Shown: in pieces, positions 1 through 64,000 of the stretch | How the letters are laid out: each line of letters starts with the position of its first letter | Numbering within the stretch: position 1 is the stretch's first letter | NCBI RefSeq assembly: GCF_056712565.1 | Contig: NZ_CM160072.1 | Length of the DNA stretch: 64,000 bases | Reading direction: 5' to 3' (one strand) | Notes under the pieces: generated by a model | What the model was told of the DNA's origin: nothing | Seen by the model: the letters and a program-made list of their open reading frames with translations, nothing else | Databases searched by the model: none | Program-made: the position numbers and the translations under genes

Positions 1-564
1 ATGACTTTCCCGCAGCTCCGCATCCGGATAGAGTTGGAGCATTAACGAATCTTTGCTCACCACTTTGCCATTATTGCGTATCAACGTTTCCATAATGGTG
101 TATTCGAACGCGGTCAGTTTGATCACTTCGTCATTAATAGATAATTCACGGCGGGAGAGATCAACCTGAAACGGTGGTAGCGAAATGACCTGTGAAGCCA
201 GACCACTATTACGCCGCATTAATGCCTGCATTCGCGCCATCACCTCTTCAATATGAAACGGTTTAGTCACGTAATCATCAGCACCGGCACTTAATACTTC
301 GACTTTGTCCTGCCAGCTCTCACGGGCGGTTAATACCAGAATCGGCAGTGAAACATCATTGCTACGCCAGCGGCGAATCAGTGACAGACCATCCTCGTCA
401 GGCAATCCGAGATCGACAATCGCAATATCAGGTAAATGTTCATTGAGATAATAATCGGCTTCTTTGGCATCTTCTGCGTCATCGACCTGATGACCAGCAT
501 CCTGTATCTGAACTTTAAGATGGTGACGTAACAACGCATTGTCTTCAACAACCAGTACGCGCAT
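1..564 (-). CDS. phoP: Response regulator PhoP, N-terminal ~188 codons (3' end lies outside the window)
   Basis: Reverse translation from ATG at 562-564 gives [36 protein letters not shown]..., which I recognise as PhoP; gene runs off the left edge. Confidence 0.9.
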
Positions 565-624
565 TTTTATTTCTCCCTGTCTTAATTATTAAAATAGTGT
601 AACGCGATTATGTGGTTATGGGGG

Positions 625-641
625 TAAACATTAAATAAACC
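625..641 (-). promoter_or_regulatory. PhoP box direct repeat (GGTTTA-n5-TGTTTA) upstream of phoP
   Basis: Minus-strand sequence GGTTTATTTAATGTTTA lies about 60 bp upstream of the phoP start; matches the PhoP box consensus. Confidence 0.7.
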
Positions 642-732
642 AGCGGGGAGGGGAGGTAAAGTGAAAAAACAAAAAGTGGATAATCTTAATAAGCAGGCCG
701 GACAGCATCGCCATCCGGCACTGTTTTGAGGC

Positions 733-2106
<1,374 letters not shown>

Positions 2107-2748
2107 TCACAACTCCGGGGTTAAATGAGCAAGAATTTGTTTTGCCTGAGTGGTCAGGCGATTACGAGAAAACATCAGTTGCAGACGACCGCCGCCGACC
2201 TGGTGCCAGAGCACGGCGGCGCGAATGCCTGCCAGCAGGGTTGCGCGAACTTTCGCCTGCACCTGTGGGCTTTGCAGTACAGCAGGGGAACCAGTGACCT
2301 GAATGCGCGGGCCAAGCGGGCTGATAACATCAACATAGATGGCAGCCATCGCGCTCATCAGCGTTTCGGACTGTAAATCGAAGTGTTCGAGCTGGCGTTG
2401 CAGGCCGTTGATCCGGTTGCCCAGAGTGTCGAGCGCACCTTTCGCTGAGGAGAGTTTGCGCTCAAGCACCATCAGACTGAGTGTGTAGCGGGTTAATTCG
2501 GCGTTTAAGCCCTGGCGACTGCTGGCATTGAGTACGCCGAGCAAGGTTTCCAGCCCGACGCGCAGGTTGGCTTCGCTACCGCCAAAAACCGCCAGCGTTG
2601 AGCTGGGGTTCATATCGATAATACTGTTGAGTGAGACGTGTAGCGCATCGCCATCACAATGCCCCTGGTGAGCGAGTTGTTGCACCAGGCGTGCCGACTG
2701 ACAAATACCGGCAAGGGCGAGGGTGATGTCATAGTAATTCTTTGCCAC
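2107..2748 (-). CDS. hflD: High-frequency lysogenization protein HflD
   Basis: ORF (MNV)[31 protein letters not shown]...; start probably the GTG two codons inside the tracked ORF. Confidence 0.85.
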
Positions 2749-2783
2749 GTTCACTGCTTCCTTGTTTTAAGTAAAGATAATAA

Positions 2784-4405
<1,622 letters not shown>

Positions 4406-4414
4406 TTTGCATCC

Positions 4415-5068
4415 TTAATCTGTCGCGTCTCGCCATTCGCCATTGGCAAGATTATCCAAAGAGTAATCCCCCATCGCATAGCGAATCAGTCGCAGCGTGG
4501 GGAAACCAACATGGGCGGTCATGCGGCGCACCTGGCGATTACGTCCCTCATATAAGGTGATCTTCAGCCAGCTGGTGGGAATACTTTTGCGCTCACGAAT
4601 TGGTGGATTCCGCGGCCATAACCACGCGGGTTCTTCAACCAGCTCCGCGCCTGCGGGCAGGGTAGGGCCATCATTTAAGGTTACGCCATTGCGCAAGGCT
4701 TCAAGTGCGTCTTGTGTGGGAATACCTTCCACCTGCACATAATAGATTTTTCCGGTGCGTTTACCCGGCTGGGTTAAACGCGCCTGCAACGCGCCGTTAT
4801 TGGTCAGCACCAGTAACCCTTCGCTGTCGCGGTCGAGACGACCTGCCGCATACACCCCCTGAACCGGGATGAATTCTTTTAATGTTTTGCGTCCGGCTTC
4901 ATCGGTGAACTGCGGAAGAACATCGTAGGGTTTATTGAACAGGATCACACGCGTGGGCTGGTTTTCAGGTTTACGCCTGGTAGAACGTTGCGAGCTGAAT
5001 CGCTTAACCTGGTGATTTCTAAAAGAAGTTTTTTGCATGGTATTTTCAGAGATTATGAATTGCCGCAT
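4415..5068 (-). CDS. rluE: 23S rRNA pseudouridine synthase RluE
   Basis: 217 aa ORF; RsuA/RluE family motifs ([17 protein letters not shown]); conserved position upstream of icd. Confidence 0.88.
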
Positions 5069-5239
5069 TATAGCCTAATAACGCGCATCTTTCATGACGG
5101 CAAACAATAGGGTAGTATTGACAAGCCAATTACAAATCATTAACAAAAAATTGCTCTAAAGCATCCGTATCGCAGGACGCAAACGCATATGCAACGTGGT
5201 GGTAGACGAGCAAACCAGTAGCGCTCGAAGGAGAGGTGA

Positions 5240-6490
5240 ATGGAAAGTAAAGTAGTTGTTCCGGCACAAGGCAAGAAGATCACCCTGCAAAACGGCAAAC
5301 TCAACGTTCCTGAAAATCCGATTATCCCTTACATTGAAGGTGATGGAATCGGTGTAGATGTAACCCCAGCCATGCTGAAAGTGGTCGACGCTGCAGTTGA
5401 GAAAGCCTATAAAGGCGAGCGTAAAATCTCCTGGATGGAAATTTACACCGGTGAAAAATCCACACAGGTTTATGGTCAGGACGTCTGGTTGCCTGCTGAA
5501 ACCCTTGATCTGATTCGTGAATATCGCGTTGCCATTAAAGGCCCGCTGACCACTCCGGTTGGTGGCGGTATTCGCTCTCTGAACGTTGCCCTGCGCCAGG
5601 AACTGGATCTCTACATCTGCCTGCGTCCGGTACGTTACTATCAGGGCACTCCAAGCCCGGTTAAACACCCTGAACTGACCGATATGGTTATCTTCCGTGA
5701 AAACTCGGAAGACATTTATGCGGGTATCGAATGGAAAGCAGACTCTGCCGACGCTGAGAAAGTGATTAAATTCCTGCGTGAAGAGATGGGCGTGAAGAAA
5801 ATTCGCTTCCCGGAACATTGCGGTATCGGTATTAAGCCGTGTTCGGAAGAAGGCACCAAACGTCTGGTTCGTGCAGCGATCGAATACGCAATTGCTAACG
5901 ATCGTGACTCTGTGACCCTGGTGCACAAAGGCAACATCATGAAGTTCACCGAAGGCGCGTTTAAAGACTGGGGCTACCAACTGGCGCGTGAAGAATTTGG
6001 CGGTGAACTGATCGACGGCGGCCCGTGGCTGAAAGTTAAAAACCCGAATACCGGCAAAGAGATCGTCATTAAAGACGTGATTGCTGATGCATTCCTGCAA
6101 CAGATCCTGCTGCGTCCGGCTGAATATGATGTTATCGCCTGTATGAACCTGAACGGTGACTACATTTCTGACGCCCTGGCAGCGCAGGTTGGTGGTATCG
6201 GTATCGCCCCTGGCGCAAACATCGGTGACGAATGCGCCCTGTTTGAAGCCACCCACGGTACTGCGCCGAAATATGCCGGACAGGACAAAGTAAACCCAGG
6301 CTCTATTATTCTCTCCGCTGAGATGATGCTGCGCCATATGGGTTGGACTGAAGCGGCTGACCTGATTGTTAAAGGTATGGAAGGCGCAATCAATGCCAAG
6401 ACCGTAACCTATGACTTCGAACGTCTGATGGAAGGCGCTAAACTGCTGAAATGTTCAGAGTTTGGTGACGCGATCATCAAGAATATGTAA
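5240..6490 (+). CDS. icd: Isocitrate dehydrogenase (NADP); 3' ~165 bp is the prophage-adjacent copy of the att duplication
   Basis: 416 aa [41 protein letters not shown]...; classic Icd. Confidence 0.95.
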
Positions 6491-6541
6491 TCACTACATG
6501 TGTTAAATATTGAAACGGGCGTATAACACGCCCGTTGTTTT
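6327..6541. repeat. Left copy of the icd 3'-end direct repeat (attL side of prophage)
   Basis: About 215 bp here are repeated with a few mismatches at 53750..53966, including the icd stop codon and terminator hairpin. Confidence 0.85.
6513..6541 (+). terminator. icd rho-independent terminator
   Basis: Hairpin AAACGGGCGTATAACACGCCCGTT followed by GTTTT, 22 bp after the icd stop. Confidence 0.75.
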
Positions 6542-6557
6542 ATGATGATGTAAAATC

Positions 6558-6593
6558 TTCCCCAAAACTTTCCCCAAAACCCTTCCCCAAAAC
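6558..6593. repeat. Three tandem TTCCCCAAAAC repeats, candidate integrase arm-type binding sites
   Basis: TTCCCCAAAAC occurs three times with ~12 bp period between icd terminator and int; one further copy at 53621..53631. Confidence 0.5.
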
Positions 6594-6603
6594 TGGCTAT
6601 TTT

Positions 6604-7746
6604 CTATGCTGTTTTGATATCTACGATAATCCAGTCTTTACCACGATCATCATTGTATCGGTCGGTCATTTTTCTGGATTTATGGCCTAACAACTTTTGC
6701 GTATCCAGACCCTGTTCCCGATATAACCGTTCTGACAGAGATCGCTGCTCATGAAATGTGGGCGCAGTTCCTTGCTCCCATTTTATGCCACATTTTTCCC
6801 GGGCCTTTTTAAAAGCCGTTGTCAGAGTATTCGCAGAAACCTGGTCTCCTCTGTTTGCTTGAGAGGTAGTGTGACGGTAATGGACCAGATATTTACTAAC
6901 AACAGCATCCCTGCACTGAGATATAACTTCACGAAGGGTAATATTCAGAGCATCGCATTTCAGGTTAAGCGGAATAGCAAGTTTTGAACCGGTTTTTTCC
7001 TGAGTAATGTGCAACATGTCGTCCCATATATCAGAGAATTTCAAATTGCAGATATCGCCTAAACGTTGTCCAGTAACAAGAGCAAGTAGCATGCCGCATT
7101 TTAAATAGGGCTGCCGTCTGCTTACGCTGTCAAATATTGCCTGCCATTCGGGCAGTGACAATCTTTGGCGGTTTACTCGATTTCGTGGTTGTTTTGTTGC
7201 CTGCGCTGGGTTAAATCCTGGCGGAACATGTCCTGCGTGTTGTGCTTCTTTGAAGACGTCGATCAACACCATTCTCACGACTTGCGCCATCCTGTTATGA
7301 CCTTCAGCCTTTACAGCATCAATTATTTCGGCAATATCAAGTGCGGTAATATCCTTGAGGTGTTGCATTCCACAATGCTCACGGAAAAGACGAATGGGTT
7401 TGCCTTTTTGCCGATAGGAGTTGGGTCTTAGTTCATTATGTTGCAGCCTGTCCTCTTGGATAGAAATATATTTATCAAGCCATTCTGTCACCGTAATGTC
7501 TGAGCGCCTGCCTTTCATTCTTTCCAGACGCTCATTGACGCTTAATATTTGTCTGGTACGTTGTTCAGCAATAATGGTATTTGCTTCAGTAGCAACTTGT
7601 TTTGCTTCATTCTCATCAGTTCCTAAGCTATGAAAACGACCGGATAGTGGATGTTTGTATTGCCAATATACCTTTCCGGTTCGCTTATCTAATTTGCAAT
7701 ATAAATTGGGTATAGAGATTTTGTGAGATCGGGGTCTAGCAGCCAT
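6604..7746 (-). CDS. int: Phage integrase (tyrosine recombinase)
   Basis: 380 aa ORF directly beside the att repeat; C-terminal R..HxxR..Y-type catalytic region (LGHKSRKMTDRY); lambda-like int-xis arrangement. Confidence 0.88.
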   Translation of the reverse strand: MAARPRSHKISIPNLYCKLDKRTGKVYWQYKHPLSGRFHSLGTDENEAKQVATEANTIIAEQRTRQILSVNERLERMKGRRSDITVTEWLDKYISIQEDRLQHNELRPNSYRQKGKPIRLFREHCGMQHLKDITALDIAEIIDAVKAEGHNRMAQVVRMVLIDVFKEAQHAGHVPPGFNPAQATKQPRNRVNRQRLSLPEWQAIFDSVSRRQPYLKCGMLLALVTGQRLGDICNLKFSDIWDDMLHITQEKTGSKLAIPLNLKCDALNITLREVISQCRDAVVSKYLVHYRHTTSQANRGDQVSANTLTTAFKKAREKCGIKWEQGTAPTFHEQRSLSERLYREQGLDTQKLLGHKSRKMTDRYNDDRGKDWIIVDIKTA

Positions 7747-7972
7747 CAGCGATTATCCTTTGGAGTTTTGGGTTTGCGTTTATTGGGAGTTGCGGTTCTG
7801 CAAGCGTTCCTACAAAACGGGAATTTCGGTCAATCATCCAGTAGCGACCAACTTTTATAGCGGGTGGGGCCATCATTTTCCCTTGCGCGTATTTTTTCAG
7901 AACTCGCTCACTTGGTGCTAAGTCCCCAAATTCTTCTTTAGCCCAGTCCTGTAAAGTGATTAGTCGAGACAT
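7736..7972 (-). CDS. xis: Excisionase
   Basis: 78 aa ORF overlapping int start; MSRLITLQDWAKEEFG... resembles lambda-family Xis. Confidence 0.75.
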   Translation of the reverse strand: MSRLITLQDWAKEEFGDLAPSERVLKKYAQGKMMAPPAIKVGRYWMIDRNSRFVGTLAEPQLPINANPKLQRIIADGC

Positions 7973-8111
7973 TTGTCCTCCTCTTAGCTGCTGAGGGAGT
8001 TTGTGACCGATATATCTGACATGATATTAAGCTCATGGCAGGTACATCTCTTGACTGGTCATAGAGATAAATTTAATGCTGAGAAATGCAGTATTGAATT
8101 TATCAATTTTT

Positions 8112-8351
8112 CTATTTCCTGCGCATGTCACGTAACTTCTTAATGTGTTCTGCCGTTTCGATCTCTTCTGCTATCCGATCTGCATCAGCTTTATTCACAG
8201 GTTCAAAGTCATGATTAAAGCGGAACATGCTGGCGATACATGTTCTGCCTTTTCGGATGTAGTGAACTTTGTTGTGGGTAGAACGCAGGATTTTGCAGGG
8301 AGTGCCGTGGTGGTCGACGTACCAGGTGTTAGGGTCAATCACTCTGAACAT
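8112..8351 (-). CDS. Hypothetical phage early protein
   Basis: 79 aa ORF in the leftward early operon; no recognised domain. Confidence 0.4.
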   Translation of the reverse strand: MFRVIDPNTWYVDHHGTPCKILRSTHNKVHYIRKGRTCIASMFRFNHDFEPVNKADADRIAEEIETAEHIKKLRDMRRK

Positions 8352-8664
8352 TCTTGACCTTGTGTTGTGCGGATTGATATTCAGTGCTGATATTCACCTT
8401 TATAGCGAACACCTTTACCGGTTTATCGCCAAAGTGCGGATGTGTGATTGTCTTCACTTCATATCCGTCATACGGAACATCAATTCTGCGACTGGAATCG
8501 TCGCGCTTCGGATATCCCTTTGTGATAATCAGGCGGTCATATTCCCGGAACATAATTCGCTTATTCCAGTAGTCATTACACAAGCGATACTCTTCCGTTT
8601 TCTCTCCGCGAATCATGGCATCGAAGTATTCACTTTTAACAGCAAGTTGCAGGTTAGCCATCAC
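8335..8664 (-). CDS. Hypothetical protein, possibly ASCH/PUA-like
   Basis: 109 aa ORF MMANLQLAVKSEYFDAMIRGEKTEEYR...; pattern resembles ASCH domain proteins; assignment tentative. Confidence 0.45.
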   Translation of the reverse strand: MMANLQLAVKSEYFDAMIRGEKTEEYRLCNDYWNKRIMFREYDRLIITKGYPKRDDSSRRIDVPYDGYEVKTITHPHFGDKPVKVFAIKVNISTEYQSAQHKVKNVQSD

Positions 8665-8882
8665 TTAATCCCCCTTTGTTTGCGGATAAGCTCCAGATCT
8701 TGCTGGCAACTGGCGCAAGTCCGACAACCCTGAACGGCCAGGCGTCTTCGTTCATCTATCGGATCGCCACACTCACAACAATGAGTGGCAGATACAGCCA
8801 GGTAGTTCAGGCGGCGCATTTTTATTGCTGTGTTGCGCTGTAATTCTTCTATTTCTGATGCTGAATCAATGATGTCTGCCAT
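8661..8882 (-). CDS. TraR/DksA-family C4 zinc-finger protein
   Basis: 73 aa ORF with CxxC-n17-CxxC (CCECGDPIDERRRLAVQGCRTCASC), typical of phage TraR-like proteins. Confidence 0.7.
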   Translation of the reverse strand: MADIIDSASEIEELQRNTAIKMRRLNYLAVSATHCCECGDPIDERRRLAVQGCRTCASCQQDLELIRKQRGIK

Positions 8883-9268
8883 CTTTCATTAATCCCTGAA
8901 CTGTTGGTTAATACGCTTGAGGGTGAATGCGAACAATAAAAAAGGAGCCTGTAGCTCCCTGATAATTTTGCTTTTCATGTTCATCGTTCCTTAAAGACGC
9001 CGTTTAACATGCCGATTGCCAGGCTTAAATGAGTCGGTGTGAATCCCTTCAGCGTTACCGTTTCGCGGTGCTTCTTCAGTACGCTACGGCAAATGTCATT
9101 GACGTTTTTGGAAACTGCTGTCTGACTTTTTTGATTTCAGAATTAGCCTGACGGGCAATGCTGCGAAGGGCGTTTTCTTGCTGAGGTGTCACTGAACAAG
9201 CCCCATGTCGGCAAGCATAAGCACACAGAATATGAAGCCCGCTGCCAGAAAAATGCATTCAGTGGTTG

Positions 9269-9460
9269 TCATACCTGGTCTCTCTCATCTGCTTCTGCTT
9301 TCGCCACCATCATTTCCAGCTTTTGTGAAAGGGATGTGGCTAACGTATGAAATTCTTCGTCTGTTTCTGCTGGTATTGGCACAAACCTGACTCCAATTTG
9401 AGCAAGGCTATGTGCCAAATCAATACTCGTTCTTAACTCAACAGGAGATGCTTTGTGCAT
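9269..9460 (-). CDS. Hypothetical small phage protein
   Basis: 63 aa ORF in early-left operon; no recognised domain. Confidence 0.3.
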   Translation of the reverse strand: MHKASPVELRTSIDLAHSLAQIGVRFVPIPAETDEEFHTLATSLSQKLEMMVAKAEADERDQV

Positions 9461-9621
9461 ACCGCCCCCCGTTTATTATTTATCTCCTCAGCCAGCCGCT
9501 GGGCTTTCAGCGGATTTCGGATAACAGAAAGACCGTGAAATACCCAGCCTCGCTTTGTAACGGAGTAGACGAAAGTGATCGCGCCTACCCGGATATTATC
9601 GTGAGGATGGGTCATCGCCAT
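9433..9621 (-). CDS. Hypothetical small phage protein
   Basis: 62 aa ORF immediately upstream of exo, overlapping its neighbour. Confidence 0.3.
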
Positions 9622-10292
9622 TGCTCTCCAAATACAAAACCAATTTCAGCCAGTGCTTCGTCCATTTTTTCGATGAACTCCGGCACCATCTCGTCAAAAC
9701 TCGCCATGTACTTTTCATCCCGCTCAACCACGACATAATGCAGGCCTTCACGCTTCATTCGTGGGTCATAGTTGGCAAAGTACCAGGCATCTTTTCGTGT
9801 CACCCACATGCTGTACTGCACCTGGGCCATGTAAGCCGACTTTATGGCCTCGAAACCACCGAGCCGGAACTTCATGAAATCCCGGGAGGTAAACGGGCAT
9901 TTCAGCTCAAGGCCATTGCCGTCACTGCATAAACCATCGGGAGAGCAGGCGGTGCGCATACTTTCGTCGCGATAGATGATCGGGGATTCAGTAACATTCA
10001 CGCCGGAAGTGAATTCAAACAGGGTTCTGGCGTCGTTCTCGTACTGTTTTCCCCACGCCAGCGCCTTAGCATTAACTTCCGGAGCCACACCGGTGCAAAC
10101 CTCAGCCAGCAGGGTGTGGAAGTAGGACATTTTCATGTCAGGCCACTTCTTTCCTGAGCGGGGCTTTGCTATCACGTTGTGAACTTCTGAAGCGGTGATG
10201 ACGCCGAGCCGTAATTTGTGCCATGCATCATCCCCCTGTTCGACAGCTCTCACGTCGATCCCGGTACGCTGCAGGATAATGTCCGGTGTCAT
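9612..10292 (-). CDS. exo: Lambda exonuclease (Red alpha)
   Basis: 226 aa; [54 protein letters not shown]... which I recognise as essentially identical to lambda Exo. Confidence 0.95.
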
Positions 10293-11074
10293 GCTGCCAC
10301 CTTCTGCTCAGTGGCTTTCTGTTTCAGGAATCCAAGAGCTTTCACTGCTTCGGCCTGTGTCAGTTCTGACGATGCGCGAATGTCGCGGCGAAATATCTGG
10401 GAACAGAGCGGCAATAAGTCGTCATCCCATGTTTTGTCCAGGGCAATCAGCAGAGTGTTAATCTCCTGCATGGTTTCATCGTTAACCGGAGTGATGTCGC
10501 GTTCCGGCTGACGTTCTGCAGTGTATGCGGTATTTTCGACAATGCGCTCGGCTTCATCCTTGTCATAGATACCAGCAAATCCGAAGGCCAGACGGGCACA
10601 CTGAATCATGGCTTTATGCCGTAACATCCGTTTGGGATGCGACTGCCACGGCCCCGTGATTTCTCTGCCTTCGCGGGTTTTGAATGGTTCGCGGCGGCAT
10701 TCATCCATCCACTCGGTAACGCAGATCGGATGATTGCGGTCTTTGCGGTAAATCCGGCATGTACATGATTCATTGTCCTGCTCAAAGTCCATACCATCAA
10801 ACTGCTGGTTTTCATTGATGATGCGGGACCAGCCATCAACGCCCACCACCGGAACAATGCCGTTCTGCTTATCAGGGAAGGCGTAAATTTCTTTCGTCCA
10901 CGGATTAAGGCCGTACTGGTTGGCGACGATCAACAATGCGATGAACTGCGCATCGCTGGCATCACCTTTAAATGCCGTCTGGCGAAGAGTGGTGATCAGT
11001 TCCTGTGGGTCGACAGAATCCATGCCGACACGTTCAGCCAGCTTCCCTGCCAGCGTTGCGAGTGCTGTACTCAT
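10289..11074 (-). CDS. bet: Recombinase Bet (Red beta)
   Basis: 261 aa; [89 protein letters not shown]... Confidence 0.95.
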
Positions 11075-11079
11075 CCGTT

Positions 11080-11376
11080 TTATACCTCTGAATCAATATC
11101 AGCCTGATGGTGAGCAATGGTTTCAACTATGTACCGGATGTGTTCTGCCATGCGCTCCTGAAACTCAACATCGTCATCAAACGCACGGGTAATGGCTTTT
11201 TTGCTGGCCCCGTGGCGTTGTAAATGATCGATGCATAGCGATTCAAACAGGTGCTGGGGCAGGCCTTTTTCCATGTCGTCTGCCAGTTCTGCCTCTTTCT
11301 CTTCACGGGCGATCTGCTGGTAGTGACGCGCCCAGCTCTGAGCCTCAAGACGATCCTGAATGTAATAAGCGTTCAT
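11080..11376 (-). CDS. gam: RecBCD inhibitor Gam (short form)
   Basis: 98 aa; [56 protein letters not shown]... Confidence 0.93.
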
Positions 11377-11451
11377 GGCTGAACTCCTGAAAATGGCTGT
11401 GAAAATATCGCCCGCGAAATGCCAGGCTGATTAGGAAAACAGGAAAGGGGG

Positions 11452-11595
11452 TTAGTGAATGCTTTTGCTTGATCTCAGTTTCAGTATTAATATCCATTTT
11501 TTATAAGCGTCGACGGCCTCACGAAACATCTTTTCATCGCCAATAAAAGTGGCGATAGTGAATTTAGTCTGGATAGCCATAATTGTTTGATCCAT
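11452..11595 (-). CDS. kil: Host-killing protein Kil
   Basis: 47 aa [47 protein letters not shown] within the 89 aa tracked ORF; overlaps cIII as in lambda. Confidence 0.85.
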
Positions 11596-11728
11596 TTTTT
11601 GGGACTCCTGGCTGATTAAGTATGTCGATAAGGCGTTTCCATCCGTCACGTAATTTACGGGTGATTCGTTCAAGTAAAGATTCGGAAGGGCAGCCAGCAA
11701 CAGGCCACCCTGCAATGGCATATTGCAT
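11564..11728 (-). CDS. cIII: Anti-FtsH regulator CIII
   Basis: Hand translation gives [54 protein letters not shown] (54 aa); below the 60 aa ORF-track cutoff. Confidence 0.85.
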   Translation of the reverse strand: MQYAIAGWPVAGCPSESLLERITRKLRDGWKRLIDILNQPGVPKNGSNNYGYPD

Positions 11729-11800
11729 GGTGTGCTCCTTATTTATACATAACGAAAAACGCCTCGAGTGAAGCGTAATTGGTATGCGGTAACGCCGCGC

Positions 11801-12169
11801 TCAGGCGGCCTTGATAGTCATATCATCTGAATCAAATATTCCTGATGTATCGATATCGGTAATTCTTATTCCTTCACTACCATCCATTGGAGGCCATCCT
11901 TCCTGACCATTTCCATCATTCCAGTCGAACTCACACACAACACCATATGCATTTAAGTCGCTTGAAATTGCTATAAGCAGAGCATGTTGCGCCAGCATGA
12001 TTAATACAGCATTTAATACAGAGCCGTGTTTATTGAGTCGGTATTCAGAGTCTGACCAGAAATTATTAATCTGGTGAAGTTTTTCCTCTGTCATTACGTC
12101 ATGGTCAATTTCAATTTCTATTGATGCTTTCCAGTCGTAATCAATGATGTATTTTTTGATGTTTGACAT
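11801..12169 (-). CDS. ea10: Lambda Ea10-like protein
   Basis: 122 aa ORF in the lambda ea10 position; I recall this sequence as lambda Ea10. Confidence 0.8.
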   Translation of the reverse strand: MSNIKKYIIDYDWKASIEIEIDHDVMTEEKLHQINNFWSDSEYRLNKHGSVLNAVLIMLAQHALLIAISSDLNAYGVVCEFDWNDGNGQEGWPPMDGSEGIRITDIDTSGIFDSDDMTIKAA

Positions 12170-12351
12170 CTATTCATATCCTCATAGATAAAAAATCGCC
12201 CTCACACTGGAGGGCAAAGAAGATTTCCAATAATCAGAACAAGTCGGCTCCTGTTTAGTTACGAGCGACATTGCTCCGTGTATTCACTCGTTGGAATGAA
12301 TACACAGTGCAGTGTTTATTCTGTTATTTATGCCAAAAATAAAGGCCACTA

Positions 12352-12552
12352 TCAGGCAGCTTTGTTGTTCTGTTTACCAAGTTCTCTGGCAATCATTGCC
12401 GTCGTTCGTATTGCCCATTTATCGACATATTTCCCATCTTCCATTACAGGAAACATTTCTTCAGGCTTAACCATGCATTCCGATTGCAGCTTGCATCCAT
12501 TGCATCGTTTGAATTGTCCACACCATTGATTTGTATCAATAGTCGTAGTCAT
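12352..12552 (-). CDS. ral: Restriction alleviation protein Ral
   Basis: 66 aa; MTTTIDTNQWCGQFKRCNGCKLQSECMVKPEEMFPVMEDGKYVDKWAIRTTAMIARELGKQNNKAA. Confidence 0.92.
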   Translation of the reverse strand: MTTTIDTNQWCGQFKRCNGCKLQSECMVKPEEMFPVMEDGKYVDKWAIRTTAMIARELGKQNNKAA

Positions 12553-12765
12553 ACGGATAGTCCTGGTATTGTTCCATCACATCTTGAGGATGCTCTTCGA
12601 ACTCTTCAAATTCTTCTTCCATATATCACCTTAAATAGTGGATTGCGGTAGTAAAGATTGTGCCTGTCTTTTAACCACATCAGGCTCGGTGGTTCTCGTG
12701 TACCCCTACAACGAGAAATCGGATAAACTCTATTCACCCCTACAGAGAGCAAAAGAGAAACGCCG

Positions 12766-13347
12766 ATGAACAACTCATGGTGGCAGGAACTAATGCATTT
12801 TTTCCTGCAAGGAATGACACTTAAACAGTTGATTCATATGCTAATCATCCTGATCATATTGATTATTGTTATGCCGGTAAGCGTAAAAGAATGGATAAAC
12901 CTGCATAATCCAGAAATCCTTCCTCATTACTGGATGTATTACATCCTGTTGTTTTGCGTTAGCTATGTGCTTAACGGCGTTGTTAATTCCGCTTATCACG
13001 CTGTGACTGAAAGAATTGAGGTATTCGCTGCTCAGAAGCGCAAATCTAAAGAAGAAAAATATGTGCAAGATTTGTTTGATTCGTTAACTCTTGGAGAAAG
13101 AGCGTATTTGGCATTCGCTGTAGCCGCTAATAACCAGCTACAAACGGAAAAGGGCGCTCATGAATCAATTTCATTGCTCAAAAAAGGACTCCTCGTTCGA
13201 AGGCCTCCTGCTGTTGGATATCCTGATACCGACCGTTTCGTTATCCCTGAAAGCTATAGACATGAGTGCTACATTAGGTTTGCCGGGAAGGCAGACAGCC
13301 TTATGGATGAACTTATCGCTCAGGATAAGCATGGCAAAAACAAGTAA
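12766..13347 (+). CDS. sieB: Superinfection exclusion protein B
   Basis: 193 aa membrane protein (LIHMLIILIILIIVMPV) in the lambda sieB position and orientation. Confidence 0.85.
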   Translation: MNNSWWQELMHFFLQGMTLKQLIHMLIILIILIIVMPVSVKEWINLHNPEILPHYWMYYILLFCVSYVLNGVVNSAYHAVTERIEVFAAQKRKSKEEKYVQDLFDSLTLGERAYLAFAVAANNQLQTEKGAHESISLLKKGLLVRRPPAVGYPDTDRFVIPESYRHECYIRFAGKADSLMDELIAQDKHGKNK

Positions 13348-13363
13348 TTAGCAAATGAATTTA

Positions 13364-13636
13364 TCATCTCGCCGTCAGTTGTTTTGATTTCCGGTAGCCT
13401 GCCGCGTAAAGAGCTACGTTCGGAAGACAAGTTGAACCTTCATATTTTCTGGTCAACGTTGTCAGAGTTATCACTTCTGCTCTCATTGCTGGTTTGAGCT
13501 TGCATTGCAAGACCACTCGTGAAGGGGTTGGCCTGTGTAGCTTGTCGGAGCTGATCGCCTCCTGACTTTGCAGATTTGCGCGACGAGCTCTACGGCGAGA
13601 AGCTGCGGTGCCTTTAAATTCTGTTTTTCTGGACAT
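13364..13636 (-). CDS. N: N-like transcription antiterminator
   Basis: Start chosen at MSRKTEFKGTAASRRRARRANLQSQEA (arginine-rich motif near N-terminus); lies just downstream of nutL on the leftward transcript. Confidence 0.7.
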   Translation of the reverse strand: MSRKTEFKGTAASRRRARRANLQSQEAISSDKLHRPTPSRVVLQCKLKPAMRAEVITLTTLTRKYEGSTCLPNVALYAAGYRKSKQLTAR

Positions 13637-13733
13637 GGATTCCTCCCGAATAAACTTTGGCGATGCAATCTCGAAGCTCCTCCTGAGACGGTTGCTTCGG
13701 CATTGCATCCCACAGCTTATGTGGTTGGGTGAT

Positions 13734-13779
13734 CTGGCTTTTCAGCCACGTAGTCGAGAGTCGACGTTGTTTAAAGAGC
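13734..13779 (-). promoter_or_regulatory. nutL (boxA GCUCUUUAAACAACG and boxB hairpin GGCUGAAAAGCC)
   Basis: Reverse complement of 13765..13779 matches boxA consensus; 13734..13745 forms a GAAA-loop hairpin resembling the nutR boxB of this phage. Confidence 0.6.
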
Positions 13780-14040
13780 CTGCCAGTCTGTTCCATTTGG
13801 CTTCCAGCGTCCTGCTGACGGTTAAATAGTACGATATGTACTTTACAAGATCAATACAATTTGTTGTAAGTTGGCGTGGTTTTTTATAACGCTTTGTATT
13901 TAATAGTGTTGTTTTTTAGCGTGGATGTATTGCCTCGGCGATGTAAGGAGAGATCAGAATTGCGTGGTTTAGTGGGTTGCATCTATTTATTTTTCAATAA
14001 ATATAATTGGTTATGTGTTTTTAGGTGGGCGAACGTGAGG

Positions 14041-14067
14041 CAAAGAAAACCCGGCGCTGAGGCCGGG
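14041..14067 (-). terminator. Rho-independent terminator after the two-gene operon
   Basis: Minus-strand hairpin CCCGGCCTCAGCGCCGGG followed by TTTTCTTT, 5 bp after the stop of the 250 aa gene. Confidence 0.7.
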
Positions 14068-14072
14068 TTGTA

Positions 14073-14825
14073 TTATGCTGCAAGTCTCTTAACCCAAGTC
14101 TCTCTTTTGGAGAATGGTAGAACTTGGCTTGATTCATGGAAGAGTAAGGAGAGTTGTTGCATTTGATCACCAATTGCTTCGCTGTCTATAACAACAAATC
14201 TGTTGTTATACTCCTCACTTGAAGCTTTAAGATCAATTAGTTTCCCAAGCAATGAGTAAGCACTATTCCAGCTTCCTCCGTGTTTCACGCTTGATGTAAA
14301 AACGTATTTAGGTATGTCGGTTTTTATTGTTACAGGGACGGTAATTTGATGTCCACTCAAGCCATATACGTTTTCACGAAGAGAAAGTGCGTCTCTAAGC
14401 TCTGTGTGATATAGATAATCAATAACCATACTTTCAAACTTTTCAGCTTGAACTGGCTGATACCAGTCTAACGACAAAGTTGATGCGAGTATACCAGCTC
14501 TAATTATGTTCGATGTAATCGCACCGACATCCTTTTCTGTTGCCCAAGCAATGATTTCTCCTCGAGCATTGAGTTCTGCGCCTTCTTTAAGCAGTAATTG
14601 TCGTATCTCATCAAGTCGTTTTTTGGTAAGCGAGATCCCTCTTGCCTCCATATTCATTAAGGCATCGCATCTGTCACTAACTAAATACCTACCATTGACT
14701 TCACGGATAAAGGCACCGACATGCTCTCCATCATCACAGTAAGTGAATGGACTGATAATTCTCAAGGTCTTGCCTATTGGATGGCATTCGAAACCTAGTT
14801 GTGAGATCACTGTTGAGCACATCAT
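14073..14825 (-). CDS. Unknown protein (250 aa), distal gene of immunity-region operon
   Basis: ORF MMCSTVISQLGFECHPIGKTLRIISPFTYCDDGEH...; AT-rich (~35% GC); start overlaps upstream gene stop by 4 bp; no motif I recognise. Confidence 0.65.
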   Translation of the reverse strand: MMCSTVISQLGFECHPIGKTLRIISPFTYCDDGEHVGAFIREVNGRYLVSDRCDALMNMEARGISLTKKRLDEIRQLLLKEGAELNARGEIIAWATEKDVGAITSNIIRAGILASTLSLDWYQPVQAEKFESMVIDYLYHTELRDALSLRENVYGLSGHQITVPVTIKTDIPKYVFTSSVKHGGSWNSAYSLLGKLIDLKASSEEYNNRFVVIDSEAIGDQMQQLSLLFHESSQVLPFSKRETWVKRLAA

Positions 14826-15379
14826 ATTCCAAACCCCATTTGCCCCGACTCATCTTCAAGCGGTAAAGGTATTCTCCCAGAGTAAGTTATGTTCAGATGT
14901 TTACAGAAGTAATTCCAATACCCTACCAGGTCATCTGGGTTTATGTCATCTTCGATTGGAAACGCTATTCTATCACTATAGTATCCAGCTTCTTCATAGT
15001 ATACATGGTAGTGAGCACCGTAAATGATATCTTGGTACTTCGGATGATCGACCTTGTAACTATTCGTGTGTTTGTCAAAGTGATAGGTATCTACCGCGAA
15101 AACCCTCTTGTTATGATAGAAAGCAATAATATTTATTTTAGGGTAAGAAATCGGGTCATCAGGTTCTGAATCCTGATCTGGTTTCCATTTCAGTTCAAAC
15201 TTTAGCCCTTGTATAGGTATACAATCCTCATCCAAGGGGATGATATGGGCTTGTAGCCACATATCAGAGCGACTTGGTTTCTGTTTCCATTTAACGCCAG
15301 AAAAGTTAACTATTTTTTTACAATAAAGTACTTTATCAACTTCTACTTGGCTTGGCTGATAATCATCTATTTTTGCCAA
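14822..15379 (-). CDS. Unknown protein (185 aa), proximal gene of immunity-region operon
   Basis: ORF MAKIDDYQPSQVEVDKVLYCKKIVNF...; begins 39 bp after the cI stop; AT-rich; no motif I recognise. Confidence 0.65.
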   Translation of the reverse strand: MAKIDDYQPSQVEVDKVLYCKKIVNFSGVKWKQKPSRSDMWLQAHIIPLDEDCIPIQGLKFELKWKPDQDSEPDDPISYPKINIIAFYHNKRVFAVDTYHFDKHTNSYKVDHPKYQDIIYGAHYHVYYEEAGYYSDRIAFPIEDDINPDDLVGYWNYFCKHLNITYSGRIPLPLEDESGQMGFGI

Positions 15380-15418
15380 TGTTTACCGCCCTGTAAATTG
15401 TAGATAAAAGTGGTTTCA

Positions 15419-16078
15419 TCACCCAAACGTCTCTTCAGGCCATTGGCTGGCGATAACTTTCCCCACAACGGAACAACTCTCATTGCATGGGATCATTGGG
15501 TATTGTGGGTTTAGTGGCTGTAGAAACACCTGACCGCTATCCCTGATCAGTTTCTTGAAGGTAAATTCATCACCACCAAGTCTGGCTATGCAGAAATCGC
15601 CGGGCTCAACAGCTTGCTCAGGGTCAACCAGAATTAACATCCCGTCAGGAAAGCTGGGTTTGGAACCTGTTGGTGCGGTCATTGAGTTACCTTCAACCTC
15701 AAGCCAGAATGCAGAGTCACTGGCTTTTTTGGTTGTGCTTACCAATCTCTCCGCATCGCCTTTGGTAAAGGTTCTGAGTTCTGGAGAGAACATCCCAGCC
15801 TGAACATGAGAAAAAACAGGGTACTCATATTGTTTTTTAACTGGGGCCGATGAGTATTCGCCAACAGGTGAAAATGTCCCGTCGTGGTTGAATGATATGT
15901 TATCAATACCAAGGTATTTAAACACCACACCAATATCACTAAGAGATGGATGACGAGATCCGCGCAACCAGTGTCCAATCCCACCCTGCGTCATACCTAG
16001 CTCTTCGGCTAACTTCTCTTGAGTTATGCCGAGCTCTTTCATTCTGGATCTAGCCAGTTCATACCATTTCATTTTCAT
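15419..16078 (-). CDS. cI: CI-like prophage repressor (HTH plus S24 LexA-like peptidase domain)
   Basis: [40 protein letters not shown]... and C-terminal autocleavage-type domain; start chosen at ATG with AAGGA RBS (tracked ORF extends to 16120). Confidence 0.85.
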
Positions 16079-16189
16079 GTCCTTATTATTACGCTCTGTA
16101 CTGGAACCATCCATGCACAATGTGTATTTTTACTTGTATTCGCAAAGTACATATTGTATTTTTTTATTCGTGTTTACTATGGAGGGCAT
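16079..16189. promoter_or_regulatory. Divergent pRM/pR region with OR operators
   Basis: 111 bp AT-rich intergenic region between divergent cI and cro, containing short inverted repeats (e.g. GTACTT...AAGTAC). Confidence 0.55.
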
Positions 16190-16405
16190 ATGAGCAACCT
16201 ACGAAAATATCGAGAGTCACTGAATATCTCTCAAACAACACTTGCTAAGGCAGTTGGATGCACACAGGGAGCTATCGGACATTGGGAATCTGGTCGTCGC
16301 TTCCCAGACCTTAAAACATGCCGTGCTCTTGTTGCGTGCCTAAACAAGTTAGGCGCAAAAGTCAGTCTTGATGACGTGTTCCCGCCGGAACACAAAGCCG
16401 CTTAA
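16190..16405 (+). CDS. cro: Cro-like HTH repressor
   Basis: 71 aa MSNLRKYRESLNISQTTLAKAVGCTQGAIGHWESGRR...; GGAGG RBS; divergent from cI. Confidence 0.8.
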   Translation: MSNLRKYRESLNISQTTLAKAVGCTQGAIGHWESGRRFPDLKTCRALVACLNKLGAKVSLDDVFPPEHKAA

Positions 16406-16415
16406 TAAGCGGATC

Positions 16416-16461
16416 CGCTCTTTGTAACAACGGACATTCGTCCTACGTCGCTGAAAAGCGA
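16416..16461 (+). promoter_or_regulatory. nutR (boxA CGCTCTTTGTAACAA and boxB hairpin TCGCTGAAAAGCGA)
   Basis: boxA-like sequence then GAAA-loop hairpin just downstream of cro, same geometry as nutL. Confidence 0.6.
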
Positions 16462-16546
16462 GTTCCAAGATATCTGACCAACTAAGGCCATATGCGTTTC
16501 CACGCATACCTTTCAACTAACTATTCACTATTGGAAATCTTAAGAA

Positions 16547-16843
16547 ATGGAAAGAACAAGTTACAGCAAACTATCACAGCGTGACGTTGATCGCGCAGAA
16601 ACAGATTTACTTATCAATCTGTCAGCTATTACCCAGCGCGGTCTGGCAAAGATGATTGGCTGTCATGAATCGAAGATAAGCAGAACGGACTGGAGATTTA
16701 TTGCTTCGGTCTTGTGTGCTTTCGGAATGGCATCAGACATCAGTCCGATTAGCAGGGCTTTTAAGTATGCGCTTGATGGACTCACCAATAAAAAACGCCC
16801 GGCGGCAACCGAGCGTTCTGAACAAATCCAGATGGAATTCTGA
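16547..16843 (+). CDS. cII: Transcriptional activator CII
   Basis: 98 aa; C-terminus ...ILTNKKRPAATERSEQIQMEF matches what I recall of lambda CII. Confidence 0.85.
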   Translation: MERTSYSKLSQRDVDRAETDLLINLSAITQRGLAKMIGCHESKISRTDWRFIASVLCAFGMASDISPISRAFKYALDGLTNKKRPAATERSEQIQMEF

Positions 16844-16862
16844 GGTCATTACTGGATCAATC
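16787..16862 (-). ncRNA. oop: oop antisense RNA
   Basis: Reverse complement GATTGATCCAGTAATGACCTCAGAATTCCATCTGGATTTGTTCAGAACGCTCGGTTGCCGCCGGGCGTTTTTTATT closely matches lambda oop including its terminator. Confidence 0.8.
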
Positions 16863-16875
16863 CACAGGAGTCATT

Positions 16876-17775
16876 ATGACAAATACAGCAAAAATACTCA
16901 ACTTCTGCAGAGGTAACTTTGCCAAACAGGAGCGTAATGTGGCAGATCTCGATGATGGTTACGCCAGACTATCAAATATGCTGCTTGAGGCTTATTCAGG
17001 CGCAGATCTGACCAAGCGACAGTTTAAAGTGCTGCTTGCCATTCTGCGTAAAACCTATGGATGGAATAAACCAATGGACAGAATCACCGATTCTCAACTT
17101 AGCGAGATTACAAAGTTACCCGTCAAACGGTGCAATGAAGCCAAGTTAGAACTCGTCAGAATGAATATTATCAAGCAGCAAGGCGGCATGTTTGGACCAA
17201 ATAAAAACATCTCAGAATGGTGTATCCCTCAAAACGAGGGAAAATCCCCTAAAACGAGGGATAAAACATCCCTCAAATTGGGGGATTGCTATCCCTCAAA
17301 ACAGGGGGACACAAAAGACACTATTACAAAAGAAAAAAGAAAAGATTATTCGTCAGAGAATTCTGGCGAATCCTCTGACCAGCCAGAAAACGACCTTTCT
17401 GTGGTGAAACCGGATGCTGCAATTCAGAGCGGCAGCAAGTGGGGGACAGCAGAAGACCTGACCGCCGCAGAATGGATGTTTGACATGGTGAAGACCATCG
17501 CGCCATCAGCCAGAAAACCGAATTTTGCAGGGTGGGCTAACGATATCCGCCTGATGCGTGAACGTGACGGACGTAACCATCGCGACATGTGTGTACTGTT
17601 CCGCTGGGCATGCCAGGACAACTTCTGGTCCGGTAACGTGCTGAGCCCGGCCAAACTCCGCGACAAGTGGACCCAGCTCGAAATCAACCGTAACAAGCAA
17701 CAGGCAGGTGTGACAGCCTGCAAACCAAAACTCGACCTGACAAACACTGACTGGATTTACGGGGTGGATTTATGA
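16876..17775 (+). CDS. O: Replication initiator O
   Basis: 299 aa; MTNTAKILNFCRGNFAKQERNVADLDDGYARLSNMLLEAYSGADL...; contains ori iterons. Confidence 0.95.
   Translation: MTNTAKILNFCRGNFAKQERNVADLDDGYARLSNMLLEAYSGADLTKRQFKVLLAILRKTYGWNKPMDRITDSQLSEITKLPVKRCNEAKLELVRMNIIKQQGGMFGPNKNISEWCIPQNEGKSPKTRDKTSLKLGDCYPSKQGDTKDTITKEKRKDYSSENSGESSDQPENDLSVVKPDAAIQSGSKWGTAEDLTAAEWMFDMVKTIAPSARKPNFAGWANDIRLMRERDGRNHRDMCVLFRWACQDNFWSGNVLSPAKLRDKWTQLEINRNKQQAGVTACKPKLDLTNTDWIYGVDL
17224..17350. repeat. ori-lambda: four iterons plus AT-rich region inside O
   Basis: Four ~19 bp ATCCCTCAAAACGAGGGA-type repeats then AAAGAAAAAAGAAAAGATTATT. Confidence 0.9.
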
Positions 17776-18473
17776 AAAACATCGCCGCACAGATGGTTAA
17801 TTTTGACCGTGAGCAGATGCGTCGGATCGCCAACAACATGCCGGAACAGTACGACGAAAAGCCGCAGGTACAGCAGGTAGCGCAGATCATCAACGGTGTG
17901 TTCAGCCAGTTACTGGCAACTTTCCCGGCGAGTCTGGCTAACCGTGACCAGAACGAACTGAACGAAATCCGCCGCCAGTGGGTTCTGGCTTTCCGGGAAA
18001 ACGGGATCACCACAATGGAACAGGTTAACGCAGGAATGCGCGTAGCCCGTCGGCAGAATCGACCATTTCTGCCATCACCCGGGCAGTTTGTTGCATGGTG
18101 CCGGGAAGAAGCATCCGTTATCGCCGGACTGCCAAACGTCAGCGAGCTGGTTGATATGGTTTACGAGTATTGCCGGAAGCGAGGCCTGTATCCGGATGCA
18201 GAGTCTTATCCGTGGAAATCGAACGCGCACTACTGGCTGGTTACCAACCTGTACCAGAACATGCGGGCCAATGCGCTGACTGACGCGGAATTACGACGCA
18301 AGGCTGCCGATGAACTGACCTGTATGACAGCGCGAATTAACCGTGGTGAGACGATACCTGAACCAGTAAAACAACTTCCTGTCATGGGCGGCAGACCTCT
18401 AAATCGTGTTCAGGCGCTGGCGAAGATCGTAGAAATTAAAGCTAAGTTAGGACTGAAAGGAGCAAGTGTATGA
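17772..18473 (+). CDS. P: Replication protein P (helicase loader)
   Basis: 233 aa; MKNIAAQMVNFDREQMRRIANNMPEQYDEKPQVQQVAQIINGV... Confidence 0.95.
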   Translation: MKNIAAQMVNFDREQMRRIANNMPEQYDEKPQVQQVAQIINGVFSQLLATFPASLANRDQNELNEIRRQWVLAFRENGITTMEQVNAGMRVARRQNRPFLPSPGQFVAWCREEASVIAGLPNVSELVDMVYEYCRKRGLYPDAESYPWKSNAHYWLVTNLYQNMRANALTDAELRRKAADELTCMTARINRGETIPEPVKQLPVMGGRPLNRVQALAKIVEIKAKLGLKGASV

Positions 18474-18760
18474 CGGGCAAAGAGGCAATTATTCATTACC
18501 TGGGGACGCATAATAGCTTCTGTGCGCCGGACGTTGCCGCGCTAACAGGCGCAACAGTAACCAGCATAAATCAGGCCGCGGCTAAAATGGCACGGGCAGG
18601 TCTTCTGGTTATCGAAGGTAAGGTCTGGCGAACGGTGTATTACCGGTTTGCTACCAAGGAAGAACGGGAAGGAAAGATGAGCACGAACCTGATTTTTAAG
18701 GAGTGTCGCCAGAGTGCCACGATGAAACGGATATTGGCGGTATATGGAGTTAAAAGATGA
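18470..18760 (+). CDS. ren: Ren (Rex exclusion relief protein)
   Basis: 96 aa; MTGKEAIIHYLGTHNSFCAPDVAALTGATVTSINQAAAKMARAGLLVIEGKVWRTVYYRF... Confidence 0.9.
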   Translation: MTGKEAIIHYLGTHNSFCAPDVAALTGATVTSINQAAAKMARAGLLVIEGKVWRTVYYRFATKEEREGKMSTNLIFKECRQSATMKRILAVYGVKR

Positions 18761-18833
18761 CCATCTACATCACTGAGCTAATAACAGGCCTGCAGGTAAT
18801 CGCAGGCCTTTTTATTTGGGGGAGAGGGAAGTC

Positions 18834-19274
18834 ATGAAAAAACTAACCTTTGAAATTCGATCTCCGGCACATCAGCAAAACGCTATTCACGCAGTACAGC
18901 AAATCCTTCCAGACCCAACCAAACCAATCGTAGTAACCATTCAGGAACGCAACCGCAGCTTAGACCAAAACAGGAAGCTATGGGCCTGCTTAGGTGACGT
19001 CTCTCGTCAGGTTGAATGGCATGGTCGCTGGCTGGATGCAGAAAGCTGGAAGTGTGTGTTTACCGCAGCATTAAAGCAGCAGGATGTTGTTCCTAACCTT
19101 GCCGGGAATGGCTTTGTGGTAATAGGCCAGTCAACCAGCAGGATGCGTGTAAGCGAATTTGCGGAGCTATTAGAGCTTATACAGGCATTCGGTACAGAGC
19201 GTGGCGTTAAGTGGTCAGACGAAGCGCGACTGGCTCTCGAATGGAAAGCGCGATGGGGAGATCGGGCTGCATGA
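18834..19274 (+). CDS. ninB: NinB recombination protein
   Basis: 146 aa from MKKLTFEIRSPAHQQNAIHAVQQILPDPTKPIVVTIQERNRSLDQNRKLWA... Confidence 0.88.
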   Translation: MKKLTFEIRSPAHQQNAIHAVQQILPDPTKPIVVTIQERNRSLDQNRKLWACLGDVSRQVEWHGRWLDAESWKCVFTAALKQQDVVPNLAGNGFVVIGQSTSRMRVSEFAELLELIQAFGTERGVKWSDEARLALEWKARWGDRAA

Positions 19275-19798
19275 CTATCAAATCAAATACGCCAGCACAC
19301 GACAAGGACTGCTGGCAAACGCCGCTTTGGCTTTTTGATGCACTGGATATTGAGTTTGGATTCTGGCTGGATTCGGCAGCGAGCGACAAAAATGCTCTGT
19401 GCGCTCACTGGCTAACTGAGGACGACGACGCGCTCAATTCTGAGTGGGTAAGCCACGGTGCAATCTGGAATAACCCACCGTACAGCAATATCAGGCCGTG
19501 GGTGGAAAAAGCCGCTGAGCAGTGTATACAACAGCGACAGACGGTAGTGATGCTTGTGCCAGAGGATATGTCTGTCGGATGGTTCAGCAAGGCTCTGGAG
19601 AGTGTTGACGAAGTTCGTATTATCACTGATGGACGGATTAATTTTATCGAACCATCGACAGGGCTGGAGAAGAAGGGAAACAGCAAAGGCTCCATGCTGC
19701 TGATTTGGCGACCGTTCATCAGTCCTCGACGGATGTTTACTACCGTATCCAAAGCGGCATTGATGGCGATCGGGCAGGGCGTCAGGAGGGCTGCATGA
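19271..19798 (+). CDS. Phage orphan DNA N6-adenine methyltransferase
   Basis: 175 aa from [25 protein letters not shown]...; contains the NPPY catalytic motif (IWNNPPYSN); start overlaps ninB stop (ATGA); occupies the lambda ninC slot. Confidence 0.8.
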
Positions 19799-19971
19799 GA
19801 CGACAGCGACGAAGCATCACCGACATAATCTGCGAAAACTGCAAATACCTTCCAACGAAACGCTCCAGAAATAAACGCAAGCTAATCCCAAAAGAATCTG
19901 ACGTAAAAACCTTCAATTACACAGCCCACCTGTGGGATATCCGGTGGCTAAGATATCGTGCGAGGAAATGA
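19795..19971 (+). CDS. ninE: NinE
   Basis: 58 aa [58 protein letters not shown]. Confidence 0.85.
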
Positions 19972-20315
19972 CAATGGATTATTCACAGTTAAGTGATTTT
20001 GAAATTAACAGAATGGTAGGAGACATAATTTTTAAAGGCCTTTGGGCAAGTAAACCGGAAACATCAGGGAATAACACCAACAAATGGTATTACGGAAATG
20101 CTGATACAACTTTTGAGCCATTAAATCATTTGCCTGACTACTGCAATGATCCGAGCGCTTCATGGCCGATTATTGAGAAATACAGGATTTCTATCTTAGA
20201 CCAGTTAACTGAATGGTGTGTGGATGCAAAAGGCGTAAGCCCAATATTTGATACCAGACCTCTCCGCGCCGCCATGATTGTCTTTCTCCTGATGCAGGAG
20301 GCCAATAATGCTTAG
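19968..20315 (+). CDS. Hypothetical nin-region protein
   Basis: 115 aa from [24 protein letters not shown]...; start overlaps ninE stop (ATGA); no recognised domain. Confidence 0.5.
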
Positions 20316-20525
20316 CCCATCTCAATCCCTTCAATACCTGAAAGAAAGCATAGAGCGGGCTTCAATGTGCACAGAGTGGATTCTATCTAGGTTTAGCGCA
20401 TACAGAAGATTGCCGGTAAAGGGCATGCCAAGCAAGTCGATGCTGCATATGCAAAAGAATGCGCGCTGGAAGGTATGGCGAGAACACAGGTTATGTGGCT
20501 GAAAGAGGGGGTTATTAAGGCGTGA
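20308..20525 (+). pseudogene. Mosaic remnant: NinF-like N-terminus joined to YbcO-like C-terminus in another frame
   Basis: Frame 1 starts [18 protein letters not shown] (NinF-like) then diverges; a second frame ends ...[29 protein letters not shown] which matches the C-terminus I recall for DLP12 YbcO. Confidence 0.5.
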
Positions 20526-20884
20526 ATACCTACAGCATCACATTACCCTGGCCTCCGAGCAATAATCGCTATTACCGCCATAATCGCGGGCGCACGCACG
20601 TCAGCGCAGAGGGGCAGGCATACCGCGATAACGTCGCCCGAATCATTAAAAACGCAATGCTGGATATCGGCCTGGCTATGCCTGTGAAAATCCGCATTGA
20701 GTGCCACATGCCGGATCGCCGTCGCCGTGACCTGGATAATCTGCAAAAAGCCGCTTTTGACGCACTCACTAAAGCAGGTTTCTGGCTGGATGATGCTCAG
20801 GTCGTTGATTACCGCGTTGTGAAGATGCCTGTTACCAAAGGTGGGAGGCTGGAACTGACCATCACCGAAATGGGGAATGAATGA
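20522..20884 (+). CDS. rusA: Holliday junction resolvase RusA
   Basis: 120 aa; [48 protein letters not shown]... Confidence 0.92.
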
Positions 20885-21021
20885 TGTTTGAGTTTAATAT
20901 GGCAGAACTTCTTCGCCACCGCTGGGGGCGTCTGCGCTTATATCGTTTCCTCGGTTCTGTTTTGACCGATTACCGAATACTGAAGAATTACGCCAAAACC
21001 CTGACAGGAACAGGAGTATGA
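20881..21021 (+). CDS. ylcG: YlcG-like small protein
   Basis: 46 aa [46 protein letters not shown]; below ORF-track cutoff; same position as ylcG after rusA in DLP12. Confidence 0.7.
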
Positions 21022-21106
21022 AGTCAGAGATAACAATCAACTAATACTGTTTTGTTGATTTTTGCTTGTAATTGGCGTTCTGGTCTGATTTTTGTGGAGT
21101 AAGTTG

Positions 21107-21490
21107 ATGCGTGATATTCAGATGGTTCTTGAGCGTTGGGGTGCGTGGGCGGCTAATAATCATGAAGATGTGACCTGGTCGTCCATTGCCGCCGGTTTTA
21201 AGGGATTAATTCCTTCAAAAGTAAAATCTCGCCCGCAATGTTGTGACGATGACGCGATGATCATTTGCGGGTGCATGGCCCGTCTGAAAAAGAACAACAG
21301 CGATTTACACGATTTATTAGTAGATTATTATGTATGTGGTATGACATTCATGTCACTGGCAAGTAAGCATTGCTGCTCGGATGGTTATATCGGGAAAAGG
21401 TTACAGAAGGCTGAGGGCATAATTGAAGGGATGTTAATGGCATTAGATATCCGGTTAGATATGGATATCGTTGCTAATAATTCTAATTGA
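21107..21490 (+). CDS. quuD: Late gene antiterminator Q (QuuD/phage 82-type)
   Basis: 127 aa from [60 protein letters not shown]...; GGAG RBS. Confidence 0.88.
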
Positions 21491-21626
21491 TATGCAATTG
21501 TTTACTAAAAGTTATTAAAAATGGGGCGTGGAAACGCCCCCAAAATAAAGGGTAATATATAACAGAAGGTTTATATAGTAAGAAGCAAGGTAGTGCTTCT
21601 AAAGGAAGTGGCTTGAGGGCTCCACT

Positions 21627-21669
21627 TATATGTTGCGGAGGCAAAGCCTCCCGCAACATATCTTTTTCG
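21627..21669. terminator. tR'-like terminator downstream of Q; also 10 bp past the porin stop
   Basis: Imperfect hairpin ATATGTTGCGGAGGCAAAGCCTCCCGCAACATAT followed by CTTTTTCG on the plus strand. Confidence 0.65.
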
Positions 21670-21678
21670 TAAGTCAGA

Positions 21679-22761
21679 TTAGAACTGATAAACCAGACCT
21701 ACAGCGACGATGTCGTCGGTATCAATACCAGCTGTTTTGGTAAACTTACTATCGTCAATTAAGTTGATTTTGTAATCAACAAAAGTGGACATGTTTTTAT
21801 TAAAGTAGTAAGTAGCACCGACATCGACATACTTGACTAAGTCTCGGTCACCATGAACACCAAGGTCTTTACCTTTTGACTGAAGGTAAGCAACAGATGG
21901 ACGCAGACCGAAGTCAAACTGATATTGTGCTACTGCTTCAAAGTTTTGTGCTTTGTTTGCAATATGGTTATTACCAAAAACGGTCATATTCTGAGTTTCA
22001 GAATATGTGGTAGCCAGATAGATATTGTTCGCATCATATTTCAGGCCTGCAGCCCATACTTCCGCATTTTTGCCGGAGGCATTGAATTTGCTCTTACCAT
22101 AGGCGACCTGACCGTCAGTGCGATCTGATTTAGCATAGGTTGCACCCACGCCGAATCCTTCATACTCATAAGTAGTGGAGAAACCGAAACCATCACCATT
22201 GGCTTCAGTTACGTCAGTGCGGTCATTTTTACCCTGATACTGAGCAGCAAAGTTCAGGCCATCGACCAGACCAAAGAAGTCGTTGTTACGATAAGTTGCA
22301 ACACCAGTAGTGCGACCAGTCATGAACACATCTGTTTGGGTCCAGGTATCACCACCGAATTCTGGCAGAACGTCAGTCCACGCACCGATGTCGTATGCTA
22401 CACCGTAGTTACGGCCGTAATCGATTGAGCCGTAATCACCAAATTTCAGGCCTGCAAATGCAAGACGGGTTTTGTCTTTGGAAGAACCTTGAGATTCAGC
22501 ACGGTTGCCTTTGAATTCATATTCCCACTGACCGAAACCAGTCAGTTGATCGTTGATTTGGGTTTCACCTTTGAAGCCAAGACGGGCATAAGTAGTATCA
22601 CCATCATCTGCATCATTAGAGGAGAAGTAGTGCTTGGCATTAACTTTCCCGTATAGATCCAGCTTGTTACTGTCTTTATTATAAATTTCAGCTGCCTGAG
22701 CAGACATCGCCATCAGTACTGATGCAGCTACAGCAGAAATTGCCACTGTTAATTTTTTCAT
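21679..22761 (-). CDS. nmpC: OmpC/NmpC-family outer membrane porin (prophage moron)
   Basis: Signal peptide [24 protein letters not shown]-terminal ...VGLVYQF beta-barrel terminus, porin-like body; inserted between Q and lysis genes on the opposite strand. Confidence 0.88.
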
Positions 22762-23187
22762 TGTACGCCCTTTTTTTGAACTATTATTAAAAAATGATGT
22801 CACTGCGCGATAAATATTCATCTAATCAATGTGATTATTTCAAGATGTAAGTTTTAGTTTCTCATTTAATTTGTGAAGTAGATCTCTATTTTTATCTGAA
22901 CCTTTTCTATCTAATCCTATTCATGGCTCTTGTCTGAACAAAAATAAATCTATTAGCTAATTTATATTAATGGCACTTATTTATAAGTGCTCTATAATTC
23001 TTTAGCTTAATTTAAACAAACTAAAAATAACATTGGAAATTATTAACTGGTTATTTGTTGAAGTTTTCTTATGCATTTGTGGTGGTGTTTTGAACACTCG
23101 GTGGCATTCTCACAAATATCATTTAGTAGTTTACGTACGTAAAAAATTGGTTATGCTGTTAAGAGTGGTTACTTCGTCACACAGCTT

Positions 23188-23220
23188 AAACCCGCCGTCG
23201 AGCGGGTTTTTCCATTTTTT
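23188..23220 (+). terminator. Orphan rho-independent terminator in porin-holin intergenic region
   Basis: AAACCCGCCGTCGAGCGGGTTTTTCCATTTTTT. Confidence 0.5.
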
Positions 23221-23349
23221 GAGTCTCGATATTAGCTGATAACCCAATACCTGAGTTATTCACTGACTCCGAATCTGTTACGTTTCTGCCTTTATTGCGA
23301 TACGTAGTATCCCCTTAATTTACACCCGCTTTGTCTGCGAGGTGGGGTT

Positions 23350-23565
23350 ATGAAATCCATGGATAAGTTAACAACGGGTGTCGCCTATGGTACCTCAGCA
23401 GGTAGTGCCGGGTACTGGTTTTTACAGTTGCTCGATAAAGTCACGCCCTCACAGTGGGCGGCAATAGGTGTGCTGGGTAGCCTGGTATTTGGCCTGCTGA
23501 CGTACCTGACAAACCTTTATTTCAAGATTAAAGAAGATAAGCGCAAGGCTGCGAGAGGTGAATAA
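23350..23565 (+). CDS. S: Class II pinholin (phage 21 S-type), dual-start
   Basis: 71 aa [71 protein letters not shown] with two TM segments. Confidence 0.9.
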
Positions 23566-24062
23566 TGCCTCCATCATTACGAAAAGCCGTTGCTGCTGCT
23601 ATTGGTGGCGGAGCAATTGCTATAGCATCAGTGTTAATCACTGGCCCAAGTGGTAACGATGGTCTGGAAGGTGTCAGCTACATACCATACAAAGATATTG
23701 TTGGTGTATGGACTGTATGTCACGGGCATACAGGAAAAGACATCATGCTCGGTAAAACGTATACCAAAGCAGAATGCAAAGCCCTCCTGAATAAAGACCT
23801 TGCCACGGTCGCCAGACAAATTAACCCGTACATCAAAGTCGATATACCGGAAACAATGCGCGGCGCTCTTTACTCATTCGTTTACAACGTGGGTGCTGGC
23901 AATTTCAGAACATCGACGCTTCTTCGCAAAATAAACCAGGGCGATATCAAAGGCGCATGTGATCAGCTACGTCGCTGGACATATGCTGGCGGTAAGCAAT
24001 GGAAAGGTCTCATGACTCGTCGTGAGATTGAGCGTGAAATCTGTTTGTGGGGTCAGCAATGA
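23565..24062 (+). CDS. R: SAR endolysin (T4 lysozyme-like, phage 21 R-type)
   Basis: 165 aa; N-terminal signal-anchor-release segment [20 protein letters not shown] followed by lysozyme fold. Confidence 0.88.
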
Positions 24063-24520
24063 ACAGAGTAACCGCGATTATCTCCGCTCTGGTTATCTGC
24101 ATCATCGTCTGCCTGTCATGGGCTGTTAATCATTACCGTGATAACGCCATTACCTACAAAGCCCAGCGCGACAAAAATGCCAGAGAACTGACGCTGGCGA
24201 ACGCGGTAATTACTGACATACAGATGCGTCAGCGTGATGTTGCTGCGCTCGATGCAAAATACACGAAGGAGTTAGCTGATGCGAAAGCTGAAAATGATGC
24301 TCTGCGTGATGATGTTGCCGCTGGTCGTCGTCGGTTGCACATCAAAGCAGTCTGTCAGTCAGTGCGTGAAGCCACCACCGCCTCCGGCGTGGATAATGCA
24401 GCCTCCCCCCGACTGGCAGACACCGCTGAACGGGATTATTTCACCCTCAGAGAGAGGCTGATCACTATGCAAAAACAACTGGAAGGAACCCAGAAGTATA
24501 TTAATGAGCAGTGCAGATAG
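24059..24520 (+). CDS. Rz: i-spanin Rz
   Basis: 153 aa from [19 protein letters not shown]... with N-terminal TM and coiled-coil region; overlaps endolysin stop. Confidence 0.85.
24279..24461 (+). CDS. Rz1: o-spanin Rz1 lipoprotein, embedded in Rz in the +1 frame
   Basis: 60 aa; lipobox LPLVVVGC and proline-rich stretch [15 protein letters not shown]. Confidence 0.85.
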
Positions 24521-24551
24521 AGCTGCCCATATCGATGGGCAACTCATGCAA

Positions 24552-24845
24552 TTATTGTGAGCAATACACACGCGCTTCCAGCGGAGTATAAATGCCTAAA
24601 GTAATAAAACCGAGCAATCCATTTACGAATGTTTGCTGGGTTTCTGTTTTAACAACATTTTCTGCACCACCACAAATTTTTGCTGCATCGACAGTTTTCT
24701 TCTGCCCAATTCCCGAAACGAAGAAATGATGGGTGATGGTTTCCTTTGGTGTTACTGCTGTAGGTTTGTTTCCAACAGTAAACGTCTGTTGAGCACATCC
24801 TGTAATAAGCATTGCCAGAGCGGCAGAAAACAACATTTTTTTCAT
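24552..24845 (-). CDS. bor: Bor lipoprotein (serum resistance, lysogenic conversion)
   Basis: 97 aa from MKKMLFSAALAMLITGCAQQTFTVGNKPTAVTPKETITHHFFVSGIGQKKTVDAAKICGG... Confidence 0.9.
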   Translation of the reverse strand: MKKMLFSAALAMLITGCAQQTFTVGNKPTAVTPKETITHHFFVSGIGQKKTVDAAKICGGAENVVKTETQQTFVNGLLGFITLGIYTPLEARVYCSQ

Positions 24846-25325
24846 CTTATTATCCTGCATTGTTAAAAACGGCAGAATCCTATGTGACAACAATTAAACG
24901 ATAGTTAAATGGATTGATGAAAATTAAAACTACACAGGTGGGCTCAGACTATTGGAGGAAGTTGGGGACACTCAGAATCCTGTGGAATGAAATAAACCGG
25001 TCTATCCGTCCATTACCCTTTTAGCTGCGCTGTATCGTCGCCGTATTCCCGCATTAACCATGACCGTAGCCCGACGGGGAATTCCTTCTGCGTGAGTGTG
25101 CGGGAATAATTAAAAACGATGCACACCGGGTTTTTACCGCGTTAATGATTCGCGGGTTTATCCCGGTGCGATGGTGGAAGAAACAGGAAGCTGTATTACA
25201 GAAAGTGCTACTACTGTATCCCGATGCGATGTATGTAATGTGAGTCAGATAATGGCACAGGATGTGGTGATGTGGCAGTCTGGAACACAGGATATATTGT
25301 CAGAATAAGACCCGTAGGAATAAAA

Positions 25326-25652
25326 ATGAAAAGACGCCTTTTACTACTTTTTCTGTTATCTGTCCTGGCAGTGGGATGCTCGCAGCAAAAAGCTGATGAG
25401 CCCCGGCAATTAGTGACGGTGTATCCACGATATCCGGAATATGCTGCAGCAAATTATATCAAGGGGCTGGTTGAGGTTAAGTTCGATATTGGTGCTGATG
25501 GGACTGTGACACGGATCGTTTTTCTCCGCTCAGAGCCTCATAATTTGTTTCGTGATGAAGTGGTGAAGGCCATGGCGAAATGGCGATTTGAAAAGAATCG
25601 CCCCTGTCAGGGAGTGAAGAGACAATTTATCTTTACGCCGTCACGTCCTTGA
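25326..25652 (+). CDS. Putative lipoprotein with TonB C-terminal-like domain
   Basis: 108 aa from MKRRLLLLFLLSVLAVGCSQ (lipobox); YPRYPEYAAANYIKGLVEVKFDIGADGTVTRIV resembles TonB C-terminal domain. Confidence 0.55.
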   Translation: MKRRLLLLFLLSVLAVGCSQQKADEPRQLVTVYPRYPEYAAANYIKGLVEVKFDIGADGTVTRIVFLRSEPHNLFRDEVVKAMAKWRFEKNRPCQGVKRQFIFTPSRP

Positions 25653-26015
25653 TGCTTCCAGGTAGAGAGGGGCTGGAAGCAGGAGAAAAATGAAAGAGCC
25701 AGCGGTTATATTTTTGTCATGGCTGACGAGGAATGATGGAAGAAGGCGTTGTATGCCACACAACGCCTCACTGTTCATTTCTTCTTTTTCTCTGGTGGAA
25801 CCCGATGAATAAGAGTTGCACTGGTTTCCGATGAGATGGCGATATACTCGGGCAAAGTATGCTGGCAGTTTTCCAACTGGTCAAAAATACCTGCTCTCGT
25901 CTGTTGCAATGCCTGCAGCATGCGGCGGCAATGCGCCTTGCTTTTACTAACCATCTTTCCTTCCTCTATCAGTCGCTGCGTGAACTCATCATGGAATACC
26001 AGGTAAATGCGGATG

Positions 26016-26267
26016 TTATCGGTTTTGGCTACGCAGCATAGTACAAAACGGACAGGTGCATCCCGGGACGGGGGAGGCGTCACATGTCCCTGTGATGGTT
26101 GTTCCGGGTAATGTACTGTGTGGGGCATAAAAATGTCCGATAATTTTACTTTCTACCGCAGTTAGTTGATTCGTTGGTCCTGGTAGCACATTGGGCGAGG
26201 ATTTAAATGCCAGGCAACTGAAGGATGATGTCGCAAGGGAGATAGCGAGAATATTTCTGATTTTCAT
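26016..26267 (-). CDS. Hypothetical small secreted cysteine-rich protein
   Basis: 83 aa from MKIRNILAISLATSSFSCLA (signal peptide); overlaps an alternative 117 aa ORF 25775..26128 in another frame. Confidence 0.3.
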   Translation of the reverse strand: MKIRNILAISLATSSFSCLAFKSSPNVLPGPTNQLTAVESKIIGHFYAPHSTLPGTTITGTCDASPVPGCTCPFCTMLRSQNR

Positions 26268-26415
26268 TTGATGATGCCTCTGTGTGAAATGACGGTAAAC
26301 GACGCACTTGTGCCGGCACATAATAGCAAGCACCATAATAGATCAGATTCGATTCTTGCTGTAAGTGATAATTATTCTCGTTTTCGGGTCCTTTCCGTCG
26401 ATCCAACAGGTTACG

Positions 26416-26427
26416 GGGCGGCGACCT
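26416..26427. other. cosN 12-nt cohesive end site GGGCGGCGACCT
   Basis: ACGGGGCGGCGACCTCGCGGTTTTTCACTATTTATGAAAATTTT matches the lambda cos left end; 188 bp upstream of nu1, as in lambda. Confidence 0.85.
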
Positions 26428-26603
26428 CGCGGTTTTTCACTATTTATGAAAATTTTTCAGGGAAAATCGTGTCGGTACTTCTCGAATATAACTTTTTGTT
26501 TTTTTTAATATTGCATCCGTAAAGGTCCGACATGAAAGTGTCCGAAAATGCCTTTTTCTGGCGTTTTCATGTCGGGCCTTGTATTTGATAATGGGTTGTT
26601 TTC

Positions 26604-27152
26604 ATGAAGGTTAATAAAAAGAGGCTTGCCGAAATTTTCAACGTGGACCCGCGGACGATTGAACGCTGGCAGTCTCAGGGACTCCCTTGCGTCTCCAAAG
26701 GCAGTAAGGGCATTGAATCTGTATTTGATACTGCCATGGCAATTCAGTGGTATGCGCAGAGGGAAACTGATATCGAAAACGAAAAGCTCCGCAAAGAACT
26801 GGCCGATTTGCGTGCGGCAGCGGAGTCAGATTTACAACCCGGCACCATTGACTATGAACGCTACCGGCTCACAAAAGCGCAGGCAGATGCGCAGGAACTG
26901 AAAAATGCCCGTGAAGACGGAGTAGTGCTGGAAACTGAACTGTTTACCTTCATTCTGCAACGTGTGGCACAGGAGATTTCGGGGATACTTGTGCGTGTGC
27001 CGTTGACATTACAGCGTAAATATCCGGACATTTCACCATCACACCTTGATGTGGTGAAAACTGAAATCGCGAAAGCCTCCAATGTTGCAGCTAAGGCCGG
27101 TGAAAACGTGGGCGGGTGGATCGATGATTTCAGACGCGCAGAAGGCAGCTAA
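26604..27152 (+). CDS. nu1: Terminase small subunit Nu1
   Basis: 182 aa; [28 protein letters not shown]... and AEIENEKLR...[26 protein letters not shown] match lambda Nu1. Confidence 0.92.
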
Positions 27153-29052
27153 TGCAGCCGGTGCGATAGCTACAGGGCTTTTATCTCTCATTATTCCTGT
27201 TCCACTGACGACAGTTCAGTGGGCCAATAAACATTATTACCTTCCTAAAGAGTCGTCTTATACCCCGGGGCGATGGGAAACACTGCCGTTTCAGGTTGGC
27301 ATCATGAACTGTATGGGCAACGATCTGATTCGCACGGTTAACCTGATTAAATCTGCCCGTGTTGGTTATACAAAGATGTTGCTGGGAGTGGAGGCTTATT
27401 TTATTGAGCATAAATCACGCAACAGCCTTCTTTTTCAGCCCACGGACTCAGCTGCTGAAGATTTTATGAAATCTCATGTTGAGCCAACGATAAGGGATGT
27501 TCCTGCATTGCTGGAGCTGGCTCCATGGTTCGGAAGAAAACACCGCGATAATACGCTCACCCTGAAGCGTTTTTCCTCCGGTGTGGGGTTCTGGTGTCTG
27601 GGTGGTGCGGCAGCAAAAAACTACCGTGAAAAATCCGTGGATGTGGTCTGTTATGACGAGCTTTCCTCGTTCGAACCGGATGTTGAAAAAGAGGGTTCGC
27701 CAACCCTGCTGGGGGATAAACGTATTGAGGGCTCTGTATGGCCAAAATCCATTCGCGGCTCGACGCCTAAAATCAAAGGCTCCTGCCAGATCGAAAAAGC
27801 CGCTAACGAGTCGGCACACTTCATGCGTTTTTATGTGCCCTGTCCGCACTGTGGGGAGGAGCAGTATCTGAAATTTGGCGATGATGCCTCGCCTTTCGGT
27901 CTTAAGTGGGAGAAGAATAAGCCAGAAAGTGTTTTCTACCTTTGTGAGCATCATGGCTGTGTGATCCATCAGTCTGAGCTTGACCAGAGTAACGGGCGGT
28001 GGATCTGTGAAAACACGGGCATGTGGACTCGTGACGGTCTGACATTTTTCAGCGCCGCGGATAATGAAATTCCGCCGCCGCGCTCCATCACTTTCCATAT
28101 CTGGACGGCGTACAGTCCGTTCACCACCTGGGTACAGATTGTCTATGACTGGCTGGATGCACTGAAAGATCCCAACGGCCTGAAAACCTTTGTGAACACC
28201 ACGCTGGGCGAGACCTGGGAAGAGGCTGTGGGCGAAAAACTCGATCACCAGGTGCTGATGGATAAGGTTGTGCGTTACACGGCGGCGGTGCCTGCCCGGG
28301 TGGTTTATCTGACGGCGGGCATTGACTCGCAGCGAAACCGTTTTGAGATGTATGTCTGGGGATGGGCTCCGGGAGAGGAAGCCTTTCTGGTGGATAAAAT
28401 CATCATTATGGGGCGTCCCGATGAGGAAGAGACGCTGTTACGTGTGGATGCGGCGATCAACAAAAAATACCGCCATGCAGACGGAACCGAAATGACCATT
28501 TCCCGTGTCTGCTGGGACATCGGGGGGATCGATGGCGAAATCGTTTATCAGAGGTCAAAAAAACACGGTGTTTTCCGGGTGCTGCCGGTAAAAGGCGCAT
28601 CTGTCTATGGCAAGCCGGTGATCACCATGCCAAAAACCCGCAATCAGCGGGGCGTGTATCTGTGTGAAGTGGGGACGGACACCGCAAAAGAAATTCTCTA
28701 TGCCCGTATGAAAGCCGATCCCACGCCTGTGGATGAAGCCACGTCGTATGCTATCCGTTTTCCTGATGATCCGGAGATTTTTTCGCAGACAGAGGCGCAG
28801 CAACTGGTCGCGGAAGAGCTTGTGGAGAAGTGGGAAAAAGGAAAGATGCGTCTGCTGTGGGATAACAAAAAGCGGCGTAACGAAGCGCTGGACTGCCTGG
28901 TGTATGCCTACGCGGCATTACGTGTGTCCGTGCAACGCTGGCAGCTTGATCTGGCTGTACTGGCAAAATCCCGGGAAGAAGAGACGACCCGGCCAACCCT
29001 TAAAGAACTGGCAGCGAAGCTGTCCGGAGGAGTGAATGGTTACAGTCGCTGA
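27124..29052 (+). CDS. A: Terminase large subunit A
   Basis: 642 aa from [10 protein letters not shown]...; long lambda gpA-like stretches ([41 protein letters not shown]). Confidence 0.93.
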
Positions 29053-29242
29053 ACTGCAGGCGCTGCGTCAGGCGCGCCTTGATTTATTAACCGGTAAACG
29101 GGTGGTGTCTGTCCAGAAAGATGGTCGCAGAATTGAATATACGGCGGCTTCTCTGGATGAGCTTAACCGGGCGATCAATGATGCGGAGTCGGTACTGGGG
29201 ACAACCCGGTGTCGCCGTCGTCCGCTGGGAGTGAGGTTATGA
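29036..29242 (+). CDS. W: Head-tail joining protein W
   Basis: 68 aa; ...LLTGKRVVSVQKDGRRIEYTAASLDEL... matches lambda gpW. Confidence 0.88.
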   Translation: MVTVAELQALRQARLDLLTGKRVVSVQKDGRRIEYTAASLDELNRAINDAESVLGTTRCRRRPLGVRL

Positions 29243-30831
29243 AACGAACGCCTGTCCTGATTGATGTGAACGGCGTTCCGCTTCGTGAGAGTCTCAGCTA
29301 CAACGGGGGCGGTGCAGGATTTGGCGGGCAAATGGCTGAGTGGTTGCCACCGGCGCAGAGTGCCGATGCGGCCCTGCTGCCCGCGTTGCGTCTGGGGAAT
29401 GCCCGGGCAGATGATCTGGTGCGCAATAACGGAATAGCGGCTAATGCGGTGGCTCTGCATAAGGATCACATTGTCGGGCATATGTTTCTGATTAGCTACC
29501 GTCCGAACTGGCGCTGGCTGGGGATGCGGGAGACCGCAGCAAAAAGCTTTGTCGATGAGGTGGAGGCGGCCTGGTCGGAATACGCCGAAGGGATGTTTGG
29601 CGAGATCGACGTGGAAGGAAAACGCACGTTCACGGAATTTATCCGTGAAGGTGTGGGCGTTCATGCGTTTAACGGCGAAATCTTTGTGCAGCCGGTCTGG
29701 GATACGGAGAGTACGCAACTGTTTCGTACGCGTTTTAAAGCCGTGAGTCCGAAACGGGTGGACACGCCAGGACACGGTATCGGGAACCGTTTTCTGCGGG
29801 CCGGTGTGGAGGTTGATCGATATGGCCGTGCCGTCGCGTACCATATCTGTGAGGATGATTTTCCGTTCTCTGGTAGTGGACGATGGGAACGGATCCCGCG
29901 TGAACTTCCCACCGGGCGTCCGGCCATGCTGCATATTTTCGAGCCGGTGGAGGACGGGCAGACCCGTGGGGCTAATCAGTTTTACAGCGTTATGGAACGG
30001 CTGAAGATGCTCGATTCCCTGCAGGCAACACAGCTTCAGTCGGCCATAGTGAAGGCGATGTATGCAGCGACGATTGAAAGTGAACTTGATACCGAAAAGG
30101 CCTTTGAATATATCGCCGGCGCGCCACAGGAGCAGAAGGATAATCCGCTTATTAATATTCTGGAGAAGTTTTCCAGCTGGTATGACACGAATAGCGTGAC
30201 GCTGGGCGGTGTCAAAATTCCGCACCTTTTCCCTGGTGATGATCTGAAACTACAGACTGCGCAGGATTCAGACAATGGATTTTCTGCGCTTGAACAGGCG
30301 CTGCTGCGGTATATCGCCGCCGGTCTTGGCGTTTCCTACGAACAGTTGTCCCGTGATTACTCGAAGGTCAGTTACTCAAGTGCCCGCGCCTCCGCCAATG
30401 AGTCGTGGCGCTATTTTATGGGGCGGCGAAAATTTATTGCGGCCCGGCTGGCCACGCAGATGTTTTCCTGCTGGCTGGAAGAGGCACTTCTTCGGGGGAT
30501 TATTCGTCCGCCACGGGCACGTTTTGATTTTTATCAGGCGCGATCAGCCTGGTCACGGGCAGAGTGGATTGGTGCCGGAAGAATGGCCATTGACGGGCTC
30601 AAGGAAGTCCAGGAATCAGTGATGCGCATTGAGGCCGGACTGAGCACGTATGAGAAAGAGCTGGCGCTGATGGGCGAGGATTATCAGGACATTTTCCGCC
30701 AGCAGGTCAGGGAATCTGCTGAGCGGCAAAAAGCCGGACTCTCACGTCCGGTGTGGATAGAGCAGGCGTATCAGCAGCAGATAGCGGAGAGTCGCAGGCC
30801 GGAAGAGGAGACAACACCACGTGAGACGTAA
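29239..30831 (+). CDS. B: Portal protein B
   Basis: 530 aa from MKRTPVLIDVNGVPLRESLSYNGGGAGFGGQMAEW (lambda gpB-like). Confidence 0.92.
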   Translation: MKRTPVLIDVNGVPLRESLSYNGGGAGFGGQMAEWLPPAQSADAALLPALRLGNARADDLVRNNGIAANAVALHKDHIVGHMFLISYRPNWRWLGMRETAAKSFVDEVEAAWSEYAEGMFGEIDVEGKRTFTEFIREGVGVHAFNGEIFVQPVWDTESTQLFRTRFKAVSPKRVDTPGHGIGNRFLRAGVEVDRYGRAVAYHICEDDFPFSGSGRWERIPRELPTGRPAMLHIFEPVEDGQTRGANQFYSVMERLKMLDSLQATQLQSAIVKAMYAATIESELDTEKAFEYIAGAPQEQKDNPLINILEKFSSWYDTNSVTLGGVKIPHLFPGDDLKLQTAQDSDNGFSALEQALLRYIAAGLGVSYEQLSRDYSKVSYSSARASANESWRYFMGRRKFIAARLATQMFSCWLEEALLRGIIRPPRARFDFYQARSAWSRAEWIGAGRMAIDGLKEVQESVMRIEAGLSTYEKELALMGEDYQDIFRQQVRESAERQKAGLSRPVWIEQAYQQQIAESRRPEEETTPRET

Positions 30832-32326
30832 TCTTTCACACATTATTGCCGCAGCATTCAATGAACCGCTGCTTCTGGAGCCCGCCTATGCGCGGGTTTT
30901 CTTTTGCGCGCTCGGGCGCGAGATGGGGGCAGCAAGTCTTTCGGTACCACAACAGCAGGTACAGTTTGATGCTCCCGGAATGCTGGCTGAAACGGACGAG
31001 TACATGGCCGGAGGTAAACGACCGGCCCGTGTTTACCGGGTGGTGAACGGTATTGCTGTACTGCCGGTGACCGGCACGCTGGTGCACCGGCTGGGTGGTA
31101 TGCGGCCATTTTCCGGAATGACAGGCTATGACGGCATTGTCGCCTGTCTTCAGCAGGCAATGGCGGATAGCCAGGTGCGGGGCGTACTGCTGGACATTGA
31201 CAGTCCGGGCGGGCAGGCCGCCGGCGCGTTTGACTGCGCTGACATGATTTACCGCCTCCGTCAGCAGAAGCCGGTCTGGGCACTGTGCAATGACACGGCC
31301 TGTTCTGCAGCCATGCTGCTGGCGTCGGCCTGCTCCCGACGGCTGGTTACCCAGACATCCCGTATCGGCTCCATTGGCGTGATGATGAGCCATGTCAGCT
31401 ATGCCGGTCATCTGGCGCAGGCCGGTGTGGATATCACGCTGATTTACTCAGGGGCGCACAAGGTGGATGGCAATCAGTTTGAAGCGTTGCCGGCAGAGGT
31501 TCGCCAGGACATGCAGCAGCGGATTGATGCGGCGCGCCGGATGTTTGCCGAAAAAGTGGCGATGTATACCGGTCTGTCTGTTGATGCCGTCACGGGAACA
31601 GAGGCTGCCGTTTTTGAAGGTCAGTCCGGCATTGAGGCCGGGCTGGCGGATGAATTAATCAATGCGTCGGATGCCATCAGTGTGATGGCCACGGCGCTGA
31701 ACAGTAATGTCAGAGGAGGCACTATGCCGCAATTAACTGCAACGGAAGCCGCCGCGCAGGAGAACCAGCGAGTGATGGGGATCCTGACATGCCAGGAAGC
31801 GAAAGGACGTGAACAGCTTGCCACGATGCTGGCAGGACAACAGGGCATGAGCGTTGAACAGGCCCGGGCGATTCTGGCCGCGGCGGCACCGCAGCAGCCG
31901 GTGGCATCCACGCAGAGTGAAGCCGATCGCATTATGGTGTGTGAAGAAGCGAACGGTCGTGAACAACTGGCGGCAACGCTGGCGGCGATGCCGGAGATGA
32001 CGGTGGAAAAAGCCCGCCCGATCCTGGCGGCTGCACCACTGGCGGATGCCGGACCATCACTCCGTGATCAGATCATGGCCCTGGATGAGGCAAAAGGGGC
32101 TGAGGCGCAGGCTGAACAGCTGGCTGCCTGCCCGGGAATGACAGTGGAGAGCGCCCGGGCTGTGCTGGCTGCGGGATCAGGTAAGGCAGAACCGGTCTCT
32201 GCATCCACAACCGCCATGTTTGAACATTTCATGGCGAACCATTCACCGGCAGCGGTACAGGGTGGCGTGGCACAGACGTCAGCAGACGGTGATGCGGACG
32301 TGAAAATGCTCATGGCCATGCCATGA
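30821..32326 (+). CDS. C: Capsid assembly protease C (S49 family) with in-frame scaffold (Nu3) region
   Basis: 501 aa; N-terminus AAFNEPLLLEPAYARVFFCAL and S49 core match lambda gpC; C-terminal part carries three tandem ~45 aa repeats. Confidence 0.88.
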   Translation: MRRNLSHIIAAAFNEPLLLEPAYARVFFCALGREMGAASLSVPQQQVQFDAPGMLAETDEYMAGGKRPARVYRVVNGIAVLPVTGTLVHRLGGMRPFSGMTGYDGIVACLQQAMADSQVRGVLLDIDSPGGQAAGAFDCADMIYRLRQQKPVWALCNDTACSAAMLLASACSRRLVTQTSRIGSIGVMMSHVSYAGHLAQAGVDITLIYSGAHKVDGNQFEALPAEVRQDMQQRIDAARRMFAEKVAMYTGLSVDAVTGTEAAVFEGQSGIEAGLADELINASDAISVMATALNSNVRGGTMPQLTATEAAAQENQRVMGILTCQEAKGREQLATMLAGQQGMSVEQARAILAAAAPQQPVASTQSEADRIMVCEEANGREQLAATLAAMPEMTVEKARPILAAAPLADAGPSLRDQIMALDEAKGAEAQAEQLAACPGMTVESARAVLAAGSGKAEPVSASTTAMFEHFMANHSPAAVQGGVAQTSADGDADVKMLMAMP

Positions 32327-32362
32327 AGTCAGTGCTGACCATCAATAGGAGGTTTTTACAAT

Positions 32363-32710
32363 ATGGTGACGAAAACCATCACTGAACAGCGTGCGGAAGT
32401 ACGTATTTTTGCCGGTAATGATCCGGCTCATACCGCCACAGGCAGCAGCGGGATTTCCTCGCCAACACCGGCACTGACGCCCCTGATGCTGGATGAAGCC
32501 ACCGGGAAACTGGTGGTCTGGGACGGACAGAAAGCCGGTAGTGCGGTTGGCATACTGGTACTGCCGCTTGAAGGCACAGAGACGGCGCTGACGTATTACA
32601 AGTCGGGAACCTTTGCGACGGAGGCAATCCACTGGCCTGAAAGTGTGGATGAACACAAAAAGGCCAACGCCTTTGCTGGCAGTGCCCTGAGTCACGCGGC
32701 GCTGCCGTAA
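32363..32710 (+). CDS. D: Head decoration protein D
   Basis: 115 aa; GNDPAHTATGSSG...TPLMLDEATGKLVVWDG...AVGILV...YYKSGTF matches lambda gpD. Confidence 0.92.
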   Translation: MVTKTITEQRAEVRIFAGNDPAHTATGSSGISSPTPALTPLMLDEATGKLVVWDGQKAGSAVGILVLPLEGTETALTYYKSGTFATEAIHWPESVDEHKKANAFAGSALSHAALP

Positions 32711-32767
32711 CACGTTATCAGGCCACCGCGGTGGCCTGACTGATTTCTGAATGAAAGGAACTGATTT

Positions 32768-33796
32768 ATGGGATTGTTTACGACCCGCCAGTTACTCGGT
32801 TATACCGAACAAAAAGTTAAATTTCGTGCGCTGTTTCTGGAGCTGTTTTTCCGCCGTACGGTGAATTTCCATACCGAAGAGGTGATGCTGGACAAAATTA
32901 CCGGAAAAACGCCGGTGGCGGCCTATGTCTCCCCGGTTGTTGAAGGAAAAGTGCTGCGTCATCGTGGTGGTGAAACCCGCGTGTTGCGTCCGGGCTACGT
33001 CAAGCCGAAACACGAATTTAATTACCAGCAGGCGGTTGAGCGCCTTCCTGGTGAAGATCCATCTCAACTGAATGATCCGGCTTACCGCCGTCTGCGTATC
33101 ATTACCGATAACCTCAAACAGGAAGAGCACGCGATTGTCCAGGTGGAAGAAATGCAGGCGGTAAATGCTGTGTTGTATGGCAAATACACCATGGAAGGAG
33201 ACCAGTTCGAGAAAATTGAGGTCGATTTTGGCAGGTCGACGAAGAATAACATCACTCAGGGTAGTGGTAAGGAGTGGTCAAAACAGGATCGTGACACGTT
33301 CGATCCTACACATGATATTGACCTCTACTGCGACCTGGCCAGCGGTCTTGTGAATATTGCCATTATGGACGGTACCGTCTGGCGTCTTCTGAATGGCTTT
33401 AAGCTGTTCCGCGAAAAACTGGATACCCGTCGCGGTTCAAATTCTCAACTCGAAACGGCAGTGAAAGATCTGGGCGCAGTGGTGTCCTTCAAGGGGTATT
33501 ACGGCGATCTGGCCATTGTGGTGGCGAAAACGTCTTATATAGCAGAAGACGGTACCGAAAAACGTTATCTTCCAGATGGCATGCTGGTTCTGGGGAATAC
33601 TGCTGCAGATGGGATCCGTTGTTACGGTGCCATTCAGGATGCTCAGGCGTTGTCCGAAGGTGTGGTGGCCTCTTCCCGTTATCCGAAACACTGGCTGACG
33701 GTAGGGGATCCCGCCCGTGAATTTACCATGACGCAGTCCGCGCCGCTGATGGTGTTGCCGGACCCGGATGAGTTTGTGGTGGTACAGGTGAAATAA
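32768..33796 (+). CDS. E: Major capsid protein E
   Basis: 342 aa; closely matches lambda gpE (PGYVKPKHE, QVEEMQAVNAVLYGKYTMEGD, TGDPAREFTMTQSAPLM). Confidence 0.95.
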   Translation: MGLFTTRQLLGYTEQKVKFRALFLELFFRRTVNFHTEEVMLDKITGKTPVAAYVSPVVEGKVLRHRGGETRVLRPGYVKPKHEFNYQQAVERLPGEDPSQLNDPAYRRLRIITDNLKQEEHAIVQVEEMQAVNAVLYGKYTMEGDQFEKIEVDFGRSTKNNITQGSGKEWSKQDRDTFDPTHDIDLYCDLASGLVNIAIMDGTVWRLLNGFKLFREKLDTRRGSNSQLETAVKDLGAVVSFKGYYGDLAIVVAKTSYIAEDGTEKRYLPDGMLVLGNTAADGIRCYGAIQDAQALSEGVVASSRYPKHWLTVGDPAREFTMTQSAPLMVLPDPDEFVVVQVK

Positions 33797-33847
33797 TCCG
33801 TGAGCGGGGGCGAAATGCCCCCGTGTCTTTTTTCACAGGGGGCTGAT

Positions 33848-34222
33848 ATGGCAACGAAAGAGCAAAATCTGAAACGGCTTGATGAACTGGCCCTGATTCT
33901 GGGGCGTGAGCCGGATATATCCGGGAGTGCCGCAGAGATAGCGCAGCGGGTGGCAGAATGGGAAGAGGAAATGCAGTCATCCGGCGATGATGTACAGGTT
34001 ATGAATATGGATATCCGGGAGCGGGAAACCGCGGCTCATGATGTTCGTGAGGAAACATCCGGCGCGTTAACGCGCATCAGAGTTCTGACCTGCCTCCATC
34101 TCTGTGGCGTTGATGGTGAAACGGGGGAATCCGTTGAGCTTGCGGATGTTGGTCGGGTGATTCTGATTATGTCCTCAGATGCAAAAACACACGTTGATGG
34201 TGGAATGGCTGTTTATGCGTGA
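33848..34222 (+). CDS. FI: DNA packaging protein FI
   Basis: 124 aa from MATKEQNLKRLDELALILGREPD...; lambda FI position. Confidence 0.75.
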   Translation: MATKEQNLKRLDELALILGREPDISGSAAEIAQRVAEWEEEMQSSGDDVQVMNMDIRERETAAHDVREETSGALTRIRVLTCLHLCGVDGETGESVELADVGRVILIMSSDAKTHVDGGMAVYA

Positions 34223-34568
34223 TTTTCAGAATGCCTTTGATGCCGCCCTTGCCGGGGTGGACAGTACGATTGTTGAAGTGATGGGCATCAGTGCGCAGTT
34301 CACCTCCGGTGCACAGCGTGGCGGCGAGGTTCATGGCGTTTTTGACGATCCGGAGTCGCTGGGTTTTGCCAGTAGTGGGATCCGTATTGAAGGAAGTAAC
34401 CCGTCATTATTTGTGCTTACGGATACGGTTTGTGCTGTACGGCGTGGTGACACGCTGACCATTAACGGCGAGATGTTCTGGGTGGACCGTGTTTCTCCGG
34501 ATGACGGAGGGAGTTGTTATCTCTGGCTCAACCGGGGGCAACCACCTGCCGCCAGCCGTCGCCGCTGA
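34215..34568 (+). CDS. FII: Head-tail connector FII
   Basis: 117 aa from MRDFQNAFDAALAG...; C-terminus WVDRVSPDDGGSCYLWL matches lambda FII. Confidence 0.88.
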   Translation: MRDFQNAFDAALAGVDSTIVEVMGISAQFTSGAQRGGEVHGVFDDPESLGFASSGIRIEGSNPSLFVLTDTVCAVRRGDTLTINGEMFWVDRVSPDDGGSCYLWLNRGQPPAASRRR

Positions 34569-34579
34569 AAGGGGGATGT

Positions 34580-35158
34580 ATGGCCATAAAAGGTCTTGAG
34601 CAGGCCGTTGAAAACCTCAGCCGTATCAGCAAAACGGCAGTGCCTGGTGCCGCCGCAATGGCCATTAACCGCGTTGCTTCATCCGCGATATCGCAGTCGG
34701 CGTCACTGGTTGCCCGTGAGACAAAGGTACGCCGGAAACTGGTAAAGGAAAGGGCCAGGCTGAAAAGGGCCACGGTCAAAAATCCGCAGGCCAGAATCAA
34801 AGTTAACCGGGGGGATTTGCCCGTAATCAGGCTGGGTAACGCGCGGGTTGTCCTGTCCCGACGCAGGCGTCGTAAAAAGGGGCAGCGTTCATCCCTGAAA
34901 GGTGGCGGCAGCGTGCTTGTGGTGGGAAACCGTCGTATTCCCGGCGCGTTTATTCAGCAACTGAAAAATGGCCGGTGGCATGTCATGCAGCGTGTGGCCG
35001 GGAAAAACCGTTACCCCATTGATGTGGTGAAAATCCCGATGGCGGTGCCGCTGACCACGGCGTTTAAACAGAATATTGAGCGGATACGGCGTGAGCGTCT
35101 TCCGAAAGAGCTGGGCTATGCGCTGCAGCATCAACTGAGAATGGTAATAAAGCGATGA
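34580..35158 (+). CDS. Z: Tail completion protein Z
   Basis: 192 aa from MAIKGLEQAVENLSRISKTAVPGAAAMAINRVASSAIS...; near-identical to lambda Z. Confidence 0.92.
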   Translation: MAIKGLEQAVENLSRISKTAVPGAAAMAINRVASSAISQSASLVARETKVRRKLVKERARLKRATVKNPQARIKVNRGDLPVIRLGNARVVLSRRRRRKKGQRSSLKGGGSVLVVGNRRIPGAFIQQLKNGRWHVMQRVAGKNRYPIDVVKIPMAVPLTTAFKQNIERIRRERLPKELGYALQHQLRMVIKR

Positions 35159-35550
35159 AACATACTGAACTCCGTGCAGCCGTACTGGATGCACTGGAGA
35201 AGCATGACACCGGGGCGACGCTTTTTGATGGTCGCCCTGCTGTTTTTGATGAGGAAGATTTTCCGGCAATTGCCGTTTATCTCACCGGCGCTGAATACAC
35301 GGGCGAAGAGCTGGACAGCGATACCTGGCAGGCGGAGCTGCATATTGAAGTTTTCCTGCCTGCTCAGGTGCCGGATTCAGAGCTGGATTCGTGGATGGAG
35401 TCCCGGATTTATCCGGTGATGAGCGATATCCCGGCACTGTCAGATTTGATCACCAGTATGGTGGCCAGTGGCTATGACTACCGGCGCGACGATGATGCGG
35501 GCCTGTGGAGTTCAGCCGATCTGACTTATGTCATTACCTATGAAATGTGA
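35155..35550 (+). CDS. U: Tail terminator U
   Basis: 131 aa [48 protein letters not shown]... Confidence 0.9.
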
Positions 35551-35557
35551 GGACGAT

Positions 35558-36298
35558 ATGCCAACACCAAATCCTCGGGCACCGGTGAAAGGGGCCGGGA
35601 CCACACTGTGGGTTTATAACGGGAGCGGCGACCCTTATGCAAACCCGCTTTCAGACAATGACTGGTCGCGTCTGGCAAAAATTAAAGACCTGACGCCCGG
35701 CGAACTGACCGCTGAGTCCTATGACGACAGTTATCTCGATGATGAAGATGCGGACTGGACCGCGACCGGGCAGGGGCAGAAATCCGCCGGAGATACCAGC
35801 TTCACGCTGGCGTGGATGCCCGGAGAGCAGGGGCAGCAGGCGCTGCTGGCGTGGTTTAATGAAGGTGATACCCGTGCCTATAAAATCCGCTTCCCGAACG
35901 GCACGGTCGATGTGTTCCGTGGCTGGGTCAGCAGTATCGGTAAGGCGGTGACGGCGAAGGAAGTGATCACCCGTACGGTGAAGGTCACCAATGTGGGCCG
36001 TCCGTCAATGGCAGAAGATCGCAGTACGGTGACGGCGGCAACCGGTATGACCGTGACGCCTGCCAGCTCCTCGGTGGTGAAAGGGCAGAGCACCACGCTG
36101 ACCGTGGCCTTCCAGCCGGAGGGCGCAACTGACAAGAGCTTCCGTGCGGTGTCAGCGGATAAAACAAAAGCCACCGTGTCGGTCAGTGGTATGACCATCA
36201 CCGTGAACGGCGTTGCTGCAGGCAAGGTCAACATTCCGGTTGTATCCGGTAATGGTGAACTTGCTGCGGTTGCAGAAATCACTGTCACCGACAGTTAA
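35558..36298 (+). CDS. V: Major tail tube protein V (with C-terminal Ig-like domain)
   Basis: 246 aa from [45 protein letters not shown]... Confidence 0.93.
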
Positions 36299-36313
36299 TC
36301 CGGAGAGTCAGCG

Positions 36314-36736
36314 ATGTTCCTGAAAACCGAATCATTTGAACATAACGGCGTGACCGTCACGCTTTCTGAACTGTCAGCCCTGCAGCGTATTGAGCATCTC
36401 GCCCTGATGAAACAGCAGGCAGAACAGGCGGAGTCAGACAGCAACCGGCAGGTTACTGTGGAAGACGCCATCAGAACCGGTGCTTTTGTGGTGGCGATGT
36501 CCCTGTGGCATAACCATCCGCAGAAGACAAAGCAGCCTTCCATGAATGAAGCCGTTAAACAGATTGAGCAGGAAGTGCTTACCACCTGGCCCGCGGAGGC
36601 AATTTCTCATGCTGAAAACGTGGTGTACCGGCTGTCCGGTATGTATGGGTTTGTGGTGAATGATGCCCCTGACCAGGCAGAGGACTCCGGGCCTGCAGAG
36701 CCTGTTTCTGCGGGAAAGTGTTCGACGGTGAGCTGA
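36314..36736 (+). CDS. G: Tail assembly chaperone G
   Basis: 140 aa MFLKTESFEHNGVTVTLSELSALQRIEHLALMK... ending ...VSAGKCSTVS. Confidence 0.92.
   Translation: MFLKTESFEHNGVTVTLSELSALQRIEHLALMKQQAEQAESDSNRQVTVEDAIRTGAFVVAMSLWHNHPQKTKQPSMNEAVKQIEQEVLTTWPAEAISHAENVVYRLSGMYGFVVNDAPDQAEDSGPAEPVSAGKCSTVS
36712..36718 (+). promoter_or_regulatory. Slippery heptamer G GGA AAG for -1 programmed frameshift producing G-T fusion
   Basis: GGGAAAG in the G zero frame (codons GCG GGA AAG), 6 codons before the G stop; T ORF opens in the -1 frame here. Confidence 0.85.
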
Positions 36737-37152
36737 GTTTTGCCCTGAAACTGGCGCGAGAGATGGGGCGACCTGACTGGCGCGCCATGCTTGCCGGGAT
36801 GTCATCCACGGAGTATGCCGACTGGCACCGCTTTTACAGTACCCATTATTTTCATGATGTTCTGCTGAATATGCACTTTTCCGGGCTGACGTACACTGTG
36901 CTCAGCCTGTTTTTCAGCGATCCGGATATGCATCCGCTGGATTTCAGTTTGCTGAACCGGCGTGAGGATGACGAAGAGCCTGAAGATGATGTGCTGATGC
37001 AGAAAGCGGCAGGGCTTACCGGAGGCGTCCGCTTTGACCCGGACGGAAATGAAGTTATCCCCGCTTCCCCGGATATGGCGGGCATGACGGAGGATGACGT
37101 AATGCTGATGACAGTATCAGAAGGGATCGCAGGAGGAGTCCGGTATGGCTGA
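36718..37152 (+). CDS. T: T-frame segment of tail assembly chaperone GT (expressed only by -1 frameshift from G)
   Basis: 144 aa ORF in -1 frame overlapping the G 3' end and running to the H start. Confidence 0.85.
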   Translation: MFDGELSFALKLAREMGRPDWRAMLAGMSSTEYADWHRFYSTHYFHDVLLNMHFSGLTYTVLSLFFSDPDMHPLDFSLLNRREDDEEPEDDVLMQKAAGLTGGVRFDPDGNEVIPASPDMAGMTEDDVMLMTVSEGIAGGVRYG

Positions 37153-39706
37153 ACCGGTAGGCGATCTGGTCGTTGATTTAAGTCTGGATGCGGCCAGATT
37201 TGACGAGCAGATGGCCAGAGTCAGGCGTCATTTTTCCGGTACGGAAAGTGATGCGAAAAAAACAGCGGCAGTCGTTGAACAGTCGCTGAGCCGACAGGCG
37301 CTGGCTGCACAGAAAGCGGGGATTTCCGTCGGGCAGTATAAAGCCGCCATGCGTATGCTGCCTGCACAGTTCACCGACGTGGCCACGCAGCTTGCAGGCG
37401 GGCAAAGCCCGTGGCTGATCCTGCTGCAACAGGGTGGTCAGGTTAAGGACTCCTTCGGCGGGATGATCCCCATGTTCCGGGGGCTTGCCGGTGCGATCAC
37501 CCTGCCGATGGTCGGGGCCACCTCGCTGGCGGTGGCGACCGGTGCGCTGGCGTATGCCTGGTATCAGGGTAACTCAACCCTGTCCGATTTCAACAAAACG
37601 CTGGTCCTTTCCGGCAATCAGTCGGGTCTGACGGCAGATCGTATGCTGGTCCTGTCCAGAGCCGGGCAGGCGGCAGGGCTGACGTTTAACCAGACCAGCG
37701 AGTCACTCAGCGCACTGGTTAAGGCGGGAGTAAGCGGTGAGGCTCAGATTGCATCCATCAGCCAGAGTGTGGCGCGTTTCTCCTCTGCATCCGGCGTGGA
37801 GGTGGACAAGGTCGCTGAAGCCTTCGGGAAGCTGACCACTGACCCGACGTCGGGGCTGACGGCGATGGCGCGCCAGTTCCATAACGTAACGGCGGAGCAG
37901 ATTGCGTATGTTGCTCAGTTGCAGCGTTCCGGCGATGAATCCGGGGCATTGCAGGCGGCGAACGAGGCCGCAACGAAAGGGTTTGATGACCAGACCCGAC
38001 GCCTGAAAGAGAACATGGGCACGCTGGAAACCTGGGCAGACAGGACAGCACGGGCATTCAAATCCATGTGGGATGCGGTGCTGGATATTGGTCGTCCTGA
38101 TACCGCTCAGGAGATGCTGATTAAGGCAGAGGCTGCGTTTAAGAAAGCGGACGACATCTGGAATCTGCGCAAGGATGATTATTTTGTTAACGATGAAGCG
38201 CGGGCGCGTTACTGGGATGATCGTGAAAAGGCCCGTCTTGCGCTTGAAGCCGCCCGAAAGAAGGCTGAACAGCAGAGTCAACAGGACAAAAATGCGCAGC
38301 AGCAGAGCGATACCGAAGCATCACGGCTGAAATATACCGAAGAGGCGCAGAAGGCTTACGAACGGCTGCAGACACCGCTGGAGAAATATACCGCCCGTCA
38401 GGAAGAACTGAACAAGGCACTGAAAGACGGGAAAATCCTGCAGGCAGATTACAACACGCTGATGGCGGCGGCGAAAAAGGATTATGAAGCGACGCTGAAA
38501 AAGCCGAAACAGTCCGGCGTGAAGGTGTCTGCGGGCGATCGTCAGGAAGACAGTGCTCATGCTGCCCTGCTGACGCTTCAGGCTGAACTCCGGACGCTGG
38601 AGAAGCATGCCGGAGCAAATGAGAAAATCAGCCAGCAGCGCCGGGATTTGTGGAAGGCGGAGAGTCAGTTCGCGGTACTGGAGGAGGCGGCGCAACGTCG
38701 CCAGCTGTCTGCACAGGAGAAATCCCTGCTGGCGCATAAAGATGAGACGCTGGAGTACAAACGCCAGCTGGCTGCACTTGGCGACAAGGTTACGTATCAG
38801 GAGCGCCTGAACGCGCTGGCGCAGCAGGCGGATAAATTCGCACAGCAGCAACGGGCAAAACGGGCCGCTATTGATGCGAAAAGCCGGGGGCTGACTGACC
38901 GGCAGGCAGAACGGGAAGCCACGGAACAGCGCCTGAAGGAACAGTATGGCGATAATCCTCTGGCGCTGAATAACGTCATGTCAGAGCAGAAAAAGACCTG
39001 GGCGGCTGAAGACCTGCTTCGCGGGAACTGGATGGCAGGCCTGAAGTCCGGCTGGAGTGAGTGGGAAGAGAGTGCCACGGACAGTATGTCGCAGGTTAAA
39101 AGTGCTGCCACGCAGACCTTTGATGGTATTGCGCAGAATATGGCGGCGATGCTGACCGGCAGTGAACAGAACTGGCGCAGCTTCACCCGTTCCGTGCTGT
39201 CCATGATGACAGAAATTCTGCTTAAGCAGGCAATGGTGGGGATTGTCGGGAGTATCGGCAGCGCTATTGGCGGGGCTGTTGGTGGCGGCGCATCCGCGTC
39301 AGGCGGTACAGCCATTCAGGCCGCTGCGGCGAAACTCCATTTTGCAACCGGAGGATTTACGGGAACCGGCGGCAAATATGAGCCAGCGGGGATTGTTCAC
39401 CGTGGTGAATTTGTCTTCACGAAGGAGGCAACCAGCCGGATTGGCGTGGGAAATCTCTACCGGCTGATGCGCGGCTATGCCACCGGCGGTTATGTCGGTG
39501 GCACCGGAAGTCCGGCGCAAATGCGGCGTTCAGAGGGTATCAGGTTTGAGCAGAACAACAACGTGGTGATTCAGAACGACGGTACGAATGGTCTGCCAGG
39601 TCCACAGATGATGAAGGCGGTGTATGACATGGCCCGCAAGGGTGCCCGTGATGAAATCCAGGCACAGATGCGCGATGGTGGTCTGTTCTCCGGAGGTGGA
39701 CGATGA
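37145..39706 (+). CDS. H: Tail tape measure protein H
   Basis: 853 aa (same length as lambda gpH); MAEPVGDLVVDLSLDAARFDEQMARVRRHF... Confidence 0.93.
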   Translation: MAEPVGDLVVDLSLDAARFDEQMARVRRHFSGTESDAKKTAAVVEQSLSRQALAAQKAGISVGQYKAAMRMLPAQFTDVATQLAGGQSPWLILLQQGGQVKDSFGGMIPMFRGLAGAITLPMVGATSLAVATGALAYAWYQGNSTLSDFNKTLVLSGNQSGLTADRMLVLSRAGQAAGLTFNQTSESLSALVKAGVSGEAQIASISQSVARFSSASGVEVDKVAEAFGKLTTDPTSGLTAMARQFHNVTAEQIAYVAQLQRSGDESGALQAANEAATKGFDDQTRRLKENMGTLETWADRTARAFKSMWDAVLDIGRPDTAQEMLIKAEAAFKKADDIWNLRKDDYFVNDEARARYWDDREKARLALEAARKKAEQQSQQDKNAQQQSDTEASRLKYTEEAQKAYERLQTPLEKYTARQEELNKALKDGKILQADYNTLMAAAKKDYEATLKKPKQSGVKVSAGDRQEDSAHAALLTLQAELRTLEKHAGANEKISQQRRDLWKAESQFAVLEEAAQRRQLSAQEKSLLAHKDETLEYKRQLAALGDKVTYQERLNALAQQADKFAQQQRAKRAAIDAKSRGLTDRQAEREATEQRLKEQYGDNPLALNNVMSEQKKTWAAEDLLRGNWMAGLKSGWSEWEESATDSMSQVKSAATQTFDGIAQNMAAMLTGSEQNWRSFTRSVLSMMTEILLKQAMVGIVGSIGSAIGGAVGGGASASGGTAIQAAAAKLHFATGGFTGTGGKYEPAGIVHRGEFVFTKEATSRIGVGNLYRLMRGYATGGYVGGTGSPAQMRRSEGIRFEQNNNVVIQNDGTNGLPGPQMMKAVYDMARKGARDEIQAQMRDGGLFSGGGR

Positions 39707-40032
39707 AAACCTTCCGCTGGAAAGTGAAACCCGGGATGGATGTGACATCGGCTCCTTCCGTCAGGGAGGTGCGCTTTGGTGATGGCTATTCCCAGCGTGC
39801 GCCTGCCGGGCTGAACGCTGACCTGAAAACGTACAGCGTGACGCTGTCTGTCTCCCGTGAGGAGGCCACGGCGCTGGAGTCGTTTCTGGCTGAGCACGGG
39901 GGCTGGAAGGCCTTTCTGTGGACGCCGCCTTATGGTTACAGGCAGATAAAGGTGACCTGCGCAAAATGGTCGTCGCGGGTCAGTATGCTGCGTGTTGAGT
40001 TCAGCGCAGAGTTTGAACAGGTGGTGAACTGA
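39703..40032 (+). CDS. M: Tail tip protein M
   Basis: 109 aa; MKTFRWKVKPGMDVTSAPSVREVRFGDGYSQRAPAGLNADLKTYSVTLSV... Confidence 0.9.
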   Translation: MKTFRWKVKPGMDVTSAPSVREVRFGDGYSQRAPAGLNADLKTYSVTLSVSREEATALESFLAEHGGWKAFLWTPPYGYRQIKVTCAKWSSRVSMLRVEFSAEFEQVVN

Positions 40033-40730
40033 TGCAGGATATCCGGCAGGAAACATTGAATGAATGCACCCGTGCGGAGCAGTCGGCCAGCGTGGTGCTC
40101 TGGGAAATCGATCTGACAGAGGTCGGTGGAGAACGTTATTTTTTCTGTAATGAGCAGAACGAAAAAGGTGAGCCGGTCACCTGGCAGGGGCGACAGTATC
40201 AGCCGTATCCCATTCAGGGGAGTAGTTTTGAACTGAATGGCAAAGGCACCAGTACGCGCCCCACGCTGACGGTTTCTAACCTGTACGGTATGGTCACCGG
40301 GATGGTGGAAGATCTGCAGAGTCTGGTCGGCGGAACGGTGGTCAGGCGTAAGGTTTACGCCCGTTTTCTGGATGCGGTGAACTTCGTCAACGGAAACAGC
40401 GACGCCGATCCGGAGCAGGAGGTGATCAGCCGCTGGCGCATCGAGCAGTGCAGCGAACTGAGTGCGGTCAGTGCCTCCTTTGTACTGTCCACACCGACGG
40501 AAACGGATGGTGCCGTTTTTCCGGGGCGCATCATGCTGGCTAATACCTGCACCTGGACCTATCGCGGTGATGAGTGCGGTTATCACGGTCCGGCGGTCGC
40601 GGATGAATATGATCAGCCGACTTCCGATATCACGAAGGATAAATGCAGCAAATGCCTGAGCGGCTGTAAGTTTCGCAATAACGTCGGCAACTTTGGCGGC
40701 TTCCTTTCCATTAACAAACTTTCGCAGTAA
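40032..40730 (+). CDS. L: Tail tip protein L
   Basis: 232 aa; MQDIRQETLNECTRAEQSASVVLWEIDLTEVGGERYFFCNEQNEKGEPVTWQG... Confidence 0.9.
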   Translation: MQDIRQETLNECTRAEQSASVVLWEIDLTEVGGERYFFCNEQNEKGEPVTWQGRQYQPYPIQGSSFELNGKGTSTRPTLTVSNLYGMVTGMVEDLQSLVGGTVVRRKVYARFLDAVNFVNGNSDADPEQEVISRWRIEQCSELSAVSASFVLSTPTETDGAVFPGRIMLANTCTWTYRGDECGYHGPAVADEYDQPTSDITKDKCSKCLSGCKFRNNVGNFGGFLSINKLSQ

Positions 40731-40735
40731 ATCCC

Positions 40736-41479
40736 ATGACAGAGACAGAATCAGCGATTCTGGCGCATGCCCGGCGATGTGCGCCAGCGGAGTCGTGCGG
40801 CTTCGTGGTGAGAGCGCCGGAGGGGGAAAGATATTTTCCCTGCGTGAATATCTCCGGTGAGCCGGAGGCGTATTTCCGGATGGCTCCGGAGGACTGGCTG
40901 CAGGCAGAGATGCAGGGTGAGATTGTGGCGCTGGTCCACAGTCATCCCGGTGGTCTGCCCTGGCTGAGTGAGGCCGACCGGCGGCTGCAGGTGCAGAGTG
41001 ATTTGCCGTGGTGGCTGGTCTGCCGGGGGGCGATTCATAAGTTCCGCTGTGTGCCGCATCTCACCGGGCGGCGCTTTGAGCACGGGGTGACGGACTGTTA
41101 CACGCTGTTCCGGGACGCTTACCATCTGGCGGGGATTGAGATGCCGGACTTTCATCGTGAGGATGACTGGTGGCGTAACGGCCAGAATCTCTATCTTGAT
41201 AATCTGGAGGCCACAGGGCTGTATCAGGTGCCGTTGTCAGCGGCGCAGCCGGGCGATGTGCTGCTGTGCTGCTTTGGTTCATCGGTGCCGAATCATGCCG
41301 CTATTTACTGTGGTGACGGCGAGCTGCTGCACCATATTCCTGAACAACTGAGTAAACGAGAGAGGTATACCGACAAATGGCAGCGACGCACACACTCCCT
41401 CTGGCGTCACCGGGCATGGCGCGCATCTGCCTTTACGGGGATTTACAACGATTTGGCCGCCGCATCGACCTTCGTGTGA
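40736..41479 (+). CDS. K: Tail tip assembly protein K (JAB/MPN plus NlpC/P60-like); start uncertain
   Basis: 247 aa ORF with HSHPGG motif and C...H peptidase-like region; an internal start MAPEDW at 40880 would give 199 aa. Confidence 0.85.
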   Translation: MTETESAILAHARRCAPAESCGFVVRAPEGERYFPCVNISGEPEAYFRMAPEDWLQAEMQGEIVALVHSHPGGLPWLSEADRRLQVQSDLPWWLVCRGAIHKFRCVPHLTGRRFEHGVTDCYTLFRDAYHLAGIEMPDFHREDDWWRNGQNLYLDNLEATGLYQVPLSAAQPGDVLLCCFGSSVPNHAAIYCGDGELLHHIPEQLSKRERYTDKWQRRTHSLWRHRAWRASAFTGIYNDLAAASTFV

Positions 41480-42048
41480 AAACGGGGGCTGAAGCCATCC
41501 GCGCACTGGCCACACAGCTCCCGGTGTTTCGTCAGAAACTGAGCGACGGCTGGTATCAGGTACGGATTGCCGGGCGGGACGTCAGCACGTCCGGGTTAAC
41601 GGCGCAGTTACATGAGACTCTGCCTGATGGCGCTGTGATTCATATTGTTCCCAGAGTCGCCGGGGCCAAGTCAGGTGGCGTATTCCAGATTGTCCTGGGG
41701 GCTGCCGCCATTGCCGGATCATTCTTTACCGCCGGAGCCACCCTTGCAGCATGGGGGGCAGCCATTGGGGCCGGTGGTATGACCGGCATCCTGTTTTCTC
41801 TCGGTGCCAGTATGGTGCTCGGTGGTGTGGCGCAGATGCTGGCACCGAAAGCCAGAACTCCCCGTACACAGACAACGGATAACGGCAAACAGAACACCTA
41901 TTTCTCCTCACTGGATAACATGGTTGCCCAGGGCAATGTTCTGCCGGTTCTGTACGGTGAAATGCGCGTGGGGTCACGCGTGGTTTCTCAGGAGATCAGC
42001 ACGGCAGACGAAGGGGATGGTGGTCAGGTTGTGGTGATTGGTCGCTGA
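41377..42048 (+). CDS. I: Tail tip assembly protein I
   Basis: 223 aa; MAATHTLPLASPGMARICLYGDLQRFGRRIDLRVKTGAEAIRALATQLPVF... Confidence 0.9.
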   Translation: MAATHTLPLASPGMARICLYGDLQRFGRRIDLRVKTGAEAIRALATQLPVFRQKLSDGWYQVRIAGRDVSTSGLTAQLHETLPDGAVIHIVPRVAGAKSGGVFQIVLGAAAIAGSFFTAGATLAAWGAAIGAGGMTGILFSLGASMVLGGVAQMLAPKARTPRTQTTDNGKQNTYFSSLDNMVAQGNVLPVLYGEMRVGSRVVSQEISTADEGDGGQVVVIGR

Positions 42049-42108
42049 TGCAAAATGTTTTATGTGAAACCGCCTCCGGGCGGTTTTATCGTTTATGGAG
42101 CATGAGGA

Positions 42109-45100
42109 ATGGGTAAAGGCAGCAGTAAGGGGCATACCCCGCGCGAAGCGAAGGACAACCTGAAATCATCCCAGATGCTGAGCGTGATAGACGCCATCAG
42201 CGAAGGGCCGGTTGAAGGTCCGGTGGATGGATTAAAAAGCGTGCTGCTGAACAGTACGCCGGTGCTGGACAGTGAGGGGAATACCAATATATTCGGCGTC
42301 ACGGTGGTGTTCCGGGCCGGTGAGCAGGAGCAGACTCCGCCGGAGGGATTTGAATCCTCCGGCTCCGAGACGGTGCTCGGTACGGAAGTGAAATATGACA
42401 CGCCGATCACCCGGACCATCACGTCGGCAAACATTGACCGTCTGCGTTTTACTTTCGGCGTGCAGGCACTGGTGGAAACCACCTCAAAGGGGGACAGGAA
42501 TCCATCGGAAGTCCGCCTGCTGGTTCAGATTCAACGTAACGGTGGCTGGGTGACGGAAAAAGACATCACCATTAAGGGCAAAACCACCTCGCAGTATCTG
42601 GCCTCGGTGGTGGTGGATAACCTGCCGCCGCGCCCGTTTAATATCCGGATGCGCAGGATGACGCCGGACAGCACCACAGACCAGTTGCAGAACAAAACGC
42701 TCTGGTCGTCATACACCGAAATCATCGATGTGAAACAGTGCTACCCGAACACGGCACTGGTCGGCGTACAGGTGGACTCGGAGCAGTTCGGCAGCCAGCA
42801 GGTGAGCCGTAATTATCATCTTCGCGGGCGCATTCTGCAGGTGCCGTCGAACTATAACCCGCAGACGCGGCAATACAGCGGTATCTGGGACGGAACGTTT
42901 AAGCCAGCATACAGCAACAACATGGCCTGGTGTCTGTGGGATATGCTGACCCATCCGCGCTACGGCATGGGGAAACGTCTTGGTGCGGCAGATGTGGATA
43001 AATGGGCGCTGTATGTCATCGGCCAGAATTGCGACCAGTCAGTGCCGGACGGCTTTGGCGGCACGGAGCCGCGCATCACCTGTAATGCGTACCTGACCAC
43101 ACAGCGCAAGGCGTGGGATGTGCTCAGTGATTTCTGCTCGGCGATGCGCTGTATGCCGGTATGGAACGGGCAGACGCTGACGTTCGTGCAGGACCGACCG
43201 TCGGATAAGGTGTGGACCTATAACCGCAGTAATGTGGTGATGCCGGATGATGGTGCGCCGTTCCGCTACAGCTTCAGCGCCCTGAAAGACCGCCATAATG
43301 CTGTTGAGGTGAACTGGATTGACCCGGATAACGGCTGGGAGACGGCGACAGAGCTTGTGGAGGACACGCAGGCCATTGCCCGTTACGGTCGTAACGTCAC
43401 GAAGATGGATGCCTTTGGCTGTACCAGCCGGGGGCAGGCACACCGCGCCGGGCTGTGGCTGATTAAAACGGAACTGCTGGAGACGCAGACCGTGGATTTC
43501 AGCGTCGGCGCAGAAGGGCTTCGCCATGTACCGGGTGATGTTATTGAAATCTGCGATGATGACTATGCGGGGATCAGCATTGGCGGGCGCGTGCTGGCGG
43601 TGAACAGCCAGACCCGGACGCTGACGCTCGACCGTGAAATCACGCTGCCATCCTCCGGTACCACGCTGATAAGCCTGGTTGACGGTCAGGGTAATCCGGT
43701 CAGCGTGGAGGTCCAGTCCGTCACCGACGGCGTGAAGGTGAAAGTGAGCCGTGTTCCTGACGGCGTTGCAGAATACAGCGTGTGGGGGCTGAAGCTGCCG
43801 ACGCTGCGCCAGCGCCTGTTCCGCTGCGTGAGTATCCGTGAGAACGATGACGGCACGTATGCCATCACCGCCGTGCAGCATGTACCGGAGAAAGAAGCCA
43901 TCGTGGATAACGGGGCGCACTTTGACGGTGACCAGAGCGGCACGGTGAATGGTGTCACGCCGCCAGCAGTGCAGCACCTGACCGCCGAAGTCACTGCAGA
44001 CAGCGGGGAATATCAGGTGCTGGCGCGATGGGACACACCGAAGGTGGTGAAGGGCGTGAGCTTCCTGCTCCGTCTGACCGTAACAGCGGACGACGGCAGT
44101 GAGCGACTGGTCAGCACGGCCCGGACGACGGAAACCACATACCGCTTCACGCAACTGGCGCTGGGGAACTACAGGCTGACAGTCCGGGCGGTAAATGCCC
44201 GGGGGCAGCAGGGCGATCCGGCGTCGGTATCGTTCCGGATTGCCGCACCGGCAGCACCGTCGAGGATTGAGCTGACGCCGGGCTATTTTCAGATAACCGC
44301 CACGCCGCATCTTGCGGTTTATGATCCGACGGTACAGTTTGAGTTCTGGTTCTCGGAAAAGCGGATTACCGATATCAGGCAGGTTGAAACCACAGCCCGC
44401 TATCTTGGTACGGCGCTGTACTGGATAGCCGCCAGTATCAATATCAAACCGGGCCATGATTATTATTTTTACGTTCGCAGTGTGAACACCGTTGGCAAAT
44501 CGGCATTCGTGGAGGCTGTCGGTCGGGCGAGCGATGATGCGGAAGGTTACCTGGATTTTTTCAAAGGAGAAATCGGGAAAACACATCTGGCCCAGGAGTT
44601 GTGGACGCAGATTGATAACGGTCAGCTTGCGCCGGACCTGGCTGAAATCAGGACGTCCATTACGAATGTCAGCAATGAAATCACGCAGACCGTCAATAAA
44701 AAACTGGAAGACCAGAGTGCGGCAATCCAGCAGATACAGAAAGTTCAGGTTGATACAAATAATAACCTGAACAGCATGTGGGCCGTGAAACTGCAGCAGA
44801 TGAAGGACGGACGCCTTTATATTGCGGGTATTGGTGCCGGTGTTGAGAATACTCCTGACGGTATGCAGAGTCAGGTGCTGCTGGCGGCGGACAGGATTGC
44901 GATGATTAATCCTGCGAATGGCAACACAAAGCCGATGTTTGTTGGGCAGGGCGATCAGATATTCATGAACGAAGTGTTCCTGAAATATCTGACGGCTCCC
45001 ACCATTACCAGCGGTGGCAATCCCCCAACGTTTTCACTGACACCTGATGGTCGACTTTCTGCGAAAAATGCGGATATCAGCGGTAACGTGAACGCGAACT

Positions 45101-45591
45101 CCGGGACGCTCAACAACGTCACGATTAATCAGAACTGTCGGATTCTGGGAAAACTGTCAGCTAACCAGATTGAAGGTGATATTGTCAAAACGGTGGGAAA
45201 AGCCTTTCCGAGAAATGGCAGTTATGCCAGCGGTACAATAACGGTCACTGTGTACGATGACCAGGCTTTTGACCGTCAGATAGTAGTCCCCCCCGTTCTG
45301 TTTCGTGGGGGTAAGCATGAAAACTTCAACAGCAACAACCAACAGTCATACTGGTATTCAACCTGTAAGCTGCAGGTACTGAAGAACGGACAGGAAATCT
45401 TTCAGCAACCCGCGACGGATGTCAGCAGGGTATTTTCATCAGTCATTGATATGCCTGCCGGACACGGCCATGTCACCCTGACTTTCAATGTTTCTTCATA
45501 TGGTGCTAATAACTGGACGCCAACGACCAGTATCAGCGACCTTCTTGTTGTTGTGATGAAGAAATCTACAGCCGGTATCAGTATCAGTTGA
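42109..45591 (+). CDS. J: Central tail fibre / host specificity protein J
   Basis: 1160 aa; lambda J-like throughout, with fibronectin-III-like repeats and a C-terminal receptor-binding region that looks diverged from lambda. Confidence 0.93.
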
Positions 45592-45643
45592 ATTTTATAA
45601 CCCAGATACGGGCGCCAGAAATGGCGCCTTTTTTATTTGTGGA

Positions 45644-47710
45644 GTGAATATGGCAGTACAGATTTCAGGCGTGCTGAAAGACGGTGCAGGAAAACCGATA
45701 CAGAACTGCACCATTCAGCTCAAAGCAAAACGTAACAGCACCACGGTTGTGGTGAACACGGTGGCCTCAGAAAATCCGGATGAAGCCGGACGTTACAGCA
45801 TGGATGTCGAGTATGGCCAGTACAGCGTTATCCTGCTGGTTGAAGGTTTTCCGCCTTCACATGCCGGGGCCATCACCGTGTATGAGGATTCTAAGCCGGG
45901 GACATTGAATGATTTTCTGGGCGCTGCAACAGAAGATGATGTTCGTCCGGAGGCACTGTATCGTTTTGAAAAGATGGTGGAAGAGGTGGCACGCAACGCT
46001 GAAGCCGCCTCTCAGAGCGCAGCGGCAGCAAAGAAATCAGAAACAGCAGCGGCATCGTCCAGGAATGCGGCGAAAACATCAGAGACGAATGCAGGTAACA
46101 GCGCGAAAGCGGCAGCTTCTTCAAAAACAGCCGCACAAAACGCAGCAACAGCGGCAGAACGTTCAGAGACAAATGCCCGTGCGTCAGAAGAAGCCTCCGC
46201 AGACAGTGAAGAGGCTTCCCGCCGTAATGCAGAGTCAGCCGCTGAAAATGCCGGAGTCGCCACCACAAAAGCGCGGGAGGCCGCAGCAGACGCAACAAAG
46301 GCCGGGCAGAAAAAGGATGAGGCTCTGTCGGCAGCGACACGGGCTGAAAAGGCGGCAGACCGCGCAGAAGTCGCAGCGGAAGTGACTGCAGAGCCCTATG
46401 CGAATATAGTGCCGCCGCTGCCTGATGTGTGGATACCGTTTAACGATTCACTGGATATGATTGCGGGTTTTTCTCCGGGCTATAAAAAAATAGCTATTGG
46501 TGACGATGTGGTTCAGGTCGCCAGTGATAAACAGGTTAATTTCAGTCGCGCATCAACGGCAACATATATCAACAAATCTGGCGAACTGAAAACGGCGGAA
46601 ATTAATGAGCCGCGATTTGAGTGTGATGGCCTGCTTATTGAGGGACAAAGAACGAACTACATGCTCAATTCGGAAAGTCCAGCCAGCTGGGGGAAGTCAT
46701 CAAACATGGATGTGCCCGAAACCGGGACAGATAGTTTTGGTTTTACTTATGGAAAGTTTGTCTGCAACGATTCTCTGGTTGGGCAAACTTCGGCTATTAA
46801 TATGGCATCAATTGCTGCAACAAAGTCAGTTGATGTCTCAGGCGATAACAAGTACGTGACAACCTCATGCCGTTTTAAAACAGAACGACAGGTAAGGTTA
46901 CGTATACGGTTTGATAAGTATGATGGTAGTGCAACAACTTTTCTTGGCGATGCGTACATTGATACGCAAACGCTTGAAATTAATATGACAGGTGGGGCTG
47001 CCGGCAGAATTACGGCACGAGTCAGGAAGGATAAGACCACAGGCTGGATTTTTGCAGAGGCAACGATTCAGGCAATTGATGGTGAGTTAAAAATAGGCTC
47101 TCAGATACAGTATTCTCCTGAGCGGGGTGGGGCAACAGTATCTGGTGACTATATTTATCTTGCCACCCCACAAGTAGAGAATGGGCCGTGTGTATCATCA
47201 TTTATTATTTCAGGAGGCAGCGCAACGACAAGAGCCAGTGATTTGGTTAGTATCCCCACCAGAAATAATCTTTATAAGTTACCATTTACTTTTTTACTTG
47301 AGATTCATAAAAACTGGGATATTGCACCAAACGCCGCACCCCGCGTGTGGGATATAGCAGCAGCCAATACCGGGCAATCAGCAATTGCAGCAATCAACAG
47401 AGGTAGTGGTAAGTTATATATGAGTCTGTCAAACCCTTCAGGCTTGTATGTTAATAGCGCAGCGACAGATGTATTTGCAGAGAAAACCACATTTGGATGT
47501 ATTGCAAAAGCTGATGGTCACTTTCATGTGGTGACAAATGGTAAAGCGGTTAATGAAGTTTATTGTGAATATAATGGTGTGACCGCTGATAAAAATATCC
47601 GATTTGGAGGGCAGACGAATACTGGAGAACGACATCTGTTTGGCCATATTCGCAATTTCCGCATATGGCATAAAGAATTAAATGACAGGCAATTAAAAGA
47701 GGTCGTATGA
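45644..47710 (+). CDS. stf: Side tail fibre protein, chimeric: lambda Stf-like N-terminus, Ala-rich linker, novel AT-rich C-terminal domain
   Basis: N-terminal ~110 aa (M)AVQISGVLKDGAGKPIQNCTIQLKAKRNSTTVVVNTVASENPDEAGRYSMDVEYGQYSVIL match lambda Stf; C-terminal ~400 aa unrelated to lambda. Confidence 0.85.
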   Translation: MNMAVQISGVLKDGAGKPIQNCTIQLKAKRNSTTVVVNTVASENPDEAGRYSMDVEYGQYSVILLVEGFPPSHAGAITVYEDSKPGTLNDFLGAATEDDVRPEALYRFEKMVEEVARNAEAASQSAAAAKKSETAAASSRNAAKTSETNAGNSAKAAASSKTAAQNAATAAERSETNARASEEASADSEEASRRNAESAAENAGVATTKAREAAADATKAGQKKDEALSAATRAEKAADRAEVAAEVTAEPYANIVPPLPDVWIPFNDSLDMIAGFSPGYKKIAIGDDVVQVASDKQVNFSRASTATYINKSGELKTAEINEPRFECDGLLIEGQRTNYMLNSESPASWGKSSNMDVPETGTDSFGFTYGKFVCNDSLVGQTSAINMASIAATKSVDVSGDNKYVTTSCRFKTERQVRLRIRFDKYDGSATTFLGDAYIDTQTLEINMTGGAAGRITARVRKDKTTGWIFAEATIQAIDGELKIGSQIQYSPERGGATVSGDYIYLATPQVENGPCVSSFIISGGSATTRASDLVSIPTRNNLYKLPFTFLLEIHKNWDIAPNAAPRVWDIAAANTGQSAIAAINRGSGKLYMSLSNPSGLYVNSAATDVFAEKTTFGCIAKADGHFHVVTNGKAVNEVYCEYNGVTADKNIRFGGQTNTGERHLFGHIRNFRIWHKELNDRQLKEVV

Positions 47711-47985
47711 AAGATTTAACTTTGAAGTTTCATGACAAACTGCAGTTTAAGGCCTTCCTGTCATCTCTTGACTGGGAGGAGGATGAAGACTTCCAGAATA
47801 AACTGTTAGTCGATGAAATTGGTTTCACCTACACAGAAACAGGGGTAACAGAAGAGGGAGAACCTGTCTGTGTCCGGAATGACGGTTATTTTGTCAACAT
47901 TCGCATTCTTGATGACTTGTTTGATGTTTCTGTATTCTCTGATTATGTCGTGGAGCTGGAAACACCGCTTCGGGAATGGAGCTGA
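47707..47985 (+). CDS. Hypothetical acidic protein following the tail fibre
   Basis: 92 aa; start overlaps stf stop; not recognisable as a Tfa-type fibre chaperone. Confidence 0.45.
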   Translation: MKDLTLKFHDKLQFKAFLSSLDWEEDEDFQNKLLVDEIGFTYTETGVTEEGEPVCVRNDGYFVNIRILDDLFDVSVFSDYVVELETPLREWS

Positions 47986-47997
47986 AAGGAGGAAATA

Positions 47998-48291
47998 ATG
48001 GATATAAGCCCCTTACTTCATGCGCTTTGTGCTGTGGCTGCGCAGATACTGGTTGGTCTTTTTACCGGAAACTGGGCTTACGGAGCGATAGCCGGTTGTA
48101 CGTTCTTCATTGCGCGTGAACATACCCAGGCAGAATATCGCTGGATTGAAATGTTCGGGCATGGCAAGCGAATGAATATGCCGTGGTGGGGCGGTTTTGA
48201 TCCGCGAGCTTGGGATGTGGCAAGCCTGATGGATTTTGCTGTGCCGGTGGTGGCGTGTCTGCTGGTCTGGCTGTTGGTTAATCGTGGGTGA
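47998..48291 (+). CDS. Hypothetical small membrane protein
   Basis: 97 aa with hydrophobic segments at both ends (LLHALCAVAAQILVGLF...AVPVVACLLVWLLV). Confidence 0.45.
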   Translation: MDISPLLHALCAVAAQILVGLFTGNWAYGAIAGCTFFIAREHTQAEYRWIEMFGHGKRMNMPWWGGFDPRAWDVASLMDFAVPVVACLLVWLLVNRG

Positions 48292-48382
48292 AAAAAGGTG
48301 AGCTGTATATGCAACGGAGGAAGAAACCCCGTTGCTGGAAGCCAGGAAAAAGTATCGGGTGTTGCTGTCCTCGGATGTTGTG

Positions 48383-49240
48383 CTAATTGGGTGATAACAG
48401 ATCCTGTGTATGGGAGTTTCCCTTTTTGCGTGCGTTGATGCTGGTAACGGCAAACGTCATGATGAACAAAACCGCGAATAAGACGACAATCGTCGGAGCT
48501 GGTGCGCTGTCGATAAAAAAGGACAACCAGACACCAGTCATTGACACTATTACCGATATGCCAGTCGCCAGTAGGAGCGCAATATGAAAGCGTTGTGTCA
48601 GGAGTACCGCAATGGCGCCAGGCGCAATGAGCAGAGAAATGGAGAGAATGATACCTACCGCTTTCAGCGTCGCCACAATGGTCAGAGAGACCATGCACAG
48701 CAGCCCATAATGCAGCCATCTCGTATGCAAACCGCTTACCTGCGCCTGTTGATAATCAAAGCTGAACAGCAAAAAATCCCGCCATTTTACGCTAATAACA
48801 AGTGTAACCAGCCCGGCAATAATCATCGTCTGGATTATATCGCCGATGGTTATCCCGAGCATGTCGCCGAAAAGAATATGGTCAAGATGTACGTCTGGTT
48901 TGACTGCAATATACAAGATCAGACCTGCGGCAAACATGCCAGAAAAAACAATCCCCATCACTGTATCTTGCTTGATTCGGCTGTTGTCTTTCAGGTATCC
49001 CGTCGCCACCGCGCAGAATACTCCGGCGACGAATGCCCCTGTAGCCAAAGGTAACCCCAGAATCCAGGCAAGCACGATTCCAGGAAAAACCGCATGACTC
49101 ATCGCGTCACCCATCAGTGCCCAACCTTTCAGGACCAGAAAGACCGACAGCAGCGCACAGGGTATGGAAACTACCAGTGAAATCAGCAGTGCGTGACTCA
49201 TAAAGGTGAACTGCAGTGGCTCCAGTAATAATGCCATCAT
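48383..49240 (-). CDS. sitD: Mn/Fe ABC transporter permease SitD
   Basis: 285 aa polytopic membrane protein of the ABC-3 permease family, last gene of a four-gene operon. Confidence 0.85.
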   Translation of the reverse strand: MMALLLEPLQFTFMSHALLISLVVSIPCALLSVFLVLKGWALMGDAMSHAVFPGIVLAWILGLPLATGAFVAGVFCAVATGYLKDNSRIKQDTVMGIVFSGMFAAGLILYIAVKPDVHLDHILFGDMLGITIGDIIQTMIIAGLVTLVISVKWRDFLLFSFDYQQAQVSGLHTRWLHYGLLCMVSLTIVATLKAVGIILSISLLIAPGAIAVLLTQRFHIALLLATGISVIVSMTGVWLSFFIDSAPAPTIVVLFAVLFIMTFAVTSINARKKGNSHTQDLLSPN

Positions 49241-50094
49241 GAGCGATCCTCCAGCGCCTTATGCGCACGCCGACGATTTGCCAAAAGCCCATGGGTGGGC
49301 GCAAAGACAAATGCTAAAAGAAACAGCAGTGTCTGCGCCACCACGATGATTCCACCTGTCGCGCCGTCCAGAAAGTAACTGACCCACGCGCCGAGGAAAC
49401 TAGTTACACTGCCAATAGTTACAGCAATCATGAGCAGGCGGGGAAAACGATCGGTTAACAACCATGCTGTTGCACCGGGAGTCACCACCAGACAGATCAC
49501 CAGAAAGGCACCAACCGTTTGCAGCGCCGCAACGGTCGAAACCGACAGCAGGGTGAAGAAGATGAGTTTTAATCTGCCCGGATGCAATCCAATAGCACGG
49601 GCGTGATTCTCGTCGAAAAAGGTCACCATAAGATCTTTCCATTTGAAAAAAAGCACGATGATCGAGAGAATGCCAATGATAGTGAGTTGCAGGATATCCG
49701 CCGGATCGATTGCCAGAATATTGCCCAGGACGATGGTCTGAATGTTCACAGATGTCGGGTTCAATGACACCATAAACAGCCCCAGGCCAAAAAAGGACGA
49801 GAAGATCAGACCGATGATGGCATCTTCTTTTAAGCGGGTGCGTTGGTTAAGAAACAGCATGCTGCCCGCAGCCAGTCCGCCGGAAAAGAAGGCTCCCAGA
49901 GAAAACGGAAGCCCCAGCATATATGCCCCCGCAACACCCGGGACAATAGAGTGCGACAACGCATCGCCAATCAGCGACCAGCCTTTTAGCATCAGATAGC
50001 ATGACAGGAAAGCGCAGAGACCGCCGACCATCGCCGAGACCCACATCGCATTGAGCATATATTCATAGCTGAAGGGTTCCAGTAGCACGTTCAT
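49237..50094 (-). CDS. sitC: Mn/Fe ABC transporter permease SitC
   Basis: 285 aa ABC-3 family permease, paralogous to SitD. Confidence 0.85.
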
Positions 50095-50918
50095 CTTTCT
50101 TCCCTCTGCACCGCTGACGGTCGATGAGCCACAAAAGGGCGTTCATCGTCAGTAATAATGCTTTCTTCCGAGCCGTTAAGTGTGACATGGCGCAGTACGC
50201 CGCTAAAAGCCAGCTCCAGGTTCTCGGCTGTAAAAGTGGTGTCTGTCGGCCCGCTTGCCAGGACGGTGCCTTTGACCATGACCGTATAATCGCAAAATGT
50301 CGTGACGGATCCGAGATTGTGTGTTGAGACAAGCATCGTTTTGCCTTCCGCGCGTAACTCCCTCAACAGGCTGATGATTTTGGCTTCGGTTTTCACATCA
50401 ACGCCGGTAAAAGGTTCATCCAGCAGGATCACATCACCCTGCTGTGCAATCGCTCTCGCCAGAAAGACGCGTTTCTTTTGTCCACCGGAAAGCTCGCCGA
50501 TTTGTCGATGGCGAAAATTCACCATATCGACACGTTCCAGCGCATCGGTGACAATCTGACGATCCCTCTTTTTGGCGATACGCAACATACCCATATGCCC
50601 ATAGCGGCCCATCATCACCACATCTTCCACCAGTACAGGAAATGACCAGTCAACATCTTCTGACTGAGGGACGTAGGCAACCAGGTTTTTCTGTAACGCC
50701 TGTCGCGTGGGAATACCCAGAACAGATATCTTTCCGCTGGTCAGACGCACAAATCCCATAATCGCTTTAAACAACGTCGATTTTCCGGAACCGTTTACCC
50801 CAACCAGAGCGGCAATAGATCCGCCTGGTACTGTGAAGGATGCATCGCGCAGTGCTGTGTGCCCGTTACGCCAGGTGACAGTAACATCATTAACGACAAT
50901 GCCTGCAGATTGCATCAT
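50091..50918 (-). CDS. sitB: Mn/Fe ABC transporter ATP-binding protein SitB
   Basis: 275 aa; Walker [13 protein letters not shown] signature LSGGQKKR, Walker B ILLDEP. Confidence 0.9.
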
Positions 50919-51832
50919 TATTTCTCCCTTTTCCCAGCTTTAATTCCCTGTACCAGCGTACTGGTAGTAACCTTAAGAAGGTCGATATACGTCGGTACCG
51001 GGCCGTTTTCTGTGCTCAGGGAATCGACATAGAGCACACCGCCGTAGTGTGCGCCGGTTTCACGCGCAACCTGACGCGCTGGTTTATCGGAAATCGTACT
51101 CTCGCTAAAGACTGCCGGGATATGATTTTTCTTAACTATATCAACAACCTTACGTACCTGCTGCGGTGTTCCTTGTTGATCGGCATTAATCGGCCACAGA
51201 TAAAGCTCTTTTAGCCCCAAATCGCGTGCGAGATAAGAAAAAGCCCCTTCACTGGTGACCATCCATCGCTGATTCTCAGGGAGTTCCGTAATCTGCTTAC
51301 GCAGGGGGGCAAGGGTTTGGGTAATCTTGGCTTTATAAGTATCGGCATTGCGTTGGTAGGTTTGTGCATTTGCCGGATCGTATTTTATCAACGCATCACG
51401 AATATTATCGACGTAAATCAGAGCATTATCTGGCGACATCCATGCATGGGGGTTAGGTTTGCCCTCATAGGGTCCTTCGGTGATCCCTACAGGCGTCACA
51501 CCCGAAGAGACAATTACTTCTGGAACCCCATTGAGATGCTGGTAAAAGCGTTGGAACCACAATTCCAGATTCATACCATTGGCGAGAATCAGTTGTGCCC
51601 CCTGCGCACGTTTAATATCGCCAGGGGTAGGCTGATACTCATGAATTTCTGCACCAGGCTTGGTTATGGATGAGACTTCTGCAGCATCTCCCGCCACGTT
51701 TTTGGCCATATCCGCGATGATGGTAAATGTTGTAATGACCTTGAATTTTTCAGTTGCACTTGCCTGAAATGCGATCGAGCAGGTGAGTGCGAGGCCCCCC
51801 AAGAGCATGGTTACTTTTTTTATCGAGTGCAT
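50918..51832 (-). CDS. sitA: Periplasmic Mn/Fe-binding protein SitA
   Basis: 304 aa with signal peptide; cluster 9 (TroA/ZnuA-like) solute-binding protein. Confidence 0.88.
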
Positions 51833-51864
51833 AATTTAGTACCTATAGTGAGCAAAATTAGAAC

Positions 51865-51886
51865 AAACATAGCAACGGCTATGTTT
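51865..51886. promoter_or_regulatory. MntR operator: perfect inverted repeat AAACATAGC-n4-GCTATGTTT
   Basis: Palindrome about 35 bp upstream of the sitA start. Confidence 0.75.
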
Positions 51887-51908
51887 TATAGCACAACCTA
51901 TACAAAAT

Positions 51909-51927
51909 GAAAATGATTATCATTAGC
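51909..51927. promoter_or_regulatory. Fur box
   Basis: GAAAATGATTATCATTAGC matches 16 of 19 positions of GATAATGATAATCATTATC, in the sitA promoter region. Confidence 0.7.
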
Positions 51928-52239
51928 GGTTTTGAGGCCCAAAACAGGGATTAGGTTGTTTCCGGCTGGCGACGCGTTATTGAGGAAAAAAGTAAGGCAG
52001 CTAGTAGGCTTTGAAATAACGTTTTGCGGTTGGCTGATGCAATTTCGAGAGTGCATGTATTGAATGATTTCTAGCCGTTACTGATTTTCGTATTTTTTGT
52101 ATGGGAGGATTTGCACCTCTCCCCACCGAGCCTCCATGACTTTACTCCACTGTCTCTAGGGCTGCTGTGTGCCAGGAGCGGAAGCAGGGGGGCCAGAGAC
52201 TCCTTAAAAGTTGATAGCTCGTTTTGCAGGGAGACTTAC

Positions 52240-52330
52240 ACGGTAAGCGTTATTCCGAAGAGCTTAAAATTGAAGCAGTCAAACGGGTTGTTGAGCGTGT
52301 TTATGCGCTGCCATCTGATTAATCGACGGA
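52240..52330 (+). mobile_element. Short remnant of an IS3-family transposase orfA N-terminus
   Basis: Frame translating HGKRYSEELKIEAVKRVVER resembles the SGKRYPEEFKIEAVKQVVDRG motif of IS150/IS3-group OrfA; only ~25 codons then a stop. Confidence 0.4.
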
Positions 52331-52518
52331 AGCAGTTCCGTTTGGTCTATGATGCAGTTGTCCGGCAGGCGCTCTGTGACGCAAAAGAACGATAGGAGTA
52401 GCATTGAAGTGAACGAGGTTATGCTTGTCTTATATTATCCTCTATTTTAAAAACATCAGCTGGTTGTGTAAGAGTTTTTATTGTTTTATCTTGTTGACTT
52501 TGCTTTTATGAAAACAGA

Positions 52519-53289
52519 GTGATTGATACAATGAAAACCTTAAGTGGGAAAGAGTTTAGGAAATTATTTAATCGTTATGAGACAGGATTCTATCTAAGTG
52601 AGTTTGAATACTTAAAGGACTTTGATCCTTTGTTTCCTGAATGCGTAGGGAAAGAATTAAAGTTGGGTTATAAACGAAAAGTTGATGTATGGTGCGAAGA
52701 GGATGCTGCGCTATATGCAGAATTTATAGCTACAAAAGAAAGGCTGAAAAGAGGCCGGTTAATCCTAAAAATAAACCAAGTGTGGTCGCGTGTATATCCT
52801 GCTTATATTTATGCAATTGAAGAAAGAATAAATGTCAGGGCAAAGGGGAGAGAGTCATTTAAGTATGAAACTGTGCAAGAAAAACAATGTAAACTTTCCA
52901 TAATGTTAGATGGTCTGAAAGACCTTGAATGTGAAATAGCTATGATTTCAAGTGAGTTTGAAATTGAAAAACACTCTATGCACTATTTTTATATGATTTT
53001 TGATATTGAACGCTATATAAATGACTGCAGTTACTTTGTTTTTTCTGCTGCTAAAGTTGTTAAAGGCGTGATTCAATGCATTGGTTACATTGACAAAAAT
53101 AACAAAGCAAGTTGCGATGAATTTTATTCAGGCAGCTATGAATGCTTGGATGATGATCAGGAAACACTGAACTATTTAAATGAATCATGCGCAGAGGGTA
53201 TAGACGCTGATAAAGATCTCATCAGGAAGAATGAGTTATTAGCCTTATCCCTGAAGGAATTGTATCAACTTCTCGTTTCAAAAAAATAA
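52519..53289 (+). CDS. Hypothetical protein (256 aa), AT-rich orphan cargo gene
   Basis: Long ORF in ~33% GC DNA between sit operon and attR; no recognisable domain; start could be Met1 or Met5. Confidence 0.6.
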   Translation: MIDTMKTLSGKEFRKLFNRYETGFYLSEFEYLKDFDPLFPECVGKELKLGYKRKVDVWCEEDAALYAEFIATKERLKRGRLILKINQVWSRVYPAYIYAIEERINVRAKGRESFKYETVQEKQCKLSIMLDGLKDLECEIAMISSEFEIEKHSMHYFYMIFDIERYINDCSYFVFSAAKVVKGVIQCIGYIDKNNKASCDEFYSGSYECLDDDQETLNYLNESCAEGIDADKDLIRKNELLALSLKELYQLLVSKK

Positions 53290-53749
53290 CAAGTAATACG
53301 GCGAGCGATATGACGTGCCATGGGATATCCGCACCCAGCAGCATGTTGTCTCCACGATGTCCGCAGTTCGCTCATAATAGACATTCACTACAGTTATAGT
53401 AGAAGGTATGCATGCTGCTGAGTGGGGAAAGTGTGAAAGAAAAGAAGACAGCTGCTTTGTTTGTCGTCACGTTTATCTTCATTGGCTATGCAAGTCGTAA
53501 TACAAGGCGGGACAAAACTGAGACACATAAGGCCTCGCAATGGCTTGCAAGGCCACACATGTATTGAGATGTTAATAAAATGTAGACTTGTAATTTTGAT
53601 ATAAATGGTAGAGAAAATCTTTCCCCAAAATAAAAACGAACGTCAATGAAATCAAACGGTTGAATAAAGTTGATTTTGGCTAATACAAAGACAAGAAAAT
53701 AATATTTATGATTAAATATCAGCGAGTTGAATACATAATTTTTATATAC

Positions 53750-53913
53750 TGCTGCGCCATATGGGCTGGACTGAAGCCGCAGACCTGATTGTTAAAGGTA
53801 TGGAAGGTGCAATCAACGCGAAGACCGTAACCTATGACTTCGAACGTCTGATGGAAGGCGCTAAACTGCTGAAATGTTCAGAGTTTGGTGACGCGATCAT
53901 CAAGAACATGTAA
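53750..53913 (+). pseudogene. icdC: Displaced icd 3' fragment (icdC-like) = right copy of att duplication
   Basis: Encodes ...[53 protein letters not shown] with no upstream icd body; repeat of 6327..6490. Confidence 0.88.
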
Positions 53914-53966
53914 TCTCTACATGTGTTAAATATTGAAACGGGCGTATAACACGCCCGTTGTTTTTA
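53750..53966. repeat. Right copy of icd 3'-end direct repeat (attR side)
   Basis: See 6327..6541; includes a copy of the icd terminator hairpin. Confidence 0.85.
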
Positions 53967-54174
53967 TAAATATGTTAACCGTTATAAAATAACGTATCAA
54001 AAGTCAAGTGAACACATTTCAAATATCAATTTGATCGTATTGGTCTGGTGATTATTTATGGGGAGCAATAAAAAGACAGTATTAATCATCCATAGGGATA
54101 GTCTCTGCACTTTTATTTCCATTATGCTAATGCCTTACTGAATTATGAAGCATTTTTTAAGCTCCCAACTTTAG

Positions 54175-54579
54175 CTAGATTAATGGTTTATTATTTTCTA
54201 CATCTTCAATATATAAAAGCGTATTATCAATGGCGTAGTAACTGCGTTTGTTATGATTAACATCAGTAACCCACCGGAAAACGCCAGCGCCTGCCAGTGT
54301 TGAACAGTATTCCCGAAATGTAGATTTTCCGCGAATATGAAGCAATGCGGCCTCTTTTATTTTAGCTGGGTTCTTGGTCGTACTAACTTTTAACAGGTTC
54401 CTGGTTCCTCTTAATAACAAAACCGTGTCATCGTGAGTAATAATTCTGATGTTATCCGTAGCCAGATAATAAATGTAATGTGCAATACGGTGATGTTTTA
54501 ATTCTGAATAAAACCAGGAGAAGTTTTGCTCTTTTCTCACTTGCTCAAACATCTTTTGAAAAACAACGACCTGATCCAT
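54175..54579 (-). CDS. ycgX: YcgX (DUF1398 family)
   Basis: 134 aa MDQVVVFQKMFEQVRKEQNFSWFYSELKHHRIAHYIYYL... Confidence 0.8.
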   Translation of the reverse strand: MDQVVVFQKMFEQVRKEQNFSWFYSELKHHRIAHYIYYLATDNIRIITHDDTVLLLRGTRNLLKVSTTKNPAKIKEAALLHIRGKSTFREYCSTLAGAGVFRWVTDVNHNKRSYYAIDNTLLYIEDVENNKPLI

Positions 54580-54799
54580 CAGGATAATAACCTCTTGTTA
54601 GGTGTGAGACTGCGTAGTGTGCACGATCGGTTTTACCACTTCAATCTGGTCTGTCCTTTGGCTGTGATATGTACAAAGTGTGAAAGGGGGATTACCTGAA
54701 TTCTCCCGGTGGGCATTTTGCAACGGACCAGCTCCGCTACAAACGCTGGTGTGGGTTCAGATTATAACATTCTGTCTAAGGGGCGGGATAAAGGTGAAT

Positions 54800-55531
54800 T
54801 TAGGGGGCATGAAAGATGACTTTATAACCTTGCTCACCCCAGTGTTGTAAAAGTTCGTTTTGCCTTCTCGTTGGTGCCATGCCTGTCCAGACAATCAATG
54901 TTTGCGTTGGGAACAGTTCCGGGCGCGGCGATTCAATGGGATCAGCAAGAACAGAAATGTGCCATCCTGACAATGATAAACGCCATGCTTCCAGCCACAA
55001 TCGTGCTCTCTCTTCAACATTCCACGCCATCAGAATGGCCTCTTTACCGGGCTTACGGCGCATTTCGAAAAGTGAGGCCGCTGCGTATTCAATTAATGCG
55101 CCGTCAAACATACTGCTCATAATGCGGGAGGTGTTGTGATCAAGCACGAGACGCTGGCGAACAGGAAGGTAAACATGATTAATCAATTGATCTACTGGGT
55201 ACTCTCGACCCAGTGAAATAATTCGCGCGCGTAGTTTGGCTGGATTAGCCATACGAAGAATTGACATCATCTCTTCTTGCAGGCGGTTCCAGTCATCTTG
55301 CGTATCCTGGCTGGTAGTTTCCAGTAATGCTTTAACTTTGCCTACAGGAACGCCATTACTTATCCAACGCTTAATCTCTTCGATGCGTTGTATGTCTTCT
55401 TCATCAAAGAGTCGGTGTCCGCCTTCACTGCGTTGTGGTTTTAACAAACCGTAGCGGCGTTGCCAGGCCCGGAGAGTGACAGGATTAATCCCGCAACGTT
55501 CAGCAACATCACCAATGCTGTAATAAGCCAC
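54800..55531 (-). CDS. bluR: MerR-family repressor BluR (YcgE)
   Basis: 243 aa; N-terminal Mer[60 protein letters not shown]. Confidence 0.88.
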
Positions 55532-55735
55532 AATTCCTCCTTGCGATCATAAATCTCCGTCGCCTCTACACGACCCAATAATACTTTGTACAATATATGC
55601 TAAAATTGTACAAAGTATAAATAAGATTTCAGCTAAATTGGATGAAACATTATTTTTAATGTGGATTAAATTAAAACATAACGTATTCATTTTCACGATG
55701 ATTTCCAGAAATCATGCGAAATAATGTGCTGAAAA

Positions 55736-56947
55736 TTATTTTTTCTCCGGCCACGCAACTGAAGGGATACCATTCAATTTAGCTTTGGAAAACAGATCTC
55801 CCTGAAACATCTCAATTCCTGCAGATTCAAGCCACATCCACTCTTCTGGTGTTGCCACGCCCATAGCAGAGACTTGAATTTCAAGTGATGTACAGCATTT
55901 CATGATCGCCTGAATAATTGCCTGCCGTGGTCCGCTTTTATGAACATTGGTAATCAATTCCTGACTGATTTTAATTCTGTCAGGCTGGAAGCGTGACAGG
56001 AGTAACAAACCAGCAAAACCTGCGCCAAAATGATCAATTGCTACACTGATACCGGCCGCCTTTAGCGATTTAACCGCTTCGGCAAACTCATCAAACCGAG
56101 ATATGACTTCACTTTCAGTAAATTCAACGATGATTTGTTCAGGTACCAGAGCATTGGCCTTTATTTCATCAAGTAAAAAAGAGACTGCGTCAGGTTTGTT
56201 AACCAGGGTCATAGGTAATAGATTGATTGAAATCATTTTATCACCGAGCTTAAGTGCGTGTGCCATCGCAAATGCAAGCGCCTTACTTTTGAGATCCGCT
56301 GTGTAGATTTCCTCGTCTTTACGCTGCCCAACCGCTATAGCTGACGGGCTGTCTTCATTTTTTTGCACAATGGCTTCAAAAGCGATTATCCGCCGCGATA
56401 AAGGGTCGACAATAGGATGAAAGGCAAAGTGGTCGTTTATATTTGATGAAAGGGTACAAGAATCAAGTTCTTTATCAGATCCGTCAGCGATAAAAAGCCA
56501 GGAGTCTTCAGCAGGAATCTCGAAATAGGTTGATTGTTCAGTTGCAAGGACAAAAGTACGAAAAAATTGTAGCGCTCTGTCATCATAAGTTAGCTGAAAT
56601 TTTGATGTGCCTTTGTCGAATACGGCCTGTAAAACGTCATCTCGCTCGTGCAGGCGTAAATCAAATAATTCCATTCCTGCTTTGCCAAAACGGCGAGCAG
56701 GCGCGTAATCGCACAACAGTTCAACAATATTATAGTGCCGTGGATCCTGGCATATGGCCCGATATATCATTTGAACCTGTTCTTCCGGACCTTCCAGAAG
56801 CTGGAAAAAATGAGAACCATTAAACAGTAAGATCCCTGTTACGTCAGACCGCATGTTCCTGCGATTTGCTATCGAAACCATTTCTTCAATTTTTTTGACA
56901 GGTTCGTCGCCACGTATATGGCTACGATAAATAAGGGTGGTAAGCAT
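55736..56947 (-). CDS. bluF: Blue-light sensor BluF (BLUF-EAL, YcgF)
   Basis: 403 aa from MLTTLIYRSHIRGDEPVKKIEEMVSIANRRNMRSDVTGILLFNGSHFFQLLEG (BLUF domain) plus degenerate EAL domain. Confidence 0.88.
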   Translation of the reverse strand: MLTTLIYRSHIRGDEPVKKIEEMVSIANRRNMRSDVTGILLFNGSHFFQLLEGPEEQVQMIYRAICQDPRHYNIVELLCDYAPARRFGKAGMELFDLRLHERDDVLQAVFDKGTSKFQLTYDDRALQFFRTFVLATEQSTYFEIPAEDSWLFIADGSDKELDSCTLSSNINDHFAFHPIVDPLSRRIIAFEAIVQKNEDSPSAIAVGQRKDEEIYTADLKSKALAFAMAHALKLGDKMISINLLPMTLVNKPDAVSFLLDEIKANALVPEQIIVEFTESEVISRFDEFAEAVKSLKAAGISVAIDHFGAGFAGLLLLSRFQPDRIKISQELITNVHKSGPRQAIIQAIMKCCTSLEIQVSAMGVATPEEWMWLESAGIEMFQGDLFSKAKLNGIPSVAWPEKK

Positions 56948-57260
56948 TAACAATCCAGGGTAATGGGCGAGGCGAGAGTAAGACGGTAACAGACATATCT
57001 TCTTGTGTCTTTCTTTTAATACCAAAACATAACCGTTTCTTTACATTGATAAAAAGTGGAAAAGGTTGAAGACGGTTTGGCGAAAAAACCTGTATAGGTT
57101 GTCATTTAAATGATGCAATATGTTTTATCGTAATGCATTGTTTTATATGAATTAGCACTAATTGCGAAAAATTAATTTATCATTCTGTACACATATTTCG
57201 TACAAGTTTGCTATTGTTACCTCACTTAACATTGATTAACATTTTTAACAGAGGCGTAGC

Positions 57261-57497
57261 ATGCATCAAAATTCAGTGACTTCAGATTCTGCAGGAGCAA
57301 TCACTCGTTACTTTGCAAAAGCTAACTTGCCTACTCAGCAGGAAACTCTCGGAGAAATTGTGACTGAGATTTTGAAAGATGGACGTAATCTGAGTCGAAA
57401 GTCGCTTTGTGCCAAACTTCTTTGCCGGCTGGAACAAGCGACAGGGGAAGAGGAACAGAAACATTATAATGCACTAATTGGGTTGCTTTTTGAATAA
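57261..57497 (+). CDS. ycgZ: YcgZ connector protein
   Basis: 78 aa MHQNSVTSDSAGAITRYFAKANLPTQQETLGEIVTEILKDGRNLSRKSL... Confidence 0.85.
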   Translation: MHQNSVTSDSAGAITRYFAKANLPTQQETLGEIVTEILKDGRNLSRKSLCAKLLCRLEQATGEEEQKHYNALIGLLFE

Positions 57498-57539
57498 TGC
57501 AACAGCCTGATTATTTAACAGGTTAGCTATGAAGTCGTT

Positions 57540-57812
57540 ATGAAGACATCTGATAATGAAAGTATAAAATATGAAATTACTGGCCAGGCGGTGCTCCAGA
57601 TACTGCGCATGAAGATAAATTTTTCGTTGCAGACTCTTATTAAGCAATTACTCGTAATGAAATCGGCTGAGGAAAATACTTTCCGACGAGATTTAATTGA
57701 CAGCATAATTCGTGATTTTAGCAACAGTGATACAGGAGGGCCAAACCGAAGAACAGCGATAGCTGACAATAAAAGTATGTTCACTGGTAAGAAAATAAAC
57801 AGAATACATTAA
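57540..57812 (+). CDS. ymgA: YmgA connector protein
   Basis: 90 aa MKTSDNESIKYEITGQAVLQILRMKINFSLQTLIKQLLVMKSAEEN... Confidence 0.85.
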   Translation: MKTSDNESIKYEITGQAVLQILRMKINFSLQTLIKQLLVMKSAEENTFRRDLIDSIIRDFSNSDTGGPNRRTAIADNKSMFTGKKINRIH

Positions 57813-57840
57813 AATTTCATAAGTAAGATGAGAGGTTACC

Positions 57841-58107
57841 ATGCTTGAAGATACTACTATTCATAATGCAATATCTGATAAAGCGTTATCAAGTTACTTT
57901 CGTAGTTCAGGTAATTTGTTAGAAGAAGAGTCTGCTGTGTTAGGGCAGGCTGTGACCAATTTAATGCTTTCAGGCGATAATGTTAATAATAAAAATATTA
58001 TCTTAAGTCTGATACACTCCCTGGAAACAACAAGTGATATTCTCAAAGCTGATGTGATTAGAAAAACACTGGAAATCGTGTTGCGATACACAGCTGATGA
58101 TATGTAA
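57841..58107 (+). CDS. ariR: AriR (YmgB) acid-resistance/biofilm regulator
   Basis: 88 aa [49 protein letters not shown]... Confidence 0.85.
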
Positions 58108-58219
58108 CTTTTAATTATAAAGTATAAGTTTATAGAAAACTCATTCATCTTATTTTTGTCTGTCGCTTTAGACTATACACAGCATAATTTTATTGGATCA
58201 CTATTCCTGCGAGGCTGAC

Positions 58220-58468
58220 ATGAATAATTCAATCCCAGAGAGATTTATTTTTCAATGTGCTTTGTTTAAAAATCTCGAGAGGGAGGTGTTCATGACACAT
58301 GGATATGTTGATAGTCATATTATTGCTCAGGCTTTACGCTTGCGTTTAAAAGATGAGACCAGTGTTATTCTTTCTGATCTCTATCTGCAAATCTTGCAGT
58401 ACATTGAAATGCATAAGACTACACTAACGGATATCATTATTAATGACAGGGAATCTGTGCTCTCTTAA
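58220..58468 (+). CDS. ymgC: YmgC
   Basis: 82 aa from MNNSIPERFIFQCALFKNLEREVFMTHGYVDSHIIAQALRLRLKDE... Confidence 0.75.
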   Translation: MNNSIPERFIFQCALFKNLEREVFMTHGYVDSHIIAQALRLRLKDETSVILSDLYLQILQYIEMHKTTLTDIIINDRESVLS

Positions 58469-58807
58469 AACTTGAGTAAGGTTTTTGAATAAACATCAGC
58501 TGTATCACTATGCTGATGCAAAGTGAGCATTTCAGGCGTTATGCTTTCTTAATATATCCGCAATATCAGAGGGCAAACAGGAATGGAGAGCGCTCGTTTT
58601 CCATTCTTGACGCCTGATATCCCGCCTAATTTGTTTAATTCTGCCTACATTGTGCTAAAAAATTAATAGGCTAGATGAAGTTGGAGAAAATTTTATCTTC
58701 GGCGTGGATATTTGTGATGCTCTCTACCATGCTCTCTGTAGACCCCAGCGCGAGCGAATGAACGTCTCTTTAGCTTCTACAGACTTATCGATAAAGGCTT
58801 TGGGATT

Positions 58808-59659
58808 TTGATATTTATTCTGTTAATCGCCTGCGCCGCTGCCTTCCTGCTTGATAGGTATTTCAATAAAAGCGCAACGCCTGAAGAGATCCTGCGACGG
58901 GCTATAAATAATGGGGAGATCGTCCCTTTTTACCAACCTGTGGTAAATGGTCGGGAAGGGACATTGCGGGGAGTTGAGGTGTTAGCCCGCTGGAAACAAC
59001 CTCACGGTGGATATATATCACCCGCGGCATTTATTCCACTTGCTGAAAAATGCGGATTAATCGTTCCGCTTACGCAAAGCCTGATGAATCAGGTTGCCAG
59101 ACAGATGAACGCTATCGCGAGTAAACTGCCGGAAGGTTTTCATATTGGGATTAATTTTAGCGCCTCGCATATTATTTCGCCGACGTTTGTCGACGAGTGC
59201 TTAAATTACCGTGACAGTTTTACCCGCCGCGATTTAAACCTTGTTCTGGAAGTCACCGAGCGTGAGCCATTAAATGTTGATGAAAGTCTGGTTCAGCGGT
59301 TGAACATTCTGCATGAAAATGGTTTTGTCATCGCGCTGGATGATTTCGGTACTGGTTACTCAGGGCTTTCTTATCTGCATGACTTGCATATTGATTATAT
59401 CAAAATTGATCATAGTTTCGTTGGCCGCGTCAACGCAGACCCAGCATCAACCCGAATTCTGGATTGTGTATTGGATCTGGCGCGTAAACTTTCGATCAGT
59501 ATCGTCGCTGAAGATGTCGAAACGAAAGAACAATTTGACTATCTGAACCAAAATAATATCACATTTCAGCAGGGTTATTATTTCTATAAACCTGTTACAT
59601 ACATCGACCTGGTCAAGATTATCCTTTCTAAACCGAAGGTGAAGATTGTGGTTGAGTGA
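58808..59659 (+). CDS. pdeG: EAL-domain c-di-GMP phosphodiesterase (PdeG/YcgG-like), apparently lacking the N-terminal sensor region
   Basis: 283 aa ORF with one N-terminal TM helix and EAL domain (EVLARW...LEVTEREPL...DDFGTGYSGLSYL...KIDHSFV); only ~340 bp of non-coding DNA upstream. Confidence 0.7.
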   Translation: MIFILLIACAAAFLLDRYFNKSATPEEILRRAINNGEIVPFYQPVVNGREGTLRGVEVLARWKQPHGGYISPAAFIPLAEKCGLIVPLTQSLMNQVARQMNAIASKLPEGFHIGINFSASHIISPTFVDECLNYRDSFTRRDLNLVLEVTEREPLNVDESLVQRLNILHENGFVIALDDFGTGYSGLSYLHDLHIDYIKIDHSFVGRVNADPASTRILDCVLDLARKLSISIVAEDVETKEQFDYLNQNNITFQQGYYFYKPVTYIDLVKIILSKPKVKIVVE

Positions 59660-59790
59660 AAATTGATCAGCAAGGCCATGGTGCGGTGTAATTATAGACA
59701 GCTAATTAGCTCGTTGCCTCTTGTTACTATTGTTCATTCTTTTGTTTGCTATAATTGTGTGAAAGTTTTGACTGGATTGCCATTAGTAGC

Positions 59791-60009
59791 ATGAACAATA
59801 GTAATAATCTGGATTATTTCACTCTCTATATCATCTTTTCCATTGCATTTATGCTGATCACTCTCCTGGTCATCCTTATTGCAAAACCCAGCACCGGGCT
59901 GGGAGAAGTGCTTGTGACGATAAATTTGCTTAATGCCCTGGTTTGGCTGGCGATCAATCTGGTTAATCGATTAAGGGAAAGACTCGTCAGCCACAGGGAT
60001 CAGCACTAA
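59791..60009 (+). CDS. ymgF: YmgF inner-membrane protein
   Basis: 72 aa from MNNSNNLDYFTLYIIFSIAFMLITLLVILIAKPSTGLGEVLVTINLLNALVWLAINLVNRL... Confidence 0.8.
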   Translation: MNNSNNLDYFTLYIIFSIAFMLITLLVILIAKPSTGLGEVLVTINLLNALVWLAINLVNRLRERLVSHRDQH

Positions 60010-60406
60010 TCTTTCAGTTTCTCACTGCCAGTATGCGGCTGAATGGGTTGCTGGCAGTGAACCCCTGGATCATTGAAGGAAAGGAATTATTGCACAAATA
60101 GTTGTCAACCCTGGTGTTATCACAGTTGTTTTATATATCAGTGAAATAATTTCCATGGCAACTGTTGATAATTTTGATGTCGAAGAGTTATTTGTTAAAC
60201 AAAATAGTTACCCCAAAGTGATCAATGTCATGAAAATAAGCTAAAAATGATAATGCTGGCTTATTTATCATTTAAATATTGTCGCTGTTTATCTATTTAA
60301 ATTTCTTGTGCTTTTGTTTTTATCTTTGCCTTCCGTTTTGGTAATCTGAACTCATAGGTTATTTGACCAGGAATGTTTGTTAATCCAATGAATGGATGGT
60401 TAATCT

Positions 60407-61926
60407 ATGAAACTGAAAAAACTCCCCGGATTTAGTTTAGGACTTATTGCTCTGGCGGTGGGTAATGCATATGTAACGCAATTGTTGGATATTTATAGTA
60501 TAATTTCCTATATAACCGATGAAGAATCACCGATTGAAATCAAAAATAATACTTCTACAAGTAATGGGGAGTATCTAATCACTTAAGACGAAAGCCATGC
60601 TGTGAAAGTGGATGACGGTGTAACTGGATATATACATAATGCCAGTGTGATGACTAGTGGTGATGGATCTTATGGTATTTCTGTTGATAGCCAAAACAAA
60701 GTATTATATATAAGCGATAGCAATATTAAGACGCTCTGAAAGCGTATCTGACAAAGAAAATGGAGGGATAACAGCCAGCGCAGTAGTCAGTGAATTTGGT
60801 GGCACCATCGTTATGAATGGTGATAATTCAGTCGAGACGAGGGGGCATATTCAGCGGGACTTTTAAGTCAGATTAATGATTCTGGGACTGTGGAAAATAA
60901 CACCCGTCTTGAAACCACAGATAAAACGAACATTGTTACCTATGGGGAAAAATGCAGTAGGAGTTCTTGCATGTTCAAGTCCTGGAGAGTCTCGAACATG
61001 TGTCGATGCTGTAGATGATGAAGTTTGTGATTCTAACAGTTACGAAGTTATTAGCCGTGCTGATTTAAAAATGAATGGTGGTTCCATAACAACTAATGGT
61101 ATTAATAGCTATGGTGCTTATGCTAATGGGAAAAAAGCATATATTAATTTAGATTATGTGGTACTTGAAACTGTGGCTGATGGAAGTTATGCAGTTGCTA
61201 TTCGACAAGGTAACATTGATATAAAAAAGTTCTATTACAACAAATGGCACTAAAGCCCCCATTGCAAAAATATACAATGGTAGAGAGTTATTTTTTTCCA
61301 ATGTCACTTCAGAATCAACAGAAACGCCTACCCCCGTCCTGCGACCCGAAGCTGGCAGTTACGTCGCCAACCTGGCAGCCGCTAACACTCTTTTTGTTAT
61401 GCGTCTGAACGATCGTGCAGATGAAACGCGCTATATCGATCCTGTAACTGAACAGGAGCGTTCAAGCCGATTTTGGCTACGTCAAATTGGCGGGCATAAT
61501 GCCTGGCGTGACAGCAACGGACAGTTGAGAACGACCTCGGCACAGGCCATCTGGATGGGCGTCGATCATAATGTGCACACGGAAGCCAATGGCTCACGTA
61601 TTGAGAATGACGCAAATAACAATATCCAGACCCGACTTGGTTTCCACACCTTTATTCGTACTCAGGAGAAAAACAGCGGTCCGCACGGTGACGACTTTGA
61701 ACCTTTTGTTGAAATGAACGGGATCCATAACAGTAAAGATTTTGCTGTCTCAATAAACGGTGTGAAAGTTGAACAAGCCGGGGCGCGTAATCTGGGGGAA
61801 ATTAAACATGGCGTAAATGGCAATCTGAATCCTGCGGCCAGCGTCTGGGGTAATGTGGGCGTGCAGCTGGGTGATAATGGCTACAATGACAACGCAATGA
61901 TGGTGGGCCTGAAATATAAGTTCTGA
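60407..61926 (+). pseudogene. ycgH: Disrupted autotransporter gene (ycgH-like), multiple frameshifts and stops
   Basis: Signal-peptide-like start MKLKKLPGFSLGLIALAVGNA then several in-frame stops; later fragments 60876..61253 and 61399..61926 end in an autotransporter beta-barrel terminus (...MMVGLKYKF). Confidence 0.65.
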
Positions 61927-61983
61927 TCCCGCCATTAGCTAAAAAACCGCGTCGAATTCATCGACGCGGTAACATATGAAATA

Positions 61984-62310
61984 TTATTTTTTGCCGATAG
62001 CACGCATGGTGTCATCAATTGCCGTGATCAACAGCATTTGCGGATCTTTAGCGCAAACCTGATTCAGTTTTTCTACCACTTTGGCGCTCAGTTCCGGAGA
62101 TTGCTCAATTTTTAAATCACGGCTGGCAACGCTGGCATTACCCATTACCGCAACAATTTCTGCAACCTGTGCGCTGTCAGTTTTTGCCATTTCGTTGGCT
62201 TCTGCGCAAGTAATATAGGTTTCTGATGGCAAACCGTTCTTAATATTGTAGTCCTGCGCCCAGGTCATTGGTGCGAAAACAAACAGACCCGCCAGTAAAG
62301 CAAATTTTTT
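61984..62310 (-). CDS. ymgD: YmgD periplasmic protein
   Basis: Signal peptide MKKFALLAGLFVFAPMTWAQ then conserved YmgD body. Confidence 0.8.
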   Translation of the reverse strand, partial: KKFALLAGLFVFAPMTWAQDYNIKNGLPSETYITCAEANEMAKTDSAQVAEIVAVMGNASVASRDLKIEQSPELSAKVVEKLNQVCAKDPQMLLITAIDDTMRAIGKK

Positions 62311-62322
62311 CATCATCATTCC

Positions 62323-62667
62323 TTATTTCATTTTACCCAGAATTGCACCACCCGTACCGCCAATCACGGCACCTTTAATCGCCCCTTCGAGGCCATTGCC
62401 GGTCAGAACGCCAGTGACAGCACCAACGGCGGCACCCACTTTTGCACCTTTACGCGCATTTTTACCGTCGCGGCCTTTTTCTGTTACTGCACCAACACCA
62501 GCGCCAACAGCTGCACCTTTCAGTACGCCATTAACACCATTGCCAGTAAGTAAACCAACGCCTGCGCCTAGCAATGCACCTTTCGTGGTGCGATTCATAT
62601 CCGCCATCGCTGGCGTGGAGCAGAACAATGCTGAGATAAGCCCGAAGGCAAGTATTTTTTTCTTCAA
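62323..62667 (-). CDS. ymgG: YmgG glycine-rich protein
   Basis: 114 aa; signal peptide plus GxxxG-rich repeats ([32 protein letters not shown]). Confidence 0.8.
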
Positions 62668-63259
62668 CTTAGTTGTCCGGTATTAAGTAAGTTGCACACA
62701 CAATAATTTCGTCTTCAATTAAGATCTGCTTAACTAAAGAACGCTCGCTATTATTCAGATAATTCAAAATGAGCGTGACTGTGATGATAGGAATTATGTT
62801 TTTTACGGGAATGAGAATAATCTCAAATGAGAAATAACTCATTGATTGACAATATTTTTATTCAAGAAGTGTCATTGACTGTTAACGCAATGTTGTAAAG
62901 GTAAGATAATCTGATTTATCAATATTATTGTGTGATTGTTATGTGAGCAGAAGATATTCATTAGCAACGATTACATTAGTCATTTTATTTTGTGGACGGC
63001 CTCATTGTCGAAAAATAAGCGTACGACAGTATTATCAGAAAAGAGTGATTTTTTATCCAACAACACTTCAGCGCACTGCGTTTAAAAAATACCTCTTTCT
63101 TATACGGGATATCATCATTTCATCATGATGTCTTTGATGAGCGGTGAACACAATACATTTGCGCTGTCTCTTCAGGATGAATCCCCTGGTCTGGTTCCTG
63201 CGGGCTGATGTTGCAGCAGAGCTAAGGTCACTTAGACGCTACTATCATTTATCCAATGC

Positions 63260-63586
63260 ATGGAATCGAAATCAGTCGATACCCGCAGTATATATCGTGA
63301 ACTGGGCGCAACGCTGAGTTACAACATGCGTCTGGGGAACGGTATGGAAATTGAACCCTGGCTGAAGGCGGCTGTGCGCAAAGAATTTGTCGATGATAAT
63401 CGAGTGAAAGTGAATAGTGACGGTAATTTTATCAATGATTTGTCGGGTAGACGTGGAATATACCAGGCAGGTATTAAAGCCTCATTCAGCAGTACGTTAA
63501 GCGGGCATCTCGGGGTGGGGTATAGCCGTGGTGCCGGTGTGGAGTCCCCGTGGAATGCGGTGGTCGGTGTGAACTGGTCGTTCTGA
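63260..63586 (+). pseudogene. ycgI: Autotransporter C-terminal fragment (ycgI-like)
   Basis: 108 aa ORF ending ...VGVNWSF, a beta-barrel terminus without passenger domain or signal peptide. Confidence 0.55.
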
Positions 63587-63960
63587 CCATCAACGATTAA
63601 ACTGCGTTTCGGCGCTGTTTTTGTTTACCGGGTGCTAAAAGGGAAAATTCTGGGGCAAAAAAAAGCCCGTCAGTTACGGCGGGAAACCTCATCCTATGGG
63701 AGAACAATGAATAATGAAATTGCGGGGTTATCATCTCCCAGGATATCCACGCTAACAATAAGGTTATTTACTCAACCAGGCGTAAACATTTTGTTCTGTG
63801 CGTGGGAACAGCCTTAAGGTGTAAAGGGGGAGGGGGAAATAGCAATGAATAGTATCAGCAAGAATACTCGCCGCTTTACCACAACGTGGATGAGAGGGAT
63901 GAAAAACTCAAGGCAGAGATGACTCTGCCTTGAAGATAAATGCGCTTTTACAGGGGGCTT

Positions 63961-64000
63961 ATTTCAGCTCTTCTGCTTCCGGTAAGGTCACGTTCAGCTC
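63961..64000 (-). CDS. minE: Cell division topological specificity factor MinE, 3' end only
   Basis: Reverse translation gives ...ELNVTLPEAEELK*; gene continues beyond the right edge. Confidence 0.75.

Follow-up and report, generated by a model that had tools for sequence, protein, structure and literature searches.

Gene content of the porin cassette and its surroundings

The porin gene lies antisense between the genes encoding a Q antiterminator and an S21-type holin of a lambdoid prophage, within a window of 64,000 nt (the whole stretch of DNA that was analysed) that matches E. coli ATCC 11775 at 100% identity. There, the prophage extends from an integrase adjoining icd to tail genes, and it is apparently complete. 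The Q gene (21107..21490, plus strand) encodes a QuuD-type polypeptide of 127 amino acids (PF06530, E=8e-54) with 81% identity to Q of an Stx2 phage over amino acids 1-120 and a distant match to the solved Q21 structures (E=4e-8). The first late gene (23350..23565, plus strand) encodes an S21-type pinholin (PF04971, E=2e-35) with starts giving 71 and 68 amino acids; both antiholin and holin starts are annotated in the phage 434B record. It is followed by a gene for a SAR endolysin (23565..24062, plus strand; PF00959, E=1e-45). In the ATCC 11775 record the three genes are labelled quuD, essD and rrrD, respectively. At a coverage of at least 80%, the 2-kb module was detected in 2,464 of 5,426 complete E. 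coli genomes as well as in 36 phage records, among them isolated phages at 99.9% identity.

The porin gene (21679..22761, minus strand) encodes a 360-amino-acid polypeptide of the lc/nmpC family; the open reading frame as such is 21679..22821 (380 amino acids), and the ATG at 22761 is the start used by RefSeq and in the record of the phage PA-2 lc gene. A Pfam search gave a full-length match to Porin_1 (PF00267, E=2e-151, 504.5 bits against a cut-off of 23.7, profile positions 1-337), the NCBIfam OmpC subfamily model scored 521 bits against a cut-off of 484, and solved OmpC structures were matched with E=6e-137. No frameshift was detected in the open reading frame, the L3 constriction-loop motif PEFGG is present (LPEFGGD) and the C-terminus reads ...GLVYQF with an aromatic last residue, in agreement with a preliminary description of this DNA in which the porin had been judged intact. 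That description had also reported a porin with its own signal peptide antisense between Q and the holin, and this was borne out by the Pfam match, the ORF coordinates and comparison with Lc of PA-2: the first 60 residues are those of Lc, including the 23-amino-acid signal peptide annotated there, which is encoded here at 22693..22761 (minus strand). Based on 63% identity to K-12 OmpC, the protein is probably a 16-stranded trimeric beta-barrel channel. Identity was 91% both to Lc and to the IS5-free NmpC of DLP12, and the exact protein sequence occurs on more than 1000 contigs under the name 'outer membrane porin protein LC'. Judged by these comparisons, it is a long-known lc/nmpC-type gene of lambda-like E. 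coli phages and is not new.

The lc gene of PA-2 (porin Lc, 'protein 2', J02580) resembles the gene in the window in position, antisense orientation, the phage 21-type lysis genes downstream and the spacer on the Q side. The upstream DNA of the two is 93% identical, including the annotated CRP site, the 3' spacer is 93.7% identical, and the signal peptide and first 160 residues of the proteins are the same. Within the gene, synonymous sites in the 3' 600 nt have reached saturation in the comparison with lc (pS about 0.7), and the window porin is thus a mosaic allele. It is five residues shorter than Lc, and the replacements are grouped in five short segments that are likely to be surface loops. 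The dN/dS ratio relative to lc was about 0.09, and by this measure the coding sequence is under strong purifying selection. DLP12 of K-12 and the window share the gene order rusA, ylcG, quuD, porin (antisense), essD, rrrD, rzpD and bor. In K-12, however, IS5 has inserted into nmpC (after codon 346 as annotated for phage 434B), whereas the window copy is intact, and DLP12 is defective and located elsewhere in the chromosome (record position about 0.57 Mb) whereas the window prophage looks complete and adjoins icd.

Upstream of the porin gene lies an AT-rich regulatory region (22762..23125, minus strand) with 93% identity to the upstream regions of PA-2 and DLP12. Its G+C content is 27.2%, compared with 39.6% for the cassette and 48.6% for the whole window. 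The AT-richness noted in the preliminary description is thus real, but since the last 224 bp before the holin have 42.9% G+C, the very AT-rich stretch measures about 360 bp by composition and not the ~530 bp given there. The region contains a conserved CRP-type site, ATTTGTGAAGTAGATCTCTAT (22869..22889, minus strand), which is annotated in the PA-2 record J02580; a sigma-70 consensus scan found no minus-strand promoter upstream of the porin. The cassette has its own predicted terminator (see below), a deviant base composition and a location between two elements that adjoin each other in related phages, which are characteristics of a moron. Its earlier classification as a lysogenic-conversion moron is supported at the level of class, the gene being a member of the lc/nmpC family and lying between Q and the lysis genes in what appears to be an antisense unit of its own.

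The porin 3' untranslated region and the hairpin downstream of Q

The hairpin between Q and the porin (21628..21667 on the plus strand, counting the five T residues that follow it) was examined in the sequence and in folds. Its arms at 21628..21642 and 21646..21661 form 15 bp with one bulge around an AAA loop, followed by CTTTTTCG. The preliminary description was correct about its presence, but had placed it 10 bp from the porin stop codon (21679..21681), where 17 nt were measured. The proposal that it marks the 3' end of a porin-derived sRNA was not sustained: on the porin strand the hairpin is followed by AAGUGGAG, without a U-tract, and the porin transcript has a predicted intrinsic terminator of its own further downstream. 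Bidirectional termination, also suggested, is unlikely because the T-run is present on one side only, that of the plus strand.

The porin-strand terminator was identified by a terminator scan (21513..21540, minus strand). It has a stem at 21540..21523 of seven pairs, six of them G-C, with a loop of 4, and then AUUUUUAAUA, read as AUUUUU in the scan. With this terminator as the porin's own, the 3' untranslated region corresponds to a predicted IpeX sRNA of about 167-170 nt (approximately 21682..21513, minus strand) with the hairpin at its 5' end. The hairpin is therefore modelled as the first stem-loop of IpeX on the minus strand, and on the plus strand it may act as a terminator-like stop for transcription leaving Q.

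In the literature, IpeX is described as a 167-nt RNA that is part of a phage porin transcript, is processed and controls OmpC; repression of both OmpC and OmpF is stated, and ipeX transcripts have been quantified by qRT-PCR in 20 clinical isolates. The predicted length from stop codon to terminator agrees with the published 167 nt. The spacer between Q and the porin showed 95% identity over 303 aligned columns to the ipeX region of DLP12 (the quuD-nmpC spacer), so that the comparison with a DLP12 3'UTR-derived sRNA made in the preliminary description was the right lead; for the 188-nt spacer, identity in K-12 strains was 93.7%. Folding of the 191-nt spacer in the porin sense gave -58.9 kcal/mol, compared with -34.1 +/- 4.3 kcal/mol for shuffled sequences (z = -5.8, 0 of 200 as good).

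Among 24 haplotypes of the 3' untranslated region, two allele classes were distinguished, with few changes in stems and variation mostly in loops. Both alleles keep the 15 pairs and single bulge of the hairpin, one shift of the bulge leaves the number of pairs at 15, and one A-to-G substitution creates a G-U pair. The terminator stem is invariant in 22 of the 24 haplotypes, and the differences between the two main alleles there lie in the loop. This pattern is compatible with the predicted structure, although too weak to serve as proof of it. A search of 19000..26000 against Rfam (E<=1) returned no match, which means that there is no curated family for IpeX or for the PR' RNA. The PGAP annotation contains nothing in the IpeX region, and the K-12 record NC_000913.3 has no ipeX feature.

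Predicted position of the late promoter and the slot between Q and PR'

The position of the late promoter was assigned by homology with Stx phages. The window segment 23127..23211 matches the DNA at the Stx-phage Q stop codon and, in phage SfII, the DNA immediately preceding S, with 78% identity over 85 nt for the placement of PR'. The predicted promoter on the plus strand consists of TTTACG, a 16-nt spacer and TATGCT (hexamers 23130..23157) with an A at 23164 as predicted start. The reliability of the reference promoter was assessed in Sakai Sp5, where the start implied by the homologous promoter (L209:746) agrees exactly with two published positions, the tR' end at +258 and the RNase E site at +173; the internal distances were compared because the Sakai coordinates of Sy et al. 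refer to NC_002695.1 and the record used here is version.2. A tR'-type terminator, AAACCCGCCGTCGAGCGGGTTT followed by TTCCATTTTTT (23188..23220, plus strand), was found by terminator scan and folding as the sole terminator-like site between PR' and the holin. It is conserved in PA-2, DLP12, SfII and Stx phages, and the 62-nt fold around it contains a small hairpin (z = -1.4). Since the Q protein is 81% identical to Stx Q, and the mapped Stx PR' is homologous to 23130..23157, PR' and tR' are placed downstream of the porin cassette, giving a predicted order of PR', intrinsic terminator and holin at 23350, all downstream of the cognate Q.

The PR'-tR' region of Stx phages, the source of StxS, is conserved in the window as regards the hexamers and their spacing, the first hairpin and the initial transcribed sequence TAAGAGTGGTTAC. 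In Stx phages, StxS extends to +258, so that the homologue of the tR' hairpin is evidently read through in part there. In the window, no further terminator stands between the first hairpin and the holin, and hence there is no StxS-like 3' segment. The arrangement around Q also differs: the Stx-phage PR' overlaps the stop codon of Q, its transcripts reaching a second terminator after 258 nt, whereas in the window a 1.6-kb antisense cassette separates Q from PR'. At its left junction, alignment with the Stx2 Q-PR' junction and comparison with 23126..23140 revealed a remnant copy of the PR' -35 region, TTGTTTACTAAAAG (21498..21512, plus strand), without a -10 element, from which we infer the left boundary of the cassette.

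A different layout follows from the tR' position given to the hairpin in the preliminary description, with PR' directly after Q, the hairpin at 21628..21661 as tR' (perhaps bidirectional) and Q-modified polymerase crossing the porin in antisense to reach the holin. It draws on the T5 that follows the hairpin on the plus strand at a location like that of lambda tR', on the -10-like hexamers TAATAT, TATAAC and TATAGT at 21553..21578 and on the remnant -35-like TTTACT at 21501..21506. No promoter passed the scan in 21491-21627, the interval between Q and the hairpin, and the hexamers are part of a segment resembling the ompC leader (see below); as a candidate PR' with pause element they were rejected, homology with Stx PR' lying elsewhere. 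The hairpin lacks a U-tract on the minus strand, and the homologue of the promoter mapped for the 81%-identical Stx Q is at 23130..23157, downstream of the porin, so that the hairpin is not in the tR' position. The same order was seen in other phages: among the 98 loci listed, 34 (SfII and 33 others) have different antisense cargo after Q, followed in turn by the PR' core, while Q directly adjoins PR' in Stx phages and at 14 of the 98. The layout with PR' directly after Q is therefore very improbable, and the homology indicates that late promoter and terminator had been misplaced. At least 16 other cassettes of antisense cargo occupy the Q-PR' slot in related phages, and several of them match models of anti-phage defence systems.

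Taken together, it is highly probable that the classical lc/nmpC-ipeX cassette of lambdoid coliphages is present here, located between Q and its cognate PR'. The cassette would be ~1.6 kb in size (about 21513..23125), antisense to the late genes, and would comprise the AT-rich regulatory region with its CRP-type site, a gene for a 360-amino-acid general-diffusion porin with a Sec signal peptide and a structured 3' untranslated region of ~167 nt. With PR' downstream of the porin, late transcription would never cross it. Drawing on the literature, the cassette would be transcribed in the lysogen from its own promoter, the porin would be inserted in the outer membrane and the 3' untranslated region would be released as IpeX, lowering synthesis of OmpC and OmpF. 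The net effect would be an exchange of host porins for the phage porin, with altered permeability and removal of the OmpC receptor for related phages, that is, lysogenic conversion and superinfection exclusion. Expression of the cassette, RNA processing and the mechanism of repression are to this extent inferred.

An intact porin gene is no proof of expression, because an intact nmpC in E. coli B was reportedly found to be quiescent (work by Prilipov from 1998). The porin could likewise be intact but silent in the lysogen, as in laboratory strains, and the cassette of little weight for the host phenotype. Upstream DNA of 27% G+C is typical of H-NS-silenced DNA, and K-12 nmpC is inactive through IS5. 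Such silence is nevertheless unlikely given the strong purifying selection and the occurrence of the identical protein on so many contigs and in viable phages. Lc of PA-2 is also said to have been expressed in lysogens, according to literature of the 1970s-80s, IpeX is treated as functional in the literature and its transcripts were measurable in the clinical isolates mentioned above.

Complementarity of IpeX to the ompC leader

The plus strand at 21543..21571 resembles the ompC leader, and the corresponding segment of predicted IpeX (nt 112-140, minus strand) is complementary to positions -31..-7 of ompC, including the Shine-Dalgarno sequence. Pairing was assessed by windowed duplexes, opening energies, cofolding and decoy leaders, as full-length RNAduplex gave meaningless end-to-end duplexes. 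The predicted duplex has 15 contiguous pairs and nine more. A run of 15 pairs was reached by 11 of 2000 dinucleotide shuffles, in which the longest run averaged 10. The net interaction energy after opening costs was -16.0 kcal/mol; being located between stable hairpins, the pairing segment requires little opening energy. The duplex was contained in the minimum-energy cofold structure, with a ddG of -18.3 kcal/mol compared with -15.7 kcal/mol for the best decoy (0 of 181 decoys as good). Hybridisation energy by itself was only moderately unusual, 6 of 403 shuffles reaching it (p ~0.015). Of the 24 haplotypes, 22 show no change in IpeX nt 112-140, and 4,681 of 5,370 genomes have an ompC leader conserved to 99% or more; with both partners nearly invariant, there was no covariation to examine. 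For ompF, a 10-bp seed only was found.

On these results, direct repression of ompC is the most likely mode of action, with the predicted pairing of IpeX nt 112-140 covering the Shine-Dalgarno sequence in the ompC leader. Alternatively, the decrease in OmpC and OmpF might be an indirect effect of IpeX, which could for instance titrate a protein factor or perturb envelope-stress signalling, and the complementarity to ompC would then be coincidental. The abstract of the original 2006 IpeX paper reportedly notes a failure to detect complementarity with the ompC 5'UTR. A review describes a mechanism not reliant solely on complementarity, and AU-rich sequences pair readily, as is apparent from the shuffle mean and the hybridisation p-value given above. 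Against coincidence, the duplex spans the ribosome-binding site of the one mRNA known as a target, surpasses all decoy leaders and involves a segment that is cheap to open. It also falls within the 5'UTR, which the 2006 work reportedly found to be required for the effect. The short ompF seed is in line with Hfq reportedly being needed for the effect on ompF but not for that on ompC. Indirect action is, in our assessment, possible rather than probable.

If the predicted imperfect leader duplex of ~24 bp at or near the ribosome-binding site is real, IpeX would be similar to MicC and MicF, chromosomal antisense sRNAs that block translation of ompC and ompF. It is unlike these in being phage-borne and derived from a 3' untranslated region, and in that its effect on ompC is reported to be Hfq-independent. 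It is quite possible, if somewhat short of an even chance, that both parts of a joint proposal hold, namely that IpeX is a true antisense RNA, acting at ompC -31..-7 and through a neighbouring 10-nt seed at the ompF ribosome-binding site, and that the Q-PR' junction serves as a dedicated cargo slot.

The finding of the preliminary description re-identifies the textbook lc/nmpC porin and IpeX sRNA, and in itself adds nothing new. Its value is in annotation: across about 2,500 complete E. coli genomes, RefSeq names the gene 'ompC' and has no IpeX feature. For a widespread Q type, correct placement of PR' and tR' affects how the regulation of late genes and lysis cassettes is read in DLP12-type prophages. 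The by-products of the analysis are a concrete base-pairing model for IpeX and ompC, and evidence for the Q-PR' junction as a hotspot of antisense cargo that includes candidate defence systems. If true, antisense pairing would explain how IpeX represses host porins and why its effect on ompC needs no Hfq, and the porin-IpeX unit would count among the members of a lambdoid-phage hotspot for defence and exclusion.

The porin cassette and its relatives

The porin gene lies on the minus strand between a Q antiterminator gene (21107..21490, plus strand; PF06530, E=8e-54) and an S21-type holin gene (23350..23565, plus strand), the latter followed by genes for a SAR-type lysozyme, Rz/Rz1 and a Bor/Iss lipoprotein, as identified by ORF listing, Pfam and annotation. 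The porin ORF spans 21679..22821 (Porin_1, E=2e-151), and the start at 22761, as in RefSeq and in the record of lc, the porin gene of lambdoid phage PA-2, results in a polypeptide of 360 amino acids. Residues 1-60 are the same as in PA-2 Lc, including the 23-amino-acid signal peptide annotated for Lc; the PEFGG loop motif is present and the C-terminus is YQF. The ORF listing and Pfam results, with no frameshift, agreed with the preliminary description of an intact porin gene with a signal peptide, antisense between Q and the holin. The Bor/Iss-family lipoprotein gene, annotated as iss in E. coli ATCC 11775, is also antisense and lies just after Rz (24552..24893, minus strand; PF06291, E=2e-30); within this late region it represents a second moron of the classical lysogenic-conversion kind.

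The porin protein has 91% identity to PA-2 Lc, 91% to NmpC of the K-12 prophage DLP12 with IS5 removed, and 63% to K-12 OmpC. Gene order in DLP12 is the same as in the window, but nmpC is interrupted by IS5. Upstream of the porin start (22762..23125) the G+C content is 27.2%, compared with 48.6% across the window, and that of the final 224 bp ahead of the holin is 42.9%. The regulatory DNA upstream of the porin is 93% identical to that of PA-2 and of DLP12; it includes, at 22869..22889, the CRP-type site annotated for PA-2 in 1986. Every defining feature that can be tested by sequence was found, assigning the feature to the Lc/NmpC porin cassette carrying an IpeX homologue, an sRNA derived from the porin 3'UTR. 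The cassette also has the features of a moron, except that no promoter of its own was located. As submitted it is already known, with PA-2 lc dating from the 1980s and IpeX from 2006.

The 2-kb module (21400..23400) is 100% identical to that of ATCC 11775, where it lies inside a lambda-like prophage extending from an integrase next to icd to the tail genes. At a coverage of at least 80% it occurs in 2,464 of the 5,426 complete E. coli genomes, and 36 phage records also contain it, some of them from isolated phages with 99.9% identity. The exact porin sequence occurs on more than 1000 contigs, in some sources as 'outer membrane porin protein LC'; most records name the porin 'ompC' or 'OmpD', labels that can mislead gene-content analyses. 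A separate case is the laboratory phage 434B (OL657227.1, 4018..7609), in which a DLP12-type Q, IS5-interrupted nmpC and lysis genes form a segment that is not homologous to 434 and was apparently acquired from K-12 through recombination; upstream of Q, 434B has in addition an antisense LpxR-like gene.

Comparison with lc gave a dN/dS of ~0.09, indicating purifying selection on the porin gene. The gene is a mosaic relative to lc, with the first ~480 nt near-identical and the last ~600 nt synonymously saturated: pS was 0.04-0.15 in codons 1-160 (almost identical DNA), ~0.7 in codons 161-280 and too high to compute beyond codon 280, while both flanks return to ~93-95% identity. This pattern points to recombination involving a porin allele that is old and divergent.

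Late promoter and terminator

When the DNA immediately preceding the holin was searched, 23127..23211 proved similar to the sequence at the Q stop codon of hundreds of Stx phages, and also to the segment directly ahead of S in Shigella phage SfII; Q of the window and of an Stx2 phage share 81% identity across 120 residues. [quoted passage not shown] The Sakai Sp5 promoter (locus L209) consists of TTTACG, a 16-nt spacer and TATCAT, with an implied start at L209:746; counted from there, the tR' T-run ends at +258 and position +173 coincides exactly with GU|AUU. Based on Stx homology, the PR' homologue on the plus strand of the window comprises TTTACG (23130..23135), a 16-nt spacer and TATGCT (23152..23157), with a predicted start at A 23164. 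Between this promoter and the holin, the terminator scan and fold showed a single terminator-like site, a conserved tR'-type hairpin with T-run (23188..23220). At the left edge of the cassette, a -35 region remnant, TTGTTTACTAAAAG, is found at 21498..21511 without a -10 element. This predicted arrangement places the porin cassette (~21513..23125) between Q and PR', uncrossed by late transcription. The hairpin at 21628..21661, which had been proposed as tR', is not that terminator, as the PR' homologue and terminator lie downstream of the porin; for plus-strand transcription we infer a possible role in halting unmodified polymerase as it leaves Q.

The second 'CRP binding site' of the 1986 PA-2 record corresponds to 23164..23184, that is, +1..+21 of the predicted PR' transcript. 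Its GTGGTTAC...CAC.CAG pattern is kept also in porin-less Stx phages and SfII, and a late-promoter or Q-loading function therefore explains its conservation better than porin regulation. Stx phages also have a terminator-like hairpin with U7 only ~26-50 nt downstream of the mapped start site of PR' (763..790 in Sakai Sp5; 2563..2587 in the Stx phage locus L088). The published precursor of StxS, the sRNA of the PR'-tR' unit, extends to +258, and the early hairpin may reflect either partial termination or another role, for example, pausing or Q loading. Within the AT-rich porin upstream region, a plus-strand promoter-like site (22970..22998; ATGGCA, 17-nt spacer, TATAAT; 10/12 matches) is directed toward PR' and the holin and could be fortuitous, given the AT-rich sequence.

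The ipeX region and its predicted pairing with ompC

With 95% identity to its DLP12 counterpart, the spacer between Q and the porin (21491..21678) represents the ipeX region. IpeX is a 167-nt DLP12 RNA made from the phage porin promoter within the porin transcript and then processed, which controls OmpC; its repression of ompC and ompF is stated in other papers. The terminator scan identified a sole canonical intrinsic terminator on the porin strand, GGGGCGUUUCCACGCCCC followed by AUUUUU (21540..21523), and the distance from stop codon to U-tract, 163-167 nt, agrees with the published IpeX size. The hairpin described by the porin stop was present (arms 21628..21642 and 21646..21661; 15 pairs, one bulge; followed by CTTTTTCG), at 17 nt from the stop codon rather than 10 bp. 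On the porin strand it is followed by AAGUGGAG, with no U-tract, and is thus the first stem-loop of the predicted IpeX and not, as had been suggested, the 3' end of an sRNA, which the terminator at 21540..21523 would provide. The porin-sense spacer RNA is much more structured than shuffled sequences (z = -5.8). Rfam gave no match for IpeX, and RefSeq/PGAP annotation had 'none' under match in every listed genome of 2,509 E. coli.

IpeX nt 112-126 (AACCUUCUGUUAUAU) are complementary to ompC -21..-7 (AUAUAACAGAGGGUU) over 15 consecutive pairs, including one G-U, covering the Shine-Dalgarno sequence; past a small internal loop, CCUUUAUUU pairs with AAAUAAAGG. The ompC-leader look-alike is the plus strand at 21543..21577. 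A run of at least 15 pairs occurred in 11 of 2000 dinucleotide shuffles. The hybridisation energy of -26.7 kcal/mol, reached by 6 of 403 shuffles, is offset by opening costs of 4.6 and 6.1 to a net -16.0. The minimum-energy RNAcofold dimer forms the duplex and keeps the stable hairpins of IpeX, with a ddG of -18.3; 181 decoy Shine-Dalgarno-plus-ATG contexts from the window averaged -6.5 (sd 3.2), the best reaching -15.7. For ompF, a 10-bp seed (IpeX 126-135 with ompF -14..-5) gave a ddG of -12.5, reached by 9/181 decoys, and the phage porin's own leader was unremarkable (-8.4; 46/181). Among 24 spacer haplotypes, 22 show no change in the pairing segment, and 4,681 of 5,370 genomes have an ompC leader with conservation of 99% or more, near-invariance that makes a covariation test impossible. 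The 2006 IpeX abstract reportedly described a requirement for the ompC 5'UTR and Hfq independence for ompC, not for ompF, which would fit direct pairing; it is also said to report no complementarity, in conflict with the computed duplex, and the pairing would have been either overlooked or judged insufficient. We consider direct IpeX-ompC pairing moderately probable.

Cargo between Q and PR'

IMG/VR was scanned for the conserved PR' core, and the spacing between it and the closest Q homologue upstream was measured. Among the matches listed, 98 loci had both; as rough frequencies, Q and PR' were contiguous in 14, separated by the porin cassette in 50 and by other inserts in 34, the last comprising at least 16 architectures among these matches, all but one antisense (loci L089, L093, L096, L099, L109, L114, L123, L139, L142, L143, L150, L161, L172, L195, L203 and L208). 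The interval from QuuD/Stx-type Q genes to the conserved PR' core (21491..23125 in the window) is a variable cargo slot. Several slot cassettes matched known or candidate defence models: a KAP NTPase (PDC-S20, E=4e-177), a RelA/SpoT-domain protein (PDC-S33, E=2e-114), PD-Lambda-1 (E=2e-89), PDC-M53A in SfII, and a C5 methyltransferase with an OLD/AAA_15-like ATPase; the PADLOC models matched were PDC-S20, PDC-S33, PD-Lambda-1, PDC-M53A and a HEC-04-like one. A limited literature check found no description of the Q-PR' slot, which is no proof of novelty. Modest leads open to testing are the positions assigned to PR' and tR' with this type of Q, the IpeX-ompC duplex and the Q-PR' cargo slot.

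Follow-up and report, generated by a model that had tools for sequence, protein, structure and literature searches.

A hairpin ahead of the lysis genes in a DLP12/PA-2-type prophage is probably the promoter-proximal terminator of a Q-dependent late promoter

The window analysed here is a single stretch of 64,000 nucleotides in which a plus-strand hairpin (23188-23209), followed by the T-rich tail TTCCATTTTTT ending at 23220, stands ahead of a set of phage lysis genes. A previous sequence-only reading had described this hairpin with its T run and had found no convincing plus-strand gene upstream of it. Both observations hold, the structure being conserved in a family of related elements and the nearest upstream gene being a porin gene on the minus strand (21679-22764). 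The question raised by the locus is which RNA such a terminator would end. The hairpin had been called an orphan that may either form the 3' end of some small RNA or have to be read through by Q-modified polymerase on its way to the lysis genes. The two proposals are supported together, as both describe a terminator close to a late promoter, and the hairpin is probably the promoter-proximal intrinsic terminator of a Q-dependent pR', the functional counterpart of lambda tR'. The name of orphan has to be given up: a transcription unit of its own is predicted to begin at about 23164, only 24 nt before the hairpin, and this is why no gene was seen upstream.

The hairpin belongs to the late-control and lysis module of a lambdoid prophage of the DLP12/PA-2 type, with the gene order rusA, ylcG, Q, porin (opposite strand), intergenic region, holin, SAR endolysin, Rz/Rz1 and bor. 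The Q antiterminator gene (21107-21490, plus strand) encodes 127 amino acids of the QuuD type (Pfam PF06530, Phage_antitermQ, E = 6.7e-54). The porin gene is of the nmpC/lc type (Pfam Porin_1, E = 1.9e-151) and lies as cargo between Q and the late promoter. The plus strand then carries a holin gene of the S21 type with a dual start (23350-23565; Pfam PF04971, E = 2e-35), an endolysin gene (23565-24062; Pfam Phage_lysozyme, E = 1.3e-45) and an Rz spanin gene with Rz1 embedded (24059-24520), the last identified from the list of open reading frames and the homologous annotation in K-12 and in phage records. The hairpin sits in the 585-bp gap from the minus-strand porin gene to the phage-21-type holin gene. 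The arrangement of Q, porin and promoter is also found in PA-2, phage 434, ev017 and other phages. The intergenic region with the hairpin was identified in 3276 of 5426 complete E. coli genomes and in 43 phage records, PA-2 and phage 434 included; isolated phages have an identical region, E. coli DSM 30083 is 100% identical over it, and DLP12 of K-12 is about 91% identical, with an identical hairpin. No annotated feature covers the intergenic region in the complete E. coli genomes compared.

On the other side of the porin gene, between the stop codons of Q (21490) and porin (21679), convergent terminators were identified in 21523-21668. The terminator of the porin transcript is on the minus strand (GGGGCGTTTCCACGCCCC followed by ATTTTT, a hairpin and T run at 21540-21523), and the one after Q is on the plus strand (a hairpin with a 14-bp stem followed by CTTTTT, 21628-21668). 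The 3' ends of the two transcripts would overlap by about 145 nt. We take IpeX to be located in the nmpC/lc 3' untranslated region, and the region of the porin-transcript terminator (21523-21678) is presumably a 3' UTR of the IpeX type, after Castillo-Keller 2006. The hairpin itself was rejected as the IpeX RNA of DLP12/PA-2, the nmpC 3' region being 21523-21678 on the minus strand and the hairpin lying beyond the opposite end of the gene, on the plus strand.

The hairpin comprises an 8-bp stem with 5 G-C pairs, formed by AAACCCGC (23188-23195) and GCGGGTTT (23202-23209), and a 6-nt loop, CGTCGA. It is thus a G+C-rich stem-loop directly 5' of a U tract, as expected of an intrinsic terminator, and its fold energy by itself is -11.5 kcal/mol. 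The tail (23210-23220, plus strand) is the expected site of RNA release; its U tract, UUUUUCCAUUUUUU, is not continuous, being interrupted by CCA. In the PA-2 subgroup a mismatch in the stem leaves -5.3 kcal/mol versus -11.5 in the window. A terminator acting on the minus strand was ruled out, the T run being absent from that side. Judged on its bare pattern the hairpin is not clearly beyond chance: 20000-26000 contains 9 terminator-like sites versus 5.9 +/- 2.2 for shuffled sequence, and the 61-nt fold has z = -1.83, equally stable folds arising in 8 of 200 shuffles. Its significance comes from homology and comparison and not from the pattern alone.

No Rfam family among all 4227 gave an overlapping match at the gathering threshold. 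The best overlapping one was Trp_leader (20.2 bits versus a threshold of 41, E = 0.88), and this and a sub-threshold match to sau-19 are both due to hairpins. The published Term-seq supplementary data searched contain no 5' or 3' ends for essD or nmpC. A scan of 23210-23349 gave no second plus-strand terminator-like site before the holin gene; the remaining late leader (23221-23349, plus strand) has no further terminator, and the hairpin is the sole one preceding the holin, endolysin and Rz genes.

The homology that places the hairpin is with the late promoter of Stx phages. A sensitive search with 23120-23349 as query showed that only 23127-23211 is shared with them, these 85 bp recurring with about 78% identity in more than 280 records of Stx1 and Stx2 phages. 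The homology stops exactly at the 3' edge of the hairpin, and in Stx phages the homologous DNA lies immediately 3' of the Q gene. Four blocks are conserved: the -35 element TTTACG; a 16-nt spacer with a small palindrome; the -10 element, TATGCT in the window and TATCAT in Stx phages; and a largely invariant TAAGAGTGGTTAC...CAC, after which the hairpin follows. In Sakai Sp5 the -35 element of the promoter TTTACG-16-TATCAT overlaps the Q stop codon, and a scan of L017 1000-2100, which covers the end of Q, gave no other sigma-70-like promoter on the plus strand.

A mosaic prophage was identified in E. coli AR_0017 (L008 3001-3990), where Q, porin and intergenic region are those of the window up to 23211 and are followed by Stx-phage-like DNA, a truncated methyltransferase gene and then tRNA-Ile and tRNA-Arg genes. 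The sequence switches at 23211, and the recombination junction therefore coincides with the 3' edge of the hairpin.

For Stx phages, the pR' start was determined by dRNA-seq and the 3' end at tR' by Term-seq, 258 nt apart, with the start placed in the motif AAGAG and an RNase E site GU/AUU at +173 (Sy et al., PMC7547250). Those coordinates refer to an older genome version, and the placement was done through the published distances. With the start at the A located 7 nt past the -10 element, which is base four of AAGAG, the second terminator has the end of its U run exactly at +258 and GUAUU falls at +172-176, which fits Sp5 and, independently, Sp15. The start in the window is placed at A23164 because this base is homologous to the mapped Stx-phage start.

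By this homology pR' comprises the -35 element TTTACG (23130-35), a 16-nt spacer and the -10 element TATGCT (23152-57), followed by the predicted start A23164 and the initial transcribed region AGTGGTTACTTCGTCACACAG (23164-23184), all on the plus strand. The latter is largely invariant, with few variable positions, in the BLAST-derived alignment A1. Counted from A23164, the hairpin occupies +25 to +46, the tail +47 to +57, and the holin start codon is at +187. A sigma-70 promoter directly upstream of the hairpin is recognised by homology only and its activity is predicted. Its hexamers match the consensus at 8 of 12 positions, under the scan threshold. Inspection of the alignments gave no convincing or conserved -10-like hexamer in +1 to +21, and no sigma-dependent pause element was identified there. 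The covariance model described below finds the module in a single copy in the 64 kb (hit 23164-23223).

Other features proposed for the same bases were set aside. Two short ORFs over the site, one of 68 aa with a TTG start (23033-23239) and one of 38 aa on the minus strand (23131-23247, 'hypothetical' in PhiR63_2), are not credible because conservation is limited to 23127-23211 across unrelated flanks. The GenBank record of PA-2 (J02580.1) annotates a CRP site that is exactly +1 to +21 of the predicted leader (AGTGGTTACTTCGTCACACAG, 23164-23184). Its half-site spacing and left half fit CRP poorly, and the assignment is doubtful because phages that lack a porin gene conserve the motif too.

Alternative positions for the start were also considered. 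A late promoter right after Q (21491-21627, followed by the plus-strand terminator at 21628-21668) was rejected, as the convergent terminators of Q and porin fill the stretch and it holds no second copy of the module. A sigma-70-like site found by scanning, ATGGCA-17-TATAAT (22970-22998, plus strand), was set aside as a pR' yielding a 6S-like RNA of about 210 nt, the homology to the mapped Stx promoter beginning only at 23127. The published start of the DLP12 lysis operon belongs to a promoter of the sigma-E type (22776-22810, plus strand), derived indirectly from a construct and its primers. Its sequence tGAACTa-N16-TCACT fits what we take to be the sigma-E consensus. The DLP12 fragment cloned in PMC7918800 spans -121 to +650 in the numbering of Rueggeberg 2015, and primer Pdlp12Fw maps to 22689, which gives +1 at about A22810. 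This is the only published start of the K-12 operon and lies 354 nt upstream of the inferred pR' start. Transcripts from about 22810 or from 22970-22998 would meet the same hairpin.

The module belongs to a family. Viral contigs were scanned with the motif of the conserved initial region, giving about 100 distinct modules in which conservation of the motif is forced by the pattern itself. The features that recur outside it, and on which the pattern has no bearing, are an A-rich tract, an inverted repeat of variable sequence at the -35/spacer, the -10 element, AGCTTA and a hairpin that varies in sequence and is followed by a T run. A hairpin was counted when its stem had 5 bp or more, with 4 or more G-C pairs and no more than 1 G-U pair, its loop was 3-9 long and 5 or more of the 8 bases after it were T; of two other criteria set aside, the lax one passed 44% of the controls and the strict one 35 of the 97 modules, and the middle one was kept. 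With it, a terminator-like hairpin was identified at the equivalent position in 77 of 97 unique modules (79%), in 40 distinct sequences. Of 3000 windows drawn at random from the same loci, 72 passed (2.4%). The hairpins of the modules start at +24 to +40 and end at +43 to +61. In 67 of 101 leaders no other terminator lies within 350 nt; 14 have a second one, Stx phages among them.

Conservation of the structure was examined with a covariance model built from 15 members, which gave one match per locus. Standard pairs occupy 95.5% of the pair cells versus 86.8% after shuffling, a value reached in none of 500 shuffles, in an alignment that is fitted by the model and leans towards structure. The cells with both sides changed number 33, for 6.5 expected, in the same structure-biased alignment. 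When the registers of the alignment are slid, at most 67.5% are paired.

The window Q is a distant match to the phage 21 Q structures 6P18 and 6JNX (E = 4e-8) and has about 76% nucleotide identity to Stx-phage Q genes over the first 333 nt. It is on the strand of the module, its stop codon lying 1674 nt from the predicted start. Of 125 modules, 97 are preceded by a Q-family ORF in the same orientation, and among 84 unique pairs 20 have the Q stop within 60 nt of the start and 62 have it more than 500 nt away, so that a distant Q is the commoner arrangement in the family. The 10-bp palindrome TACGTACGTA (23132-23141, -32 to -23) fits a candidate Q-binding element. The classes of this inverted repeat include TACGTACGTA, TACGATCGTA, GCGTACGC, GCGGTCCGC and TCGTTACGA, and they track the Q subtype, with a median Q identity of 0.81 within a class and 0.48 between classes, although common descent could also link them. 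The covariation of repeat and Q holds across 0.5-2.9 kb of unrelated cargo.

The gap from Q to the late promoter (21491-23126 in the window; loci L002-L137) is a hot spot for cargo, which in the window is the porin gene. Of the 62 distinct pairs more than 500 nt apart, 55 have every gap ORF of 100 aa or longer on the opposite strand, 4 have these ORFs on the same strand and 3 have a mixture. Six of ten cargo proteins sampled match PADLOC defence families: PDC-S20, HEC-04, PDC-M53A, PD-Lambda-1, Aga REase and type II MTase.

The earlier proposal of a terminator read through under Q is favoured by a promoter 24 nt upstream that is homologous to the one mapped in Stx phages (Sy et al.), by a Q of the matching subtype upstream and by the holin, endolysin and Rz genes downstream. 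This is the layout of a lambdoid cassette, in which an intrinsic terminator separates the promoter from the late genes and the lysis genes lie beyond it. Sigma-70 polymerase would start at about A23164 and transcribe the conserved initial region of 21 nt, the hairpin and the U-rich tail. In a lysogen without Q, sequence and family conservation suggest that most transcripts would end at about +48 to +57, leaving a leader RNA of about 50 nt. Such termination would leave the lysis genes (holin, endolysin and Rz), which begin 186 nt past the start, largely silent. After induction Q, encoded 1.7 kb upstream, would bind near the promoter, for which the repeat at -32 to -23 is a candidate site, and load onto the polymerase, which is then predicted to read through the hairpin into the lysis and morphogenesis genes. 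In phage 21 the loaded Q narrows the RNA exit channel and terminator hairpins are unable to form (PMC6606751; bioRxiv 10.1101/651190). The terminator looks orphaned only because the minus-strand porin gene separates Q from pR'.

The nearest relative is the pR'/StxS-L leader of Sakai Sp5 and Sp15, with a Q of the 933W type. Promoter, initial region and first hairpin are homologous in the two and their Q proteins belong to the same family, but the Stx module abuts Q whereas the window has the porin gene between. The Stx RNA observed is defined by the second terminator at +258, which the window lacks. The functional 3' part of StxS (74 nt, +185 to +258, beside tR') has no match in the window; only StxS-L 1-47 matches, at 23164-23211.

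The StxS-L RNA (L017 1346-1603, and L138; Sakai Sp5, Sp15) contains a terminator-like hairpin at +24 to +45, GAACCCGCCGATGCGCGGGTTT followed by TTTTT (seven U after GCGGG). This homologue of the window hairpin has a fold energy of -12.0 kcal/mol and seven U. The passages searched in the main text of the StxS paper (PMC7547250) gave no mention of it. A lookalike of the Stx hairpin in the window (GAGCCCGCCTATGCGCGGGTTTTCTTTTG, 30878-30903) lies within a 501-aa ORF (30821-32326) and is probably coincidental, being coding sequence.

The first Stx hairpin lies inside an RNA of 258 nt made independently of Q (Sy et al.), and Stx polymerase must therefore pass it appreciably without Q. Either a product of about 50 nt was missed by the methods used or the promoter-proximal position weakens termination; a Stx product of that length may have gone undetected so far. 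The description of the window terminator as strong is for this reason uncertain.

In lambda a constitutive late promoter is followed by a terminator before the lysis genes (tR' at +194, versus about +50 in the window), a short abortive RNA is made in the lysogen, and Q-loaded polymerase reads through. The element of the window follows the same logic as lambda pR'-qut-tR' with its 6S RNA (PMC6606751 and textbook accounts). Sequence homology to lambda is absent, however; lambda Q is a different protein family and adjoins pR'. The resemblance to Q21-pR'21 of phage 21 comprises a distantly related Q, both being PF06530, and a holin and endolysin of the phage 21 type. The element bound by Q21 consists of direct TGAGCA repeats at about -24 to -11 (PMC6606751), unlike the inverted repeat at -32 to -23 that is the candidate in the window, and the promoter sequences are unrelated. 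For this reason pR'21 is a different type of promoter in spite of the distantly related Q.

The closest system in place is that of DLP12 in K-12, with QuuD (Q-DLP12) and a terminator upstream of essD, where the locus is the same and the hairpin is identical. A terminator about 100 bp upstream of essD was reportedly predicted, and control by Q-DLP12 shown, by Rueggeberg et al. in 2013 (Microbiology 159:691). The DLP12 lysis operon is described as under the control of a Q-type antiterminator in PMC7918800, which cites Rueggeberg 2013; Q-dependent read-through in DLP12 of K-12 was reportedly observed in that cited study. The difference is in the start, the published one being of the sigma-E type at about 22810 and the inferred pR' start 354 nt downstream.

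Other roles for the hairpin were weighed against that of a pR' terminator. It is unlikely, but the best of these, that the locus is mainly a small-RNA gene whose leader of about 50 nt (23164 to about 23215) is a candidate trans-acting regulator, constitutive in lysogens like StxS. Short RNAs are known from antiterminated late promoters, lambda 6S and StxS being examples (PMC7547250); the 3' hairpin and U tail of the leader are those of many Hfq-binding sRNAs, and the region is present in the 3276 E. coli genomes mentioned. The functional 74 nt at the 3' end of StxS are nevertheless without a homolog in the window, promoter function and Q loading account for what is conserved in the leader, and the sequence of the hairpin varies freely across the family, a better fit to a structural terminator than to a seed-bearing sRNA. 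If the small RNA were real, most E. coli strains would carry a short counterpart of 6S/StxS through DLP12-type remnants.

Quite improbable is a role mainly as an insulator, keeping plus-strand transcription that begins upstream in the porin regulatory region (about 22810, 22970-22998) out of the lysis genes, with the Q-dependent start elsewhere, for instance after Q. The published K-12 start puts the hairpin at +379 of its transcript, the promoter-like site at 22970-22998 could feed it as well, and the plus strand has a terminator also after Q (21628-21668). Against these stand the conservation of the module as a unit, with homology from 23127, and its position directly after Q in Stx phages, where the porin region is absent; right after the window Q the convergent terminators are found and no copy of the module. 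Since phages without the porin region have the module intact, insulation does not explain why the element exists, but it is likely to be a side effect: a terminator of pR' would also stop plus-strand transcripts from upstream starts such as that at about 22810.

It is very improbable that the hairpin is not primarily a terminator but a nascent-RNA element of the Q-loading site, a leader-stabilising stem-loop or a hairpin pause keeping polymerase close to promoter-bound Q. Passage of Stx polymerase through the homologue without Q would agree with this, as would the unusually constant position after the invariant initial region (starts at +24 to +40) and the short U tracts of some members, such as GGGTTTGTCG in L007. 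A pause or stability hairpin would not need the at least 5 T in 8 bases past the stem that 79% of the modules have, and the 67 of 101 leaders already mentioned have no other terminator ahead of the late genes. Known Q proteins, moreover, load at a sigma-dependent pause with no RNA hairpin needed (PMC6606751; bioRxiv 10.1101/651190). That the hairpin is a functionless chance resemblance is hardly worth considering, the frequency of such patterns in this AT-rich region (9 versus 5.9 expected) and the z of only -1.83 being outweighed by the family-wide conservation of position and structure in many different sequences and by mosaic breakpoints exactly at the hairpin 3' edge.

As a promoter-proximal terminator of pR' the element is of a textbook kind, ordinary lambdoid late-gene control, at a locus where a terminator and Q control were already reported. 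The late promoter of a very common prophage type can now be placed to the base, at 23164 in the window and 577,229 in K-12, with a predicted start 354 nt downstream of the only one published. The module also provides a simple signature in the sequence by which late promoters parted from their Q genes can be found. In prophages of the window type the lysis genes would be guarded by a single, possibly leaky, terminator.

Follow-up and report, generated by a model that had tools for sequence, protein, structure and literature searches.

Siderophores, vitamin B12, many phages, colicins, microcins and siderophore-antibiotic conjugates enter the cell through TonB-dependent transporters (TBDTs). Llp of phage T5 and Cor of phages phi80, N15 and HK022 are small phage lipoproteins of the outer-membrane inner leaflet that block phages, colicin M and ferrichrome at FhuA (PMC11436027), and in the case of T5 Llp the outer-membrane lipoprotein is known to block FhuA from the periplasmic side (bioRxiv 10.64898/2026.03.26.714494). 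A periplasmic TonB fragment is reported to inhibit FhuA and FecA transport (Howard et al., 2001) and a Ton-box pentapeptide to block colicin and phi80 entry (Tuckman & Osburne, 1992; both as cited in PMC9841981). The prophage locus analysed here carries a lipoprotein gene that can be compared with all of these systems.

The window, a stretch of 64,000 nt of NZ_CM160072.1 (GCF_056712565.1) whose positions are used below, contains the right end of a phage-21-type prophage at 24552-26427, and this segment is 100% identical to the corresponding DNA of CFT073, Nissle 1917 and phage 21. An earlier note, made from the letters alone, had placed a group of lysogenic-conversion and envelope genes here between the lysis cassette and cos. 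The position is borne out by the boundaries, since the 3′ end of Rz lies at 24520, the right end of phage 21 at 26415 and its left end, which begins at 26416, opens with the cohesive end (Table 1). The term lysogenic conversion holds for Bor/Iss only. The iss/bor gene, the TonB_C gene and a cysteine-rich gene are three small envelope lipoprotein genes that constitute independent cargo. PADLOC returned zero matches among the four locus proteins queried, and an Rfam scan of 22800-26700 with E up to 1 yielded just three chance-level matches to unrelated families.

Table 1. Features at the right end of the prophage (window positions)
Feature	Position	Strand	Basis
Rz/Rz1 pair	24059-24520 and 24279-24461		
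iss/bor, serum-resistance outer-membrane lipoprotein, 97 aa, lipobox LITGC	24552-24845	-	Pfam, PHROG, RefSeq
Conserved block upstream of bor/iss (bor promoter/leader region)	25023-25135	unassigned	phage records
Putative extended -10 (TGTCAGAAT) of the TonB_C gene promoter	25298-25306	+	allele/homologue comparison, inference
108-aa TonB_C lipoprotein	25326-25652	+	profile, PDB, fold, selection, lipobox, distribution
59-aa ORF with strong ribosome-binding site (GAGGAAGGAAAG-ATG)	25775-25954	-	PHROG 4843 3e-46
60-aa ORF, 'hypothetical protein' (RefSeq; phage 21 CPT_21_75)	25859-26041	+	annotation
83-aa cysteine-rich small secreted protein, unannotated	26016-26267	-	homologues, dN/dS, lipobox, SD
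Fur-box-like AT-rich palindrome, 15/19, core GAGAATAATTATCA	26367-26385	unassigned	Fur consensus scoring
cosQ	26386-26392	+	phage 21 annotation transferred to window
cosN cohesive end GGGCGGCGACCT	26416-26427	+	

The first of these genes belongs to the family formed by Bor of lambda and Iss of ColV plasmids and prophages. It is held in ORF 24552-24893, with its true start (MKKMLF) at 24845. The earlier identification as Bor was correct, the allele being that of Iss, as indicated by Pfam Lambda_Bor (PF06291; 1.1e-30, 106 bits, profile positions 1-75 of 75), by PHROG 260 (4e-59) and by the RefSeq name 'increased serum survival lipoprotein Iss'; the phage 21 counterpart is CPT_21_71. Besides this full-length match and the lipobox, the gene shares with the family its position after Rz on the opposite strand and a conserved upstream block of its own, and, apart from being an Iss-type allele, it has no unusual traits. 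Lambda, HK629 and VT2-Sakai are among the 432 phage records with this block, and its place is always immediately 5′ of bor; in some phages its conservation reaches to about 25194, and the annotation of HK629 places a minus-strand promoter within it. Between the window and JLK-2012 the block is about 95% identical, compared with only about 71% for the adjoining TonB_C gene. Bor/Iss and the TonB_C lipoprotein are unrelated in sequence.

The second gene had been read as a lipoprotein with a domain resembling the C-terminus of TonB; the lipobox rule bears out the lipoprotein, and the matches in Pfam, NCBIfam and the PDB identify the domain as genuine. The protein consists of a signal peptide (residues 1-17), Cys18, a tether of 8 residues and a domain matching residues 153-235 of TonB. 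Its N-terminus, MKRRLLLLFLLSVLAVGC followed by S, fits the PROSITE-type lipobox rule, which asks for a Cys at 15-35 after a hydrophobic stretch and a basic N-terminus and which the Cys-rich protein and Bor match as well. Profile matches were obtained with Pfam TonB_C (PF03544; 7.3e-13, 49.2 bits against a cut-off of 24.6 bits) and NCBIfam tonB_Cterm (TIGR01352; 1.8e-12, 47.4 bits against 27.1). The E. coli TonB chains 1u07, 2gsk_B and 2grx_C of the PDB matched at about 1e-14 over 80 residues, and residues 151-230 of E. coli TonB align without gaps at 38-42% identity. In the AlphaFold2 model the domain has a pLDDT above 96 and consists of two helices on a three-stranded sheet. The best Foldseek matches of this model were again 1u07, 2gsk_B and 2grx_C, with TM-scores (target-normalised) of 0.90-0.92 and rmsd values of 0.9-1.5 Å; TonB bound to BtuB (2gsk_B) gave 1.0 Å and TonB bound to FhuA (2grx_C) 0.9 Å. 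The structural similarity on which the assignment had been made to depend is thus present in the model, which superposes on the solved C-terminal domain of E. coli TonB.

The likeness to that domain (residues ~150-239; 1U07, 1XX3, 2GSK, 2GRX) extends from the fold to the YP motif, the aromatic core and the Ton-box-pairing strand. Y36-P37 (Y163-P164 of TonB), F53, F75, W86 and F103 (F230) are invariant or nearly so across the family alignment, so that Y163, F180, F202 and W213 of TonB are kept in the lipoprotein. The pairing strand (TonB 226-231) persists as RQFIFT, in which F103 stands for F230; the roles of these residues and of the strand in Ton-box pairing are taken from PMC6118199. The differences are equally clear. 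The last four residues of TonB are missing, and the C-terminal residues that make up an extra, occluding strand when E. coli TonB is free have given way to a proline-containing tail. Residues of TonB implicated in contacts with the Ton box and the plug are altered (Q160 to Tyr, R158 to Thr, R166 to Tyr). The alignment is restricted to residues 19-104, facing residues ~150-240 of TonB, and the full-length transducer models (PRK10819 equivalogs) gave only 45-69 bits against cut-offs of 265-448. Contrary to E. coli TonB, the lipoprotein has neither an N-terminal transmembrane helix nor a proline-rich spacer and is therefore unable to couple to ExbB/ExbD; it is phage-borne, and its anchor is predicted to be a lipid on the opposite (outer) membrane. 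[quoted passage not shown]

The gene itself is known and annotated, as 'TonB family protein' in existing records and as CPT_21_73 in phage 21. EDL933-style records call it 'partial tonB-like membrane protein' or 'TonB fragment', names that, together with the absence of two-thirds of TonB, would suit a decaying and functionless fragment of a captured host tonB. Its evolution speaks against such a relic. Compared with the 72% allele, dN/dS is 0.12 with a pS of 0.65, so that synonymous change is near-saturated, and the gene is under purifying selection. Homologues of 38-72% identity keep a steady length of 108-111 aa and have acquired a lipobox; Cys18 is invariant among them and is followed at +2 by Ser or Thr. 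All sampled rows for the 1616 carrier E. coli genomes list an intact gene under the match. Because of the selection signal the relic reading is effectively refuted, and we consider it hardly credible.

Carriers make up 30% of the complete E. coli genomes (1616 of 5426), and the gene is enriched in extraintestinal and enterohaemorrhagic lineages. Its description as not a standard lambda gene is accordingly true of lambda itself and fails for phage 21, in which CPT_21_73 is standard. Relatives occur in Klebsiella and Enterobacter prophages. Four unrelated phage backbones (phage 21, the JLK-2012/Stx1a phages, a Klebsiella phage and the P0037 contigs) place the gene after the lysis genes, on the same strand, 3′ of the spanin genes and 5′ of HNH or terminase. 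This position raises the alternative of a lysis accessory or spanin-type protein made from the late transcript only: the protein matches PHROG 1267, labelled 'Rz-like spanin' (5e-43), and it is a lipoprotein encoded directly 3′ of Rz/Rz1 on the late-operon strand in all phages examined. Each of these phages, however, carries its own spanin gene or genes, the mature part is a globular TonB_C domain unlike a short proline-rich o-spanin, and homologues have a promoter of their own that is putatively regulated. An identity as Rz1-type o-spanin was rejected given the separate Rz/Rz1 pair and the globular domain, and the PHROG 1267 label most likely reflects position-based annotation; a role in lysis is very improbable.

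The company that the gene keeps raises another alternative, in which the protein is an envelope or virulence lipoprotein apart from TonB function and the TonB_C fold serves as a peptidoglycan- or protein-binding module joining the outer membrane to the wall, with altered envelope robustness or serum/complement resistance as the effect, as with its neighbour Bor/Iss. The TonB C-terminal domain reportedly has peptidoglycan affinity, the gene is enriched in the lineages named above, and it clusters with iss/bor and the Cys-rich gene, two further small genes for envelope lipoproteins. The linkage is nevertheless not obligatory, as bor is absent beside the TonB_C gene in JLK-2012, the Klebsiella phage and the P0037 contigs, and a wall-binding function does not predict the kept Ton-box-pairing strand or the iron-type operator described next. 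We regard this alternative as unlikely.

The putative iron-type operator was found in front of homologues of the gene. In the P0037 group (L101-L108) a perfect 7-1-7 Fur box, TGATAAT[T/C]ATTATCA, lies at -29 and abuts the extended -10; in the Klebsiella group 12-14 of 19 positions at the same place match the Fur consensus, and in a second allele (allele 2) the operator palindrome matches 13 of 19. The homologues have TGTTAGTAT or TGATAGTAT at the equivalent place, followed by the Fur box. Contrary to these, the window allele has just the left half (AGAATAAGAC) of the allele-2 operator palindrome 3′ of its putative extended -10, the right half-site having been lost through a 13-nt deletion, and a Fur box 5′ of the window's own TonB_C gene scores at best 10/19. 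The sequence ATTGTYAGAATAAGAC is kept between two alleles that are only 71% identical in nucleotides. The window allele has no good -35, and the promoter/terminator scan gave nothing convincing for the TonB_C gene (4 promoters against 3.2 expected, 6 terminators against 2.1). When the 19-mer Fur consensus was scored across the 64-kb window, the best site was the one upstream of sitA, with 17/19. Outside phages, the chromosomal homologue P0041 has a lipobox together with a Fur-like site of 15/19 (hand count).

Iron control of prophage cargo has a precedent, as the stx1 promoter of lambdoid prophages is iron-repressed. The homologues of the TonB_C gene resemble such cargo in being late-region genes with their own promoter under a predicted Fur-type operator; the window allele differs in lacking half of the putative site. 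The TonB_C homologues may thus be under Fur control, as far as their upstream motifs indicate.

Taken with the known systems, these features suggest that the TonB_C lipoprotein is an outer-membrane-tethered TonB decoy that works like T5 Llp or Cor, a reading to which we give a probability of about 0.4. Cys18 would become lipidated, and the 8-residue tether would hold the domain at the outer membrane, by the periplasmic face of TBDTs. There it would capture the Ton boxes of transporters or of incoming colicins through TonB-style beta-strand pairing and, as the tethered domain would transmit no energy, act as a competitive decoy that damps TonB-dependent bacteriocin and phage entry and siderophore flux too. 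In most homologues, the Fur-type operator over the gene's own promoter would confine expression to low iron, when transporters are derepressed. The analysis shows the identity and fold of the domain, the lipobox, the purifying selection, the distribution and the promoter motifs; the outer-membrane location, the Ton-box binding, the inhibitory effect and Fur control are what we infer. In an AlphaFold2 fusion of the mature protein, a 25-residue linker and the N-terminus of BtuB, exactly the Ton box DTLVVT was turned into a beta-strand, and the mean pLDDT of the Ton-box 10-residue block was 67 compared with 40-46 for the linker; this was one run without positive or negative control and of moderate confidence, and the partner of the strand was not part of the output. 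The earlier suggestion that the protein could interfere with TonB-dependent uptake or with the entry of phages or colicins becomes more plausible because of the predicted outer-membrane tether, the kept Ton-box strand, the Fur-type promoters of homologues and the predicted Ton-box pairing.

The comparison with Llp and Cor is one of functional analogy only. There is no sequence or fold relationship, and in the PHROG search the TonB_C protein matched no Cor or Llp family. The function of Llp and Cor is demonstrated and that of the TonB_C lipoprotein inferred. Further, Llp and Cor hit specifically FhuA, the receptor of their own phage, whereas the TonB_C lipoprotein would act on the Ton box common to many transporters, and its phage uses LamB. 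As the phage 21 receptor is LamB and no TBDT (PMC11336670), the TonB_C gene is no self-exclusion factor at the receptor. A further parallel is provided by the dominant-negative periplasmic TonB fragments (Howard et al., 2001, as cited in PMC9841981), which are likewise TonB domains without the membrane anchor of TonB. Literature searches found no functional study of a phage TonB-domain lipoprotein; the selection, the lipobox conservation, the position in four backbones, the Fur-box-like sites and the Ton-box prediction are new here.

The carriers CFT073, UTI89 and Nissle rely on TonB-dependent iron uptake, and over the sixty years in which phage 21 lysogens have been studied no T1, phi80 or colicin resistance is known to have been reported. 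Inhibition, if it occurs, must therefore be weak or conditional, or the window allele must be poorly expressed. Making the protein at low iron would also deprive the host of iron, an awkward trait in a pure inhibitor. The complete picture, in which a prophage mimic of the host TonB C-terminal domain is anchored in the outer membrane, is induced in most lineages when iron runs short and blocks many transporters at once through their Ton boxes, is in our view less likely than not.

Alternatively, the lipoprotein could act on the Ton system without occupying transporter Ton boxes, and would then modulate iron uptake in the lysogen rather than exclude phages and colicins. Its partner could be ExbD or the C-terminal domain of host TonB, so that the transducer is tethered or mislocalised, or the effect could be positive, for instance through pre-organised transporters. 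Crystals of TonB C-terminal fragments contain dimers with several differing interfaces, and the TonB C-terminus cross-links to ExbD (PMC7014051; PMC11658791); the Fur-type promoters of homologues link the gene to iron physiology in general, and the lipobox and Fur-like site of the non-phage P0041 suggest a cellular role that was later borrowed by phages. On the other hand, the crystal dimers of TonB are reported to be absent in vivo (PMC3005593), and the AlphaFold2 fusion, uncontrolled as it was, favoured Ton-box pairing. Such a role is rather unlikely in our view.

If the decoy reading is true, the lipoprotein would represent a new class of exclusion or immunity factor with a broad spectrum, directed at TonB-dependent phages, colicins and microcins and unlike the receptor-specific Llp and Cor, and a prophage-encoded brake on siderophore uptake that about 30% of E. 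coli carry, UPEC, EHEC and Nissle among them. It would then bear on bacterial competition in the gut, including the microcin warfare of Nissle and UPEC, on the host range of therapeutic phages and on susceptibility to Trojan-horse antibiotics, and would supply a natural precedent for inhibitors aimed at the TonB box. Should the decoy reading not hold, this is an ordinary stretch of prophage cargo.

After the two lipoprotein genes, the earlier note had listed overlapping small ORFs, one of them for a signal-peptide-bearing cysteine-rich protein. The overlapping minus-strand ORFs (25775-26128 and 26016-26336) are present, and the second of them, read from an internal ATG at 26267, encodes that protein. 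It proved to be a real conserved gene: full-length homologues of 54-78% identity occur in E. coli, Citrobacter, Klebsiella and Salmonella, and dN/dS is about 0.17-0.20 with saturated synonymous sites. The coding signal of this ORF and of the TonB_C gene is far beyond chance, both being under strong purifying selection relative to diverged homologues. The protein has an invariant Cys18 in SSFSC that satisfies the lipobox rule and is probably a lipoprotein; its C-terminus carries the motif GTCDASPVPGCxCPFCTMLRS, with the cysteine spacing Cx7CxCxxC, and a good Shine-Dalgarno sequence, AGAGG, lies 9 nt 5′ of the ATG. Within 25653-26355 it is the only ORF with diverged homologues. As this stretch is nearly invariant (at least 99% identical in 1201 of 1231 genomes), the comparative coding test was unusable for most of its small ORFs.

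The 59-aa ORF has only near-identical or frameshifted relatives, its start is lost in variant alleles, and those Salmonella and Klebsiella loci in which the Cys-rich gene occurs do not have it. The 60-aa ORF overlaps the 3′ end of the Cys-rich gene by 26 nt, has a weak ribosome-binding site and no homologue in related loci, and is probably not the real gene of its stretch. The gene between TonB_C and cos thus appears to be the unannotated minus-strand 83-aa Cys-rich lipoprotein and not the plus-strand ORFs of RefSeq/GenBank, which would correct the annotation. CPT_21_72 (25171-25308, plus strand) is probably not a gene either, as its alignment between the window and JLK shows frame-breaking indels and poor conservation. 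The small RNA svsR, known from a prophage of strain NC101, was considered as a hidden occupant of the ~700-bp phage-21-specific stretch 25653-26355 and rejected, svsR lying within cI.

The AT-rich palindrome about 100 nt 5′ of the Cys-rich gene is the third-best Fur match across the 64-kb window and stands immediately left of cosQ. The Fur-like motif at the promoters of the TonB_C homologues could bind another regulator; the motif beside cos is similar. The Klebsiella locus L014 has a related 13/19 site at the equivalent relative position, and in L101-L107 the core motif lies between HNH and terS.

The interval examined here is the right end of the late region of a phage-21-type lambdoid prophage. 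Across 2.3 kb (24400-26700), it is 100% identical to CFT073 (1398329 onwards), Nissle 1917, S88, UM146, ATCC 11775 and others, and classic phage 21 (OL657228) shares this identity for the stretch up to cos. The earlier note had described lysogenic-conversion and envelope genes between the lysis cassette and cos, and its coordinates and description proved accurate. As annotations, Bor and a 'TonB family protein' were already known; the chief additions are the purifying selection, conserved predicted lipid anchor and recurrent post-lysis position of the TonB_C protein, the candidate Fur-type promoters of its homologues, and the finding that a conserved gene for a probable Cys-rich lipoprotein has gone unannotated.

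Features of the prophage and its surroundings (window coordinates)
Feature	Position	Strand	Remark
IS elements and damaged prophage genes	328-1541, 4542-6793, 17539-18752, ~14099-14800, 35558-36294		CFT073 annotation
SieB (superinfection exclusion protein B) gene	11446-12027		early region
OmpC/NmpC-like porin gene	21679-22761	-	between Q antiterminator and holin genes
S21 pinholin	23350-23565
SAR endolysin	23565-24062
Rz	24059-24520
Rz1	24279-24461
iss/bor	24552-24845	-	opposite strand to lysis genes
bor-upstream block	25023-25135		reaching ~25194
CPT_21_72 (phage 21 ORF)	25171-25308
TonB_C lipoprotein ORF	25326-25652	+	108 aa
Small ORFs only	between 108-aa ORF and cosQ		~760 bp
59-aa ORF	25775-25954	-
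ORF overlapping Cys-rich gene	25859-26041	+	called in RefSeq CFT073 and phage 21 record
Cys-rich ORF	26016-26267	-	83 aa
Fur-box-like sequence	26367-26385		immediately left of cosQ
cosQ and cosN	26386-26427
Nu1-like small terminase gene	starts 26604
sitABCD	from 48379		adjoins prophage right end
Fur-site control	51903-51927		top score at 51909

The 108-aa product matches Pfam TonB_C at 7e-13, above the gathering threshold, together with TIGR01352, and phmmer matched it to E. coli TonB chains at ~1e-14 over 80 residues without gaps (query residue n being TonB residue n+127). The AlphaFold2 model, built from an alignment of 22 sequences, is confident (domain pLDDT >96); its best PDB matches are all E. 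coli TonB C-terminal domain, free (1u07) or in complex with BtuB (2gsk_B, rmsd 1.0 A) or FhuA (2grx_C, 0.9 A). The N-terminus, MKRRLLLLFLLSVLAVGC followed by SQQ, conforms to the lipobox pattern, Ser being the +2 residue. The claim of a lipoprotein with a TonB C-terminal-like domain is thereby upheld, and the protein is, as read from its sequence, a TonB C-terminal domain on a predicted lipid anchor with an 8-residue tether. That it is TonB itself was rejected, because it falls far below the full-length TonB equivalog cut-offs and has neither the membrane helix nor the proline-rich spacer. The strand that pairs with the Ton box is retained as RQFIFT, with F103 corresponding to F230 of TonB; the aromatic core is kept, and members of the phage family share a basic residue where this strand begins. 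The C-terminus is four residues shorter than that of TonB (ending at TonB 235), and its tail contains a proline.

The gene is carried by 1616 of 5426 complete E. coli genomes, 1224 with the window allele and 392 with a ~73% allele typical of EHEC. Comparison with the JLK-2012/Stx1a phage allele, which is 72% identical, gave a dN/dS of 0.12 (pS 0.65). This purifying selection rules out the relic suggested by the 'partial tonB' naming of older annotations, which we regard as most improbable. An exhaustive HMMER search recovered short single-domain relatives of ~100-135 aa (31-46% identity), many with a lipobox, whose Cys is invariant in the phage-type subset. In four unrelated backbones (phage 21; JLK-2012 and Stx1a phages; Klebsiella phage ST13-OXA48phi12.4; the HNH-terminase contigs bearing the P0037 group of homologues) the gene directly follows the spanin genes, lies ahead of HNH or terminase and is read in the direction of the late genes. 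PHROG 1267, the family containing the protein, is labelled 'Rz-like spanin', and a role as lysis accessory could be read from this; since a spanin is already encoded by each phage and the protein has the TonB_C fold, such a role is very unlikely, and the label was taken as annotation by position, probably propagated as a mis-annotation of TonB_C-domain lipoproteins. One relative, P0041, is chromosomal and non-phage: a TonB_C lipoprotein of 133 aa flanked by ahpC and a GST gene, with a Fur-like site just upstream (15/19 by hand count). This hints at an origin of the phage genes in a cellular family of short, iron-regulated TonB_C lipoproteins.

In homologues, a promoter-like extended -10 is followed at once by a Fur-type operator, ~29-38 nt ahead of the start codon. 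In the P0037 group this is a 7-1-7 Fur box that is perfect by sequence, TGATAAT[T/C]ATTATCA; no other zero-mismatch match to this motif occurred in the ~300 kb of loci that were fetched. In the Klebsiella group the site is GATAATGTTGATTATCATT (12-14/19), and in E. coli allele 2, the JLK-2012/Stx1a allele, it is a perfect palindrome, AGAATAAG-A-CTTATTCT (13/19). The 19-mer consensus scoring was applied to the window and the Klebsiella-group sites, and its positive control was the site upstream of sitA, the top score in the window (17/19). Because of these candidate operators, the gene resembles, at family level, iron-regulated cargo that lysogens express. A 13-nt deletion has cost the window (phage 21) allele the right half of the palindrome, leaving TGTCAGAAT-AAGAC immediately 5' of the ribosome-binding site; its regulation is uncertain, and read-through of the late transcript is possible.

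The earlier note had proposed that the lipoprotein could interfere with TonB-dependent uptake or phage/colicin entry. TonB strand 226-231 pairs in parallel with the transporter Ton box, F230 lying beside the conserved Ton-box valine, and in unbound E. coli TonB the Ton box has to take the place of an additional strand at the C-terminus (PMC6118199). Anchored in the outer membrane on a short tether, the domain would lie at the TonB docking place, where the retained strand would occupy transporter Ton boxes as a decoy; this would be a receptor-blocking prophage lipoprotein made from a host TonB domain. There are precedents: transport by FhuA and FecA is inhibited by TonB fragments present in the periplasm, and pentapeptides of the Ton box do the same to the entry of colicins and phi80 (both as cited in PMC9841981); the outer-membrane lipoprotein Llp of T5 acts on FhuA from the periplasmic side and blocks it (bioRxiv 10.64898/2026.03.26.714494). 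In an uncontrolled AlphaFold2 fusion of the mature protein, a 25-residue Gly-Ser linker and residues 1-20 of BtuB, the predicted beta-strand coincided exactly with the Ton box DTLVVT (block pLDDT 67 against 40-46 for the linker), which is supportive of pairing. On the strength of the retained strand, the anchor placement, this prediction and the precedents, we favour the Ton-box decoy, with a probability of roughly 0.4. Against it, carrier strains rely on TonB, inhibiting uptake while iron is scarce would be costly, and TonB residues Q160, R158 and R166 are not conserved in the phage protein. Phage 21 itself uses LamB as receptor (PMC11336670), and the literature yielded no phenotype or study for a phage TonB-domain lipoprotein, which also counts against a decoy. 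That the protein acts on a different Ton-system partner is a doubtful alternative, and its being an envelope or virulence tether is unlikely. Interference with TonB-dependent uptake or entry is plausible and somewhat strengthened, but unproven.

The 700 bp downstream (25653-26355) are confined to 21-type prophages, and their near-invariance (at least 99% identity in 1201 of 1231 carrier genomes) makes divergence tests impossible for most ORFs there. The cysteine-rich ORF listed in the earlier note turned out to be a conserved gene: it starts at an ATG with a good Shine-Dalgarno sequence, has full-length homologues (54-78% identity) in E. coli, Citrobacter, Klebsiella and Salmonella, and shows a dN/dS of 0.17-0.20. 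Cys18 is invariant inside SSFSC, in agreement with the lipobox rule, so the product is probably a lipoprotein; three further invariant cysteines lie in the C-terminal motif GTCDASPVPGCxCPFCTMLRS. No family match was found in Pfam, NCBIfam, PHROG or PADLOC. The homologue adjoins a Bor homologue, an omptin and an NEL effector in Salmonella enterica subsp. indica, and in Klebsiella again lies beside a cos-like end, next to a Fur-family regulator and CobW. The gene is absent from the annotation of RefSeq CFT073 and the curated phage 21 record, where plus-strand ORFs are called instead. A strong ribosome-binding site precedes the 59-aa ORF, which also matches a PHROG family, and no informative homologues were found for it; in-frame conservation was not found for CPT_21_72. 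The Fur-box-like sequence beside cosQ, GAGAATAATTATCA (15/19 in the window), also occurs between the HNH and small-terminase genes of an unrelated phage group (L101, L102, L104, L107, ~5121); it may bind Fur or IHF, take part in packaging, or serve as promoter/operator for the Cys-rich gene that is read leftwards.

According to the CFT073 annotation, the prophage contains two IS3-family and one IS21-family insertions, a split excisionase, a pseudogenised LexA-family (cI-like) repressor and a frameshifted tail gene. It is probably defective, and its cargo genes would therefore persist as host genes. The porin gene is further envelope cargo, placed as in DLP12, and SieB is encoded in the same prophage; of the adjoining iron/manganese transporter, sitD and sitC are annotated within the region examined.

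Bor was correctly identified: the gene, named Iss in RefSeq, encodes a full-length Lambda_Bor member (Pfam 1e-30; PHROG 260). A block of ~110-170 nt in length, upstream of the gene, is kept in 432 phage records (lambda, HK629 and VT2-Sakai among them) and invariably lies close upstream of bor; in HK629 a minus-strand promoter is annotated within the block. Gene and block are ordinary and already known. The block contains a long inverted repeat (ATTCCCGCA...TGCGGGAAT) and is ~95% identical between the window and JLK-2012, whereas the neighbouring coding gene is only 71% identical. The plus-strand fold of 25020-25215 reaches -67 kcal/mol (z = -2.8), and none of 200 shuffles was equally stable.

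Follow-up and report, generated by a model that had tools for sequence, protein, structure and literature searches.

Three repeats in the scaffold region of a lambdoid prophage protease gene are the Tri boxes of phage 21, copies of a widespread scaffold module

Introduction

Nu3, the lambda scaffold, has itself, C and E as interaction partners, and it is needed for the incorporation of the portal protein B (PMC3224144); the interaction between Nu3 and E has been detected by a two-hybrid assay (PMC3224144). In lambda as well as in P2, protease and scaffold are encoded in one gene, and the protease helps the scaffold to leave (PMC8508860). Direct contacts between scaffold and capsid protein are described for P22 and phi29, in which a helix-turn-helix of the scaffold reaches the N-arm of the capsid protein through salt bridges (PMC11922011).

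The closest described system to the locus considered here is phage 21, whose sequence record M81255.1, 'Bacteriophage 21 head gene operon', lists gene 5 (record 4572-6077) and, nested in frame within it, gene 6 (AAA32344.1; record 5475-6077). The paper belonging to this record is reportedly that of Smith and Feiss, published in Gene in 1993. Within gene 6, the record carries three repeat_region features, named 'Tri1 box', 'Tri box' and 'Tri3 box', each of them noted as 'function unknown; putative'. Two slips of labeling are found in the same record: gene 4, the portal gene (record 2990-4582), has 'head-tail preconnector gp5' as its product name, and 'Tri box' stands where 'Tri2 box' would be expected for the middle repeat.

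Here, these systems are compared with a locus within 64,000 nt of NZ_CM160072.1 (GCF_056712565.1), hereafter the window, to whose first letter all coordinates refer unless a record is named. A first-pass annotation of the window, made without database searches, had drawn attention to three tandem degenerate repeats in a homolog of lambda C and had suggested that an unusual repeat expansion might change capsid assembly.

The prophage and its cargo

The window contains a lambdoid prophage in an E. coli chromosome, with positions 7100-56900 giving an ungapped match of 99.87% to NZ_CP069990.1. The prophage is bracketed by a 215-nt direct repeat whose two copies, at 6327-6541 and 53750-53964, are 96.3% identical. 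The right-hand copy is annotated by RefSeq as a 3′ fragment of the isocitrate dehydrogenase gene, and the prophage therefore sits in icd, which we take to be the integration site of phage 21 too.

Several genes on the minus strand accompany the phage functions. An ompC-like porin gene (~21679-22761) is located just downstream of the Q-type antiterminator, and iss, a bor-like lipoprotein gene for increased serum survival (~24552-24845), lies between the lysis genes and the terminase; both are cargo in the style of lysogenic conversion. The sitABCD operon for an iron/manganese transporter (~48383-51832), found after the tail-fiber genes and inside the repeat-bounded prophage, looks like prophage cargo.

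The protease gene and the nested scaffold gene

The head genes are all on the plus strand, as given by the ORF list and by M81255.1: portal (29209-30831), protease/scaffold, decoration protein (32363-32710) and capsid protein (32768-33796). The protease/scaffold gene, at 30821-32326, is thus placed between the portal gene and the genes for the decoration and major capsid proteins, as in the lambda C/Nu3 type. According to the ORF list it starts with GTG and has 501 codons, and by its match to gp5 of phage 21 it is gene 5, the homolog of lambda C, encoding a prohead protease of 501 aa that ends in a scaffold region.

Residues 146-293 (31256-31699, plus strand) form a Peptidase S49 domain (PF01343, E = 3.7e-35), scoring 121.6 bits against a cut-off of 24.9, and PHROG 53, 'head maturation protease', matches the protein with E = 5.7e-228. 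The SppA models of NCBIfam score under their cut-offs, so the protein is not an SppA equivalog. Ser162 (in ACSAAM) and Lys214 (in HKVDGN) align with Ser166 and Lys218 of lambda C and are presumably the catalytic residues of this S49 peptidase.

Gene 6, the Nu3 homolog, occupies 31724-32326 on the plus strand, as does the corresponding CDS of M81255.1, and would encode a 200-aa scaffold identical to the C-terminus of gp5 from Met302 onward. Its ribosome-binding site, AGGAGG at 31714-31719 (plus strand), lies 4 nt 5′ of the ATG at 31724 and corresponds to the RBS noted at record 5464-5468 in M81255.1. The signals for the nested start are conserved, as lambda has GGAGGG and ATG at the aligned place. 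Judging from these sequence signals, the in-frame internal start would give a separate scaffold protein, gp6, in the same arrangement as lambda C and Nu3. Two lambda-type scaffold profiles, PHROG 8399 ('head scaffolding protein') and PHROG 8940, hit gp6 three times each, in separate stretches.

The last 48 residues (32180-32323, plus strand) make up a C-terminal tail composed of an F-E-H-F-M helix, which resembles the leading helix of a box, followed by an acidic stretch and ending in LMAMP. This tail is kept in relatives, with LDRLM...DLLNTPV as the lambda counterpart.

Further starts and signals were also looked for. The I-M codons that precede Tri2 and Tri3 have no upstream Shine-Dalgarno sequence, and for this reason a ladder of nested products was dropped from consideration. 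A promoter and terminator scan of 31500-32500 turned up no relevant signal for the coding strand within the gene. In identical prophages, RefSeq/PGAP annotates only an 'S49 family peptidase' and omits the nested gene 6 (31724-32326).

The repeats and their identity with the Tri boxes

That the C-terminal region contains three tandem degenerate repeats is confirmed by alignment against shuffled sequences, and they lie where the first-pass annotation had placed them. From the unit alignment and the box profile, unit 1 (the Tri1 box with its leading helix) covers residues 314-358 (31760-31894), unit 2 (the Tri2 box) residues 367-407 (31919-32041) and unit 3 (the Tri3 box) residues 414-455 (32060-32185), all on the plus strand. 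By pairwise alignment alone, units 2 and 3 end slightly earlier, at residues 406 (32038) and 453 (32179). The units are ~40 aa long, with periods of 53 and 47 aa between them. Local alignment scores between units range from 83 to 103, whereas shuffled units score 24-26 ± 4.8 (z = 11.6-16.3); in 2000 shuffles that preserve composition, the observed inter-unit score was never attained. The proposed consensus, C.EA.GREQLA..LA...GM.VE.AR.ILAA, agrees with the unit alignment.

The box repeat is detectable at the protein level only. Compared pairwise over their 36-aa cores, the boxes share 53-61% identity in protein and 57-66% in nucleotides, and at third codon positions only 36-39%. It is because of this low third-position identity that the DNA repeat tools, Tandem Repeats Finder and a seed-based direct-repeat finder, are blind to the boxes and returned nothing meaningful; BLAST of the C-terminal region against itself likewise gave the identity match alone. 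Tri3 is the most divergent unit, and in the 21 lineage its nearly invariant GRE has become GAE. With this Arg lost, the box copies may be non-equivalent.

The three repeats are the Tri boxes of phage 21 genes 5 and 6, and as such they were already known. A tblastn search of phage records yielded a full-length match of 99.4% to M81255.1, and the whole record (8134 nt) aligns ungapped to window positions 26250-34383 with 99.53% identity, so that record and window coordinates differ by 26249. The window protein is 99.4% identical to phage 21 gp5 (AAA32343.1), from which it differs by two substitutions, A405S and L407Q; gene 5 of the record falls on 30821-32326 and gene 6 on 31724-32326. On the plus strand, the feature table places the Tri1 box at record 5542-5645 (window 31791-31894), the middle 'Tri box' at 5682-5792 (31931-32041) and the Tri3 box at 5823-5936 (32072-32185). 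These coincide with the repeats found independently in the window, which matches M81255 across this region. The repeats are therefore a rediscovery of an annotation from the early 1990s, about three decades old.

Where the length difference from lambda comes from

The assignment of the repeats to the Nu3-equivalent, C-terminal part of a lambda C homolog is supported, and the length of ~439 aa given for lambda C in the first-pass annotation proves to be exactly 439 aa. Lambda C has neither the same repeats nor the same length as the window protein: it has one box only, and 439 vs. 501 aa. The box profile finds this single box at residues 357-399 of lambda C and three boxes in the window protein. 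The 62-aa excess is a net figure, made up of two added boxes minus a shorter linker: the two boxes bring ~100 aa, and the linker from the protease domain to box 1 is ~40 aa shorter than that of lambda. From Met302 to box 1 there are 12 aa in phage 21, whereas lambda has a 48-aa low-complexity linker.

The other head proteins of phage 21 and lambda are 53-67% identical (34% for FI) and of near-equal length, namely 124 and 132 aa for FI, 115 and 110 aa for the decoration protein, 342 and 341 aa for the capsid protein, and 530 and 533 aa for the portal protein. The protease/scaffold gene product is the only head protein that differs materially in length between the two phages.

The comparison also bears on the lambda annotation itself. 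The lambda ATG aligned with the start of gene 6 is Met309 of C (J02459 ~5342) and is preceded by GGAGGG. GenBank J02459 has nu3 begin at Met239 (5132), a start that lacks a visible Shine-Dalgarno sequence and gives a product of 201 aa. The product from Met309 would have 131 aa, and PHROG 8399 is 131 positions long. The classic lambda nu3 annotation may have the wrong start.

Age, spread and copy number

Of 5426 complete E. coli genomes, 1866 carry the 441-nt block with the three boxes, in up to five copies each, and almost every listed E. coli match spans exactly 441 nt. A 57-nt deletion is seen in one listed match (H146), and H95 shows the same kind of deletion. Across an alignment of 14 gp6-type proteins, taken from E. 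coli, Salmonella and metagenomes and reaching down to 44% identity, each of boxes 1, 2 and 3 has a one-to-one counterpart, with 18, 12 and 10 invariant columns, respectively. The triplication is old, since identity between boxes at third positions is 36-39% and each box is conserved as itself in the relatives. Each box is a conserved copy of a widespread module and is under a constraint of its own.

When copies were counted in related prophages, between one and four boxes were found. This survey made use of a word-indexed protein search whose matches are mostly fragments and which serves to reveal copy-number variants, not to count them. Three-box forms occur in Salmonella (P0037, P0045 and others). 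Two-box forms P0014, P0019 and P0022, the last a Tri1/Tri2 hybrid, are rare in-frame deletions in clusters of 1-3 sequences. A lambda-type scaffold of 132 aa has one box (P0093), and a form with 48 member sequences has four (P0025; locus L005).

The four-box P0025 (L005 1-1043) belongs to the same protein family, has the same tail motif, and goes with a capsid protein of 342 aa that is 82% identical to the one encoded in the window. It is unlike the phage 21 form in that it has four boxes in an exact 46-aa period, 75-92% identical to one another in protein and 71-79% in nucleotides. Such a pattern points to a separate, younger amplification or homogenization. The gene is found in an E. coli prophage that combines a lambda-type head with contractile-tail genes (GPW_gp25 and Baseplate_J).

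The box as a widespread module and its predicted fold

A profile built from 34 diverse boxes was scored against 1.84 billion cluster representatives (E ≤ 0.001) and finds 1535 clusters (clustering at 50% identity). The best-scoring 149 of these 1535 representatives, a set enriched for multi-copy proteins because scores add up, comprise 136 with one box, 10 with two and 3 with three. With a single box in 136 of the 149, the occurrence of three or more boxes is thus limited to a few enterobacterial clusters. In the same 149 best representatives, the C-terminal tail beyond the last box is of nearly constant length, with a median of 49 aa (IQR 41-56). Box-bearing fusions of 400-560 aa are S49 peptidases, apart from one ClpP-type protease (P0220), and other box-bearing proteins, of 100-230 aa, are stand-alone or nested scaffolds, or fragments. 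In the 34-box alignment, a charged EAKGRE motif is conserved beside the hydrophobic core pattern. The box is an ancient, portable unit of ~40 aa, the conserved core of Nu3-type scaffolds, normally present in a single copy.

Existing collections offer little to compare it with. Pfam and NCBIfam contain no model for the box or scaffold region; the helix-hairpin-helix model PF00633 reaches 13.0 bits against a cut-off of 24 (E = 0.097), in Tri3 only (residues 427-450), and was rejected. A sequence search of gp6 against all PDB chains returned a chance match alone (E = 1.7), and Foldseek found nothing at E < 3 in the PDB for the model of whole gp6. Neither sequence nor structural similarity to the C-terminal coat-binding domain of P22 gp8 was found.

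AlphaFold2, given one box together with the 34-box alignment, returns three helices (unit residues 2-9, 18-25 and 32-41) with a mean pLDDT of 84.9 and a pTM of 0.60. The box is thus predicted to be a small three-helix bundle in which the EAKGRE turn comes between the leading helix and the two others. In the model of whole gp6 the boxes are helical (pLDDT 70-82), the linkers fall below 50-60, and pTM is 0.28; modeled in this way, gp6 resembles independent beads on a string. Lambda gpNu3 is said, by the title of a 2011 paper by Medina et al., to be intrinsically disordered, and hence the predicted bundle may form on binding only.

Some box-bearing sequences lie outside the usual setting. One is P0091, a stand-alone protein of 195 aa with two boxes, encoded at L006 6001-6588. 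The small element that carries it has an integrase; after P0091 come a 297-aa ORF and a tape-measure gene, and neither a portal nor a protease gene lies in the vicinity. The element may be satellite-like and use a Nu3-type scaffold. P0118, P0121, P0122 and P0128 combine lambda C with parts of portal, tail U, tail L or tape-measure proteins; rather than natural genes, they are probably products of deletion, sequences of cloning vectors or chimeras of assembly.

Discussion

The explanation that best accounts for the locus, and which we hold with good confidence, has three components: the repeats are the Tri boxes of phage 21, the box is an ancient module, and the boxes would act through a multivalent scaffold mechanism. 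According to this mechanism, the boxes, carried on flexible Pro/Ala/Gln linkers, would be protein-protein interaction modules that build the internal scaffold core, and the constant C-terminal tail would dock on the capsid shell. The favored contacts of the boxes would be those between scaffold and scaffold and between scaffold and protease, the alternative being contacts with the capsid or portal protein. With the same boxes in its own chain, gp5 would co-assemble with gp6 inside the procapsid and later digest the scaffold. Three boxes would make the scaffold trivalent, compared with the monovalent scaffold of lambda, and would stand in for the long unstructured linker of the latter, with capsid geometry presumably unchanged. 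Counted against such a role of the boxes are the natural two-box deletion forms P0014, P0019 and P0022.

As for altered capsid assembly, which had been suggested for the repeats, there is no sign of it: the capsid proteins that go with one, three or four boxes are 341-342 aa long and 62-82% identical. Nothing beyond an ordinary, if multivalent, scaffolding domain is indicated. A more far-reaching proposal, which we put forward tentatively and rate as possible rather than probable, is that the Tri box represents an uncurated, autonomously folding three-helix family and the structured interaction element of 'disordered' Nu3-type scaffolds, that its copy number of 1-4 sets the valency, and that the 21 lineage swapped the lambda linker for two modules.

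Of the rival explanations, the one that survives best, though we regard it as rather unlikely, holds that each box is itself a capsid-protein-binding unit, an analog of the P22 scaffold helix-turn-helix, so that one gp6 ties together up to three capsid subunits. Being small and helical, close to the C-terminus of the scaffold and provided with the conserved charged EAKGRE, the box would suit such a role, a helix-turn-helix does bind the capsid protein in P22 and phi29 (PMC11922011), and lambda Nu3 interacts with E in the two-hybrid assay (PMC3224144). However, the last box lies ~49 aa before the C-terminus, the part of constant length is the tail, and capsid proteins of the same length, 62-82% identical, serve scaffolds with one, three or four boxes. 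In the scaffolds of P22, 80alpha and herpesviruses, it is the extreme C-terminus that does the docking. Because the tail is constant and the number of boxes varies against near-unchanged capsid proteins, contacts of the boxes with each other or with the protease come out somewhat ahead of direct capsid binding.

Less probable still is that the extra boxes are neutral bulk, the scaffold needing only mass or length and the copy number drifting by unequal recombination. Close relatives do differ between one and four copies, in-frame deletion hybrids between boxes exist (the Tri1/Tri2 hybrid P0022, as well as P0014, P0019 and P0008), and lambda has its 48-aa low-complexity linker where phage 21 has boxes, all of which such drift would accommodate. 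Against it, all three boxes keep their conserved core and charged positions in orthologs down to 44% identity, the length of 441 nt is retained in essentially all listed matches among the 1866 carrier E. coli genomes, and the deletion variants are rare, in clusters of 1-4 members vs. 59-154 for full-length gp6-sized forms.

The reading of the first-pass annotation, a recent repeat expansion that alters capsid assembly properties, has very little probability left. It had in its favor an ORF 62 codons beyond lambda C and the single box of lambda, but it is contradicted by the divergence data, the boxes being only 57-66% identical in nucleotides and 36-39% at third positions. Moreover, the boxes are orthologous one-to-one across genera, the same arrangement is found in the early-1990s record of phage 21 and in a third of E. 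coli genomes, and the remaining head proteins are near-equal to those of lambda in length. Rather than an unusual expansion, the repeats are old, diverged and widespread, with the 441-nt block in 1866 of 5426 E. coli genomes. Finally, that the similarity of the boxes is a chance product of Ala/Gln-rich low-complexity sequence, as an alanine-rich region and blank DNA repeat tools might suggest, can be dismissed as refuted, since shuffles preserving composition never match the observed scores (z = 11-16), the box profile picks up each box separately at 75-80 bits, and the same profile recovers 1535 clusters database-wide.

The repeats are thus a long-annotated trait of a classic lambdoid phage, present in about a third of complete E. 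coli genomes. What interest remains lies in the box, which is no curated Pfam or NCBIfam domain, and in the nested scaffold gene, which current RefSeq annotation drops. In addition, the natural variants with one, two, three and four boxes, which go with near-identical capsid proteins, offer a ready-made series on scaffold valency in procapsid assembly.

Comparison with known systems

In its general plan, the system of phage 21 recalls herpesvirus UL26/UL26.5, gpO of P2 and gpI/gpZ of Mu, in all of which a protease shares a C-terminal scaffold region with the abundant scaffold protein. In these systems the scaffold carries the protease into the procapsid, where the protease then destroys the scaffold. 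Their protease families and scaffold sequences are unrelated to those of phage 21, and we know of no Tri-box-like repeat in any of them.

Genes 5 and 6 of phage 21 itself are like the locus in every respect compared, namely in the gene, the nested start with its RBS and the placement of all three boxes. There is no material difference except that the locus belongs to a prophage in an E. coli chromosome of the extraintestinal type, whereas phage 21 is a laboratory phage. Lambda gpC/gpNu3 comes next. It has the same gene order of portal, protease/scaffold, decoration and capsid, a protease part that is 54% identical, an internal Shine-Dalgarno sequence and ATG at the aligned place, one homologous box and a homologous C-terminal tail. 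In contrast, lambda has one box where phage 21 has three, a linker of 48 aa instead of 12 aa, and a C protein of 439 aa compared with 501 aa, and the product from the aligned nested start is 131 aa long in lambda and 200 aa in phage 21.

Follow-up and report, generated by a model that had tools for sequence, protein, structure and literature searches.

The -1 programmed ribosomal frameshift that joins the tail genes G and T of phage lambda was reportedly described by Levin, Hendrix and Casjens in 1993 and by Xu, Hendrix and Duda in 2004, 2013 and 2014. Ribosomes in lambda stay in the zero frame about 96% of the time, and G and GT are made in a ratio of about 30:1; both are needed for tail assembly (Maynard 2012, PMC3296357; Atkins 2016, PMC5009743). 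The G protein attaches to the tape measure protein, as does the G part of GT; the partner of the T part is V, and neither G nor GT is present in the finished lambda tail (PMC5009743). Both lysine codons at the slip site are read by a single tRNA-Lys (mnm5s2UUU), and loss of the thiolation at U34 gives more slippage and less phage (PMC3296357; PMC7618472).

The locus considered here lies in a stretch of DNA of 64,000 nucleotides (the window). It is almost certainly a lambda-type G/GT programmed -1 ribosomal frameshift site, in a lambda/phage-21-like prophage at icd on an APEC O1-like E. coli chromosome; nothing in the sequence speaks against that reading. The feature is, of course, already known (lambda G/GT; Levin et al. 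1993, Xu et al. 2004). The sequence anatomy, the family membership, the lack of a start signal for T and the universal conservation of the site come from the present analysis. The slip frequency of about 3-4%, the tRNA mechanism and the roles of the chaperones are taken from published lambda work.

On the lambda model, most ribosomes would pass G GGA AAG without shifting and terminate six codons on, giving a gpG of 140 amino acids. A few percent would slip back by one base with tRNA-Gly on GGA and tRNA-Lys (mnm5s2UUU) on AAG. These tRNAs would re-pair with GGG and AAA, and the T frame would then be read to 37152, giving a GT of 279 amino acids. By analogy with lambda, the G part would bind the tape measure protein H, the T part would recruit the tail tube protein V, and tail assembly would need a fixed, low ratio of G to GT. 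Expression would need the late operon, which is to say, induction of the prophage.

Anatomy of the overlap and the translation of T

The features are collected in Table 1. The gene order is V (tail tube), G, T and H (tape measure), followed by M. As in lambda, two overlapping ORFs stand between the genes for the major tail protein and the tape measure; the upstream ORF is a gpG homolog, and the downstream ORF, in the -1 frame, is a T homolog. A heptamer of the form X_XXY_YYZ lies in the phase of the zero frame, inside the overlap and near the G stop, and the downstream ORF is, by computational test, without a translation start of its own. In an NCBIfam search with the conceptual 279-residue GT fusion, G matched the equivalog family TIGR01674 at 207.8 bits (cut-off 74.45) and T matched the equivalog TIGR01715 at 179.9 bits (cut-off 77.35); T also matched PF06223 (3.4e-13). 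A PDB sequence search with GT found no relative of solved structure.

Table 1. Positions of the G-T junction and its neighbors, counted from the first base of the window
Feature	Position	Strand	Remarks
Gene V, major tail tube protein	35558..36298	+	PF16461 1.4e-70, and Big_2; coordinates by colinearity with lambda V
Gene G, tail assembly chaperone, 140 aa	36314..36736	+	PF06894 1.3e-57; TIGR01674; SD -6.6 kcal/mol
Two-frame overlap (G in the zero frame, T in the -1 frame)	36673..36736	+	64 nt; the shift must fall here
Slippery heptamer G GGA AAG	36712..36718	+	P-site Gly GGA to GGG; A-site Lys AAG to AAA
T segment, -1 frame	36718..37152	+	144 codons and stop; C-terminal half of GT; PF06223, TIGR01715; without usable SD
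Predicted GT fusion	join(36314..36718, 36718..37152), span 36314..37152	+	279 aa; conceptual join
Predicted GT junction peptide			...SGPAEPVSAGKVFDGELSFALK; ...PVSAGK-VFDGELSFALK
Candidate downstream RNA structure	36726..36796	+	outer helix 36726-36733 / 36789-36796 enclosing a GC-rich hairpin
Gene H, tape measure protein	37145..39706	+	PF06791 1.2e-69, PF09718 2.1e-21; SD -10.3 kcal/mol

A preliminary description of this DNA had placed the heptamer in the zero frame of G, six codons before the stop, and the phasing of the ORFs bears this out. Within the interval 36705-36725, the bases GGGAAAG are read in the G frame as ...TCT GCG GGA AAG TGT TCG ACG GTG AGC TGA, which phases the heptamer as G/GGA/AAG, with its AAG six codons 5' of the stop TGA at 36734-36736. 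The -1 reading around 36700-36730 is ...GCC TGT TTC TGC GGG AAA GTG TTC GAC.... Re-pairing of the P-site codon, from GGA to GGG, is perfect here, and the A-site codon goes from AAG to AAA.

The same description had a 144-codon ORF opening in the -1 frame and running to the start of H. The count is correct when made from the GTG at 36718, whose G is the last base of the heptamer; the frame itself really opens 15 codons upstream, and is without stops from 36673 to the TGA at 37150-37152 (159 codons). It does run to H, ending 8 nt inside that gene, whose ATG is at 37145 (the overlap reads ATGGCTGA). This earlier opening is the sole refinement; every element of the original observation is confirmed. 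In the last part of the frame, at 37030-37149, the window has the C-terminal extension of lambda-type T proteins, about 38 residues that repeat GGVR[FY] (GLTGGVRFDPDG ... GIAGGVRYG). The T proteins of phi80, N15, cdtI and Gifsy stop just past the first copy of GGVR[FY].

T might instead be an independent gene, translated from the GTG at 36718 or the ATG at 36763, with the heptamer incidental. Both codons do exist, and several public records annotate T in this way. J02459 and RefSeq/PGAP (NC_008563.1) start a separate CDS at the GTG within the heptamer; in OR974322 and PhiR12_2 it starts at the ATG 45 nt later. The N15 record marks the slippery sequence, and the phage 21 record (OL657228) is the sole one among J02459, NC_008563.1, OR974322, PV340550 and OL657228 to carry a joined GT CDS. 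A free-standing T in these records, including RefSeq/PGAP for identical DNA, is an annotation convention, not evidence.

The start and ribosome-binding site that an independent T should have were looked for. The anti-SD energy is -2.2 kcal/mol at the GTG and -1.5 at the ATG, with all T-frame starts between -1.5 and -2.5. The corresponding energies for V, G, H, M and L run from -5.9 to -10.8 kcal/mol, and the mean over all positions from 33000 to 41000 is -3.3, so that both candidate starts are weaker than the local background. Nor are the start codons themselves conserved. Of 249 homologous loci, 113 have GTC as the codon after the heptamer, 91 have GCC and only 36 have GTG (GCA, GCG and GTA also occur), and the Met codon at 36763 is replaced by Phe in half of the T family. 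The invariant T-frame residues K2, E7, F10, L14, A15, R16 and E17 all precede that Met, and the TIGR01715 profile begins four residues past the slip.

In the published lambda work, moreover, T is found only as the G-T fusion, as Levin et al. 1993 is cited in PMC3296357 and PMC5009743. An independent T is thus very improbable, and the evidence assembled here supports the view that T has no start signal of its own. The preliminary description had gone further, holding that the T frame cannot be expressed alone. For the window, this claim stands as a reading of the sequence; the experimental proof belongs to lambda.

Conservation of the slippery heptamer

Neither the motif nor the pattern by itself is diagnostic. 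On the two strands of the window GGGAAAG occurs 12 times where 8.6 are expected, and 12 or more are seen in 14 of 100 shuffles; no significant over-representation was found there. A scan of all ORFs in the window of at least 100 amino acids found 76 in-frame XXXYYYZ heptamers. Several come with a long -1 ORF, and these ORFs are ordinary overlapping neighbors in operons (nudJ/mnmA, sitB/sitC) or spurious antisense ORFs. The expectation for an in-phase GGGAAAG within the 64-nt overlap, estimated from the frequency of the motif in the window, is about 0.002. What places the site beyond chance is its position together with its conservation, at 249 of 249 homologous loci.

Elsewhere in the window, an ORF at 60876-61253 (+) has an in-frame A AAA AAG at 61223-61229, eight codons before its stop, with a 51-codon -1 extension beyond. 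The corresponding region of APEC O1 has a hypothetical protein beside frameshifted autotransporter fragments, and is probably pseudogene debris.

Two sets of relatives carry the comparison. One consists of 16 phages whose G proteins are 28-100% identical to the G of the window. The other consists of 250 collected loci, 249 of them usable; 232 came from IMG/VR and were picked by similarity of the T protein only, so that they are not conditioned on the heptamer. The usable loci have GGAAAAG (158), GGGAAAG (85) or AAAAAAG (4), which accounts for 247 loci, each with the heptamer at the first residue of the T homology. The remaining two (L073 and L166) retain the heptamer as well, and the G stop comes two or six codons later. 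The site had been described beforehand as conserved, and an equivalent heptamer at every usable locus agrees with this.

L073 and L166 had been candidates for in-frame G-T fusions missing one G of the heptamer; this was rejected when the heptamer proved intact on inspection. Both have an extra G about 55 nt into T, where GGGG becomes GGGGG (at about 1300-1340 in L073 and about 790-830 in L166), and this breaks the T frame. The extra base is either a homopolymer sequencing error or the mark of a dead T.

Among the 16 phages the overlap shrinks to 25-43 nt, and the heptamer (G GGA AAG, G GAA AAG or A AAA AAG) is always inside it, in zero-frame phase and with the G stop two or six codons on. In PhiR12_2 and the Stx2a phages, a -1-frame TGA TGA TGA ends 9 nt upstream of the heptamer. 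This, in turn, means that the shift is pinned to the heptamer itself.

The two readings of the overlap have fared differently. The -1 reading is conserved across the phage relatives (GKVFDGEL, GKALASEL, GKVLTREL), whereas the zero-frame reading is variable (CSTVS*, PSPVS*, HSKAS*, S*, P*). Keeping one reading and not the other is what marks the -1 frame, in these sequences, as the one under selection in the overlap. The peptide motif GK[VA][FL]..EL.F..LARE, conserved in the T frame, begins at the slip site itself. Its Lys codon, AAA, shows no synonymous change among 93 distinct sequences of the lambda and phi80 clades, and the zero-frame Lys codon of the site is AAG at all loci.

Heptamer and stop distance track clade. 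Lambda-type loci combine a stop at six codons with G GGA AAG or A AAA AAG, and phi80/N15-type loci have G GAA AAG with the stop at six codons (two in Kp4865-4). In the cdtI/Fels/Gifsy type, G GAA AAG is followed by a stop at two codons.

A fusion could also be made by slippage of RNA polymerase, that is, by transcriptional frameshifting. Such slippage yields two protein forms in other systems (PMC4256274). The AAAAAAG variants of the site do have a run of six A, but in the window neither the G run nor the A run of the site exceeds three bases. Known transcriptional slippage tracts are far longer than three-base runs. The shift rate in lambda, moreover, responds to thiolation of U34 in tRNA-Lys, which is a translational effect (PMC3296357). 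The chance that the polymerase is responsible here is close to nil, and the slip is better assigned to the ribosome.

Flanking elements and the slip rate

In an E. coli reporter, G_GGA_AAG gave 0.28% frameshifting alone; adding the IS911 stimulator brought this to 3.8%, and the IS3 stimulator to 43% (Sharma 2014 Table S3, PMC4066793). The difference between 0.28% for the bare heptamer and about 3-4% in lambda means that the natural context must contribute, and suggests a gain of about ten-fold.

An upstream source for this was sought in an SD-like stimulator 6-17 nt before the heptamer; GCAGAGCCUGUUUCUGC has no GGAGG, AGGA or GGGG-like element. Also considered and rejected was a hairpin of 9 bp at 36692-36714 (+), in which the GGG of the heptamer forms part of the 3' arm. 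The segment as a whole has a z of +0.1 against shuffles, and PhiR12_2-type relatives do not conserve the 5' arm.

Downstream, there is a candidate. A stimulator of the dnaX or IS3/IS911 kind would be a stable, conserved fold 5-9 nt past the heptamer, backed by covariation. An outer helix of 8 bp begins 7 nt after the heptamer and encloses a GC-rich GGCGCG...CGCGCC hairpin, about 70 nt in all. The region 36719-36800 folds at -32.6 kcal/mol, with a z of -2.6 against dinucleotide shuffles. In a gapless alignment of 13 sequences, 87% of the pair cells of the outer helix and inner hairpin are paired, against 24-43% in slid controls; the covariation score exceeds all of 500 shuffles, with five pairs changing on both sides. 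For this test the inner hairpin was drawn in the register common to the relatives, and the window's own fold gives similar figures. Over 94 distinct junctions, the lambda and phi80/N15 clades keep 92-93% of cells paired; the pair 36727/36795 shows one clean compensatory switch, from G-C to A-U, and several further changes are compatible with wobble. Representatives of the clades give z values of -2.1 to -5.2 for the downstream fold. A conserved hairpin has also been flagged for a related cluster of tail chaperones with A_AAA_AAG (Sharma 2014, PMC4066793).

Other results point the other way. In the Gifsy/cdtI clade, where 59% of cells pair and z runs from about -0.5 to -1.3, the fold has not been preserved, and RNAalifold over all 94 distinct junctions finds only -2.3 kcal/mol. 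Synonymous variation within the lambda clade shows no dip over T codons 9-29 relative to the codons farther on (0.16, against 0.15 and 0.12). Compared with recodings that preserve the T protein, the fold has a z of only -1.0 in the window, and of -1.6 to -2.2 in lambda, N15 and phi80. On these modest values, conservation of the LAREMGRPDWRAML peptide by itself accounts for much of the fold and its stability. Levin and colleagues, for their part, are said to have found that the downstream sequence matters only modestly, and to have seen no pausing element.

Taken over the sequences compared, the evidence for selection on the downstream RNA fold is weak and mixed. With the RNAalifold, synonymous variation and recoding results, the fold as a selected element was demoted to a low-probability add-on. 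It is a tentative and rather doubtful suggestion that the structure of about 70 nt acts as a moderate stimulator, raising slippage from about 0.3% to about 3-4% in the lambda and phi80/N15 clades, with the Gifsy/cdtI clade tuning the ratio otherwise.

The prophage and its place among known recoding systems

Over its whole length the window matches E. coli APEC O1 at 99.6-100% identity. It holds a lambdoid prophage at icd, whose integrase gene lies at 6604-7746 and whose late genes extend to about 47.7 kb. A full icd stands on the left (5240-6490) and a partial icd copy on the right (about 53747-53914). Between the tail-fibre genes and the right icd fragment lies the iron/manganese transporter sitABCD (48383-51832, -), which looks like cargo. 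An iss (bor-like) gene (about 24552-24845, -) and an ompC-like porin gene (21679-22761, -) are also inside the prophage. Just upstream of the small terminase gene, at 26366-26457, the window has about 91 extra bases relative to APEC O1. The prophage cIII gene has at its 5' end, at 11683-11741 (-), a match of 88.5 bits to the Rfam family Lambda_thermo, the cIII thermoregulator. The tail-tip gene J (42109-45591, +) is an intact ORF of 1160 amino acids here and a frameshifted pseudogene in the APEC O1 annotation.

The host genes mnmA (2784-3890, -) and hflD (2107-2748, -) lie just left of the attachment site. The product of mnmA is the tRNA 2-thiouridine(34) synthase for tRNA-Lys(UUU), and its loss raises lambda G-T frameshifting (PMC3296357). 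Its nearness to the prophage appears to be a coincidence of the map (purB-hflD-mnmA-nudJ-rluE-icd), with no functional link.

The site might also be an intact-looking relic, without present function, in a prophage that no longer makes tails. The argument for this comes from APEC O1, where J is annotated as frameshifted and a tail-fibre gene as partial. Against it, V, G, T, H, M, L, K, I and the long J ORF are all open in the window, as are the genes for integrase, a cI-like repressor, terminase, portal and capsid. The G-T segment matches in 3707 of 5426 complete E. coli genomes, and is 100% identical across many E. coli genomes. We regard a relic as unlikely; in any case, that reading concerns the state of the prophage and not the identity of the site as a lambda-type G/GT frameshift.

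The biological weight of the finding is small: this recoding site is among the best known, and the window has a well-preserved copy of it. Its practical value lies in annotation: the correct product is the 279-residue join given in Table 1, not a free-standing T of 144 amino acids. Further, the 249-locus set, with its three heptamer types and two stop distances, frames a testable question, namely what sets the ratio of G to GT.

The preliminary description had called this the classical lambda G/GT arrangement, and the gene order, the families, the heptamer and the identity to lambda and phage 21 all uphold it. The G-T segment of 839 bp is 95.8% identical to lambda and 99.9% to phage ev017. It differs from phage 21 (OL657228) by one nucleotide, and is 100% identical to APEC O1. 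The GT protein shares 261 of 279 residues with lambda GT (93.5%) and 278 of 279 with phage 21 GT; the G protein is 100% identical to that of phage 21.

With lambda, the locus shares the heptamer G GGA AAG, the six codons to the G stop, a G of 140 and a GT of 279 amino acids, the order V-G-T-H and the 8-nt overlap of T and H. It differs in 35 nucleotides of the 839 bp. None of these falls in the heptamer, in the 18 nt upstream or in the 40 nt downstream; the nearest are at 36662-36694 on one side, and at 36759 and then 36774 on the other. It differs also in that the site of the window is in a resident prophage at icd. From the GT of phage 21 and ev017 there is essentially no difference at the G-T locus, and the rest of the window's prophage is a mosaic with cargo genes.

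N15 (gp14/15), phi80, mEp043, cdtI, Fels-1 and Gifsy-1 have the same gene order, and the shift falls at the start of the T homology. Their heptamer, however, is G GAA AAG, where re-pairing in the P site is imperfect, and in the cdtI/Fels/Gifsy group the G stop comes only two codons after the AAG. Their T is shorter as well (115-117 codons), without the lambda-type C-terminal repeat.

Another comparison is with the -1 frameshift signals of E. coli dnaX (A AAA AAG) and of the insertion sequences IS911/IS3. These have proven strong stimulators, an upstream SD with a downstream hairpin or pseudoknot, and shift tens of percent of ribosomes; G-T, in contrast, shifts a few percent, with no upstream SD-like element and only a candidate structure downstream. 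What all of them share is a heptamer of the X_XXA_AAG type, which exploits the single tRNA-Lys of E. coli (PMC5009743; PMC4066793).
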